Part shown: in pieces, positions 1-32,000 of the stretch
How the letters are laid out: each line of letters begins with the position of its first letter
Position numbering within the stretch: position 1 is the first letter of the stretch
NCBI RefSeq assembly: GCF_000014265.1
Contig: NC_008312.1
Coordinates: forward strand, 2,220,001 to 2,252,000
Length of the DNA stretch: 32,000 bases
From: Trichodesmium erythraeum IMS101
GTDB lineage: Bacteria > Cyanobacteriota > Cyanobacteriia > Cyanobacteriales > Microcoleaceae
Direction of reading: 5' to 3'
Made by a program: the position numbers and the translations under genes
The notes under the pieces: model-generated
Seen by the model: only the letters and a program-made list of their open reading frames with translations
Databases searched by the model: none
What the model was told of the DNA's origin: nothing

Positions 1-1
1 G

Positions 2-37
2 CATAATTTTGTGGCAAATGAGATTGTTGTTCATAAC
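2..37 (+). mobile_element. C-terminal end of a DnaB intein (splicing block G, ...IVVHN followed by +1 Ser)
   Basis: nt 2-40 translate as [12 protein letters not shown]|S. The terminal His-Asn plus Ser+1 is the canonical class-1 intein C-junction. The extein then resumes as SIEQDADLV, the junction I recall for the Synechocystis DnaB intein. Confidence 0.7.
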
Positions 38-226
38 TCTATTGAACAGGATGCCGATCTAGTTATTATGCTTTATCGAGATGAGTATTATTCCCCAGAT
101 ACTCCCGACCAAGGTATTGCTGAGGTTATTATTACTAAGCATCGGAATGGTCCGACTGGTACGGTTAAGTTATTGTTTGACCCTCAGTTTACTAAGTTTA
201 GAAATTTGGCGGTTGATAAAAGATAA
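2..226 (+). CDS. dnaB: Replicative DNA helicase DnaB, 3' partial (last intein residues plus C-extein)
   Basis: Frame 2 is open from the window edge. [18 protein letters not shown]...[10 protein letters not shown]...LFDPQFTKF is the conserved C-terminal end of DnaB-type helicases. Stop TAA at 224-226. Confidence 0.85.
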
Positions 227-360
227 GCTATCAGCGGTCAGCTTTAGGTTAGAGCGATCGCTCAATCCATAATATTTTCATTTTGGGAAGCTCTTTAAAT
301 GGTTGTTTTTCCCTTATTAATTTTTTTATCCATCCTGACTCAATGAACAGCCACAAATAT

Positions 361-1400
361 TTTCATTCTGTGGAGCTCCGAGAAAAACAGCGGGTCAAAA
401 TATTTTCCTCCCCATTCTCAGATTTTTTGTGATATTATTAATGTTATAGGGGGTTACTTGCCTATATGCATGACTTTTTGTTCAACAAAATAAGTTTCCA
501 GGCGATCGCCTTTTCAGTTATTAGCTATCAGCTAAAAAAAATCAAATAATTAATTGTAGGCTGGGTTGAACCAAGTGATACCCAACAGAACCATAATTTC
601 GAGTCATAGAAAAGTTGGAGATACTTAAGAGTCAAAAAAAACACTAAGATTTTCATTCTGTGGAGCTCCGAGAAAAACAGCGGGTCAAAATATTTTCCTC
701 CCCATTCTCAGATTTTTTGTGATATTATTAATGTTATAGGGGGTTACTCGCCTATATACATGACTTTTTGTTCAACAAAATAAGTTTCCAGGCGATCGCC
801 TTTTCAGTTATTAGCTATCAGCTAAAAAAAATCAAATAATTAATTGTAGGCTGGGTTGAACCAAGTGATACCCAACAGAACCATAATTTCGAGTCATAGA
901 AAAGTTGGAGATACTTAAGAGTCAAAAAAAACACCAAGATTTTCATTCTGTGGAGCTCCAAGAAAAACAGCGGGTCAAAATATTTTCCTCCCCATTCTCA
1001 GATTTTTTGTGATATTATTAATGTTATAGGGGCTTACTTGCCTATATGCATGACTTTTTGTTCAACAAAATAAGTTTCCAGGCGATCGCCTTTTCAGTTA
1101 TTAGTTATCAGCTAAAAAAAACAAATAATTGTAGGCTGGGTTGAACCAAGTGATACCCAACAGAACCATAATTTCGAGTCATAGAAAAGTTGGAGATACT
1201 TAAGAGTCAAAAAAAAACACCAAGATTTTCATTCTGTGGAGCTCCAAGAAAAACAGCGGGTCAAAATATTTTCCTCCCCATTCTCAGATTTTTTGTGATA
1301 TTATTAATGTTATAGGGGCTTACTTGCCTATATGCATGACTTTTTGTTCAACAAAATAAGTTTCCAGGCGATCGCCTTTTGAGTTATTAGTTATCAGCTT
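361..1400. repeat. Tandem array of a ~290-bp unit (3 full copies plus a ~174-bp partial), near-identical
   Basis: The string tttcattctg recurs at 361, 651, 941 and 1227 (periods 290, 290, 286). Copies differ by only a few substitutions and one 4-bp indel. Each unit carries a HIP1 palindrome AGGCGATCGCCT followed by TTTT. No ORF is conserved between copies. Confidence 0.95.
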
Positions 1401-1464
1401 TCTACTTAAATTACGAATATCTAAAGGATGAAATATGACAGAGCGATCGCTGCTTTCATACATA

Positions 1465-1540
1465 AAAAAATCGGATAATTGTAGGTTGAGTTGAAGAAAG
1501 TGAAGCCCAACAAAATTGATGAATATTTTCAGTCTTATAT
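1465..1540. repeat. Degenerate partial copy of the 290-bp unit
   Basis: aaaaaaatcggataattgtaggttgagttgaagaaagtgaagcccaacaaaattgatgaatattttcagtc aligns with the unit segment aaaaaaaatcaaataattaattgtaggctgggttgaaccaagtgatacccaacagaaccataatttcgagtc. Confidence 0.5.
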
Positions 1541-1743
1541 CTACACATTGAAAGTTAAAATATGAGAAAAGGAAAGAGTAAGATATAAAGATATAAATAG
1601 CGATCGGCTCTTCAATATTTTGATAAAGTAAGTTAAATCAAGCAATATTTTCATCCGGAGTAATTTCAGCTTTTGAACTTTAATATTTATTCTATTTTCA
1701 GATTTAGAATAATTGTTTAGTTACTAATCTTCAGCAGCTAAAT

Positions 1744-2886
1744 CTATTGAGCTTTGCTAAATTCCGAGAAATATTTATTATATTTTAAAATATTCTTCAT
1801 CTTCTTAAGAGGATTATGAACTTTGCGTTCTAAATTTTGTGCGTAAATCCACAAAATTGAGGAAACAATTAACATAATTGCCCAGATTAATAAGGTTGTT
1901 TTCCAAGGGAAAGAAAACGTTAATAACCCATAAAATAGCAACATATATCCATTTAATCTAAATATTAATCTAAATAGTTCTAACAGACTGTTGACAGCAT
2001 ATTTCCCCAGAAACATTAATAATATACCATAAACGTTTATTGAGATAATTACAAAAATAAAGAATAGCCCTAGATTATAATATTTAATTGAATAGATAAT
2101 AACTAGTGTATAAACAAAAATACTCAGTGGCCATCTTAGAATAAAGGAAAATTGCCGAACAGTTTGTCCATGATCTAAAAATAAAAGACCTCCTAAAAAT
2201 AGCAATAAAAATTTTGCAAGTAATATAAGATAAAAGACAACTAAATTCATGTTACCAATCAATTCAATAAAAAAATCAGCCACCTTAATTACCATTGATG
2301 AAATTAACATGCTTAAAATTGATATAGATAATGCGGAAAAATATGCTCCTAAAAATACACCTTTTATATCCGAAAAAATATTACGCCAGTCATAACGGGT
2401 TGGACGGCGATATTTGATAAGACTAGAGAATAAGGAAAATTGTAAATGTATATTCAAAGTTTTAAACAGAGATAACCATCGTTCTGTAGGATTAGCTAAA
2501 TCAATTACAAAATCTATAAAATCTTGTATTATTCCATCAACATCTTCTTTAATTTCATTAATATGTTCTTGTTTGATTTTTAATTCTTCTGATATTTCGC
2601 ATCTTTCAAATATTTTGTAATAGCGATCAGAAAGTTCTGTTTCCAACTTTTTTAGTTGTAAAATATGAATTTTTAGTCGTAAAATATTAATTTCGTCAAG
2701 CAAGACTATCCCACATAAAGGAATTACTATTCTTGGGTCTATCTTGCGTTGATAAATTTTTTCAGGAGTACATTTACAACAAATAATCCAAGCCACTTTA
2801 GCCATACTTTCTCTTTCCGATGGCGGAAAATGAACTGCTATCCACTCCCAATCTTTTAAATTAAATTCCTTATCAACTTTTGCCAT
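1744..2886 (-). CDS. Hypothetical membrane protein: ~130-aa soluble N-terminus with coiled coil, then multiple TM helices
   Basis: 380-aa ORF. ATG lies 20 nt downstream of the HEAT ORF stop, with GGAG about 10 nt upstream. The C-terminal ~250 aa are strongly hydrophobic (about 7-8 predicted helices by eye). No family recognised. Confidence 0.7.
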   Translation of the reverse strand: MAKVDKEFNLKDWEWIAVHFPPSERESMAKVAWIICCKCTPEKIYQRKIDPRIVIPLCGIVLLDEINILRLKIHILQLKKLETELSDRYYKIFERCEISEELKIKQEHINEIKEDVDGIIQDFIDFVIDLANPTERWLSLFKTLNIHLQFSLFSSLIKYRRPTRYDWRNIFSDIKGVFLGAYFSALSISILSMLISSMVIKVADFFIELIGNMNLVVFYLILLAKFLLLFLGGLLFLDHGQTVRQFSFILRWPLSIFVYTLVIIYSIKYYNLGLFFIFVIISINVYGILLMFLGKYAVNSLLELFRLIFRLNGYMLLFYGLLTFSFPWKTTLLIWAIMLIVSSILWIYAQNLERKVHNPLKKMKNILKYNKYFSEFSKAQ

Positions 2887-2906
2887 ATTTACTACTCCAA
2901 GAAAAC

Positions 2907-3434
2907 CTAATTATTTAAACCCCTAAATTCCGCAAGATTTAAAGCAGCTAACCTTTGAATCTTTTCATCAGAATGATCAAGTAAATCACTTAAAACTTCT
3001 CTCCCATAAGGAGTACCAATTTTCACTAAATCTCCCATTGCTATTTCCGAACCTTTCTCCGCTAAACCCTTCAATAAAGAGACTGCAATATCCCCCATAT
3101 TAATAAGAGCTTGACGAGCATCTACCAAATTAATATCCTCATAATACCTAAACAAAATATCCGCAGCTTGTGGCAAATTTGTCTTAGATAATACCTTAAC
3201 AGAAGCCCGACGAATTTCCAGATCTTCAGAATAATTCAAAGCATTTTCTAGGAACTCAAAAACAACTTTTCCCCTACCACTCGGACGAATATCAGAAGCA
3301 ACTGCTCCAAAAGCTCTAGCCAAATTTTCATCATAATTTGCTTCTCCCAATTTTTCCTTAAACTCTTCAATAATTTTCTCCGCCAACTCAGGAGAAACTT
3401 CTTGAGCATCCGCTAAACATTCAAAAGCCGTCAA
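2907..3434 (-). CDS. HEAT-repeat protein, probably the C-terminal part of the interrupted NACHT-HEAT gene
   Basis: Repeated helical motifs typical of HEAT/PBS-lyase-like repeats (LVDARQALINMGD..., LLDHSDEKIQRLAALNLAEF). Same reading frame as 3507..5219. nt 3435-3506 are open in that frame. The called start is only a TTG. Confidence 0.7.
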   Translation of the reverse strand: MTAFECLADAQEVSPELAEKIIEEFKEKLGEANYDENLARAFGAVASDIRPSGRGKVVFEFLENALNYSEDLEIRRASVKVLSKTNLPQAADILFRYYEDINLVDARQALINMGDIAVSLLKGLAEKGSEIAMGDLVKIGTPYGREVLSDLLDHSDEKIQRLAALNLAEFRGLNN

Positions 3435-3506
3435 AGAATCTTCCTGATAAATAACCCCTATTAAATTTGTACTATTTCCCGCAAACCCACACCAAAGTTT
3501 GACCGT

Positions 3507-5219
3507 TTATCGCCAACGTTTCGGGTCATTTTTAAACCTTTCTATTAACTCATTTTCTTTCTCCCTCAAAGCCGCTGCTGCAAAATATTCTTGCAAAGTT
3601 AAGTGAGCAAATTGATATTTATCCCCCCTCTCAATTTTTAACAATAATCCACTACGTTCGACAATTTCTCTTAATATTAGTTGAGTATCTTTTTCAGGAT
3701 TGAGATTCAAAGAAGGTAAAACTTTTTGAACTTGTTCCAAGACTATTTGATAGTCTAAACTTAGGTCATTTTTTTGTTGTTTACCAGCATTATCTTGAGC
3801 AAATAAAGCCAAATGTTGTAGCACTCTCCGCTTATGAGCACTCTCCTTATATTGATTAAAATTATTCTGCCATTGATTCAATAAAATATGAGTAGATTCT
3901 TGATAAAAATCTGACCGAGACTGAGGCAAAACAAAATTAACTTGAGTATAAAGATGAGCAACAATTGTCAACATTAAAGGATTTCTAGCTAACTCCATAA
4001 TTAGAGGTCTATCTCTCAAAGTTTGTATGAGTTGATTGATAGATTTATCTGGTGGCATTTGATATTTCCATGCTTCTAAAAAAAGTCGCATTTGTCTGTC
4101 ACTAAATTCTTTAAGATCCAATGTTTTTTCTACAGACTCAGCAAAATCATTGTAATAAACTGCTGCCCGACAAGTAATAATTACTCGACATTTATCGTAC
4201 TTATCTAATAAATCATTAATAGCTTGTACAATTTGATAACGAATGGAACTTTTAACTTCATCTAATCCATCCAATAACAAAAATAATTTTCCTTTTTCCA
4301 GACTTTGCTCCACAAAAGAATTAGCTTTAGGAAAATCATCCCTATCCAAAGCTTCTACTAATTTATGTTTGAAAACTTCCATGTTGAGGGCAGAAATTTC
4401 TATTTCATTGAAGCGATATAACTCTAATAAAATTGGCACATATTCATTAGAGGAACTATTTAATTTTTCCCTCGCCCAAGAGAGAACAAGATACTTTAAT
4501 AAAAGTGTTTTTCCTGCTCCAGGTTGCCCCTTAATAGTCAAACAATTATATTTTTTAATCTCAGAAAAATTAATTGGTTGATTATTAGCTTTTTCCAAGA
4601 ATTGCAAATCCACATAAATTTCTTGCAGACTCAAAGGACGATTAGGACGAAAAGGAATTTTTAGTTGTTCGTGTTTATTAATGAGACCTATTTTATAGCG
4701 TTTTATAGAGAAATTCCAAAACCATTCAAAACCAGCAATTTGATTATATAACCAGTTGCCAATAGTATTAATAAAATCAGTTATCCAACCTTGTATAGCT
4801 TCCTTAAAAATTAACACAATAAAAAGTGCTAAGGCAGCAAACCATCCCAACCCATAAAATAGATCGTCATTAATTTTTTCCCAGAGATTACTATCTTTTG
4901 CTTCCTTGAGTCTTGGGTATTCTTCCTCATAAATTTTGGTAATTTCTGGAGTAGTTAAACCTACATAATTTTGCTCATATAGTTCAATCATTAACCTACT
5001 ATCCATTGCCTTATCATTCTCAACATGACGTTCGGCATAGTCTTTAATTTCTTGAATTAAAACTGCACGGTTTTTAGTATTAGGTGTCTGAGTATAACTA
5101 GGTAATATCCAATTCCAAGACAATAGAATAGTTAATGTTAGTAAAAATAAACTAATCGAAAACAGTCGTTTAGAGGTATGTCGAAAAAGTTGAGTATAAG
5201 ATAAATTATATTTAGACAT
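3507..5219 (-). CDS. Membrane-anchored NACHT (STAND) NTPase
   Basis: Walker A GQPGAGKTLLLKYL (about nt 4505-4530), Walker B LFLLLDGLDEV. Two N-terminal TM helices flank an ~85-aa loop. Ends ...FKNDPKRWR then TAA at 3507-3509. Confidence 0.85.
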   Translation of the reverse strand: MSKYNLSYTQLFRHTSKRLFSISLFLLTLTILLSWNWILPSYTQTPNTKNRAVLIQEIKDYAERHVENDKAMDSRLMIELYEQNYVGLTTPEITKIYEEEYPRLKEAKDSNLWEKINDDLFYGLGWFAALALFIVLIFKEAIQGWITDFINTIGNWLYNQIAGFEWFWNFSIKRYKIGLINKHEQLKIPFRPNRPLSLQEIYVDLQFLEKANNQPINFSEIKKYNCLTIKGQPGAGKTLLLKYLVLSWAREKLNSSSNEYVPILLELYRFNEIEISALNMEVFKHKLVEALDRDDFPKANSFVEQSLEKGKLFLLLDGLDEVKSSIRYQIVQAINDLLDKYDKCRVIITCRAAVYYNDFAESVEKTLDLKEFSDRQMRLFLEAWKYQMPPDKSINQLIQTLRDRPLIMELARNPLMLTIVAHLYTQVNFVLPQSRSDFYQESTHILLNQWQNNFNQYKESAHKRRVLQHLALFAQDNAGKQQKNDLSLDYQIVLEQVQKVLPSLNLNPEKDTQLILREIVERSGLLLKIERGDKYQFAHLTLQEYFAAAALREKENELIERFKNDPKRWR

Positions 5220-5466
5220 ATAAAGCTAATTATTAAATAATTCAGAAGTTAAATTATTACTTTGTTGTTTTGAGAAAAATAGGTTAAAATATTTAACTGA
5301 TAAAGAATAACTGATAACTAATTCAAGGAATATTAAATCCTAGCTTAGGATAGGTTTCGGCTGTCGCCAACATAAAAAGGAAACAATATATATTCTTAAT
5401 AGTAAAAATCATGTATTGCGGGCATCTTGCCAGCATAGCGATACCTTGTCACAACGGAAAACATTG

Positions 5467-5515
5467 TAACTTTTAACTTTTAACTTTTAACTTTTAACTT
5501 TTAACTTTTAACTTT
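5467..5515. repeat. Heptanucleotide STR (AACTTTT) x7
   Basis: Seven perfect tandem heptamers, read directly. Confidence 0.95.
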
Positions 5516-5568
5516 TGAATGTATGCCGTGAAATAGTATTATTAACTTGGGAAACTCTATAGTAAAAC

Positions 5569-6135
5569 TTATTCATCTTCATCAAACACAGGTGGCCAAA
5601 GTTCAAAAATAGATAATTCCCACTCACCAAATAATTCAGGAATAGTCAAAATATCTCCATTTTTTAACTCAATTTCTTCACCATTAGAACGATAAACTAT
5701 AACTATTTCTTCATCAGGGTCTATCAATATTCCTACTTGCGCCCCTAGTTCTAAATATTTTTTTATTTTCTGTTTTAGAGATTTAATTCTATCACTTTGA
5801 GACTTAATTTCTACTACTAAATCTGGGGTTAATTCCCCAAAATAACGAACACTTTTTTTCAAACGTTGTGCACGAACAAAAGAAACATCAGGAACTTTCA
5901 AGTTAGTATCTGGAAGGATAAAAGCACCACTAGAATCAAACAAACGTCCGAGACGACGTGGGTAAACCCAACTGCCTAATAGTCTAATTAATTGAACGCC
6001 AACTTCACTAGAAATAATATCTGACGGACCCATCACTAATATTTTTCCTTCATCCAATTCTAATTGATAATCTAAACCTACTTGATTAAGAGTATCTTGC
6101 AGTATTTCTAAGTCTTTAACTGTGAGATTTGACAT
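5569..6135 (-). CDS. Uma2-family (DUF820) putative restriction-type endonuclease
   Basis: 188 aa with ELDEGKILVMGP, PDVSFV, PDLVVEIKSQSD and KIKKYLELGAQ, matching the PD-(D/E)xK layout of cyanobacterial Uma2 proteins. Confidence 0.85.
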   Translation of the reverse strand: MSNLTVKDLEILQDTLNQVGLDYQLELDEGKILVMGPSDIISSEVGVQLIRLLGSWVYPRRLGRLFDSSGAFILPDTNLKVPDVSFVRAQRLKKSVRYFGELTPDLVVEIKSQSDRIKSLKQKIKKYLELGAQVGILIDPDEEIVIVYRSNGEEIELKNGDILTIPELFGEWELSIFELWPPVFDEDE

Positions 6136-6389
6136 ATAATTTATAGGGTTAGTTAAGGATTAAAAAAATATAAAAAGGAATAGAGAATTGTTCTCTATTC
6201 CCTATTAATAATTATAATTTTGGCAAAAGAATTATCAGAGTAGACCCAAAACCTATTGAAGCTATAATTTAGAATTTAGAAAGGTTTTTTTCTACATAGT
6301 GGCATACAATAATAAGTCGTTTAAATGCACAAAAGCTTATTAATCTCAATACTCCTATCAACAGACTAAAACACTGTAACAGTATTTTT

Positions 6390-6610
6390 GAAATATGGCA
6401 TGAGAGCTTGTCAGAGGTTTAGCATTCCCGCCCTAGATGTAGTCAAGAGCTAAATAGAGACCATACTTACCCACCCCTCTAAGTTTTCTCCCGAGGAAGG
6501 ATGGGAGCAGGTAGAGTTGTGATCAACAGAGGGGGAGAATATTATCTAACCTCAGAACTACCCTCAGGACTTCCCTGACTGAAGAATCCCGCTTTGTTAC
6601 CAATGCACAA
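6390..6610. ncRNA. Candidate structured RNA or conserved non-coding element (unassigned)
   Basis: Locally GC-richer island in an AT-rich spacer, with nested complementarity: CCCCTCT 6474-6480 with AGAGGGG 6528-6534; CTCCC 6488-6492 with GGGAG 6503-6507; GTTG-tgat-CAAC 6516-6527; TCAGG-acttc-CCTGA near 6564-6578. No ORF. Confidence 0.2.
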
Positions 6611-6623
6611 AATCAAGAATATG

Positions 6624-7235
6624 TCAATTAGCAATTCTCAATAATTCTACATCAAAAATAAGAGTAGCATTAGGAGGTATGACTCCACCAGCACCACGGG
6701 AACCATACCCTAAATCCGATGGTATAATCAACTTTCGACGTCCACCAACTTTCATACTACCTACTCCTTCATCCCAACCCTTAATAACTTGACCTACCCC
6801 AACTTTAAATTGGAAAGGTTGATTGCGATCGCGAGAACTATCAAACTTAGAACCATCCTCTAAAGTTCCAGTATAGTGAACCACAACTGTCTGACCCCTT
6901 TGAGGAGTAGCACCATCTCCTTCTACCACGTCCACATACTGAAGACCAGAATCAGTAGTAGTAACTTTTTCATCATCTTGAGCCATAATATTTTCTGCCA
7001 TTGTAATTGTTGGATTTAGTATAGTACCTTCTGCCACTTGCTCCTGAATTTCAGTAGAACCTATAGTATCTGGTGTATTTTGAGAAGCAACCACATCTTT
7101 TCCCGAACCTATAATTTGAGAAATAATCAAAACCAAACCACAGACTATTGCTATTCCCAAACTAATAATAATTCCGCGCAAAATTAATCCTCCTAATTTA
7201 ACTCGCAAAAAAAACTGTAAGGGTTTGGTCTCCAA
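6624..7235 (-). CDS. FKBP-type peptidyl-prolyl cis-trans isomerase with N-terminal TM/signal anchor
   Basis: C-terminal [62 protein letters not shown]...LIFDVELL is a canonical FKBP_C domain. The start is uncertain: the called start is TTG, and the first ATG is far downstream. Confidence 0.85.
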
Positions 7236-7398
7236 ATCTCGTTTCCCTAAGGTTTGGTCTCCAAACCCCTAAGATAAGATATTACAACCTATGGACAGAT
7301 TATTATATTATCAACCACAAATGCTTATAAAAAAACCTTTTTATTGTGAGCATCTTGCCCAGTACAACTGTACCTCACCCTTGATAAAATCCCCTTAT

Positions 7399-7725
7399 CT
7401 AACGCCAGTTGCGGTTTTCCAAATCTCGTATCTGACGCTCCAAACGATCCAAACGACCCCGCAGTTCGTCCAATTCCGATTGACGAGGAACTCCTAGATC
7501 CTGCATGACATTCCGCATTTGTCGCTGCATCTGAGTTTCCCAGTTTCCCTGTTCTGACTTAAGTTGCTGCATTATATCATCAACAAAAATCTTAGCTTGG
7601 TCTGGGTTGATCGTACCATCCTTAACCCATCGGTTAGTTACTTCCTGTATTTTTTCTGTCACCAGGGAAGTTGTACCAATGCCTATCATTAAAAGTTGTT
7701 GAAGTAAATTTTCAGTATTATTCAT
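7399..7725 (-). CDS. Small coiled-coil protein, phasin-like (PHA-granule-protein-like) family
   Basis: 108 aa, ATG start, helical. C-terminal ELDELRGRLDRLERQIRDLE coiled coil, as in conserved cyanobacterial phasin-family annotations. Confidence 0.6.
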   Translation of the reverse strand: MNNTENLLQQLLMIGIGTTSLVTEKIQEVTNRWVKDGTINPDQAKIFVDDIMQQLKSEQGNWETQMQRQMRNVMQDLGVPRQSELDELRGRLDRLERQIRDLENRNWR

Positions 7726-7882
7726 AATTTTTGGCCATAGTACATATTTTTAGTCAACTATATTGATTATGATTTATCCCAATACCCACTTTGTTGAGAC
7801 GTAGGACATCTCGCCTAGTTAAATTAAACTTCAAATCAAAGTAGTAATTAAACTTATAAATCTATAATTTGAGATAATCAAA

Positions 7883-8242
7883 ATGTTAAATTGTCCTCGT
7901 TGCCATCAAGCTGTTGATAGTCAGGCGATCGCTTGTCCGTATTGTCAATTTCCTCTGAAAGCTTTTGGTCATCCTGGTATTCCCCTTTATCAAGCGAAAC
8001 CAGAAGAATATTTGTGTAATAAATGCTTCTACCATATAGACGATAGTTGCAATTTTCCCCAACGTCCCTACGCTAAAGATTGTATTCTTTTCCATGACCA
8101 ATCTGAACCTCTTGTACCACATGATAATTATGATACTAATCATAATGGTAGGTTAAAAATTGTCAAATTTTGGTTTCAAAGACATCCTATTTGGTGGTTA
8201 TTGTTAACTGTAATTCTGATAAGTTTTTTACTATCTTTTTGA
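7883..8242 (+). CDS. Zinc-ribbon protein with second Cys4 module and C-terminal TM helix
   Basis: CPRC...CPYC zinc ribbon at the N-terminus, then LCNKCFYHIDDSCNFPQRPYAKDCILF, then the hydrophobic tail WWLLLTVILISFLLSF. Confidence 0.65.
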   Translation: MLNCPRCHQAVDSQAIACPYCQFPLKAFGHPGIPLYQAKPEEYLCNKCFYHIDDSCNFPQRPYAKDCILFHDQSEPLVPHDNYDTNHNGRLKIVKFWFQRHPIWWLLLTVILISFLLSF

Positions 8243-8504
8243 CTATTCCCTGGACTAAATTCATGGGAATTAGTTTGAGAATATTTTTATCCACAACACC
8301 CACTGGACTGACACATCTAACAAAAGTGTAATAAGGTTAGGTAAAGTTGAGGAAAGTAGTAAAATCCCGTCTGGGTAACCCAAAAATAATAAAGCTTTGT
8401 TAGACTGCACTTCGTTCTACAAAGACCATTATTTTTAGGTATGCCATAGCACGACAATAATAAACTTATAACTTCTAACTTCAGGTGATAACTGAGAGCT
8501 ATAT

Positions 8505-10655
8505 TTAAGGTACTTCCAATAACTGATTTTCTTCTGGTACTGACCTTTCTTCAAATACTGCTAAATCAAACCAAAAAGTTGTGCCTACACCAAGTTCACT
8601 TACGAGGTTAACCTTACTATGATGCTTATCAATAATATTTCTAACAATAGACAAACCTAAACCTGTTCCTTCCAAAGTATGAACACGATTTTCAACTCGG
8701 AAAAACCTTTCAAAAATAGCTTCTTGGTCTTCAGGTTCAATACCACTTCCTGTATCTGAAATTTCAATTCTGACAAACTGATTATTAGATTTTAAATTTA
8801 GTTCTGTTGGTCGAGGTGGAGGAGGAGAAACTATCCATCCTCCTTGTTCTATTTGTTCAATTTCTATATCAGATTCTAACAGATAAGCTCTAATTACTAT
8901 TCTACCTCCTGGTTCAGTAAACTTCATAGCATTGCCTACCAAATTAGCAAATACTTGTAGTAATAAATCATAATGACCAACTACAGTAGGCAAGTTAGAT
9001 TCTATATCATAATTTAATTCTATTTTTTTATCTTTAGCATTAAGATGATAAGTTCTTAAAGTTTGTTCTATTGGTTGAGCAACATCAACAGCATTTAGGT
9101 GATAAATCATACAAGATTCTAGACGACTTAAATCCAATACATCATTAACTAAACGAGTCAAACGATCTGTTTCATGATTGGCAGTCTCTAAAAATTCTCG
9201 TCTTTCTACTTCACTTAAATCTTCCCCATATTCATGCAAAGTTTCGATGAAAGATTTAATATTAAATAAAGGGGTTCTTAATTCATGGGAGACATTACTA
9301 ATAAACTGACTTTTTGCGTCATTTAATTCTACTTCTCTAGTAATATCTTGTACAGTCATAGCAATTCCTTTAAGACTATTTCGGTATGGAGAAATAAAAT
9401 CTGTTCCTAGCTTATTTTCATAAAGTGTACATTCATAAACTACAGGACGATTAGCAGAACTACAACTATCGTATGCATCATAAATACAACTTTTACAAAG
9501 AGATTCTGTACCTGATGCTCTGTATAAAAGAACAGTTGTTAATAAAACTCTAATTGTACGTTTATTTGGTTCATCTAAAGTACAACGATATTCACCCCCT
9601 TCTATTTCCCCTGTAGCTATTTGATAAAGTGGTCTATTTAATTCCATCTGTACAGCTACAGGTAAATTATCCGTCACCTTTCCACCAATAACCTTTTTTT
9701 CTTCCCAACTAAAAATACGCCGAGCAGTTGGATTAACTAAAATCAATTGTAAATTAGCATCTAACAATAAAGCGCCATCAGCAATTGTGGAAACTAAGGT
9801 TTCTAACTTTGCTTTTTCTGCCGTTAATTTTTCAATATTTTGCTTCTTATAATTTTCTAACTGTTCCGCCATTTCATTAAAGCTCAAAATCAGTTCCCCT
9901 AGTTCTCTTCCAAAAGATAAGTCTATCCTTTGTTTAAAATTTCCCTGAGCAATATTTTTGACACCTTCCGATAATTTCTTGATTGGTTTAGTAATAATCA
10001 AAGCATGAACAACTGCACCTAAAATTACCATTGCCCAGATCGAAACAAAAACTGCTAAAGTTACATCTCTAGTCAGATTTGAAGAGACAACCACAGTAGG
10101 ATTAGGATTAATTCCAACTGCTAAAACTCCTAAATATTTACTTTCATCAATAAGGGGAACAAAAACATCCGTTAATTGACCATTAGGAGTTAAATGTTGT
10201 CGCACTAGAGGCAAAGCTGAATATTTTTCATCCTCTATATTGGCCATAAAATCTTCTGGCAGTTGAATACGACGACGGAGAGTAAGAGATGTTTTTACCT
10301 CAGATTCTGAGAAGGGAATACCTAAGAAAATCTTTCCTTCTTCATCAGCATAGAGCATATAACGTACACTAGATGTACTTTTGTAGAAAAGTCTGGAAAA
10401 ACGGGCTACTTCGTTGCGATTGCCTTCTGCCATAAGTGGGGCGACATTAGCGGCTAATAATAAACCCAGGTCTCGACCATAACGAGTGTCATTCAGGCGA
10501 GCATCCTCCTGAATAGTATTTACTGCCCAGAAGCTTAAGCTACTCATTAGCAAAGATACTATCAGGGTAATAACTGCCATAAGTTTGCTCTGGAGGGTAA
10601 ACTCAGACCACCAATTAGCAATAATTTCTCCGATTTTTTTGAGGAGGGGAAGCAT
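8505..10655 (-). CDS. nblS: Sensor histidine kinase NblS/Hik33 (DspA) type: 2 TM, HAMP, PAS, HisKA, HATPase
   Basis: N-terminus WWSEFTLQSKLMAV...FWAVNTIQEDARLNDTRYGRDLGLLLAANVAPL matches my memory of NblS/Hik33. H-box FISNVSHELRTPL. G-box DTGSGI...GTGLGLSIV. 716 aa, longer than the ~660 aa I recall for this family, because of two insertions. Confidence 0.85.
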   Translation of the reverse strand: MLPLLKKIGEIIANWWSEFTLQSKLMAVITLIVSLLMSSLSFWAVNTIQEDARLNDTRYGRDLGLLLAANVAPLMAEGNRNEVARFSRLFYKSTSSVRYMLYADEEGKIFLGIPFSESEVKTSLTLRRRIQLPEDFMANIEDEKYSALPLVRQHLTPNGQLTDVFVPLIDESKYLGVLAVGINPNPTVVVSSNLTRDVTLAVFVSIWAMVILGAVVHALIITKPIKKLSEGVKNIAQGNFKQRIDLSFGRELGELILSFNEMAEQLENYKKQNIEKLTAEKAKLETLVSTIADGALLLDANLQLILVNPTARRIFSWEEKKVIGGKVTDNLPVAVQMELNRPLYQIATGEIEGGEYRCTLDEPNKRTIRVLLTTVLLYRASGTESLCKSCIYDAYDSCSSANRPVVYECTLYENKLGTDFISPYRNSLKGIAMTVQDITREVELNDAKSQFISNVSHELRTPLFNIKSFIETLHEYGEDLSEVERREFLETANHETDRLTRLVNDVLDLSRLESCMIYHLNAVDVAQPIEQTLRTYHLNAKDKKIELNYDIESNLPTVVGHYDLLLQVFANLVGNAMKFTEPGGRIVIRAYLLESDIEIEQIEQGGWIVSPPPPRPTELNLKSNNQFVRIEISDTGSGIEPEDQEAIFERFFRVENRVHTLEGTGLGLSIVRNIIDKHHSKVNLVSELGVGTTFWFDLAVFEERSVPEENQLLEVP

Positions 10656-11264
10656 TTTTTAAGTCAAAAGTCAAAATTTAAAAGTCAATAAAAGTTAAGA
10701 TTACTTCTCAATTCTACTCTATATTAACTGGGGTAGTTAGGCTTTACCGAAAGGTTATATTGATTTTATGATTCAGTTGTGCTCAAAGGGAACGAGGAAT
10801 AAAAAGTTGGTAACTCTATAAAAGTTGCGATCTAGCTGTCACACTTGCTCACCATGGGGTAGTCGCGCAGCATTATATGTTAGTGACAGCCAAAAACGCA
10901 ACCAACTCCTTTAATGGAATTAAATAGATTTAAATTTTGTAGCTCTTGGGTTTACCTTTTTGAATCATACGGTTGATTATGTCAAAAGCTTACTAATCAC
11001 TCTACTGGTCACTCAAGCTTTAATTGAAAGATAGAGTTTGTTTGATATGGGGTAAGTGCCTGAGTCTGAAATTTTTCATCTCCCAACTTGCCGACAAACA
11101 TCACTTTGCTCTTAGTCACATTGTAGTTTTCTTTGCCGAATCCTGCGCAAAGGGATCTAGATCCGCGATGATAAGCACTTTCACCTTTATAAATATTCCC
11201 CCTACTTGACTAATAAATCTGAGGTTTCCATCTATTTGGATAGGGAATGGCTCTACTCTAATTT

Positions 11265-12536
11265 CTAATTGCTAAAAACCTGACGACCTATATCTCTGCG
11301 ATAGTACATTCTTTCAAATTGAATACAATCTACAGCAGCATAAGCTTTTGCCTTGGCTTCAGTAAAATTAGCCCCCACTGCTGTTACTCCCAAGACACGA
11401 CCACCCTCAGTGATTAAATTTTGTGCCTGGAATTTTGTTCCTGCGTGAAATATTTTTACTCCAGTGGCTTCAGCCTTTTCTACTCCACATATGATTTTTC
11501 CTTTCTGATAAGTTCCTGGATAACCCCCAGAAGCTAAAACTACACATACTGCTACTCCTGATTTCCAATTAATAGGGGGCAGCTGACCCAAACGTTGTTC
11601 ACAACAAGCTAATAATAATTCCTCCAATGGAGTTTCCAGCAATGACAGAATAGGTTGAGTTTCTGGGTCGCCAAACCTACAGTTAAATTCCAATACTTTT
11701 GCCTCTCCTGTGGGACTTATTATTAATCCAGCATAAATCACACCTCGATAATCTATACCACGTTTTTGTAAATTAGTCAAAGTTGGTTCTAGGACTTGTT
11801 GTTGAATGTGGGTCATGAGTTCGGGGGTAACAATAGGAGTAGGGGCATAAGCACCCATACCTCCAGTGTTAGGTCCTGTGTCTCCTTCTCCTACTGCTTT
11901 ATGGTCTTGGGCTGGTAATAGGGGACGAATGGTTAGTCCATCGGTTAGGGCTAATACTGATATTTCTTGACCTGTGAGGAACTCTTCGATAACTACAGAT
12001 TGGTTTTTTTTGTCAAATTCTCCTTGAAAGATCCTATCTATAGCATTGTGAGCCATTTCAATTGTAGTGGCTACCGTAACTCCTTTTCCAGCCGCTAGAC
12101 CATCTGCTTTAATGACTATGGGAATTTCTGTGATGTATTCTTTAGCAGCTTCAGCCCTGGTAAAGGTGGCTGACTTAGCAGTGGGAATATTTGCTTCGGC
12201 CATGAATTGTTTAGCCCAAGATTTGCTCGCTTCAAGAATAGCCCCTGCTTTAGTGGGGCCGAATATTTTGAGATGGGATTTTTGTAGGTAGTCGGTAATG
12301 CCGAGGGCTAAAGGAACTTCAGGGCCAACAACCACTAGAGAAATGTTTTCGTCAGCGATGAGTTGTCTGAGAGCTGGAAAGTCTGTCACTGGGATGACTA
12401 TGTTTTGACATTTTGCCTGGGTAGCTGTGCCGCCGTTGCCAGGGGTACAGAATATTTGTTGAACTTGGGAAGAGTGGGATAGTTTCCAGGCGATCGCGTG
12501 TTCTCTACCACCGTTACCTACTATTAATATTTTCAC
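11265..12536 (-). CDS. purD: Phosphoribosylamine--glycine ligase
   Basis: MKILIVGNGGREHAIAWKL..., ATP-grasp core, GPNTGGMGAY, EFNCRFGDPETQ. GTG start. Confidence 0.95.
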   Translation of the reverse strand: MKILIVGNGGREHAIAWKLSHSSQVQQIFCTPGNGGTATQAKCQNIVIPVTDFPALRQLIADENISLVVVGPEVPLALGITDYLQKSHLKIFGPTKAGAILEASKSWAKQFMAEANIPTAKSATFTRAEAAKEYITEIPIVIKADGLAAGKGVTVATTIEMAHNAIDRIFQGEFDKKNQSVVIEEFLTGQEISVLALTDGLTIRPLLPAQDHKAVGEGDTGPNTGGMGAYAPTPIVTPELMTHIQQQVLEPTLTNLQKRGIDYRGVIYAGLIISPTGEAKVLEFNCRFGDPETQPILSLLETPLEELLLACCEQRLGQLPPINWKSGVAVCVVLASGGYPGTYQKGKIICGVEKAEATGVKIFHAGTKFQAQNLITEGGRVLGVTAVGANFTEAKAKAYAAVDCIQFERMYYRRDIGRQVFSN

Positions 12537-12855
12537 GTTTTTTTTGCTTTTTGAATTATTTTTTTACTGAGTTTTTTATTATCTCACTGTTGATAATTTT
12601 ATTGAATCAGCAAGAAATATTTAGTTCTCAATAACAGAAGTATCAATCATAAAATAGTATAAAACTATAACTAAAAATGGGGATAGGTGTTTAAGTTCAT
12701 ATAATACAGTTCCTAGTTTAAATTTGTTGCTCAATTAATTGAATATTTTAAATTAATTAATAATTATATTTTTTGATTTTTTTTATTTTATAAATATACA
12801 TTTATAGTTAGCAAATTTAATAAATAATATTCTCGATAACTAAAGATAAAAAGTA

Positions 12856-12898
12856 GAATATACTATTTATTTAAGTCATAAAAATAAATAGTATATTC
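12856..12898 (-). terminator. Perfect 17-bp AT-rich inverted repeat (possible terminator of the hydrolase gene)
   Basis: GAATATACTATTTATTT (12856-12872), 9-nt loop, AAATAAATAGTATATTC (12882-12898). On the minus strand it is followed by TACTTTTTA. The all-AT stem is weak. Confidence 0.25.
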
Positions 12899-13114
12899 GG
12901 GAATATTAAAGATAAAATTTAAACTTTAAATACAGTATTTATAAACTTGGATAGCAGTCAATGATAGTTAGTGAGTGAACAAATAAAATCCACATTTTTA
13001 AAAGTTGGTAATAGTGATTAACACATAGACAAACTTATACAAAAAAGTCGTATTAATCTTTAATTATAATAGTATCAATGATACTAGTAAAATTATCATT
13101 ATTTCAGTATATAA

Positions 13115-14302
13115 TTAATCTAATTCATCAGCGATAGCTCGAAATAAAGCCACAGTTTCTACATCATCAATAGTTTTCAAAATACTATTACTAGAACCAG
13201 TTTTTACCACAACAAAATTCTTTTCTGGATTAATATAAATGTATTGTCCCCAAGCACCAGTTGCACAATAATCACCTTTTGAACCTTCTGGAATCCACCA
13301 ATGATGTTGATAACCCCATTTCAAATATCTCTCATCTGTTGTTCCTGGTTGTAAGTGGGAACTATCAGGTATTGTTGACTCTTTTACCCAACTTTTAGGG
13401 ATGATTTGTTGTCCGTTAAAATATCCATTGTGTAAATAAACTAAACCAAATTTTGCATAATCCCTCAAAGTACAATTCATCCCACAAAAAGTTACTTCTG
13501 TCCCATAATTATCCGTTAACCAATAAGCATCTGATTCTGCTCCCATTGGTTGCCATAATTTTTTTTCTAAATAACTGACAAGATCTTGCTCAGTTACCCG
13601 CCTTAACAATAAACCTAATATTTGAGTATTCAAACTCACATATTCAAAATAATCTCCTGAGGGAAATTTAGAAGGATAGTTTAAAATCACCTTTTCTATT
13701 GGTTGCATATACAAAAATAACTTATATAAAAGTTGTTGAATATCAGAATTTTTATCTTTATAAGCTTCACTAAACTTGATACCTGAAGACATTTGTAGAA
13801 TATGTTTAATTGGTACATTGTTATATCCCGATTCTTTTAACTCTGGCATATACTTAGTAATCGGGTCGTCAAGATTTTGAATATAACCCTCATTAAGAGC
13901 AATTCCAATCAATGCAGAAATAAAGCCTTTTGCCACTGACCAAGAAGTTTTTTTGTCAAACTTTGTATAACCTTGAGAATACTTTTCATAAATAATAAAG
14001 TCATCTTTAAGTATTAAAATTCCTGTGTTACCTGTCCGTTGTAAAAAATCTACTATTGTCCGAGTTTCACCCTGAAATTGATAGGATGTATTTAAATCAC
14101 AAAAACTTTCCTGAAAAATATAGGGTTGAGTAGCACAACGGATAATTTTACTGGGAAAAACCTGATCCATGCTGCGAAAGTTTTTTACCCTTTTGTGATC
14201 ATCAAACATAGTTATTTTGGGTTCGAGATAGAAGCGCCAAATAATTAAACCAATAGCAATTAGAGGCAAAATAAAAATTAGAATAAAATTTAAAATGAGC
14301 AT
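13115..14302 (-). CDS. Serine hydrolase, beta-lactamase/transpeptidase-like family, N-terminal TM anchor
   Basis: 395 aa. Hydrophobic N-terminus. S-x-x-K motif in TSWSVAKGFISALIGIAL. Overall layout matches class-C beta-lactamase-like esterases. Confidence 0.8.
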   Translation of the reverse strand: MLILNFILIFILPLIAIGLIIWRFYLEPKITMFDDHKRVKNFRSMDQVFPSKIIRCATQPYIFQESFCDLNTSYQFQGETRTIVDFLQRTGNTGILILKDDFIIYEKYSQGYTKFDKKTSWSVAKGFISALIGIALNEGYIQNLDDPITKYMPELKESGYNNVPIKHILQMSSGIKFSEAYKDKNSDIQQLLYKLFLYMQPIEKVILNYPSKFPSGDYFEYVSLNTQILGLLLRRVTEQDLVSYLEKKLWQPMGAESDAYWLTDNYGTEVTFCGMNCTLRDYAKFGLVYLHNGYFNGQQIIPKSWVKESTIPDSSHLQPGTTDERYLKWGYQHHWWIPEGSKGDYCATGAWGQYIYINPEKNFVVVKTGSSNSILKTIDDVETVALFRAIADELD

Positions 14303-15211
14303 AGTTATTATTTAAGAGATAGATAGGGATACTGCTGAGGCAATGCTCTGTTTTTGATATTATGTATTAAAACGCTATTGATGTTACCATCTTAATAGCA
14401 ATTTCTTTAAGTATGCCTACATATTATACTCAATAATTAAATCATATAATCTTATTAATATTAAGTAACTTAGCTTAAGTTTATGAAATTGGTATTAAAT
14501 AAAATTAACTATGCTTTAACAGACACCAAATAATTAAAAACTATTTCTCATTAGATATCTCAAAAAAAAAATTAAGCTATAATTGTAATGAAAATTGTGT
14601 AAAAAATATATATCAATGAATAAGATATTAAAATAGATCAATAAGTACTCACAATAAACCCAAATATTTATTGGTATTACTAATTCTAATTTTATGTCTA
14701 TAATCTTACTAGTAACTATGGGATTAACATAGTATAATAAAGCTTTGATTAAAATAGTAAATCACTCTTTTATAACTATTTTTTCCTACATTTTTAAATA
14801 GTTTCTGGAATAAGCTTAACTCAGTTTACTATAACATAATTATCAAAAAATAAAAGGGGTTTAACTATTTCAAAAAAACTGCAAAGATAATAGAATTATC
14901 TAATTAAAATTTTGGTTGATTAGCAAATATATTCAACAGGATTTAGCTCAGGAGTATTTGGAGAAAATTTTGTAAATTTATAAACTATTCTTCTTGTGAT
15001 AAATCTTGATTAATTGTCATTAAGTATCCTCAATCTGCTTGAGACTTATGATAAGTTGCTTCATCCCAAAATATTGCTAATCTTCTACTATATCTATTGC
15101 GACTAACATGGGATTACTATAGGTAATTATAAATTATTTCTTTGCTTTCCTTTTGCTAACTAAGGAAATAATAATAAAATTTTTATTTGTAAAATACAAA
15201 AGCTTAAATTA

Positions 15212-16372
15212 ATGGTAAAAATGAAAATGAATGAAGAGGAAAAAAAACAACAAAACAAAATTCAGCGAGTGGGTGTTGTTGGTGGTGGTCAATTAGCATG
15301 GATGATGGGGGATGCAGCAAAAAAACTAGGAGTAGATTTAATTATTCAAACTCCTCATCAAGATGACCCAGCAGTATCTATTGCAAAGGATATAATTTTG
15401 GCAGAAATTGATGACCCTCAGGCAACTACTAAGTTAGCAAATATTTGTGATGTGATTACCTTTGAGAATGAGTTTATTAATATAGATGAGTTATCATATC
15501 TTGCTGAAAAGAATGTAATTTTTCGTCCTAGTTTATCTGTGTTGAAGCCGTTATTAGATAAATATGAACAGTTATGTTATTTACGATATTTGGGTTTACC
15601 TGTACCGAACTTTTGGGAGTGGGGAATAGAGATTGAGCCTTTATCTTTCCCTTTGGTATTGAAAGCTCGTCGTCATGGTTATGACGGTCAGGGTACTTTT
15701 ATTATTAAGAATATTGAGAGTTTAAAATCTCAGGGAAATTCAGAATTTTTCATACAAGAATTTATTCCTTTTGAACGAGAGGTTGCTGTTATTGCTGCTC
15801 GTGGAGTTACTGGGGAAGTTAAGGTTTATCCTGTGGTAGAAACTCAACAAGAAAACCAGGTTTGCCAGCGGGTTTTTGTACCTGATGAAAATTTAGAATT
15901 AGTAACAGAAATTGAAGAGATCGCTCAGACTCTCCTTAATAGTTTAGAAGTAGTAGGAGTATTTGGGATAGAAATGTTTATTACTAAAGACAAGAAGGTT
16001 TTAATTAATGAAATTGCTCCAAGAACTCATAACTCTGGTCATTACAGTTTGGATGCTTGTGAAGTTTCCCAGTTTGAACAACATTTACGGGCTGTTTGTG
16101 GTTTACCTTTAGGTAATACTACTCTCAAAGTAAGGAGAGCGGTGATGGTAAATTTATTGGGTTATGAATTTGGGGAAAATTACTACTTGACAAAACGGCA
16201 AATGTTAGAAAAAATTCCTCATGCTTCGGTTTGGTGGTATGGCAAAACAGAATCTCGCCCAGGACGGAAGTTAGGTCATGTGACTGTTTTGCTAGATGAG
16301 GAAAATTTTGAAATTATGGGTCGCAAGGGTGAGGCGATCGCTAATAAAATAGAGAATATCTGGTACACCTAA
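15212..16372 (+). CDS. purK: N5-carboxyaminoimidazole ribonucleotide synthase
   Basis: VGVVGGGQLAWMM, ATP-grasp LKARRHGYDGQGTF, NEIAPRTHNSGHYS, GRKLGHVT. The start could also be the ATG at 15221 or 15227. Confidence 0.9.
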   Translation: MVKMKMNEEEKKQQNKIQRVGVVGGGQLAWMMGDAAKKLGVDLIIQTPHQDDPAVSIAKDIILAEIDDPQATTKLANICDVITFENEFINIDELSYLAEKNVIFRPSLSVLKPLLDKYEQLCYLRYLGLPVPNFWEWGIEIEPLSFPLVLKARRHGYDGQGTFIIKNIESLKSQGNSEFFIQEFIPFEREVAVIAARGVTGEVKVYPVVETQQENQVCQRVFVPDENLELVTEIEEIAQTLLNSLEVVGVFGIEMFITKDKKVLINEIAPRTHNSGHYSLDACEVSQFEQHLRAVCGLPLGNTTLKVRRAVMVNLLGYEFGENYYLTKRQMLEKIPHASVWWYGKTESRPGRKLGHVTVLLDEENFEIMGRKGEAIANKIENIWYT

Positions 16373-16687
16373 AGCTTGCTGTTGCCTCTTTTAGACACTT
16401 TATGACTTTTGACTTTTAAATTTTGAAGTTTGACTGCATAAAGGGGGGTGACAGAAAAAAAATAACCGCTATAATAATCATTAGGTTCTACTATGACGTT
16501 GGTAACTGCCAAAAATGTTTTTTTGACCTACAAATCAAAAAACATGGGAATCTAGATTTTTAAGTGTCAGTAAACTGGGCTTGTATCCAGAAACTTTAAA
16601 CTTAAGCCAAGATACCCACCTGGTATTATCCAGGTCAAAAGCTGAGGTAAGACGGCGTTGCGGTAGACCATTTTTATGTAGAGTAAA

Positions 16688-16872
16688 AAAGTTGGAACTA
16701 AAGTTTTGATATCCTCCCTGGCTGTGACTCGCGGGAAATAACTGAGAAAAGCTCCCTCAGCAGCTTGACGTTTCCAAGGCTGCTAACCACACTCCTTTCC
16801 CTGAGTATAGTTTTTGTACCGCAGTTGAAACCCTTCCATTCTCGCGCCTTAAAGGTCTAACTTACCAACTTT
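16688..16872 (+). ncRNA. ssrS: Candidate 6S RNA (ssrS/ssaA); placement tentative
   Basis: As I recall, cyanobacterial 6S RNA lies downstream of purK on the same strand. Here AAAGTTGG (16688-16695) pairs with CCAACTTT (16865-16872), giving a 185-nt span. An internal hairpin CAGCAGC...GCTGCT and further complementary blocks are present. I could not fold it rigorously by hand. Confidence 0.3.
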
Positions 16873-17816
16873 AAACCCATAGAATGAAACAATTTTAATG
16901 TTGGCTCCCAAGGAATAATTATTCGGAACGAGGGACCTTATTTTTCTGATTTTCCCTCTAAAAATATTTGTATGGGTTCTTTATCTGATCATCACTAATT
17001 GCTTTTGTTCTTGTATCCTATAGCTTTCCCTGAATAAGAGTGATTTTTACCCGTGTATTTTTATATCATTTAAATAGTATCATAAGTCGTGATAGTGCTT
17101 TATATAGTCAAGAGAATATCCAGTTAATCTCAAATTTAAAATGGACAACTAGGACCTCAATGACTTGAAAAAGGGCGAAGGAAATAATTGAATTAGACCT
17201 TGAAGAGGTAAAAATTTTTTCTGAAACAGACCCAAAAATCACAAAAATAACCAGGGGTACTTCTTGAAATTGAATATTAATGGTTGCAACAAAAAGTTAC
17301 TTATGCTGGTATTAGAGGGTATCTATAAATAAAACCTTAAGGGACAAGACCATTTAGTTTTAGTAGAATTATAGCAATTAGAGGATACCATTGATAATTT
17401 CTTGTAACTCTACTATTTGCTTTCTCCCTCGTAATTCTGATTTTACCACAGTTAGGATGGGAGCTATTGTTTCCTAGTGACGATCGCTTAGGTCTGTGGA
17501 ATAGGTTTTGGGAGTCATATACTCTAATTTTTAATATCTGGTTATTTCTATCTTCTTGCTTTTACCCCCTTTATTATTTGATTTTAATTTTTTTTAACAG
17601 GTATCTTCTTAAACAAAAGAGTTGTTGGGAATTAAGCCTAAAAAATGCCTAAAACCAAAAACAAGTTTAGGCTAAAGGGTGCTCTTGAGAATGAAAAAAA
17701 CTAAAAAGCTTATAGAGTAAACTTTTGAGAATTTAAAATTTTCCCACACCCAACAAATCTAGTATTCATCAAGTTCTATAAGCTTAATTTTTTTAAGCGA
17801 TCGCCTCTTAACTTAC

Positions 17817-18050
17817 CTACTCCCCAAATAATCTTCCTACCGAAGCCTCCAGAACCCTAAACACCAAAGGTATAACTACCCCCTGACTCAAAATTTCTTG
17901 CGACTCATAACCGGCATCAGTAGGAGAAGAAAAAAATTCGAACTTTGTGCTCTGACAAATTAATTATCCAATATTCTTGAATACCTTCCACAATATAAAT
18001 CTTCTTCTGTTTTTCTTTAAAAGTACTACCAACGGGTAAAGATGATGAGT
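17817..18050 (-). pseudogene. Uma2-family endonuclease remnant (C-terminal fragment, frameshifted)
   Basis: Minus-strand translation gives KEKQKKIYIVEGIQEYWIINLSEHKVRIFFFSY*. After a -1/+1 shift at the A/T run near 17925-17935 it reads SPTDAGYESQEILSQGVVIPLVFRVLEASVGRLFGE*. Both match the Uma2 C-terminal consensus (GIxEYWIxN...V..Y, then G.I.PL.F..LE..V..LFG). No N-terminal half is present. Confidence 0.5.
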
Positions 18051-18829
18051 AGGTAAAAAATAGTGAAAGACTTACTTGTCTCCATTGCAATACTAATCTA
18101 ATAATATAGTTTCGCTAATATATTTATGAATAAAAACCAGAAGTGAGTGACTTAAGATTATTAGATCATGTTCAAGAATATACAAATCATAAAAATCAGT
18201 TAACAAAAGAATATGTAGTAGTTTTTATATCATATAATATTATGTTTATGCCACAGAAAAGCATCTAGTAATTTACCCTGAGATTGTAATATTTTATAAC
18301 TACGGGGTTTGGTCTCCAAAAATGAGTAAAAATAGGATTAATATGACCAAAATTATAGAGTTTTTTTTACCAATTATTTCATATTACTATCTAAAAATAT
18401 CGTTTTAAGCTTCTGGCTTTAGCAGTAGACAATAAAAGTGAAAAAATATTTTTTTCCCTTAAAATGATAGGATTAAGACATTATTTATTTTTCAAAAATA
18501 ATGAATAATCGGATATTTTTAATCAAAATAATTCTCATAATTTGTGTTAAATAGAACACAGTAAAATAAGTTTTTTTATTGTAAGAAAATATAACTTTAT
18601 TTACCGGATAAATTTTTGCTGGTGATGGATTGTTATGATAGTCTATTGTAATTATTGGAGTCAAAAACAAGAGCAGTGGGGGCATCTTGGAACCATATTA
18701 GGTTTTTTTAATCCCTACTATTGCGGGAAAAGAAATACTAAACTTTTATATTTTCCTTATTATTTTAACAGGAACTTTTGCTATATAATAATATAGATAT
18801 TTATAGTTGCTTACCAAGGAGAAATCAAT

Positions 18830-19441
18830 ATGAAAAATCAAGATTGGTTTTTGACTGGAGACGGTCAATGTCAACCTTGTAAAACTGTCAATGACTGGAA
18901 GTTATTAAGAGAAAATTATAGGCTATATCGATTTTTAACAGAACTTGAAGATACTTTGAAAGATAGTATAGATGAAGTTAGTTGTTTACCAAAAATTCGA
19001 CTGTTAGTCCGACAATTTATTACTAATTCATACTGGTTGCAAACTCAAGAGCCAGAACCTTGTGAAAAAACAGGGATATCTGTTACTTTGTTGTATGATG
19101 AGTTAGGTTTTCCCCTCACAGTACAAACAGTAAAATTTATGCCAGGAACAATTTCAACAATTCATAATCATGGTACTTGGGGAATAATTGCTGTATTAAA
19201 AGGTAAAGAAAAAAATACTTTTTGGAAACGTAGTCCTGACCAAAAAAATAAATATAAAATTGAACTAGTTGGAGAGCAAGTATTACAACCTGGAGATTTA
19301 ATTAGTCTGAGTTCTGATGCTATTCATAGTGTAGAAGTAGTTGGAGATGAACCTACATTCACTTTTAATCTCTATGGAGAAACAAAATCTTCTGAAAGGT
19401 TTGAATTTGACCCAGTTGCTCAAACTGCGAAAAAGTTCTGA
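18830..19441 (+). CDS. Cupin, cysteine dioxygenase/3-mercaptopropionate dioxygenase-like
   Basis: PGTISTIHNHGTWGIIAVLKGKE..., DAIHSVEVVG and FTFNLYGE follow the CDO-type cupin metal-site pattern (xHxH...H, then YG). Confidence 0.75.
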   Translation: MKNQDWFLTGDGQCQPCKTVNDWKLLRENYRLYRFLTELEDTLKDSIDEVSCLPKIRLLVRQFITNSYWLQTQEPEPCEKTGISVTLLYDELGFPLTVQTVKFMPGTISTIHNHGTWGIIAVLKGKEKNTFWKRSPDQKNKYKIELVGEQVLQPGDLISLSSDAIHSVEVVGDEPTFTFNLYGETKSSERFEFDPVAQTAKKF

Positions 19442-19575
19442 GCAAGAAAGAAAGAAGAATAAAAATTTACTTTGGTTTTAATTCCTAAGACTAATATCAT
19501 GGCAGAGTATTGAATAAATAGAGGTTAAAAGTATTAAAAATATTGTATTATTACATCTTTTCACTTTCTTTTTTT

Positions 19576-19610
19576 AACTTTTAACTTTTAACTTTTAACT
19601 TTTAACTTTT
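19576..19610. repeat. Heptanucleotide STR (AACTTTT) x5
   Basis: Five perfect tandem heptamers directly upstream of selO. Same heptamer as at 5467-5515. Confidence 0.95.
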
Positions 19611-19623
19611 GACCTATAAAATA

Positions 19624-21048
19624 ATGTCTAATCCTTTACTTTCTCTCAACTATGAACCTGCCATTCAAGCTTTAGGCGGTGACTATTATGATGAGGTACT
19701 TTCTGCTGAATTTCCACAACATATTTTGCGATTTCGTAATGATCAATTACTCCCTAAAATAGGACTAAATTCTCAAGATGTTAAGGATGAGCATTTTATT
19801 GAAGCTTTTGGTAAGTTTCATTGTGTTAGGCCTTTTTTAGCTCTACGTTATCACGGTTATCAATTTGGTGAATATAACCCTTACTTGGGAGATGGTAGGG
19901 GTTTTCTTTATGGTCAAGTGCGTGGGGTAGACGATGAATTATATGATTTTGGTACTAAGGGTTCGGGTAGAACCCCTTATTCTCGCAGTGCTGATGGTAG
20001 ACTTACTCTCAAAGGAGGGGTACGCGAGGTTTTAGCTGCTGAAATTTTGCACCGTCATGGGGTTCGTACTTCTCGATGTCTAAGTTTGATTGAAACTGGG
20101 GAAGGGTTATGGCGTGGGGATGAACCTTCTCCTACTCGCTCGTCGGTGATGGTGCGTTTTAGTCGTTCTCATATTCGCTTTGGAACTTTTGAAAGACTTC
20201 ATTTTTATAAGCGCCCAGATTTAACGAAAAAACTATTAAACCATGTAATTAATTGTTATTATTCTAATCTGAAAAAAGAGAATATTTCCCAAAAGGATCC
20301 GTTTCAAGATTGCTATTTTTTATTCTACTTAGAATTAGTAAAAAGAATTGCAAAATTAGTTGCTCAATGGATGGCTGCTGGATTTTGTCATGGTGTATTA
20401 AATACAGATAATATGTCAATTACTGGAGAAAGTTTTGATTATGGTCCATACTCTTTTATTCCCACATATAATCCTAAATTTACAGCAGCTTATTTTGATT
20501 ATTCTGGTCTTTATCGTTATAGTCATCAACCATTAGTTTGTAAGTCAAATTTACAACTACTTCAAGAAGCATTAGCTGCAGTTATTGACCGGAAGAATAT
20601 GAGGTCAGCCTTAGAAAAATTTGATGATTTTTATCTACATGAATATCGACAATTAATGATGAGGAGACTAGGGTTTAAAAAGTTAGCTGAAGCCGATGCA
20701 GATAAGTTACTTCAGCTAACCATAAAAATGCTCACAGACTCTCAGGTTGGATACCACGATTTCTTTTTGGAATTAAGACAAAAATTTTCTCCCGAATGGC
20801 GTGATGATATTAGTCAGATTTTTGCTGATTTTGAACAGCCAGAATTAATTGATCCGTGGCGACAATATTATTATCATCTTTTGCAGACTTATTCTGATAA
20901 TGAATTAGAGGAAATGACGGAAAGGTTACAACAATATAATCCACAACAAAGTTTAATTAGACCTGTCATTGAGTCAGTCTGGGAAGCAATTACACTAGAG
21001 GATAATTGGCAGCCATTTTATGATTTATTACAGCAAATATATGATTGA
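19624..21048 (+). CDS. selO: Protein adenylyltransferase SelO (YdiU/UPF0061)
   Basis: [73 protein letters not shown] place the start at ATG 19624 (MSNPLL...). The TTG at 19609 lies inside the STR. Confidence 0.9.
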
Positions 21049-21576
21049 ATAAAGAAGAAGTAAAGAGGAAGAAGGAAGAACTAGTAAATTTTGAAAAAAA
21101 GGGAAAAATAATAGATATCTTATTAATTAGCCATAATAAAAATGCTTTTCTTTTTCTAATTGCTCCCAAGTCCAAATTTCCAATTCTCAATTCCCTAAAG
21201 TTTTTCCACAGTGAATATTCAAAGAGACATAATATAAAATGAATTGGAGGAGCACTTGTTGTAGCATTCTTTTTTCAATGGTTGTATTATAGCATATTGA
21301 AAGTATGTGAAGTCAAAATATTAATTACCAAGTATTTATAGTGCCGGCCTCTTGCTCATTACTGCTGTACCTTACTGAAAATTAAGAGTTTAATACAAAT
21401 TCCTATTTACTAATGCTTTACTGAAATAAAGCTTTAGTTATTAAGTAATTAACATAAAGGGAATAAATGTTTTCTCACGGGGTGACAAGCTAGTTGAAAG
21501 CTATATATAGAAAGGAATTTGTGTTCGGGAACTGAAGAATATTTCAACAAAAAGAAAACGCTTATTGGACTGGGAA

Positions 21577-21615
21577 GGGGTGTAGTGCGAGCGCAGAGCG
21601 CTCGCACTACACCCC
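21577..21615. repeat. 39-nt perfect GC-rich palindrome inside the left TIR
   Basis: GGGGTGTAGTGCGAGCGC-AGA-GCGCTCGCACTACACCCC. Confidence 0.9.
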
Positions 21616-21713
21616 CTACCCATGGTTGATTATTTATTCATTAAAACATTAAAAAAAACTGTTAAAAATATGATAAAAAAGGGTTAATAATTACAAAAAA
21701 AAAAGAAGAAAAA

Positions 21714-22862
21714 GTGAATATATTAGGCTTTTATCAAGACCATATTAAGCAAAAGTTGAGTCCATCTCAAGTAGTAACATTACAAATATTATTATACTTA
21801 ATTTCAGTACATAAAACTGTACAAATATCAAAGCTAACCAATTATTTTCAGCTACCAATTAAATCAGAAAGTAAGCGAAAACTTATGCGAAAGATTTTTA
21901 ACCCTAAAGGAATTAAGTTTACCTATATTTTGGTTCCCTTTAGTCAAAATAATGGTAAAAAATCTCTTCAGCTTTACCTCAGAGTTAGTGTTGATTTTAG
22001 ACCGCACTCAGTGGCAAAATATTAATATTTTAATGATAACTGTAGCTTGGAAAAAGACAGCTTTACCTATATATTGGAAGATTTTATCTCATAAAGGAGC
22101 TAGTAATTTAACCGAACAAAAATCAGTAATTCGCCCTGTATTAAAATTATTGAAAGCACACAAAATAATTCTCACAGCACCCTAGAATTCCACAGTATTT
22201 TCCTGTGCCATTGGTTGAAAGAATATAAAAAAAAAGACGTATATTTTGTCTTAAGACAAAAAAAATCAACTATGATAAAACGAGGGAGAAAATATTGTCA
22301 ACTCTCAGAGTTAAAAGTAAATATCGGTGAATCCCAACTATTATTGAATCAAAAAATTACCAAAATTTTGAAGGTAGGAACATATAATTTACTTGTATAT
22401 AAAAGACAGAAATATCGTCACAATTCTGTTTCAGAGAAATGGTATATTCTCTCCAATTTATCATAGTAATGTGGAAAAGTTAAAAAAATATATAGCCAGA
22501 GAATGGCTATAGAAGCCATGTTTAAGGATTATAAAACTGGTGGTTATAATCTAGAATCAGCAAAAGCCAACGAAACTAGACTTAATAATCTAATTTTATT
22601 AATAGCTATTTCATACACAGTTAGTTCATTTAAAGGACAAGAAATTAAAAACAAAGGAGTTCAAGAATATATATCAAGAACTAATGAAAGAGGTAGAAAA
22701 GAAAGAAGAAACAGTAGTTTTTGCTTAGGGTTATCTAGTATTTATTGGGCAATAAATGATGATTTAATGTGGAAATTAGTAGAAAATTTAATGAGCCTTA
22801 ATCCTCATAAATTACTATATTATCGCAGGGGAATAAAAGCGATGAATAAAGTGGTTAATTAG
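21714..22862 (+). pseudogene. IS4-family DDE transposase, fragmented into at least 4 ORFs
   Basis: The fragments read ...LILDRTQWQNINILMITVAWKKTALPIYWKILSHKGASNLTEQ... (first D region), ...EFHSIFLCHWLKEY..VYFVLRQKK (GDREF region destroyed by a stop and a frameshift near 22185-22200) and ...AIEAMFKDYKTGGYNLE (YREK-type motif). Frames 0/1/0/0 with internal stops. Confidence 0.8.
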
Positions 22863-22955
22863 ACTGTAATTTTTGATTAAAAATTAATTAATAAAGTTAA
22901 GTTTTTTCATGATATTATTCTACTGCACAACTTGAATTATTATTCAACCCAGTTA

Positions 22956-22996
22956 GGGGGTGTAGTGCGAGCGCTCTGCGCTCGCACTACACCCCC
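22956..22996. repeat. 41-nt perfect GC-rich palindrome inside the right TIR
   Basis: GGGGGTGTAGTGCGAGCGC-TCT-GCGCTCGCACTACACCCCC, the inverted counterpart of 21577-21615. Confidence 0.9.
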
Positions 22997-23280
22997 TTCC
23001 CAGTCCAATAAGGATTTTTTTTTATTGAATTATTCCTCAGCTCCTGAAGGTAAATCCCTTTATATATATAGCTTTCAACTGGCTTGTCACCCCGTGAGAA
23101 ATGTTTTACACGATTAAAGCCTTAGAATTATGTTAATTTTATAAATGTTTAAGTGGGGACGTTCTATAGAACATCTCTACTTACTTTCCCTCCAGGGAGT
23201 GGTTAGGAGTGAGTCCCGGACTCAAAATACTAATTAGAAAAATTGTTGAGAAATGGTGTAATTCTGAATTATGCTACACA

Positions 23281-23480
23281 TAGCGATCGCCACATAAGGA
23301 CAGAATAATTATTATAATTCAGTTACCAGGGCAGCTCATAAATTTTCGCAAGAGTTCTGAGTGCTGAGTTCTCATTTCAGCTATAAGTGAGCGATCGCTA
23401 CGTAACCACAGAATAATTATTATAATTCAGCCCAGCTATCAGAGCAGCTCATAAATTTTCGCACATCTAAAAATTTGAGC
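23281..23480. repeat. Two decayed direct copies of the 3' end and downstream region of the giant gene
   Basis: GCGATCGC-ac.taa..ACAGAATAATTATTATAATTCAG...CAGCTCATAAATTTTCGCA occurs twice (cagaataatt at 23301 and 23409). It matches the true gene end cgatcgctacacaagcacagaataattgttctg (cagaataatt at 23666). Confidence 0.75.
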
Positions 23481-23488
23481 CTATTAAC

Positions 23489-23583
23489 TTCTGAGTTCTG
23501 AGTTCTGAGTTCTGAGTTCTGAGTTCTCAGTTCTGAGTTCTGAGTTCTGAGTTCTCAGTTCTCAGTTCTCAGTTCTCAGTTCA
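23489..23583. repeat. Heptanucleotide STR (TTCTGAG/TTCTCAG) x13
   Basis: 13 tandem heptamers with G/C variant order 5G, 1C, 3G, 4C, read directly. Confidence 0.95.
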
Positions 23584-23654
23584 TAAATTTTCCCACCTGT
23601 GAAATTTGAGTCTATTAAATTAGAACTTCTGACTTAAACTATATAGGTCGATCG

Positions 23655-26600
23655 CTACACAAGCACAGAATAATTGTTCTGTTGAATATCAAAATTAACA
23701 TTGTAATATGGGTCTCCCAGATCCATATCAATTTGCCATTTATCTAACAACAACATATAATCAAGCATATCATAATTTTCCTGTCTATGTTTCTCTAATT
23801 TATTATTAATTAAAACACTGCGAGGAGTAAACATAATTCGCTTACCTTTTTTCCGTAACTTCAAACACAAATCAACATCCTGATAATCACAGAAAAAATG
23901 TTCATTAAAACCACCTACCAATTCAAAATTTTCACGACTCACCATCAAACATTTTCTACTTACAGCAGACACCTCTCTTGCACAAACTAAAGAACCTGCA
24001 TAACCATCATCATTAGTAGCAAAACCTCGCATCACATAGTTAACTTTTCCCAACTTTCCTAACACAATACCTGCGTCTTCAACAGTTCCGTCAGGTAAAA
24101 CCAAAAACCCTCCCACAGCACCAATATCAGATTGTTCTGCATAATATAAAAGATGTGTTTGCCAATCTTCAACTGTAGGTTCCAAATTAGTATTCAGAAA
24201 AACAAAATATTCACCCTTAGCAGTTTTTGCAGCTAAATTATAAGCACAAGAATAATTAAATTTACCAGATAAACTTAAAACCTTCACAGCAGGATTTTGG
24301 ATTAAATTATCTGTTCCATTGCCACTAATTAAAATTACTTCATTTTCAGGATAACTAGAAACAGATAATAAATTTTCCAACCATTGATTGAGATTTTCCG
24401 AAATATTAGGAATAGCAATAATCAAACTAATTAAAGGATAATTATTTCTTGGCAAAGGATGAATATTTACCCGATGTCTACCCAAACCAGGTTCCGCCTT
24501 TGCTGCTAAACCAATTCTTTCCAAATGAGTATTAACAGCAGCCTGTTGTAATTTTTCAATATCTGCTTTAGCATCAGCATCTCCCGAAATACTTCCTTTC
24601 ACTTGTCGCCAATGATAAAGATGTTTAGAAATATGAGCAATTTTATTAGTTTGCTCGGAAACTCGTAACATAAACTCATAATCTTGTACCCCATCAAATT
24701 CACTCTTAAAACCTCCAACAGCCACAGCTATTTCTCGACGTAAACATAATAAATGACCGACATACATTACACCACGAAAATATTCGGGGGACCAGTCAGG
24801 TTTAAAGAATGGATGAGTATAATTTAACCCAGAAAAATCAATTTTATCTTCATCAGAATAAACCACATCAAATCCTTCTGCCAGTTTAGACAAACTATTT
24901 TCTAAAGCTGTCGGTGCTAGAGTATCATCATGGTCTAATAAACAAATAAATTCTCCCGTAGCCATTTTTAATGCCTTATTTGTCGCAGCACTAATACCAC
25001 CATTATCTTCTGACAATATAACTTTAATTCTCGACTCTTTTTCTGCTAAACCTGCCAGAACATTTTTAATTTCTAGCTGTTTTGATCCATCATCAACAAT
25101 ACACCATTCCCAGTCAGGAATAGATTGGTTGAGAACACTCAAAACTGTTTCTACAAACCAATCTAAAGAAGAATTCCAAGTAGGGGTAAGGATACTAATA
25201 GAAGGTTGAGAAAAATCTCTTTTTCCTTCTATTGAAATTACTAGATTAATAATTTCCCAGAACTTTTCGACTGTTACTCCTGATAAACCCAATAATTCTT
25301 GTTTTTGTTTTTTAGGGTTTCCCGGCAAATTCACATTTACTTCTGCTAGTTTTTTATCAGTAATTTTGTCTTCCAACCCAGGCAAATTATTAATTTCTGC
25401 CACTGGTTTAGCAGGAGTTTTTTCTGCTAAACTCAACAATTTTTTATCTTGCTTGACAGGAAATAGATTTTGAGTTGGAGTATTTGTATTTCTAGATTTG
25501 AACTTTTCCAAATCTGCTTGAATTTCTTGAATCTCTGTTTGTGATTTTTCCAAATCTGCCGTTATTTCTGTCAGTAACAGAGAAATAGAAGAGGTAGCTG
25601 TAGGAATTATTTCCACACTTTTTTCTGGCTTTTCAATTTTCAATTCTGACTTCTTTTCTTCCTCCTCATTTCCTGTTTTTTCTTCCTTCTGAATATCAAT
25701 TAAAGTAGCTGTAGGAATTATTTCCACAATTTCTTCTGGCTTTTCAATTTTCAATTCTGACTTCTTTTCTTCCTCCTCATTTCCTGTTTTTTCTTCCTTC
25801 TGAATATCAATTAAAGTAGCTGTAGGAATTATTTCCACAATTTCTTCTGGCTTTTCAATTTTCAATTCTAACTTCTGACTTGTAACCTCTGAATTCTTTT
25901 CTTCCTCCTCATTTCCTATTTCTTCTTCCTTCTGAATATCAAATTCTGATTTATGAGTTATGGGTTCTAACTTTCTGATTTCTGACTTCTCAAGGATCAA
26001 CATATCCAGATAACTTTTACAACCTACTCTTCCACACCAAGAACCATAAAATTTTCCCAAGACATCAAAACCAGAATTATTAACCCACTTCAACAATAAA
26101 GACTCCAGAAAACCCATACCTTTTTCTGGTGCATTTAGGTCTTTAGTAAAACCTTCTTGAAGTCGATGAATAAGAGGTTGAGAACTTTTACCTTTAGAAA
26201 TTAACTTTTCTGACTCATGGTTAACTAAGAAACAATTAAATAGCAGACGACCACCTGGTTTTACAACTCGATAAACTTCATCTAAATAATTACGAATTTC
26301 ACTCCCACCCACCTGAGTAAACCTAGAACTAATAAATACAAAATCAAAGCTTTTTGCATAATAAGGAAGTGGTAAATATGAATCTATCTGACGGAAGTTG
26401 CAATGAGGTTTTTGAGTAGTAATATTTTGTTGCGCCCAAGATATTAATTCCTCAGAAAAATCAAATCCTTCATAACGTCCTGGAGATTGCAAATAATAGG
26501 AAAGACCATAAGCTATATTCCCAATTCCACAACCAATCTCTAAAACTTCAGCAGTTGGTTGAAGAGCTACCCTTTGGATAAAATCACCTAAAAATTTAAA

Positions 26601-29600
26601 GCTTCTGGGAATAAAATTTTTTGCTCCCCCATCTATATATTTATCATTAGGAATAGGTAGGGATGGTTGAAATAATTTAAATAGAATATTTCCCTCTTTT
26701 CCTGAGAATATTGGAGTTAGAACAATCAAAGAATTTTGACAATTTTTAAGTTGTGCTTGAGAGAGAGAAATTTCCAGACGAAACCTAGAATTTCCAGCAT
26801 TATTAAGTTGAGGGCGAACTTTTGCTACATCTGGACTAGGTAAACCTAATTCTTGCACAAAAGAAGTAAATTTTTGACCGCCAATAACAACCTTAAAATC
26901 CTCTACAGAACCAAATTTAACCGAACCTACCCAACCAGATACTACTAATTTTTGATTATCAATTCCTACCTTTTCTAAATAACCAAAAGAATCAACCACT
27001 ATTGAGGTAACAAATTTATCAATTGCAGAATATTGCTCAGAATATTGTTGATTTTCAACTTCTGACTTTTGACTTTGACTAAGAGGTTGACCTGCCGTAT
27101 TAATAGCTTCAATTGATTCTATACAATTTGATTGTTTTGAAAGTATAGGATCTTCAGGAAAAGTACCTTGTTTAGGGATATCTAAAGTCTTAGATAAAAC
27201 TCCAACTTGATCATCTTTAAAGATAGGAATTAAATCAATCTGATAATTTTGGAATTGTGAAACTTGTTCTGAATTTAGAGATACTTTGATATGGAATCTA
27301 GCATGATGAGAATTATGAAGATTAGAGTGTATTTTTTTGACATCTGGACTAGGAATACCAGTCTTTAGTTCAAAACTGTTTATTTCTATAGCATCAAAAG
27401 TAACTTTAAAGTTTTCCAAAAAACCATTATTAATATCAGCAACCCAACCTTTAATAGATAATTCATTTTTATTTGTAAATTCTACTTTTTCCAGATATCC
27501 AGTTTCAGAAATAAGTTTAATATCCGGCATTTTCCGATCCGGAGATTGGTTGATAATTTCTGGCTTAGTAGCGATCGCTTCTGGAGACAAATCAAAATTT
27601 TCCTTCAGATTTTTCCGGAGCAATACTATATTTTGATTACCTCTAATTCCCCCCGGAAAATAATCAACTATTTCAAATAAATTAACCCACTTATTTCTGA
27701 CATATTCTTCTGTCTGAAGCGTAATTCCATACCAATCTGGAAAGACATTTTTATATGCTGAAGATGGCATATGTATTAATCCTAATTCTACTAATTTAGG
27801 TGCCATTTCAATAGCTTCCTTAGGACTTCTTAGTTGGCGAGTTGTTATTAGTACAACACCCCCTGGTTTAGTAATTCTTTCCAATTCTTGCAACCATTTC
27901 AACTGCATTTCCTCATTAATATCAGTAAATACTGAGATGAGATAAATAAAATCAAATTGATTATCTTCATAAGGCAAAGGTGGCAATGCTTGGTTAACAT
28001 TAAACTTAGCAAACTTAATATTTTTTTGACACCATGATATAGCTTCAGTATCAGTATCTGTAGCGTATAGAGAAGTAGAATCACTTTCTGAACTATACCA
28101 AATAATTACCCGTCCACAACCACAACCAAAATCCAATACTGATTTAAATTCACTAAAATTTTTACCAATTTTCTGGAGTGCCGTTCTTATATCTATACTT
28201 ATTTGTCTACCTACCTCTAAAAAAGCACTAATTTCAGAGTCTCCATGAACTCGCGTGACTAAATTTTTTAGTGGAAATGATATAGATTTGCCATCAGGTA
28301 AAACTAGATGAGGGGCAACATTCTTATCCTGATTAATAACTTTATAGTTAACAGCTTTATCCCGTCCATCAACAGGAGAAATTACTTTAAGAAGCGGCAA
28401 ACCTTTACGCCCCTGAAAAAAGGGAGTTAAAGCTACAACAGAGCCTATAAACTCTTCAATTTGTGTTTGAGATAAAGTTACTAATAAGTGAAAACGAGCA
28501 ACTTCAGCACTGTCTAAATGGGGAAAAGTTTTTTTAACATCAGGACTTGAGAGACCCAAAAATTGTTCAAAATTTATTAACTTTTGACCTGCCACAGTAA
28601 CTTCAAAACTATCTACAAGACCAGAATTAAATGAAGCTGCCCAACCAGACAAATTTAACTGTTGATTCTTAATTTCTGCAACTTCCAAATTTCCTACCGT
28701 TGCTACAGTTTTATATTTTTGTAGAGGTGAACTTATAAAACTTAATTTTTTCCTAGGAGTTTTTCGTAAATTCAAAGCAGCTTCATAAAGCTCCATATCT
28801 TGACTATTAGCTACTGCTAATTCATCCATTAACTTTTTATCTGACAAGACTTTCTTTTGAAACTCAATATATTCTGGATAGGGATTTCTATTTTGATAAA
28901 TCACCTCATAATCACACCATCCAAAAATACTTTTCAGTTCCAGTAAATCCTCAGCAAAATGTTCTGTAATTCCTATAAAATCAAAATAATCTAAAGACTT
29001 AGCATTTACACAGTAAGCCATCAAATTACTATTACCTTGAGCAAACTTTAATAAACTCTCTTTATTTAAATGATCTTGAGTAGGATTAGACATGTGGCGA
29101 AAACAATAATCAGAAATTAACCTGTGTATCGGTTCTCTTAACCATGTAATTCTGTAAGCATTAGGAAATAATTTGTCATACTTACCTGCCCGAAAATGAC
29201 CCTCAATAACTTTAGTTTGCCAATGAATAGTAGCCGGCATATTATCTTCAAACATATTAGTTTTATCAGTAAGAACTCCTTGAGTTCCATAAACCTGTAA
29301 TAAAACCTGTCTAAAAGCAGTTCCAGCAGCTTTTGGTACATGAACAGAAATCAATTCTACTTGGGGAGTAGTAGTTGGTAAATCATTAGTTTCTGATGTT
29401 TTTAATAAAGAAGATAAAGCAGGAGTAACACCATTTAATAGAGGTTCTCCTTCACGATTTTTTACTAAAGGAATTAAAATAATCAGAGAATCTTTAAATT
29501 CTTGTTGCTGCTGTTTATTCATTGGCAACCTAATAATAAACCGAGCATTATCAGCAGCAGAAATATTAGGATGTGCTTTTTTTACTCCAGGACTAGGAAT

Positions 29601-29795
29601 ACCTTGAGTTAATCTAAATTCTGTTAATTGTTTACTGTCAAATAAAACCTTAAAATTAGTTACCATTTCAGATTCAAATGACAGAACCCATCCACTTAAA
29701 CAAACAGTTTCATTTTCTATTGCTAGTTGGTCTAAAAATCCAGTAGTTGCTGCTAGTTGTTGAGGTTGTTTATCTGCCATTTCAAATTTTTCCAT
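23655..29795 (-). CDS. Giant multidomain glycan-assembly/modification enzyme: X-sulfotransferase-X-SAM MTase-X-X-SAM MTase-repeat/coiled-coil-GT2-GT2
   Basis: Uninterrupted 2046-aa ORF. Approximate domain map in nt:
- X1 29433-29741.
- Sulfotransferase 28770-29360 (HVPKAAGTAF PAPS-type motif).
- X2 28385-28705.
- MTase-1 27610-28300 (VLDFGCGCGRV).
- X3 27195-27510.
- X4 26670-26995.
- MTase-2 25990-26660 (VLEIGCGIGNI).
- E/K repeats and coiled coil 25480-25935.
- GT2-1 24590-25205 (ISILTPTWN, IVDDGS, LLDHDD).
- GT2-2 23800-24435 (ISLIIAIPN...). Confidence 0.9.
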   Translation of the reverse strand: MEKFEMADKQPQQLAATTGFLDQLAIENETVCLSGWVLSFESEMVTNFKVLFDSKQLTEFRLTQGIPSPGVKKAHPNISAADNARFIIRLPMNKQQQQEFKDSLIILIPLVKNREGEPLLNGVTPALSSLLKTSETNDLPTTTPQVELISVHVPKAAGTAFRQVLLQVYGTQGVLTDKTNMFEDNMPATIHWQTKVIEGHFRAGKYDKLFPNAYRITWLREPIHRLISDYCFRHMSNPTQDHLNKESLLKFAQGNSNLMAYCVNAKSLDYFDFIGITEHFAEDLLELKSIFGWCDYEVIYQNRNPYPEYIEFQKKVLSDKKLMDELAVANSQDMELYEAALNLRKTPRKKLSFISSPLQKYKTVATVGNLEVAEIKNQQLNLSGWAASFNSGLVDSFEVTVAGQKLINFEQFLGLSSPDVKKTFPHLDSAEVARFHLLVTLSQTQIEEFIGSVVALTPFFQGRKGLPLLKVISPVDGRDKAVNYKVINQDKNVAPHLVLPDGKSISFPLKNLVTRVHGDSEISAFLEVGRQISIDIRTALQKIGKNFSEFKSVLDFGCGCGRVIIWYSSESDSTSLYATDTDTEAISWCQKNIKFAKFNVNQALPPLPYEDNQFDFIYLISVFTDINEEMQLKWLQELERITKPGGVVLITTRQLRSPKEAIEMAPKLVELGLIHMPSSAYKNVFPDWYGITLQTEEYVRNKWVNLFEIVDYFPGGIRGNQNIVLLRKNLKENFDLSPEAIATKPEIINQSPDRKMPDIKLISETGYLEKVEFTNKNELSIKGWVADINNGFLENFKVTFDAIEINSFELKTGIPSPDVKKIHSNLHNSHHARFHIKVSLNSEQVSQFQNYQIDLIPIFKDDQVGVLSKTLDIPKQGTFPEDPILSKQSNCIESIEAINTAGQPLSQSQKSEVENQQYSEQYSAIDKFVTSIVVDSFGYLEKVGIDNQKLVVSGWVGSVKFGSVEDFKVVIGGQKFTSFVQELGLPSPDVAKVRPQLNNAGNSRFRLEISLSQAQLKNCQNSLIVLTPIFSGKEGNILFKLFQPSLPIPNDKYIDGGAKNFIPRSFKFLGDFIQRVALQPTAEVLEIGCGIGNIAYGLSYYLQSPGRYEGFDFSEELISWAQQNITTQKPHCNFRQIDSYLPLPYYAKSFDFVFISSRFTQVGGSEIRNYLDEVYRVVKPGGRLLFNCFLVNHESEKLISKGKSSQPLIHRLQEGFTKDLNAPEKGMGFLESLLLKWVNNSGFDVLGKFYGSWCGRVGCKSYLDMLILEKSEIRKLEPITHKSEFDIQKEEEIGNEEEEKNSEVTSQKLELKIEKPEEIVEIIPTATLIDIQKEEKTGNEEEEKKSELKIEKPEEIVEIIPTATLIDIQKEEKTGNEEEEKKSELKIEKPEKSVEIIPTATSSISLLLTEITADLEKSQTEIQEIQADLEKFKSRNTNTPTQNLFPVKQDKKLLSLAEKTPAKPVAEINNLPGLEDKITDKKLAEVNVNLPGNPKKQKQELLGLSGVTVEKFWEIINLVISIEGKRDFSQPSISILTPTWNSSLDWFVETVLSVLNQSIPDWEWCIVDDGSKQLEIKNVLAGLAEKESRIKVILSEDNGGISAATNKALKMATGEFICLLDHDDTLAPTALENSLSKLAEGFDVVYSDEDKIDFSGLNYTHPFFKPDWSPEYFRGVMYVGHLLCLRREIAVAVGGFKSEFDGVQDYEFMLRVSEQTNKIAHISKHLYHWRQVKGSISGDADAKADIEKLQQAAVNTHLERIGLAAKAEPGLGRHRVNIHPLPRNNYPLISLIIAIPNISENLNQWLENLLSVSSYPENEVILISGNGTDNLIQNPAVKVLSLSGKFNYSCAYNLAAKTAKGEYFVFLNTNLEPTVEDWQTHLLYYAEQSDIGAVGGFLVLPDGTVEDAGIVLGKLGKVNYVMRGFATNDDGYAGSLVCAREVSAVSRKCLMVSRENFELVGGFNEHFFCDYQDVDLCLKLRKKGKRIMFTPRSVLINNKLEKHRQENYDMLDYMLLLDKWQIDMDLGDPYYNVNFDIQQNNYSVLV
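25594..25926 (-). repeat. In-frame 111-bp tandem repeat x3 (37-aa E/K-rich unit) inside the giant CDS
   Basis: gtagctgtaggaattatttccaca recurs at 25594, 25705 and 25816 (period 111 = 37 codons). The unit encodes ELKIEKPEEIVEIIPTATLIDIQKEEKTGNEEEEKKS. Two copies are near-identical and the third is diverged. Confidence 0.95.
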
Positions 29796-30044
29796 ATTAC
29801 TAATATTCTGCTAAATTGTTTGTTACTAAATTATGATTTTTAAGAAGTAGTAAGCTCAGATGAGCAAATACAAAAGATTCCAATTATATGAAGTAAATAT
29901 ATTAATATCTAGTGTGGCCATCTTGCCGGCTCCGGAGTCTACTTCTACCTTGGTAGAATCTGCTGTATTAGTTAATTTACATGAGTGTCTATTGCTGAAT
30001 ATTTGCTAACCCTACGACTTCTACTTTCCGTTTCCTGTTCCCTC

Positions 30045-31889
30045 TTAAAAACTTTTTTCCAATACTAACAAATCTTCTTTAATAGATGAAGTCCGACCAC
30101 ACCAAGAACCATAAGATTTTTCTAGAACATTAAAGCCTCGTTCTTCTATCCATTGTAATATTAGATTTTCCCTAAAACCAATCCCTTTCTCTGGCAGATT
30201 AATATCTATAGTAAAACCATCCTCTATTTCATAAATAAGCTGTTGAGAACTTTTACCTTTAGTAATCAACTCTTCTGATTCTGAATTAATTAAAAAGCAA
30301 ATTAATAAACATCTCCCTCCCGGTTGTAAAACTCTATATATTTCATCAAGAAAATGACGAACTACAGAACTTTGTAAATGAATAAATAAACGGGAAATAC
30401 AAACACAATTAACACTTGAATTAGGATAAGGAAAAATAAAATCATTGGCAGATATTTTACCTGTAGAATTGTAGATACAGTGATAAATATTGTACCAGTT
30501 AAAATTAAAATTCGGCTTACGAGTCGTAATTTCTTGTTTTATCAAGGAAATAAAATCTTCCGTCATATCAAAACCTTGATAACGACCAGAAGGTTGTAAA
30601 TAATGAACTAAAGTATAAGCTACAGTACCAATATTGCAACCAATATCAAGAATATAGTCTGTTGGTTGTAAACCTAATCTTTGAATTAAACTTCCTAATA
30701 ACTTGAAGGAATTATTAATAAATTGATTACTAATATCTTTCCCAACTATTTCTAGATATTCCCTATCTGGCAGTGGTAAAAGAGGTGTTAATGCTGTTAA
30801 TATAACTATACCCTCACCCCTATTAAACAGAGGAATCAAACAAATTAATGAATGTTTTATTTGATTAATTTGTTCTTGATTTAAAAGAACTTTTATGCGG
30901 AATCTAGCATTACCTGCACCAGATAAACTAGGGTGAATTTTTTCCACATCTGGACTAGGTATATTCAGAGTTTGTTCAAAGAAACTAAAATCTTGATTCC
31001 CAACAGAAACTTTAAATCCTTGCACCATACCAGCATCTAAGGAGGCAACCCAACCAGATAAATATAAAACTTGATTTTTAAGTATTACCCGATCGATAGA
31101 ACCCCAAGTAAGTAAAGGATTAATTTTTCGTTTCTTGCCAATAATATCTTTCTTTTCAGAGTTATTTTGAGTATAGTATTGTATCTCTGATGTTTTTTTC
31201 CGCCGCTCCCGTAAACTTAATGCTTCTTGATAAATTTCTATATCTTCGTGATTTATGGCTGATATTTTACCGACTATTTCTTGGTTAGATAATACTTCTT
31301 TAATTAATAATTTATATTCTAAATAAGGATTAGTATTTGGAGCTTCTAATTCATACTCTGACCAATCTAACATTACCTTAAGTTCATATAAATCCTCACT
31401 AAAAAATTCTTGGATACCCACAAAATAAAAATATTTTAGTTGCTCGTTTTGCAGAAAATTTAATTTGATTAGATTCTGCATTTCTGGTTTTTCAGCAAAT
31501 TCTATAAAACTCAAATTAGTATCTTTGGAATTTCCTAAATATTCTTGATCATTTGCTAGTAATATTTGCCAGCTCTTCCAAAAAAAGTAAAGAGAAACTA
31601 ACCGCTTGATCGGATTCCTCAGCCAAATAATTTTTTTAGCTCCCGGAAATTTTTGATTATATTTTGGAGCAGGAAAATGACCATGAATTATTTTGACTTC
31701 TGGCTTTTGTTTGGTTAACATCCGATTCCGAATCTGACCTTTGTGAGGGTAGTCAAAGAAAATTTCTTCTGAGCTATATACCTGTCTAATAACACCCTTA
31801 AATGCAGTACCAGCAGTTCTTGGTATATGAATTGAAATAATTTCTATATTAGTACGATCAGGTTTTATAGTTTGATTTCTTTGGGTCAT
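30045..31889 (-). CDS. Sulfotransferase-X-SAM methyltransferase, paralogue of parts of the giant protein
   Basis: 614 aa. IHIPRTAGTAF (about 31801-31830). X module LYLSGWVAS...PSPDVEKIHPSL...ARFRIKV (about 30795-31095). MTase ILDIGCNIGTVAY (about 30618-30653). The C-terminal half aligns with X4 plus MTase-2 of the giant protein. Confidence 0.9.
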   Translation of the reverse strand: MTQRNQTIKPDRTNIEIISIHIPRTAGTAFKGVIRQVYSSEEIFFDYPHKGQIRNRMLTKQKPEVKIIHGHFPAPKYNQKFPGAKKIIWLRNPIKRLVSLYFFWKSWQILLANDQEYLGNSKDTNLSFIEFAEKPEMQNLIKLNFLQNEQLKYFYFVGIQEFFSEDLYELKVMLDWSEYELEAPNTNPYLEYKLLIKEVLSNQEIVGKISAINHEDIEIYQEALSLRERRKKTSEIQYYTQNNSEKKDIIGKKRKINPLLTWGSIDRVILKNQVLYLSGWVASLDAGMVQGFKVSVGNQDFSFFEQTLNIPSPDVEKIHPSLSGAGNARFRIKVLLNQEQINQIKHSLICLIPLFNRGEGIVILTALTPLLPLPDREYLEIVGKDISNQFINNSFKLLGSLIQRLGLQPTDYILDIGCNIGTVAYTLVHYLQPSGRYQGFDMTEDFISLIKQEITTRKPNFNFNWYNIYHCIYNSTGKISANDFIFPYPNSSVNCVCISRLFIHLQSSVVRHFLDEIYRVLQPGGRCLLICFLINSESEELITKGKSSQQLIYEIEDGFTIDINLPEKGIGFRENLILQWIEERGFNVLEKSYGSWCGRTSSIKEDLLVLEKSF

Positions 31890-31945
31890 AGTAGCAGACC
31901 GAAGCTTGACTTTTATGATAATAAATGAGGGTTATTAACCCTTTT

Positions 31946-31999
31946 TTAGTTAACAGAATATCCAAATTCTCGCAAAGCATCAGCTAAAACCCGATTGCA
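31946..31999 (-). CDS. 3' end of an upstream gene running off the window (17 codons only)
   Basis: Minus-strand frame reads ...CNRVLADALREFGYSVN then TAA (31946-31948). Too short to assign. Confidence 0.3.
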   Translation of the reverse strand, partial: CNRVLADALREFGYSVN

Positions 32000-32000
32000 T

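Follow-up and report, generated by a model that had tools for sequence, protein, structure and literature searches.

Q115Q6 of Trichodesmium erythraeum IMS101, an elaborate variant of the modifier-spacer-polymerase enzymes for bacterial surface polysaccharides

ORF6 of Klebsiella pneumoniae O7 is a single protein in which a methyltransferase, a kinase, an Ig-like predicted carbohydrate-binding module (CBM) and a coiled coil precede two GT2 domains, and its authors reported orthologues in cyanobacteria (PMC11231755). WbbB of K. pneumoniae O12 and Raoultella terrigena combines a terminator at its N-terminus with a spacer and, at the C-terminus, the GT modules of the polymerase (PMC11231755). A methylation cap and a spacer between terminator and polymerase characterise WbdD/WbdA of E. 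coli O9a and K. pneumoniae O3 and O5 (PMC3482155). Synechan (xss) of Synechocystis PCC 6803 is a sulfated, Wzx/Wzy-dependent polysaccharide with PAPS sulfotransferases encoded among GT genes, and T. erythraeum, with 30 sulfotransferase genes, ranks first among the cyanobacteria listed (PMC8205485 and its supplementary file 3). Here we describe Q115Q6 of T. erythraeum IMS101, an elaborate variant of the known "modifier-spacer-polymerase" enzymes for bacterial surface polysaccharides; our literature search found no paper that treats it.

Q115Q6 is encoded by a single uninterrupted ORF on the minus strand of the window (the whole 32,000-nucleotide stretch analysed), and its database label reads "Methyltransferase type 11", nothing more. 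The chance of 2046 stop-free codons in DNA of ~32% GC is ~1e-70 (arithmetic from base composition). The protein of strain GBRTRLIN201 is identical to ABG50768.1, and a Tara Oceans contig and ERZ529326 each hold a copy with 98% identity. Because the same protein recurs in these three, the ORF is not a mis-assembly, and the continuous 2046-aa polypeptide described in the earlier note stands, its frame being unbroken in all four assemblies. Every module tested is under purifying selection (dN/dS 0.12-0.30), and the protein has no transmembrane segment (KD19 maximum 1.21). Its features, from N- to C-terminus, and the upstream neighbour are:

23655..29795 (-): whole ORF, 2046 aa, ABG50768.1 / Q115Q6_TRIEI; alternative start M6 gives 2041 aa
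29418..29744 (-): X1, Ig-like beta-sandwich, aa 18-126; X-module HMM 160.8 bits; from alignment
28746..29369 (-): PAPS-type sulfotransferase (ST), aa ~143-350; Pfam Sulfotransfer_2
28371..28697 (-): X2, Ig-like, aa 367-475; X-module HMM 153.3 bits
27591..28298 (-): MT1, class I SAM methyltransferase, aa ~500-735; motif I VLDFGCGCGR
27174..27503 (-): X3, Ig-like, aa 765-874; X-module HMM 162.4 bits
26661..26987 (-): X4, Ig-like, aa 937-1045; the copy modelled with AF2
25971..26648 (-): MT2, class I SAM methyltransferase, aa ~1050-1275; motif I VLEIGCGIGN
25596..25970 (-): E/K-rich 37-aa repeats, aa ~1276-1400; Pro and Gly interruptions
25494..25583 (-): conserved heptad helix, ~30 aa, LLLTEITADLEKSQTEIQEIQADLEKFKS, aa 1405-1434; AF2
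25305..25493 (-): K/P-rich linker, aa ~1435-1497; predicted disorder, AF2 pLDDT 25-36
25236..25304 (-): conserved pre-GT motif, QELLGLSGVTVEKFWEIINLVI, aa ~1498-1520; short helix inside
24426..25220 (-): GT2A, canonical GT-A/GT2, aa 1526-1790; IVDDGS, LLDHDDTL, YSDED, GVQDYEF
23658..24425 (-): GT2B, GT-A fold, aa 1791-2046; degenerate ISGNGTDN, FLNTNLE; QDVDLC base motif kept
30045..31889 (-): upstream neighbour, ABG50769.1, 614 aa; sulfotransferase-X-methyltransferase

A Pfam search confirmed all five catalytic domains named earlier from the sequence. The PAPS-type sulfotransferase matches Sulfotransfer_2 over aa 143-313 (31.8 bits, curated cut-off 22) and carries the motifs HVPKAAGTAF (5'-PSB), GHF (catalytic) and WLREPIHRLIS (3'-PB); a paralogue profile aligns the His and 3'-PB region with SULT2A1 (E 0.008) and also matches HS2ST (E 0.06). 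Both class I SAM methyltransferases match above curated cut-offs, MT1 with its core at aa 536-657 and MT2 at aa 1084-1186. The catalytic motifs of ST, MT1, MT2 and GT2A are all intact. ABG50769.1 is a paralogue of the N-terminal modules, X4 plus MT2 being 47% identical to its X-MT part, and orthologues of Q115Q6 differ in module count (0-2 MTs, 2-4 X).

Two tandem GT2 domains with DxD motifs had also been claimed: both domains are there, but a canonical DxD is present only in GT2A (DHDD). GT2A matches Pfam over aa 1534-1662, above the curated cut-off, and its closest solved relative is the A2 domain of K4CP (E 6e-25). GT2B gave a GT2 match of 30.4 bits when aa ~1790-1990 were scanned alone; it has N-T-N at the DxD position and G-N-G as first Asp motif, and is thus without both donor/metal motifs, whereas stand-alone relatives keep them. 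This loss is old, since Okeania and Dapis share it, and dN/dS for GT2B is 0.19-0.21. Judged by its motifs, GT2B is presumably inactive, and their loss makes a two-GT polymerase reading of Q115Q6 doubtful.

Among the modifying enzymes lie four copies of a previously unannotated Ig-like module of ~110 aa, X. X1 has no Pfam match. The AF2 model of X4 is a beta-sandwich (pLDDT 93.1) for which Foldseek returned generic Ig folds only (E >= 0.01), and on this model the fold of X is confidently predicted to be Ig-like. Neighbouring genes carry at least four further X modules, in the upstream neighbour and three other island enzymes, and X recurs in verrucomicrobial di-GT2 proteins (hhalign 94.7%). It is confined to 427 cluster representatives out of 1.84 billion, and the full-length matches that were checked are MT, GT2 or GT92 proteins. 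X most likely binds glycan or docks partner enzymes, carbohydrate binding being suggested by the fold and by comparison with the Ig-like module of K. pneumoniae ORF6(O7), itself a predicted CBM. All four X modules had been missed in the earlier note.

The E/K-rich repeat reported before is present, as an in-frame 111-bp x 2.5 tandem repeat (25594-25876, 98% identical) whose copy number differs between strains, the Tara relative having one copy fewer than IMS101. The extended coiled-coil spacer proposed with it did not appear in AF2, which gave a single ~30-aa helix (pLDDT 61-74) followed by ~70 residues of predicted disorder; the preceding repeat is Pro/Gly-interrupted. The helix is kept in all orthologues but P0013 (63-80% identity) and looks like a remnant of the relatives' coiled coil and "SKFWKLR" helix; the K/P-rich linker varies in length and sequence among orthologues. 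With so short a helix and a disordered, repeat-polymorphic linker, an extended coiled-coil ruler is not supported in Q115Q6.

The GT2 pair falls in a di-GT2 family that is widespread; its simpler members have an MT or sulfotransferase, a coiled coil of 100-170 aa and GT2-GT2, with genes beside wzm and wzt(Wzt_C). Among 80 metagenome loci examined, wzt was close by in 10, seven of them with wzm too; MT-CC-GT2-GT2 and sulfotransferase-CC-GT2-GT2 fusions occur at these wzt-linked loci, and all four Wzt proteins scanned carry the cap-binding module Wzt_C. A conserved partner, GT1_4, was found at 64 of the 80 loci and is absent from the window. Separate proteins of WbdD format, in which a sulfotransferase is joined to a coiled coil and an amphipathic helix, are also encoded in cyanobacteria. 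One such sulfotransferase-coiled coil gene lies directly 3' of wzm-wzt(Wzt_C), which makes sulfation plausible as capping chemistry for the family. A WbdD/WbbB-type ancestry of Q115Q6 is supported by the simpler GT2-pair relatives that adjoin wzm/wzt with the cap-binding module.

The island around Q115Q6 contains ~5 sulfotransferase and ~5 methyltransferase domains, plus extra GTs, with roughly seven modifying modules besides the three of Q115Q6. Capping by sulfation and methylation, as proposed earlier, is plausible for the family, but these numbers exceed what capping needs; their abundance favours chain decoration over capping alone. Flanking DNA yielded no Wzm/Wzt or polytopic membrane protein, and no wzx/wzy, priming transferase or sugar-nucleotide genes, within 10-20 kb in the Trichodesmium, Okeania and Dapis islands. 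As export genes are absent from these islands, the putative ABC-transporter pathway assignment rests on relatives 45-50% identical to Q115Q6. Directly downstream of the gene, IMS101 has ~1.65 kb that the Tara relative lacks, containing ORF fragments. In relatives, giant TPR-GT proteins are conserved in the neighbourhood.

On balance, and with some reserve, we think it probable that Q115Q6 belongs, as a derived and enlarged member, to the "modifying enzyme - coiled coil - GT2-GT2" proteins, which build polysaccharides at the cytoplasmic membrane face in pathways of the ABC-transporter type. It would be a cytoplasmic multi-enzyme, soluble or peripheral; PAPS and SAM chemistry is cytoplasmic. GT2A, with all canonical GT2 motifs, would extend, by sugar addition, a glycan that is probably lipid-linked, and further linkages would be made by other island GTs. 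The sulfotransferase and both methyltransferases would sulfate and O-methylate the glycan extended by GT2A, with at least one X placed ahead of each modifying module (X3 and X4 both ahead of MT2). The short conserved helix would probably serve oligomerisation and the remaining spacer would be a flexible tether of variable length rather than a rigid ruler. GT2B, conserved, is probably structural or acceptor-holding, since the donor-binding aspartates are lost. Q115Q6 and the products of the sulfotransferase and methyltransferase genes beside it would yield a heavily sulfated, methylated glycan, with these groups probably along the chain; a terminal cap may occur too.

The all-in-one polymerase-ruler-terminator of the earlier note keeps its domain order and its family beside wzm/wzt, but loses the ruler, the GT2B motifs and a local transporter. 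In its strict form, GT2A and GT2B would polymerise a repeat, the spacer would set its length and a sulfate and/or methyl cap, added only at the non-reducing end, would have to be recognised by a carbohydrate-binding module of Wzt before export. We consider this unlikely, although the domain order is as in WbbB and ORF6(O7), relatives that bear just one MT or sulfotransferase at the N-terminus and a coiled coil of 100-170 aa adjoin wzm-wzt(Wzt_C), cyanobacteria have WbdD-format sulfotransferases and the helix is conserved in every orthologue save P0013. That helix has only ~30 aa, the other spacer parts are disordered or Pro/Gly-interrupted and strains differ in repeat number; moreover, GT2B is without both donor motifs, the modifying modules of protein and island far exceed the needs of a cap, MTs range from none to two among orthologues, and no transporter is nearby.

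A single canonical GT domain and an island without transporter would also suit an enzyme that does not polymerise, GT2A adding one sugar and ST/MT decorating a lipid-linked repeat unit, glycolipid or glycoprotein, with a Wzx/Wzy or other pathway elsewhere. The one cyanobacterial system that has been characterised, synechan, is sulfated within a Wzx/Wzy cluster (PMC8205485), and the giant TPR-GT proteins conserved nearby in relatives make a protein acceptor conceivable. We give this little credence: the export genes linked to the di-GT2 family are wzm/wzt, no Trichodesmium-clade locus has a Wzx/Wzy-like polytopic protein, and the two-GT-A unit is most like the polymerases K4CP, PmHS2 and LARGE1, with low TM scores. 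Very improbable, in our estimate, is a partly decayed IMS101 gene from a rearranged cluster, the original product of the pathway being no longer made; the GT2B motif loss, missing GT1_4 partner, extra downstream DNA and unstable linker repeats fit such a relic, but the frame is whole in four assemblies, the GT2B loss is old with dN/dS ~0.2, and the motifs of the other catalytic modules are intact.

Compared with known systems, the decorating multi-enzyme that we favour is nearest in domain order to ORF6(O7), by published description rather than by sequence. Both carry modifying enzymes N-terminally and two GT2 domains C-terminally, together with Ig-like modules and a helical spacer, in pathways where separate proteins supply further GTs. 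ORF6(O7) differs in its methyltransferase-kinase pair, which makes a methyl-phosphate cap, versus a sulfotransferase and two MTs; in one Ig-like module (the predicted CBM) versus four; in a long coiled coil versus 30 aa of helix set in disordered linker; and in adjoining wzm/wzt, whereas Q115Q6 has no transporter nearby and a motif-degenerate second GT2. WbbB is likewise all-in-one, with a modifying or terminating end, a spacer and a GT end, but it terminates chains with a Kdo transferase, has a coiled coil established as a ruler and involves no sulfation or methylation. The WbbB polymerase modules are not known to belong to GT2. WbdD, with which Q115Q6 shares methylation and a spacer, is separate from its polymerase and has a kinase-MT pair, a long coiled coil and a C-terminal membrane helix; its format recurs in the separate cyanobacterial sulfotransferases with coiled coil and amphipathic helix, whose helix motif is reduced in Q115Q6 ("EKFKSR" vs "SKFWKLR").

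The metagenome protein L033:773-3907 (1045 aa) has an N-terminal sulfotransferase fused to the same GT2-GT2 family (~50% identity over the GT2 pair), and downstream of its gene lie, in order, GT1_4, wzm, wzt with Wzt_C and a sulfatase, in an organism of 69% GC. Unlike Q115Q6, it has one Sulfotransfer_3 domain, from another sulfotransferase family, and lacks X modules; its coiled coil spans ~170 aa and both of its GT2 domains are canonical. The synechan cluster is, like the Q115Q6 island, cyanobacterial and has dedicated PAPS sulfotransferase genes in the company of GT genes, but its enzymes are separate, with no methyltransferases and no GT fusion. The best structural matches of the GT2A-GT2B unit are the bifunctional K4CP, PmHS2 and LARGE1, at a TM-score of only ~0.3; in these, unlike Q115Q6, both GT-A domains are active and modifying modules are lacking.

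The frame that an earlier note had described as a single uninterrupted ORF is confirmed, and its product was matched by exact look-up to ABG50768.1 (UniProt Q115Q6), whose annotation is just "Methyltransferase type 11". At the ~32% GC of the window ~7.6% of random codons would be expected as stops, and base-composition arithmetic from this figure puts the chance of a stop-free frame of 2046 codons at ~1e-70. The same protein sequence is present in strain GBRTRLIN201, and intact copies occur in ENA assembly ERZ529326 (called from Met6) and in a Tara Oceans contig (98% identity, with a linker one repeat shorter). Mis-assembly of several genes is therefore excluded, since the protein recurs in separate assemblies (identical in two of T. 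erythraeum) and in metagenome contigs (98% identical). No membrane segment is predicted. From N to C terminus Q115Q6 reads X-ST-X-MT1-X-X-MT2-spacer-GT2A-GT2B, where X is an Ig-like module, ST a sulfotransferase, MT1 and MT2 methyltransferases, and GT2A and GT2B C-terminal GT-A domains; the modifying modules (ST, MT1, MT2) and the GT2 pair hence lie at opposite ends of one polypeptide:

23655..29795, minus strand: whole uninterrupted ORF, 2046 aa
aa 18-126, 367-475, 765-874 and 937-1045: the four copies of X, ~110 aa each
aa 143-313: ST domain, Pfam Sulfotransfer_2, 31.8 bits against a cut-off of 22
aa 536-657: MT1, class I methyltransferase by Pfam
aa 1084-1186: MT2, class I methyltransferase by Pfam
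25594-25876 of the DNA: E/K-rich in-frame tandem repeat, 111 bp x 2.5 copies, 98% identical
aa 1534-1662: GT2A, strong Pfam GT2 match (PF00535, 116 bits for the whole protein)
aa ~1790-1990: GT2B, weaker GT2 (30.4 bits if scanned alone)

All the catalytic domains named in the earlier note (a PAPS-type sulfotransferase, two methyltransferases, two GT2 domains) were supported by Pfam when the segments were checked by HMM, and the four copies of X had been overlooked. ST scores above the family cut-off and carries all three motifs used here as the test for a PAPS sulfotransferase, namely the 5'-PSB (PKxxGT; HVPKAAGTAF, the 5'-phosphosulfate loop), the catalytic His (GHF) and the 3'-PB (RxPxxRxxS; WLREPIHRLIS, the 3'-phosphate motif), which are kept in six paralogues; by these features it is a predicted PAPS-dependent enzyme of the Sulfotransfer_2 family. 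A search of solved structures with the ST region alone gave nothing meaningful; a profile of the paralogues gave weak but consistent sulfotransferase matches, its His and 3'-PB region aligning to human SULT2A1 (E 0.008) and the profile also matching heparan sulfate 2-O-sulfotransferase (HS2ST, E 0.06). Pfam Methyltransf_25/11/23 match above cut-off in two stretches, each with motif I (GxGxG; VLDFGCGCG in MT1, VLEIGCGIG in MT2), which identifies both as predicted class I SAM-dependent methyltransferases, distinct from each other because the two do not cross-match. Solved relatives of both in the PDB are generic small-molecule methyltransferases, not WbdD.

X is modelled with confidence as an Ig-like beta-sandwich (AlphaFold2, pLDDT 93.1). 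Attempts to assign it to a known family failed: no Pfam family matched even at E <= 10, and Foldseek comparison of the model with the PDB returned only generic immunoglobulin-type domains (E >= 0.01, TM ~0.5). Among 1.84 billion cluster representatives, a profile search retrieved just 427 proteins at E <= 0.001. Checks by Pfam or source name identified the full-length matches examined as MT, GT2 or GT92 proteins, from the Trichodesmium clade wherever a source is named. Sampled partial, multi-copy matches are cell-wall amidases with Big_7 Ig repeats and a GH70 glucansucrase; the link of X to Big_7 is indirect, through profile matches to proteins whose repeats are Big_7. Divergent X-like modules, which profile-profile comparison shows to be homologues of X (hhalign 94.7%, E 5.6e-8), are located in three further enzymes of the island, the gene group around and upstream of the Q115Q6 gene, and verrucomicrobial di-GT2 proteins have an X-like module between coiled coil and GT2 pair. 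Its fold, its position by glycan-modifying enzymes and the analogy with ORF6(O7), an enterobacterial terminator enzyme whose Ig-like predicted CBM is unique among terminator enzymes according to its authors (PMC11231755), suggest that X may bind carbohydrate. This recurrent module may target glycan-modifying enzymes to their substrate, as a possible new substrate-targeting domain.

The spacer had been read as an E/K-rich repeat plus a coiled-coil ruler. The repeat is present, in units of 37 aa, each with two prolines and one glycine, and, judged by sequence, a continuous coiled coil should therefore not be possible across it. The AlphaFold2 model of aa 1395-2046, of moderate quality (mean pLDDT 65), has a single 30-residue helix (aa 1405-1434, pLDDT 61-74), followed by ~70 residues with pLDDT < 40, a short helix within the conserved motif QELLGLSGVTVEKFWEII, and two GT-A domains. 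With an extended coiled coil defined as one of roughly 100 aa or longer, the model and the Pro/Gly content of the repeats rule out a long coiled-coil ruler. The 30-aa helix is 63-80% identical among orthologues, whereas the linkers on either side are built from low-complexity repeats that are species-specific and unrelated to one another, the spacer totalling 142-323 aa. In its sequence, ADLEKSQTEIQEIQADLEKFKS, the helix is similar to the final part of the far longer coiled coils found in relatives (100-170 aa), which enter an amphipathic "SKFWKLR" helix. Copy number of the 111-bp repeat is 2.5 in IMS101 and GBRTRLIN201 and lower by one in Tara contig L003, so that T. erythraeum populations differ in linker length. 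The spacer is therefore a short helix of oligomerisation type within a flexible tether, not an extended ruler. Outside the coding region, a TTCTGAG x 13.4 tandem array (96% matches) lies at 23489-23582, 73 bp downstream of the stop codon.

GT2A has its canonical motifs complete (IVDDGS, LLDHDDTL, YSDED, GVQDYEF), and the Pfam match together with DDG, DHDD and QDYE marks it as a predicted inverting GT2 enzyme of GT-A fold. Among solved structures it is best matched by the A2 domain of the chondroitin polymerase K4CP (E 6e-25), and the modelled two-domain unit is closest to the bifunctional polymerases K4CP, PmHS2 and LARGE1, at the domain level only (TM ~0.3). DxD motifs had been claimed for both domains, which holds for GT2A (DHDD) and not for GT2B: here the first Asp motif is GNG and the DxD position NTN, with the base motif QDVDLC kept and the GT-A fold present. 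The di-GT2 family is large (>7000 proteins match at E <= 1e-10), and its stand-alone representatives from Leptolyngbya, Phormidium, Stenomitos, Chthoniobacterales and Acidobacteria, which share 50-58% identity with the pair across 99% of its length, read VDNETxD and LNNDTE in GT2B at the positions where Trichodesmium, Okeania and Dapis read ISGNGTDN and FLNTNLE. The DND and NDT (DxD-equivalent) motifs are thus lost in GT2B of this clade but kept in >10 stand-alone homologues. As its sequence is without the donor and metal motifs of GT2 enzymes, we infer that in this protein GT2B does not act as a canonical glycosyltransferase and keeps a structural or acceptor-binding role. Compared with Okeania its dN/dS is 0.19-0.21, and all tested modules (0.12-0.30) are under purifying selection. 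In the distant homologues P0014, P0015 and P0016 (alignment A3) the situation is the reverse of that in the Trichodesmium clade, the GT2A-like domain being without DDG and DxD and the GT2B-like domain canonical. It seems that in different lineages one half of the di-GT2 unit can turn non-catalytic.

Full-length relatives of Q115Q6 were found only in Trichodesmium, Okeania, Dapis and other Microcoleaceae. All orthologues begin X-ST and end in helix plus GT2A-GT2B, save one relative without the helix, and the middle is variable (2-4 X modules, 0-2 MTs). The gene immediately upstream in the window encodes a related protein, whose X-MT part shares 47% identity with aa 936-1271 of Q115Q6:

30045-31889: ABG50769.1, 614 aa, ST-X-MT

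In the near-identical Tara contig the upstream genes encode, in this order, a Nucleotid_trans-like GT, a 618-aa sulfotransferase, a sulfotransferase-Methyltransf_24 fusion, an X-like-Methyltransf_24 protein, a GT2_4-like protein, a 451-aa sulfotransferase and the ST-X-MT neighbour. In total the island has ~5 sulfotransferase and ~5 methyltransferase domains, and encodes further GTs besides Q115Q6. Islands of this kind also occur in Okeania and other relatives, where a GT1_4 gene and giant TPR-GT proteins are added. Giant TPR-repeat proteins of 1077-1727 aa are encoded as conserved neighbours of the island in relatives:

L004 3827-8914, minus strand: giant TPR-repeat neighbour
L009 4648-7881, minus strand: giant TPR-repeat neighbour
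L017 14680-19863, minus strand: giant TPR-repeat neighbour
L018 13549-18573, minus strand: giant TPR-repeat neighbour

The one at locus L004 additionally carries GT2 and Glyco_trans_1_2 domains. These giant TPR proteins may serve as scaffold or in protein acceptor recognition.

Downstream of the Q115Q6 gene, the window contains unrelated genes (selO, purK, 6S RNA, purD and a histidine kinase). Between selO and the Q115Q6 gene (21049-23654) there are ~2.6 kb in the window, whereas Tara contig L003, 98% identical, has ~0.96 kb. Two ORF fragments without Pfam match (21714-22025 and 22503-22862) fall in the additional ~1.65 kb, which may be an insertion remnant. To the eye the fragments resembled transposase remnants, but for want of a Pfam match they are not named as such. 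Between a beta-lactamase-family gene and purK, 14303-15211 is intergenic with unusually low GC (~0.25). Farther off, 1744-6135 on the minus strand may be a defence-type cluster unrelated to Q115Q6; its genes, and the 6S RNA gene that lies outside it, are:

1744-2886, minus strand: 380-aa multi-pass membrane ORF, no Pfam match
2907-3434, minus strand: 175-aa ORF adjoining the NACHT/STAND NTPase
3507-5219, minus strand: NACHT/STAND NTPase, within the stretch 1744-6135
5569-6135, minus strand: Uma2-family endonuclease
16485-16670, plus strand: 6S (SsrS) RNA, Rfam RF00013, 107.7 bits, full length, directly downstream of purK (15212-16372)

We then come to the transporter, for which the earlier note had recommended inspecting the flanking DNA for Wzm/Wzt or Wzx/Wzy genes. 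None were found in the window or in Trichodesmium-clade loci within 10-20 kb: tblastn with Wzm, Wzt and PGT of the relative locus L012 as queries found no wzm/wzt in the window, and no ABC transporter, Wzx/Wzy-like polytopic protein or priming transferase was seen within 10-20 kb in the Trichodesmium, Okeania and Dapis loci. A hydrophobicity scan of the clade's islands gave no polytopic membrane proteins. A regex for ABC ATPases had no match in the loci, yet it missed the genuine Wzt of L012 too and was superseded by tblastn. The GT1_4 partner gene is also absent from the IMS101 window. Polysaccharide genes of cyanobacteria are known as only partial clusters, and their sulfotransferase genes occur in both Wzx/Wzy- and ABC-type clusters (Maeda et al., PMC8205485).

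The wider di-GT2 family was sampled in 80 metagenome loci, with neighbours counted by tblastn. A GT1_4 gene lies directly 3' of the di-GT2 gene in 64 of them; its product (~390 aa, GT4-like; also in L013, L014, L017 and L018) is often followed by or fused to a ~250-aa methyltransferase, and a small MT occurs in 28/80. In ten of the 80 loci wzt is within a few kb, accompanied in seven by wzm, and all four Wzt proteins scanned (L086, L078, L054, L033) have the cap-binding module Wzt_C. The di-GT2 proteins of L086, L091 and L078 have an N-terminal MT or MT-like domain, a coiled coil of 100-180 aa and an amphipathic helix; that of L033 (1045 aa) has an N-terminal Sulfotransfer_3 domain (30.5 bits), a ~170-aa coiled coil and GT2-GT2, and its locus is a clean candidate for making a glycan terminated by sulfate and exported by an ABC transporter:

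L033, 773-9516, metagenome contig Ga0209342_10005173, 69% GC: in order, ST-CC-GT2-GT2, GT1_4, wzm, wzt(Wzt_C), sulfatase

The L033 sulfotransferase has >600 homologues; among the best 120, many are 300-490 aa and all those with a named source are cyanobacterial. Some of these homologues are annotated as chromosome-segregation, CheA, FlhF or Lpp-like proteins. P0373 and P0429 consist of sulfotransferase, ~100-170-aa coiled coil and "SKFWKxR" amphipathic helix, the WbdD format; one sulfotransferase of this format directly follows wzm-wzt(Wzt_C) in Scytolyngbya sp. (L100 7390-11242), and another is in a GT/MT/di-GT2 cluster of Gloeothece citriformis PCC 7424 (L099 10001-18965). A Symploca homologue of the island's first GT is likewise clustered with PGT, wzm and wzt(Wzt_C). 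The wzm/wzt gene contexts of its relatives thus give good support to an origin of Q115Q6 in terminator-type glycan assembly of the ABC-transporter pathway. For the di-GT2 family, sulfation as capping chemistry is plausible.

We regard it as somewhat probable that Q115Q6 acts in the cytoplasm as a multi-enzyme and that its ancestor had the layout modifier-coiled coil-GT2-GT2. GT2A would lengthen a glycan, probably lipid-linked, and the tethered ST and two MTs would act on the same chain, each modifying enzyme being preceded by at least one X, whose most likely role is to bind the glycan or to dock partner enzymes. The 30-aa helix would oligomerise the protein, the disordered, repeat-polymorphic linker would provide reach and not a fixed distance, GT2B would be non-canonical, and export would be by a transporter encoded elsewhere. 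Given the ~ten modifying domains of the island and the variable number of MTs in orthologues, decoration along the chain seems more likely than capping alone, a terminal cap being also possible. The strict model of the earlier note, a single-protein polymerase, ruler and terminator, draws on the family evidence but appears unlikely, since the helix is short, GT2B is degenerate, modifiers are multiple and no transporter was found in the locus.

An enzyme that does not polymerise and decorates a repeat unit or other acceptor would fit the presence of just one canonical GT and the missing transporter of the locus, but the family's linkage to wzm/wzt makes this reading less likely still. That the protein is a decaying relic is very improbable given the purifying selection and the intact frames in several strains and genera. 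Returning to the multi-enzyme reading, a bolder extension, doubtful at present, is that a WbbB/ORF6-type ancestor turned into a CBM-guided assembly line: one oligomeric protein would elongate the glycan, four Ig-like modules would feed it to the tethered ST and MT sites, the sulfate/methyl terminus would be the Wzt-CBM export signal for a sulfated, O-methylated surface polymer, and through the polymorphic repeats of the linker strains would be tuned to different chain lengths or modification densities. Were this true, the polymer would be the first bacterial glycan both sulfate-capped and ABC-exported, and the protein the first enzyme to couple polymerisation to sulfation.

Trichodesmium is a globally important nitrogen fixer, and the logic of ABC-transporter, terminator-type assembly has been worked out in enterobacteria. 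Q115Q6 and its simpler relatives (ST-coiled coil-GT2-GT2 proteins beside wzm/wzt-CBM, and WbdD-like sulfotransferases) would tie PAPS-dependent sulfation to this type of assembly and supply concrete candidate genes for assembling sulfated glycans; multi-enzyme fusions of this kind could help engineer sulfated or methylated glycans. Sulfated polysaccharides are characteristic of cyanobacteria and their synthesis is little known, synechan (Wzx/Wzy-type) being the only dissected system; T. erythraeum, with 30, has the most sulfotransferase genes among the cyanobacteria listed by Maeda et al., and a link of sulfated glycans to colony formation, exopolymer and dust/iron capture in Trichodesmium is speculative (PMC8205485). 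We found no description of Q115Q6 in the literature on the locus, Trichodesmium sulfotransferases and spirulan biosynthesis, and no proposal of sulfate as chain terminator in the literature searched.

The closest described format is that of K. pneumoniae ORF6(O7), followed by WbbB and WbdD/WbdA (PMC11231755, PMC3482155), with ORF6(O7) and WbbB compared by description. Like this class, Q115Q6 has predicted modifier and polymerase modules at opposite ends; unlike it, Q115Q6 has no extended coiled coil and no linked wzm/wzt, and one GT module is degenerate. The comparison with WbdD and WbbB drawn in the earlier note hence stands for ancestry, through relatives beside wzm/wzt(Wzt_C), and not for coiled coil, linked transporter or a canonical GT2B, and because of these three differences we do not file Q115Q6 as a typical member of the terminator-polymerase class but as a protein that, judged by its sequence, "works like, and descends from" it. 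New relative to these systems are the fusion of a PAPS sulfotransferase and two methyltransferases to a polymerase, the four-fold Ig-like module and a flexible linker in place of the ruler.

Follow-up and report, generated by a model that had tools for sequence, protein, structure and literature searches.

The closest described systems are bacterial glycan-assembly proteins in which a spacer holds a chain-modifying module away from a polymerase. In WbdD of Escherichia coli O9a, engineered insertions into and truncations of the spacer shift the modal chain length; the spacer is a trimeric coiled coil of about 200 Å with a membrane-binding end, and the polymerase is a separate protein (PMC5082667). 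WbbB of Klebsiella pneumoniae O12 and Raoultella terrigena is a single protein made up of a terminator, a coiled coil, and a polymerase, and ORF6 of K. pneumoniae O7 contains a methyltransferase-kinase terminator, an immunoglobulin (Ig)-like CBM, a coiled coil, and two GT2 modules (PMC11231755). Cyanobacterial orthologues of the terminator part of ORF6 are mentioned in the same study (PMC11231755). Length variation built from tandem repeats is known from the Periscope proteins of the bacterial surface, whose near-identical tandem units vary in number by intragenic recombination and thereby change the reach of the terminal domain (PMC8201768). In-frame tandem repeats also commonly generate disordered regions (PMC9879509). 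Here we describe an in-frame 111-bp repeat array in Trichodesmium erythraeum IMS101, which lies in the spacer of a large protein of the modifier-spacer-polymerase type and is probably a minisatellite within a flexible tether.

A predicted modifier-spacer-polymerase protein in Trichodesmium

The window analysed here is a 32,000-nt stretch of contig NC_008312.1 (positions 2,220,001 to 2,252,000). Coordinates below are those of the window, and all features given lie on its minus strand. The array is held by a 2046-aa multidomain ORF (23655..29795; ORF list, translation, and Pfam), for which Pfam matches and internal repeats give the domain order Ig-like, sulfotransferase, Ig-like, methyltransferase, Ig-like, Ig-like, methyltransferase, spacer, GT2, GT2. 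The sulfotransferase domain (aa 143-313, 28857..29369) matched PF03567 (E 2.1e-7) and passed the curated cut-off. The first methyltransferase domain (aa 536-657, 27825..28190) matched PF13489, and the second, SAM-dependent one (aa 1082-1190, 26226..26552; PF13649/PF08241) is the final folded domain ahead of the spacer. The four Ig-like beta-sandwich copies were recognized as internal repeats at aa 15-122 (29430-29753), aa 364-471 (28383-28706), aa 763-870 (27186-27509), and aa 934-1041 (26673..26996), the last of which was modelled by AlphaFold with a pLDDT of 93.6. Their assignment as Wzt-type carbohydrate-binding modules was rejected, since a Foldseek comparison with the PDB returned generic Ig folds only (E ≥ 3.8e-3, TM ≤ 0.55).

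The spacer spans about 260 aa. Beyond it, the first GT2 domain (aa 1534-1662, 24810..25196) matched PF00535 with an E value of 2e-33, and its best solved-structure match was the chondroitin polymerase KfoC (PDB 2z86/2z87, E 6e-25). The second GT2-like domain (aa about 1836-1989, 23829..24290) corresponds to a second PF00535 stretch with weaker matches to PF13712 (Glyco_tranf_2_5) and PF02709 (Glyco_transf_7C). A search at E ≤ 1e-30 found the whole GT2-GT2 module in 11,184 cluster representatives. Because of this very wide conservation and the KfoC match, the C-terminal half is assigned by sequence as the polymerase. KfoC of E. coli K4 likewise has two GT2 modules, but it has neither a modifying half nor a repeat-bearing spacer. 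In the 2046-aa protein, no kinase domain was detected, no NCBIfam family reached its curated cut-off, and no transmembrane-like segment was found (top Kyte-Doolittle 19-residue mean, 1.21).

As in the ruler systems, polymerizing GT modules lie on the near side of the spacer. On its far side are a sulfotransferase and methyltransferases, a domain set that may serve in capping or in along-chain decoration. Compared by its published description, O7 ORF6 resembles the Trichodesmium protein in its N-terminal modifying domains, its Ig-like domain, the helical element in its spacer, and its C-terminal pair of GT2 modules. The Trichodesmium protein, however, has Ig-like domains in four copies together with one sulfotransferase and two methyltransferases, and its helix of just 33-34 aa is flanked by long low-complexity linkers that bear repeats. 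WbbB likewise fuses a chain-modifying module through a spacer to a two-GT polymerase; its terminator, however, is a Kdo transferase and its spacer an extended coiled coil. No WbbB entry was returned among the solved-structure matches of the Trichodesmium protein. WbdD also uses a spacer to hold a methyltransferase-containing modifier away from a polymerase, but in Trichodesmium the spacer is mostly predicted to be disordered and the polymerase is fused. Among relatives of the GT2-GT2 module, an N-terminal methyltransferase followed by a spacer is frequent, and some relatives have runs of coil-like sequence, 60-108 aa long, ahead of the module, a layout that resembles the WbbB and O7 ORF6 fusions. 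These long coiled coils in relatives of the same polymerase module are an observation at odds with a tether-only view of the family, and they point to a ruler function somewhere in its wider membership.

The array is an in-frame minisatellite in the spacer

The array (aa 1286-1403, 25587..25940; Tandem Repeats Finder and codon phasing) consists of three units. Pfam places it after the second methyltransferase and before the first GT2 domain, in agreement with the original description of a repeat that separates modification and polymerase halves. Tandem Repeats Finder reported a period of 111 with 2.5 copies at 25594-25876 (98% matches, score 545). By codon phasing, unit 1 (aa 1286-1329, 25809..25940, DIQKEEEIGNEEEEKNSEVTSQKLELKIEKPEEIVEIIPTATLI) has 44 aa and 132 nt, and units 2 (aa 1330-1366, 25698..25808, DIQKEEKTGNEEEEKKSELKIEKPEEIVEIIPTATLI) and 3 (aa 1367-1403, 25587..25697, DIQKEEKTGNEEEEKKSELKIEKPEKSVEIIPTATSS) have 37 aa and 111 nt each. 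Three units in one open frame had been expected and were found, but the one placed at 25816 is not 111 bp long: it carries an insertion of 21 nt (7 codons) at about 25867-25887 that keeps the frame. The expected near-identity held. When the insert is left aside, unit 1 matches unit 2 at 108 of 111 positions; units 2 and 3 agree at 104 of 111, and of the seven differences, five lie within the final 7 nt, at the junction with unique sequence, where the 3' end of unit 3 runs into conserved sequence. With head-to-tail units of 132, 111, and 111 nt that are 94-97% identical and an ORF that stays open, the array has the properties of a coding minisatellite.

Since 111 and 21 are both multiples of three, the frame is kept when units or inserts are gained or lost, and phase variation by on/off switching is excluded. 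A feature on the opposite strand was likewise ruled out, as no ORF of at least 80 aa occurs on the plus strand at the array. Heptanucleotide repeats occur in cyanobacteria. The 111-nt unit is not built from STRR-type heptamers, 111 not being a multiple of 7, but the 21-nt insert of unit 1 and an adjoining degenerate TTCTGAT run (6.6 copies, 73% matches, 25944..25990 by Tandem Repeats Finder and translation), which encodes the start of the linker (EKSEIRKLEPITHKSEF), resemble triple heptamers and are the only heptamer-like sequences at the locus. The array resembles the repeats of Borg elements (PMC9879509) in its length divisible by three, its near-identical units, its K/E-rich polyampholyte composition, and its predicted disorder, although disorder-creating tandem repeats are here hosted by a cytoplasmic enzyme and not by a surface protein. 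The near-identical tandem units of varying number also recall Periscope proteins, whose units, in contrast, are folded and form rigid surface rods, whereas the 37-aa unit is predicted to be unfolded and lies inside a cytoplasmic enzyme.

The repeat is predicted to be disordered and adjoins a short conserved helix

The array is composed of 29% Glu, 15% Lys, and 14% Ile and has a net charge of -19, 6 Pro, and 3 Gly. Each 37-aa unit has two Pro and one Gly, no 28-residue window of the array is free of both Pro and Gly, and 37 does not divide by seven; a crude heptad scan found no heptad pattern over the repeat, and heptad amphipathicity was low. In the AlphaFold model of the spacer, which is poor overall (mean pLDDT 43, alignment of only 12 sequences), aa 1240-1401 had no secondary structure at a pLDDT of about 20-25. 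The absence of predicted structure, the biased charged composition, and the variable length and sequence across orthologues are those of a disordered linker, and this acidic stretch punctuated by Pro and Gly is probably disordered, although short helices such as NEEEEKKSELKIEK may form within it. The ruler originally proposed, as in WbdD/WbbB, implies a coiled coil over the repeat; the Pro and Gly content, the lack of heptads, and the lack of an AlphaFold helix (pLDDT about 22) contradict this.

The only coil-like element in the spacer is a conserved helix immediately downstream (aa 1402-1435, 25491..25592, SSISLLLTEITADLEKSQTEIQEIQADLEKFKSR), which was modelled with a pLDDT of about 57-64 (model residues 163-196) and coincides with the heptad scan, positive for just 32-40 residues in this protein and in the seven orthologues scanned. 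It includes the short duplicated motif that had been noticed beside the array, ADLEK...ADLEK at aa 1413-1433 (25559-25497). The helix segment measured 33 aa in all 13 orthologues or alleles in which both ends could be located. The post-helix linker (aa 1436-1508, 25272..25490) is rich in Pro, Lys, and Thr and predicted to be disordered (AlphaFold pLDDT about 23-33). An extended coiled coil of about 100 residues or more was therefore not found, the sole helix being that at aa 1402-1435 in a model of low overall confidence.

These results bear on the proposal that the repeat belongs to a molecular ruler, in which each 37-aa unit would distance sulfotransferase and methyltransferase terminators from the GT2 polymerase and copy number would tune chain length. 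The order of modification domains, spacer, and two GT2 modules, which matches that of WbbB and O7 ORF6, where the spacer sets chain length (PMC11231755; PMC5082667), speaks for it, as do the methyltransferase-bearing GT2-GT2 relatives with coil-like runs. However, the repeat lacks the signs of a coiled coil, and a minimum distance cannot come from a flexible tether. The conserved helix of ~34 aa would span roughly 5 nm if straight (estimated at 1.5 Å per residue), against about 20 nm for the WbdD coiled coil (PMC5082667). The array does not look like a rigid coiled-coil ruler, and an effect on glycan chain length by way of a rigid ruler looks unlikely on these models.

The gene neighbourhood adds to this. 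Upstream in the same cluster lies a gene for a 614-aa protein with sulfotransferase and methyltransferase domains (30045..31889; Pfam), whose order relative to the 2046-aa ORF is kept in related contigs, and the cluster encodes several separate sulfotransferase, methyltransferase, and glycosyltransferase proteins. Since sulfotransferase and methyltransferase domains are so numerous in the clusters, the gene content leans towards decoration along the chain, which it fits better than a single terminal cap. In contrast to the O7 locus, no wzm/wzt ABC-transporter genes were found nearby, either in about 23 kb downstream within the window or in the 10 kb upstream at the Trichodesmium, Okeania, and more distant loci; such genes could lie elsewhere in the genome. 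Of the features of the WbdD/WbbB-like ruler systems, the terminator-spacer-polymerase layout recurs here, and an extended coiled coil and nearby wzm/wzt genes were not found. Taken together with the distribution of repeats among orthologues described below, we regard a ruler built from the repeat as unlikely.

The isoleucine content, which is unusually high for a spacer, runs counter to a pure tether. The unit also duplicates the motif EIIPTAT(SS), which is conserved ahead of the helix in all orthologues. These two features suggest that the unit might carry a repeated binding motif, for example the Ile-rich EIVEIIPTATLIDI, that docks partner enzymes, export machinery, or the membrane, with copy number setting valency and not distance; the separate sulfotransferases, methyltransferases, and glycosyltransferases of the cluster must act on the same polymer. 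On the other hand, orthologues without the repeat or with unrelated repeats retain one copy of the motif, AlphaFold predicted neither strand nor helix there, and the unit has no known partner. We consider this explanation very unlikely.

Spacer length varies among genomes, and unit number appears to do so

Across orthologues, the pre-helix linker ranged from 54 to 183 aa, the post-helix linker from 43 to 75 aa, and the pre-GT2 linker from 23 to 187 aa. The spacer is the most length-variable part of the protein. Repeat differences between genera were clear: in Okeania, Dapis, and related orthologues, the same linkers contain unrelated in-frame repeats with units of 12, 16, 18, 24, 34, or 38 aa, among them 18- to 24-aa tandem repeats in the post-helix linker of some Okeania and Dapis genomes. 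A common origin was not supported for the 37-aa unit of Trichodesmium and the 38-aa unit of Okeania, as the protein-level score was equalled by 62 of 500 shuffles and the DNA-level score by 200 of 500 codon shuffles. When the 223-aa spacer alone was used as a protein query, nothing was returned at E ≤ 1e-5, its own protein included, probably owing to low-complexity filtering. The hypervariability of the spacer and the independent repeats in several genera fit a ruler, but the Okeania protein also has repeats in linkers of its N-terminal half, which have no part in holding terminator and polymerase apart. Independent expansion at the same linker in several genera could mean selection for variable length and not mere tolerance.

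In Trichodesmium assemblies, 1, 2, 3, and at least 4 units were counted, so that copy number appears to differ between strains, as had been anticipated; these counts, however, rest in part on short-read assemblies, which break or may collapse at the array, and the 2-unit alleles are exactly what a collapse would yield. In thiebautii-like assemblies, the units have lineage-specific residues in common (TEKIVEIIPTATSSIV), which suggests concerted evolution. In a metagenome scan with a 17-mer from the unit, the matches listed were single ones, and among the loci fetched none encoded the protein or added an allele.

The behaviour of short reads at the locus also raises the question of whether the array, or its three-copy state, is itself an assembly artefact. 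At least 22 short-read assemblies (Logan runs) and several metagenome-assembled genomes have contigs that end within the array, inside unit 1; two samples of one series gave 2-unit alleles with different junctions; and the exact shared stretch of 133 nt, as reckoned from the unit differences, is longer than the k of 127 used in the Tara assembly. Against this, the exact 2046-aa protein is present on a 7.75-Mb contig, and the three-unit array recurs base for base in two further assemblies (L001 and L002), which carry an identical 514-nt stretch with three units. In addition, the units differ at fixed positions and by the 21-nt insertion, differences that an expansion artefact would not create. 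The suspicion of an expansion artefact thus falls away, and an artefactual origin is hardly credible.

A flexible tether as the preferred explanation

We therefore favour, with fair but not high confidence, the explanation that the array is a true minisatellite, in frame, in an interdomain tether that is disordered and tolerant of length change and belongs to a soluble giant glycan-assembly enzyme. The tether would link the N-terminal decorating or terminating half, with its four Ig-like domains, sulfotransferase, and two methyltransferases, to the polymerase with its two GT2 modules at the C-terminus. The most likely origin of the array is a duplication of sequence immediately 5' of the short conserved helix, and unequal recombination or replication slippage between the near-identical units probably makes it longer or shorter. 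The linker appears to tolerate changes in length, as its role would be to connect and not to fold, and the amphipathic helix, which we infer to be a short oligomerization coil, would be the sole constrained element of the spacer. Gain or loss of units would then alter the reach of a flexible tether and not the length of a rigid rod, so that any effect on the product would be a soft shift in the coupling of modifying and polymerizing modules, with no set minimum chain length. Length changes of this kind are likely to be functionally neutral or soft in effect.

A stronger version holds that linker repeats are selected length-variation loci, in which changes in reach or coupling diversify the length or decoration of sulfated, methylated glycans among strains or filaments. 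The arrays would then be a natural, mutation-driven, soft counterpart of the engineered WbdD/WbbB ruler experiments, and their apparently independent evolution at the same linker in Trichodesmium, Okeania, and Dapis would reflect that selection. We consider this version quite unlikely, and retain the tolerant tether as the preferred reading.

The 2046-aa protein is a predicted cyanobacterial member of the modifier-spacer-polymerase fusion class, distinguished by four Ig-like domains and a sulfotransferase. Its array is a good strain marker by long reads or PCR, and also a warning that short-read assemblies routinely break or collapse this gene. If linker length altered the product, the coiled-coil ruler concept would extend to flexible spacers built from repeats. 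A contribution to the binding of metals such as iron has been suggested for the sulfated surface polymers of Trichodesmium (PMC8205485), and such an effect of linker length would give this ecologically important nitrogen fixer a natural genetic means of adjusting the size or decoration of its glycan.

A codon-phased repeat array in the spacer of a multidomain protein

The repeat array was located by Tandem Repeats Finder at 25594-25876 (period 111, 2.5 copies, 98% matches, score 545), within a 2046-aa ORF on the minus strand (23655..29795). Codon phasing on this strand resolved three units: unit 1 (aa 1286-1329, 25940-25809; 44 aa, 132 nt), unit 2 (aa 1330-1366, 25808-25698; 37 aa), and unit 3 (aa 1367-1403, 25697-25587; 37 aa). 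Unit 1 carries a 21-nt insertion, and the lengths of units and insertion are all divisible by three. Without the insertion, unit 1 was identical to unit 2 at 108 of 111 positions, and units 2 and 3 agreed at 104 of 111, five of the seven differences lying in the last 7 nt at the border between the array and unique sequence. These values bear out the near-identity of two units claimed in the original prediction. Its tandem in-frame units and the motif that follows them (ADLEKSQTEIQEIQADLEKFK, aa 1413-1433) were also found, except that one unit is 132 nt and not 111 and that the gene lies on the minus strand. The array probably arose, and changed in size, through slippage or unequal recombination between its near-identical units. 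A 17-mer metagenome scan gave chance matches only, among the matches listed.

Pfam assigned to the protein a sulfotransferase domain (aa 143-313), two SAM-dependent methyltransferase domains (aa 536-657 and 1082-1190), and two GT2 domains (aa 1534-1662 and about 1836-1989). The best structure match of the first GT2 domain was the K4 chondroitin polymerase KfoC (2z86/2z87; E 6e-25), while generic methyltransferases were the sole matches of the N-terminal 1400 aa. An NCBIfam search of the protein yielded nothing above the curated cut-off, and no transmembrane-like segment was found in it. Four internal repeats of about 108 aa (aa 15-122, 364-471, 763-870, and 934-1041; 29430-29753, 28383-28706, 27186-27509, and 26673-26996, minus strand), sharing the motifs LSGW, PSPDVKK, and ARF, precede the catalytic domains in the N-terminal half. 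One copy was modeled by AlphaFold as a confident beta-sandwich (pLDDT 93.6); Foldseek returned only generic Ig-like matches and nothing specific in the PDB, and no Pfam family was assigned. By analogy with the proposal for the single Ig-like domain of Klebsiella pneumoniae O7 ORF6 (PMC11231755), the four domains may bind glycan. The layout of the protein agrees with that of O7 ORF6, which combines a methyltransferase-kinase, an Ig-like CBM, a coiled coil, and two GT2 modules, and cyanobacterial orthologues have been reported for its terminator part (PMC11231755). The 2046-aa protein is best seen as a cyanobacterial variant of modifier-spacer-polymerase fusions.

The array adjoins a short helix in a probably disordered spacer

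The 118-aa array is rich in Glu (29%), Lys (15%), and Ile (14%), has a net charge of -19, and contains six Pro and three Gly. A crude heptad scan, in which 28-residue windows without Pro and Gly were scored for hydrophobic residues at a/d positions less those elsewhere, was positive solely at about aa 1399-1438. An AlphaFold model of aa 1240-2046, built on a 12-sequence alignment and poor overall (mean pLDDT 43) though still informative, showed no secondary structure at aa 1240-1401 (pLDDT about 20-25), a helix at aa 1402-1435 (about 57-64), and an unstructured segment at aa 1436-1508 (about 23-33). By our estimate, this 34-residue helix would span about 5 nm, compared with about 20 nm for the coiled coil of WbdD (PMC5082667). 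A protein search with the spacer alone found no match, the window's own protein not being recovered either. The layout and the in-frame repeat of the original prediction stand, whereas its idea of the spacer as a molecular ruler as in WbdD/WbbB, by which copy-number changes would tune glycan chain length, was supported only in part: a rigid-ruler role for the repeat was not supported, as Pro/Gly content, heptad scan, and AlphaFold revealed no coiled-coil features.

The spacer element conserved among orthologues from Okeania, Dapis, and other Microcoleaceae was a 33-aa segment of constant length, (S)SISPLLTEIMADLEKSQTEIQEIQADLEKFKS. The linkers around it ranged from 54 to 183 aa before the helix, from 43 to 75 aa after it, and from 23 to 187 aa before the first GT2 domain. 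In Okeania, Dapis, and uncultured relatives (loci L006, L009, L012, L014, and L018), these three segments and the N-terminal linkers, including those of the N-terminal half in Okeania, contained different, unrelated in-frame tandem repeats (for example, L012 13984-14426 and 14795-15290; L014 13046-13269 and 13629-13974). At the spot orthologous to the array, Okeania has a 114-nt unit, without detectable homology to the Trichodesmium unit, in 2 to 3.9 copies; the pre-GT2 linker has a 48-nt unit based on AGAAGGA in 7 to 10 copies, the numbers of both differing by species (2 versus 3.9; 7 versus 10). Units of 34, 18, 24, and 12 aa occur elsewhere in these linkers, and many of the repeats are built on heptamers, AGAAGGA for instance, and encode peptides of the EGRRKKEEGRR type. 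Since the linkers are free in length and sequence, every linker of the family bears repeats, and the repeat lacks coiled-coil features, we favor reading the array as a minisatellite within a probably disordered tether, which adjoins a short conserved helix. A milder influence of the array on module coupling is possible, as is its being a repeated docking motif. The array is comparable to in-frame repeats that generate disordered regions (PMC9879509) and to length-variable periscope proteins (PMC8201768).

The GT2-GT2 module itself is widespread (11,184 cluster representatives at E<=1e-30) and C-terminal as a rule, with an N-terminal methyltransferase in five of eight relatives scanned. Among 61 relatives with an N-terminal extension, 28 had coil-like runs of at least 28 aa, and in four, runs of 60-108 aa directly preceded the module. 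The relative P0136, with the order methyltransferase-GT2-coil-GT2-GT2, has a clear coiled-coil spacer in which 35 aa, or five heptads, are duplicated in tandem (QIISQRDKETSELKSQLLEVTSQAQKLDSDIAEMQ, twice; about aa 465-545). With this ruler-type appearance, in contrast to the Pro-containing 37-aa unit of the window, P0136 is the better candidate for a repeat-built ruler.

Unit number in Trichodesmium

The three units of the window were matched base for base in L001 and L002. Two units were present in Tara Oceans contig L141 (99.5-99.8% nucleotide identity across the gene) and in L003 and L004, from two samples of one series; one MAG had a single unit, and thiebautii-like MAGs, whose units have lineage-specific residues in common, had at least four, their contigs stopping within the array. 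The junctions of L003 and L004 differ while the rest appears identical to the window allele, suggesting that these two-unit alleles are assembly collapses. By our own reckoning, the two unit junctions have about 133 nt of exact repeat in common, which exceeds the k of 127 in the Tara assembly. In at least 22 Logan runs, contigs end within unit 1; Logan contigs L142-L144 and proteins P0021, P0025, P0027, P0029, and P0030 have their ends in the array or at its edges, and the gene of T. erythraeum 21-75 is in two fragments that stop close to the array, one on either side of it. Since short-read contigs break here in many runs and MAGs, draft genomes systematically carry the gene split or shortened. 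Copy-number differences, which the original prediction had proposed to look for, were seen across assemblies; given the signs of collapse, the repeat length relative to k, and the breaks in unit 1, variation within the species is plausible but unproven.

Genomic surroundings and the predicted glycan

About 70 nt past the stop codon of the 2046-aa gene lies a heptanucleotide array, TTCTGAG x13.4 (23489-23582), bordered by an imperfect 38-bp direct repeat that begins CATAAATTTTC (at 23450 and 23582; region 23450-23619). Further heptamer arrays in the window are TAACTTT x7.1 (5467-5516) and TTTTAAC x5.6 (19572-19610). A 290-bp tandem repeat at 352-1399 (3.6 copies, 97% matches), crossed by no ORF of at least 80 aa, is apparently intergenic; T. 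erythraeum is known to have non-coding tandem arrays with high expression (PMC4143802).

The remaining members of the protein cluster of the 2046-aa protein are named Trichodesmium. Its gene forms the end of a conserved gene cluster, several of whose proteins combine two or three sulfotransferase, methyltransferase, or GT domains. Genes for an ABC transporter of the wzm/wzt type were not seen within 23 kb downstream in the window, nor within 10 kb on the upstream side of Trichodesmium, Okeania, and more distant loci. The upstream gene encodes a sulfotransferase-methyltransferase (30045-31889, minus strand; Pfam), and more sulfotransferase, methyltransferase, and GT genes lie farther upstream in related contigs (L005, L014, L017, L018, and L141). 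Abundant sulfotransferases have been reported for Trichodesmium (PMC8205485). Because the cluster is dense in sulfotransferase, methyltransferase, and GT genes, its content points to a glycan rich in sulfate and methyl groups.

Follow-up and report, generated by a model that had tools for sequence, protein, structure and literature searches.

An Ig-like module repeated in two predicted sulfo- and methyltransferase proteins of Trichodesmium erythraeum IMS101: probable cyanobacterial branch of the Big_7/RDV-repeat superfamily

RDV repeats are FNIII-like auxiliary domains found N-terminally in the GH70 glucansucrases of Lactobacillaceae, such as Gtf180 and GtfA, and are defined by R-[PNSTQ]-D-V, x11-12 and [SA]-G-[YF], with R-[YF]-S after a further 17-22 residues (PMC11299179). 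The C-terminal domain of EfAmi1, an Enterococcus faecium prophage endolysin, was proposed by its authors as a new carbohydrate-binding module, and it is missing from the 8C4D crystal, having been lost by proteolysis (PMC10167349). All known contexts of this superfamily are carbohydrate-active, including peptidoglycan hydrolases, GH70 enzymes, chitinases, and the C-terminal position of an endolysin. In Trichodesmium, the module accompanies sulfo-, methyl- and glycosyltransferases encoded in clusters rich in sulfotransferases.

The window, the whole stretch of 32,000 nucleotides of the T. erythraeum IMS101 genome that was analysed, harbours two proteins with copies of a related module (X1 to X5), both on the minus strand. 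According to the ORF list and Pfam, the 2046-aa multidomain protein (ABG50768.1 / Q115Q6, 23655-29795) has the order X1-ST-X2-MT1-X3-X4-MT2-repeat spacer-GT2-GT2. Its sulfotransferase domain (Sulfotransfer_2, 28746-29369; Pfam match at aa 143-313, approximate extent to ~350; E 2.1e-07, 31.8 bits, cut-off 22) can be aligned to the sulfotransferase of the 614-aa neighbour. The core of methyltransferase 1 is of the class I SAM type (Methyltransf_23 in Pfam, aa 536-657, 27825-28190), and methyltransferase 2 (Pfam, aa 1046-1272, 25980-26660) is of the type found in the conserved module-methyltransferase (X-MT) unit described below. An E/K-rich spacer of 37-aa (111-bp) tandem repeats (25221-25973) separates the modifying half from the GT2 half. 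TRF detected a tandem repeat there at 25594-25876 (period 111, 2.5 copies, 98% match), and the repeat number varies by strain, a 2004-aa allele lacking exactly aa 1357-1393. Two GT2-type glycosyltransferase domains follow (23811-25205; aa 1531-1730 and 1775-1995), found in two stretches with Pfam (Glycos_transf_2, E 2e-33) and as partial matches in NCBIfam.

The 614-aa neighbour (ABG50769.1 / WP_011611146.1, 30045-31889) consists of Sulfotransfer_2, X5 and a methyltransferase (aa 371-614, 30048-30779), the last of which matches MT2 from exactly where X4 ends (phmmer). Neither protein has a predicted signal peptide or membrane segment (maximum KD19 of the giant protein, 1.21), and in stand-alone homologues the module begins at residue 1-10. 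PAPS, SAM and nucleotide sugars are cytoplasmic co-substrates. The cyanobacterial branch is therefore apparently cytoplasmic, being devoid of secretion signals and fused to domains that use these co-substrates.

All five copies are encoded in frame, and their HMM envelopes lie within 15 nt of the positions given in a preliminary description made from the DNA letters. X1 (29421-29747, aa 17-125 of the giant protein) is followed by ~20 aa and then by Sulfotransfer_2. X2 (28374-28700, aa 366-474) is separated from the MT1 core downstream by ~60 aa, X3 (27180-27506, aa 764-872) precedes a ~65-aa linker and then X4, and X4 (26664-26990, aa 936-1044) is contiguous with MT2. X5 (30783-31109, aa 261-369 of the 614-aa protein) is likewise contiguous with its methyltransferase. 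The statement in the same description that every copy sits directly N-terminal to a catalytic domain thus holds for four of the five, X3 being the exception.

Each copy is ~110 aa long, and the X1-X5 alignment has 16 invariant columns, a single 1-residue indel in all, and pairwise identities of 33-43%. BLASTP of the 614-aa against the 2046-aa protein aligned X5 with X1 (E 8e-24) and X3 (E 6e-18), and gave two longer matches spanning X4 and X2 (E 4e-103 and 6e-68). When each of the five copies was omitted in turn, it scored 105-123 bits against the profile of the other four, whereas 200 shuffled controls reached at most 6.6 bits. With the five-copy profile, translation of the window in all six frames yielded no sixth copy, the next best score being 1.7 bits.

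The motif proposed in the preliminary description was accurate (G-x-[LI]-[DE], GW, PSP[DG]V, [AS]RF, L-[IT]-P). Every copy has G-x-[LI]-[DE] and GW, the latter being shared by 576 of 579 superfamily domains. X2 to X5 carry S-P-D-V, while X1 and its orthologs carry S-P-G-V, in which Gly replaces a near-invariant Asp; the first-position Arg is absent from all five copies. Twelve residues separate SPDV from [AS]-x-F, where Arg is found instead of Gly ([AS]-R-F). The branch keeps the signature acidic residue ... GW ... x-P-D-V ... x-F, with SPDV...aRF as opposed to RPDV...sGF elsewhere, so that the single arginine of the signature is relocated. The states of the two positions were (R,G) in 446 domains, (S,R) in 75, (S,G) in 14 and (R,R) in 1, and the swap also occurs in individual repeats within Lactobacillales arrays. 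In mean-field DCA this S/R-R/G pair ranks first of 2211 (7.18 versus 3.73 for the next, SD 0.44), and GW is coupled with D58, V59 and F74. The third motif, R-[YF]-S, is absent in 5/5 copies, the region there reading [SN]-x-[LIVQ]-[IV]-x-L-[IT]-P.

Searches of Pfam, NCBIfam and PDB sequences gave no direct significant match to the module, which no Pfam or NCBIfam model covers. None of the five copies matched the Big_7 (PF17957) HMM at E<=10 (gathering threshold 24.1 bits), and Big_7 was not among the families listed for 44 homologous proteins. The same HMM also misses the GH70 RDV repeats, EfAmi1 and the 'RG'-state cyanobacterial members, and barely detects a clostridial repeat (24.4 bits versus the 24.1 cut-off). 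Because it misses the module even at E<=10, the link between module and Big_7 rests on profile methods. HMMER against 1.84 billion representative proteins found 344 proteins at E<=1e-3, many with 4-8 stretches each. These stretches overlap Big_7 matches in amidase/glucosaminidase proteins (for example, 865-943 versus Big_7 862-946 in P0012), as well as the repeats of GH70 proteins carrying the KxYKxGKxW signal. The hhalign comparisons of the module with Big_7/RDV gave probabilities from 98.2% (E 5e-14) to 98.6% (E 5.8e-16, 101 columns), and the GH70-type repeat consensus agrees with the published RDV repeat, including the upstream D and GW. EfAmi1 (8C4D) was the only PDB-listed sequence to match the Big_7/RDV profile (E 6e-12, residues 208-317); its domain was not detected in a direct search of PDB sequences with the window module.

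The module is therefore very probably a ~110-residue Ig/FNIII-like domain of the superfamily that comprises Big_7, the RDV repeats and the EfAmi1 C-terminal domain. That the Trichodesmium copies form a distinct, mainly cyanobacterial branch lacking a covering Pfam model is well supported. The likeness to 'GW...RPDV...GF' modules, suggested in the preliminary description, is true homology by HMMER and hhalign. No family was named there; the superfamily can now be given as Big_7 together with the RDV-repeat/FNIII-like GH70 domains (PMC11299179). A hit to a characterised Pfam domain was not obtained, the sole related family being remote and without established function.

The module is predicted to be an Ig-like beta-sandwich. 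The AF2 model of X1 alone (pLDDT 88.3, pTM 0.79) is ordered and all-beta, with 8-9 strands and short helices, and its Foldseek matches in the PDB were Ig-like only, although weak (best E 4e-3, TM 0.41-0.56). This is in agreement with the globular beta-sandwich expected beforehand. The di-domain model of X5 and its methyltransferase reached pLDDT 93.7 and pTM 0.90 (AF2), so that the X-MT unit is predicted to be rigid.

Module and methyltransferase form a contiguous, conserved unit of ~350 aa, which is also found as a stand-alone protein. X4+MT2 and X5+MT share 47% identity over 354 aa, and X-MT is contiguous in 24 sequences. Further copies were recruited before a sulfotransferase, before a methyltransferase of a second type, and as partner in the X3-X4 tandem. 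Among 44 proteins with a full-length module, the partners were class I methyltransferases (27), GT2 (9), Sulfotransfer_2 (7) and GT92 (3). The gene order Sulfotransfer_1/3 gene, ST2-X-MT, next gene recurs in eight loci (L001-L006, L013, L014), while X-MT proteins that stand alone are encoded in unrelated surroundings from which the other partners are absent. The flanks that were sampled showed no export genes (ABC transporter, Wzx/Wzy).

In related cyanobacteria, a separate ortholog exists for every copy, at 51-80% identity versus 33-42% among paralogues. The nearest homologue of X1 is P0002 16-125 (79% identity), and position-specific homologues of X2 are found in P0004 (517-626), P0007 (160-269) and P0003 (140-249), with 50-58% identity; in P0003, a methyltransferase comes next. 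The X3-X4 tandem is kept in P0002 (381-490 / 516-625) and P0006 (9-118 / 144-253).

Regarding the role of the module, the likeliest reading, which we consider an even call, is that it is a non-catalytic, CBM-like domain that holds glycan. A conserved putative surface cluster, made of the Trp and an Asp/Arg network, would hold a nascent, probably lipid-linked, polysaccharide, and the module would offer it to the sulfo- or methyltransferase next in the protein. In this way, the GT2 polymerase might stay on one chain together with several modifying activities. Nevertheless, the Asp-Arg-Asp/GW cluster could be purely structural, and since X1 and its orthologs have SPGV, with Gly for the near-invariant Asp, at least one copy may use the cluster differently.

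The main alternative, with a clearly lower probability, is that the modules bind no glycan and instead serve as stiff links that set the distance and orientation between catalytic domains, or drive homo-oligomerisation of the enzymes, the cluster only stabilising the fold. Ig/FNIII-like domains are often linkers in multidomain carbohydrate enzymes, and the C-terminal Ig-like domains of TarS drive homo-oligomerisation; one of the five copies matched TarS_C1 (PF18674) weakly (E 0.073), but not significantly. Consistent with such a scaffold are the predicted rigidity of X5+MT (pTM 0.90), the position of X3, which has no catalytic neighbour in its tandem, and the retention of the signature whatever the partner or compartment, as would be the case for fold-stabilising residues. 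However, a linker role was discussed and not favoured for the GH70 domains, whose most conserved residues lie on the surface and not in the core (PMC11299179). The EfAmi1 homologue occupies the C-terminal position usual for cell-wall binding in endolysins, as its authors inferred (PMC10167349), and copy-specific conservation suggests more than generic spacing.

Docking between proteins appears unlikely. The copies would here join the upstream sulfotransferase, the 614-aa and the giant proteins, or dock onto an export or membrane component. Protein-protein contacts are common among Ig-like domains, two neighbouring genes both encode the module, and the gene order is conserved. On the other hand, stand-alone X-MT occurs in unrelated contexts without the other partners, the same signature is present in secreted proteins with quite different partners, and a candidate partner was not identified. 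An entirely new fold or family without relatives, or a chance or low-complexity similarity, to which the lack of direct matches in Pfam, NCBIfam and PDB sequences might have pointed, is refuted by the 344 relatives, the hhalign probability of 98.6% and leave-one-out scores above 100 bits, and is also at odds with the confident Ig-like model, leaving it next to no probability.

A further reading, which we regard as a long shot, is that the five paralogues are cytoplasmic 'reader' domains, each tuned to unmodified, methylated or sulfated polysaccharide, that set the order of the enzymes. If true, this would provide an assembly-line logic for glycan decoration, and the entire Big_7/RDV superfamily would gain its first ligand and function. 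Copy-specific conservation and the altered SPGV signature of X1-type copies hint at this idea.

Non-catalytic carbohydrate-binding modules are known from cytoplasmic glycan assembly. The O-antigen ABC transporter Wzt has a C-terminal CBM, and the terminators WbdD and WbbB contain coiled-coil rulers. From architecture alone, a functional analogy may be drawn to a cytoplasmic beta-sandwich acting on a nascent modified polysaccharide, and the giant protein also has a length-variable spacer between the modifying and polymerising halves. No sequence or fold match to Wzt, WbdD or WbbB was obtained, and the surroundings of the locus showed no ABC transporter.

Closer likenesses are found within the superfamily, and the outcome is a useful domain annotation for a so far unannotated branch of a known Ig-like family, not a new kind of system. 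The EfAmi1 C-terminal domain (residues ~186-324) carries GW ... RPDV ... GF, but occurs singly, as the C-terminal part of a peptidoglycan amidase. Big_7 repeats, known from chitinases and from the amidase/glucosaminidase autolysins of clostridia, share the Ig-like fold, the tandem copies and the carbohydrate-active partners; however, their proteins are extracellular, and the Pfam model has 70 positions versus ~110 for the module. Similar to the window copies, RDV repeats occur as several beta-sandwich copies of ~110-125 aa per protein on polysaccharide-synthesising enzymes, show an acidic residue, GW, x-[PNST]-D-V, 12 residues and x-x-[FY], and each copy resembles its ortholog more closely than its paralogues. 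RDV repeats are, in contrast, secreted, always five in number and N-terminal to a GH70 glucansucrase, with R-x-D-V ... S-G-[FY] ... R-[YF]-S, whereas the window copies lack a signal peptide, stand mostly ahead of sulfo- or methyltransferases, carry S-P-D-V ... A-R-F, and end with L-I-x-L-[TI]-P-x-F ... P-x-L-P-x-P in place of R[YF]S.

The module occurs four times (X1-X4, ~110 aa each) in a giant 2046-aa protein (23655-29795, minus strand; ABG50768.1/Q115Q6) and once (X5) in the neighbouring 614-aa protein (30045-31889, minus strand; ABG50769.1/WP_011611146.1). Existing annotation describes both proteins as 'Methyltransferase type 11' or 'glycosyltransferase' and nothing more, and a literature search with both protein accessions found no paper. 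According to Pfam, the giant harbours a Sulfotransfer_2 domain (aa 143-313), a class I methyltransferase (MT1, aa 536-657), a second methyltransferase (MT2, aa ~1071-1200), and a pair of GT2 domains (aa 1531-1730 and 1775-1995). The neighbour combines a Sulfotransfer_2 domain, matched at aa 16-136 and reaching further, with a methyltransferase (aa 395-589). Neither Pfam nor NCBIfam has a model that covers any of the five modules, whether the whole proteins or the single copies are scanned. Neither a signal peptide nor a hydrophobic segment was detected in the giant or the neighbour, the maximum Kyte-Doolittle 19-residue mean being 1.21 and 1.57, respectively. The co-substrates of these enzyme domains (PAPS, SAM, and nucleotide sugars) are cytoplasmic.

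The modifying half of the giant, with its sulfotransferase and methyltransferases, is separated from the two GT2 domains by an E/K-rich spacer (aa ~1275-1525) containing near-perfect 111-bp (37-aa) tandem repeats (window 25594-25876). A 2004-aa allele of the giant lacks exactly one 37-aa repeat (aa 1357-1393). O-antigen terminators have coiled-coil 'rulers', and this length-variable spacer between putative modifying and polymerising domains recalls them.

The five copies translate in frame; their alignment needs a single one-residue indel, leaves 16 columns invariant, and shows 33-43% identity. When the neighbour was compared with the giant by BLASTP, the module alone gave E-values of 8e-24 (X1) and 6e-18 (X3), and longer alignments extended through X4 and MT2 (47% identity over 354 aa) and through the sulfotransferase and X2. 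Each copy, scored with a profile built from the other four, reached 105-123 bits, and the best of 200 shuffles at most 6.6 bits. Translation, alignment, and profile scores agree with the coordinates and motif of the preliminary description to within ~15 nt. All six reading frames of the window were searched with the profile of the five, and no sixth copy was found. The proposed position directly N-terminal to a catalytic domain was retained for all copies except X3, which is followed by a linker and then by X4. This X3-X4 tandem is also kept in homologues.

Position-specific homologues of each copy share 51-80% identity with it, compared to 33-42% among paralogues; therefore, the duplications are old and every copy is maintained. 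Among the homologous proteins, X1-type copies sit before the sulfotransferase (P0002), X2-type copies before the first methyltransferase type (P0003), and X3-X4 tandems before the second (P0002, P0006). An 88-aa sequence from Logan assemblies, P0001, is a near-copy of X3 with systematic changes of S/P/H/T/A to F/S-L/Y/I/V, such as PSPDV to FSLDV and HSNLHNSHHARFH to YFNFYNFYYVRFY. This pattern is expected of C-to-T converted (bisulfite-type) reads and not of a genuine variant.

An AlphaFold2 model based on an alignment of only the five copies shows an all-beta sandwich with short helices (pLDDT 88.3, pTM 0.79). This is in agreement with the beta-sandwich foreseen from the sequence, and the model, looked at for disorder, came out ordered. 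Foldseek against the PDB returned only Ig-like domains for the single module (MHC alpha-3, beta-2-microglobulin, and Ig constant domains), with weak scores (best E 4e-3, TM 0.41-0.56). As modelled, the module is Ig-like in fold, and no solved structure is closely related to it. Only generic Ig-like folds were found in BFVD; the best match, A0A7S9SU02 of Virus NIOZ-UU157 (323 aa; TMq 0.66, rmsd 3.0 Å, 16% identity, E 1.8e-3), is a candidate viral homologue. Searches of PDB sequences with 5-sequence and 45-sequence profiles yielded ~40-residue matches to beta-carbonic anhydrases near the 'GW' strand (E 0.016-0.13), which were judged to be chance because they are short, non-significant, and from an unrelated fold context. 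A further candidate, TarS_C1 (E 0.073), was below significance.

Word-indexed protein searches recovered only 1 and 8 matches; the wider set came from HMMER, run exhaustively against 1.84 billion representative proteins, which detected 344 proteins at E<=1e-3, including 150 at E<=1e-10. Two classes can be told apart among them. Each protein of class A matches the whole module (profile positions 2-110, 60-150 bits) between one and four times. Class B comprises secreted cell-wall or polysaccharide enzymes with four to eight weaker stretches (10-35 bits each) at a periodicity of ~110-125 aa. These stretches overlap matches to Big_7 (PF17957) in amidase_3/glucosaminidase autolysins; the Lactobacillales proteins of this class carry a KxYKxGKxW signal and include GH70 glucansucrases. 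Profile-profile comparison linked class A to the Big_7-type repeats (98.2% probability, E 5e-14), to the GH70-type repeats (98.5%, E 3e-15), and, with 45 class A sequences, to a mixed class B profile over 101 columns, which is the whole domain (98.6%, E 5.8e-16).

The GH70-type consensus, RpDVakvyp.v.na..SGF ... vvsRys with D and GW upstream, corresponds to the published 'RDV repeat'. In Lactobacillus GH70 enzymes the N-terminal region contains five FNIII-like domains of ~125 residues (PMC11299179). The 'GW...RPDV...GF' module mentioned in the preliminary description can thus be identified as the RDV repeat, with homology established by profile-profile comparison. The mixed class B profile matched one PDB sequence, 8C4D, the Enterococcus faecium prophage endolysin EfAmi1 (residues 208-317, E 6e-12). 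The C-terminal domain of EfAmi1 was lost through proteolysis in the 8C4D crystal, and was proposed, but only proposed, by the authors as a new carbohydrate-binding module (PMC10167349). The Pfam Big_7 model barely detects the clostridial branch (24.4 bits, cut-off 24.1), and gave no match to the GH70 repeats, EfAmi1, or the cyanobacterial members. At the level of sequence profiles, the module belongs to the Big_7/RDV superfamily.

In the alignment of 579 domains, 576 have GW, 560 have the Asp of xPDV, and 552 have [FY] in the third motif. The residues before P-D-V and before [FY] are tightly coupled: R,G occurs in 446 domains, S,R in 75, S,G in 14, and R,R in one. Copies X2-X5 carry S-P-D-V ... 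[AS]-R-F and X1 carries S-P-G-V ... A-R-F. Gly in place of the near-invariant Asp (SPGV) is common to the X1-type copies (X1, 29421-29747; P0002, P0009, P0015, P0024), whose conserved cluster is therefore altered. Two class A members show joint reversion to R..G, and single repeats with S..R lie beside neighbours with R..G in Lactobacillales arrays; the coupling is therefore more than a clade marker. In mean-field DCA of the 579 domains, the arginine pair ranked first of 2211 (7.18, next 3.73, SD 0.44). The top 15 also hold W24-D58, G23-D58, W24-V59, W24-F74, and strand-strand pairs expected for a sandwich. These couplings fit the published single surface cluster and suggest that one arginine is needed, which either position can supply; the relocated arginine would retain the same salt bridge. 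The copies in the window belong to a distinct, mainly cyanobacterial branch with no secretion signals and a compensated signature.

Partner domains in class A (n=44) are class I methyltransferases (27), GT2 (9), Sulfotransfer_2 (7), and GT92 (3); Big_7 was absent among the 25 commonest families listed for these proteins. In 24 sequences the module passes directly into one methyltransferase type through a conserved ...P-x-L-P-x-P junction. Some proteins, P0036, P0070, P0111, and P0130 among them, consist of the resulting ~350-aa unit (X-MT) alone. The AlphaFold2 model of X5-MT (pLDDT 93.7, pTM 0.90) indicates a fixed inter-domain arrangement; the fusion is conserved and predicted to be rigid. 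Foldseek of this di-domain matched only the methyltransferase half, with the sugar O-methyltransferases RebM and AtmM among many generic matches, and found no solved Ig+MT architecture.

Homologous loci were searched with a 6-sequence alignment around G[LI]PSPDVKK, which reaches close relatives only; these were Okeania, Microcoleaceae, and other cyanobacterial MAGs. Trichodesmium contigs and two MAG loci share the order Sulfotransfer_1/3 gene, sulfotransferase-module-methyltransferase gene, large module-containing gene; the MAG loci have further sulfotransferase genes upstream. The Okeania KiyG1 locus encodes many sulfotransferases, methyltransferases, and GT92/GT2 proteins. One stand-alone X-MT adjoins a 1850-aa multi-glycosyltransferase in a non-cyanobacterial-looking context. 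The sampled flanks showed neither an ABC transporter nor Wzx/Wzy genes. Trichodesmium has abundant sulfotransferases, and sulfated polysaccharides are typical of cyanobacteria (PMC8205485).

Elsewhere in the window, a full-length 6S RNA (16485-16670, plus strand; Rfam RF00013, 107.7 bits) lies just downstream of a purK-like gene (15212-16372). On the minus strand (2907-6135), a NACHT/STAND NTPase (3507-5219) adjoins a HEAT-repeat protein (2907-3434) and a Uma2-family putative endonuclease (5569-6135); this neighbourhood could be a defence-type STAND module. Long stretches at 16700-18800 and 21050-23650 contain short ORFs only.

Regarding function, we favour, at roughly even odds, a role like that of a carbohydrate-binding module, in which each copy would hold the nascent glycan beside the fused modifying domain. 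This is because all superfamily contexts are polysaccharide-acting enzymes, the EfAmi1 homologue is C-terminal, as the cell-wall-binding domains of endolysins usually are, and the conserved residues, a Trp and charged ones among them, cluster on the surface. Such clusters are typical of sugar-binding sites. The main alternative, possible though clearly less probable, is that the same cluster stabilises the fold of a purely structural, spacing, or oligomerising module. Docking between the enzymes via the module is unlikely, as stand-alone X-MT proteins and secreted homologues retain the same signature without those partners.

If the module holds glycan, the ~350-aa X-MT unit would offer a tractable handle on the acceptor of a sulfated, methylated polysaccharide pathway. 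The value of these results lies in annotation and in hypotheses as a basis for designing binding experiments; a new mechanism is not demonstrated. A previously unannotated domain can now be named in ~40 representative proteins from cyanobacteria and other bacteria. With a branch that carries no secretion signal and is attached to enzymes dependent on SAM, PAPS, and nucleotide sugars, the superfamily is not confined to adhesion at the cell surface, and fewer options are left for the role of the GW/Asp/Arg cluster. Compared with known systems, the fold family itself is already described. New are the methyl- and sulfotransferase-fused branch without secretion signals, outside Pfam coverage, the arginine relocation, and the link that joins three groups so far described apart, Big_7, the GH70 RDV repeats, and the C-terminal domain of the EfAmi1 endolysin, in a single superfamily sharing a defined signature.
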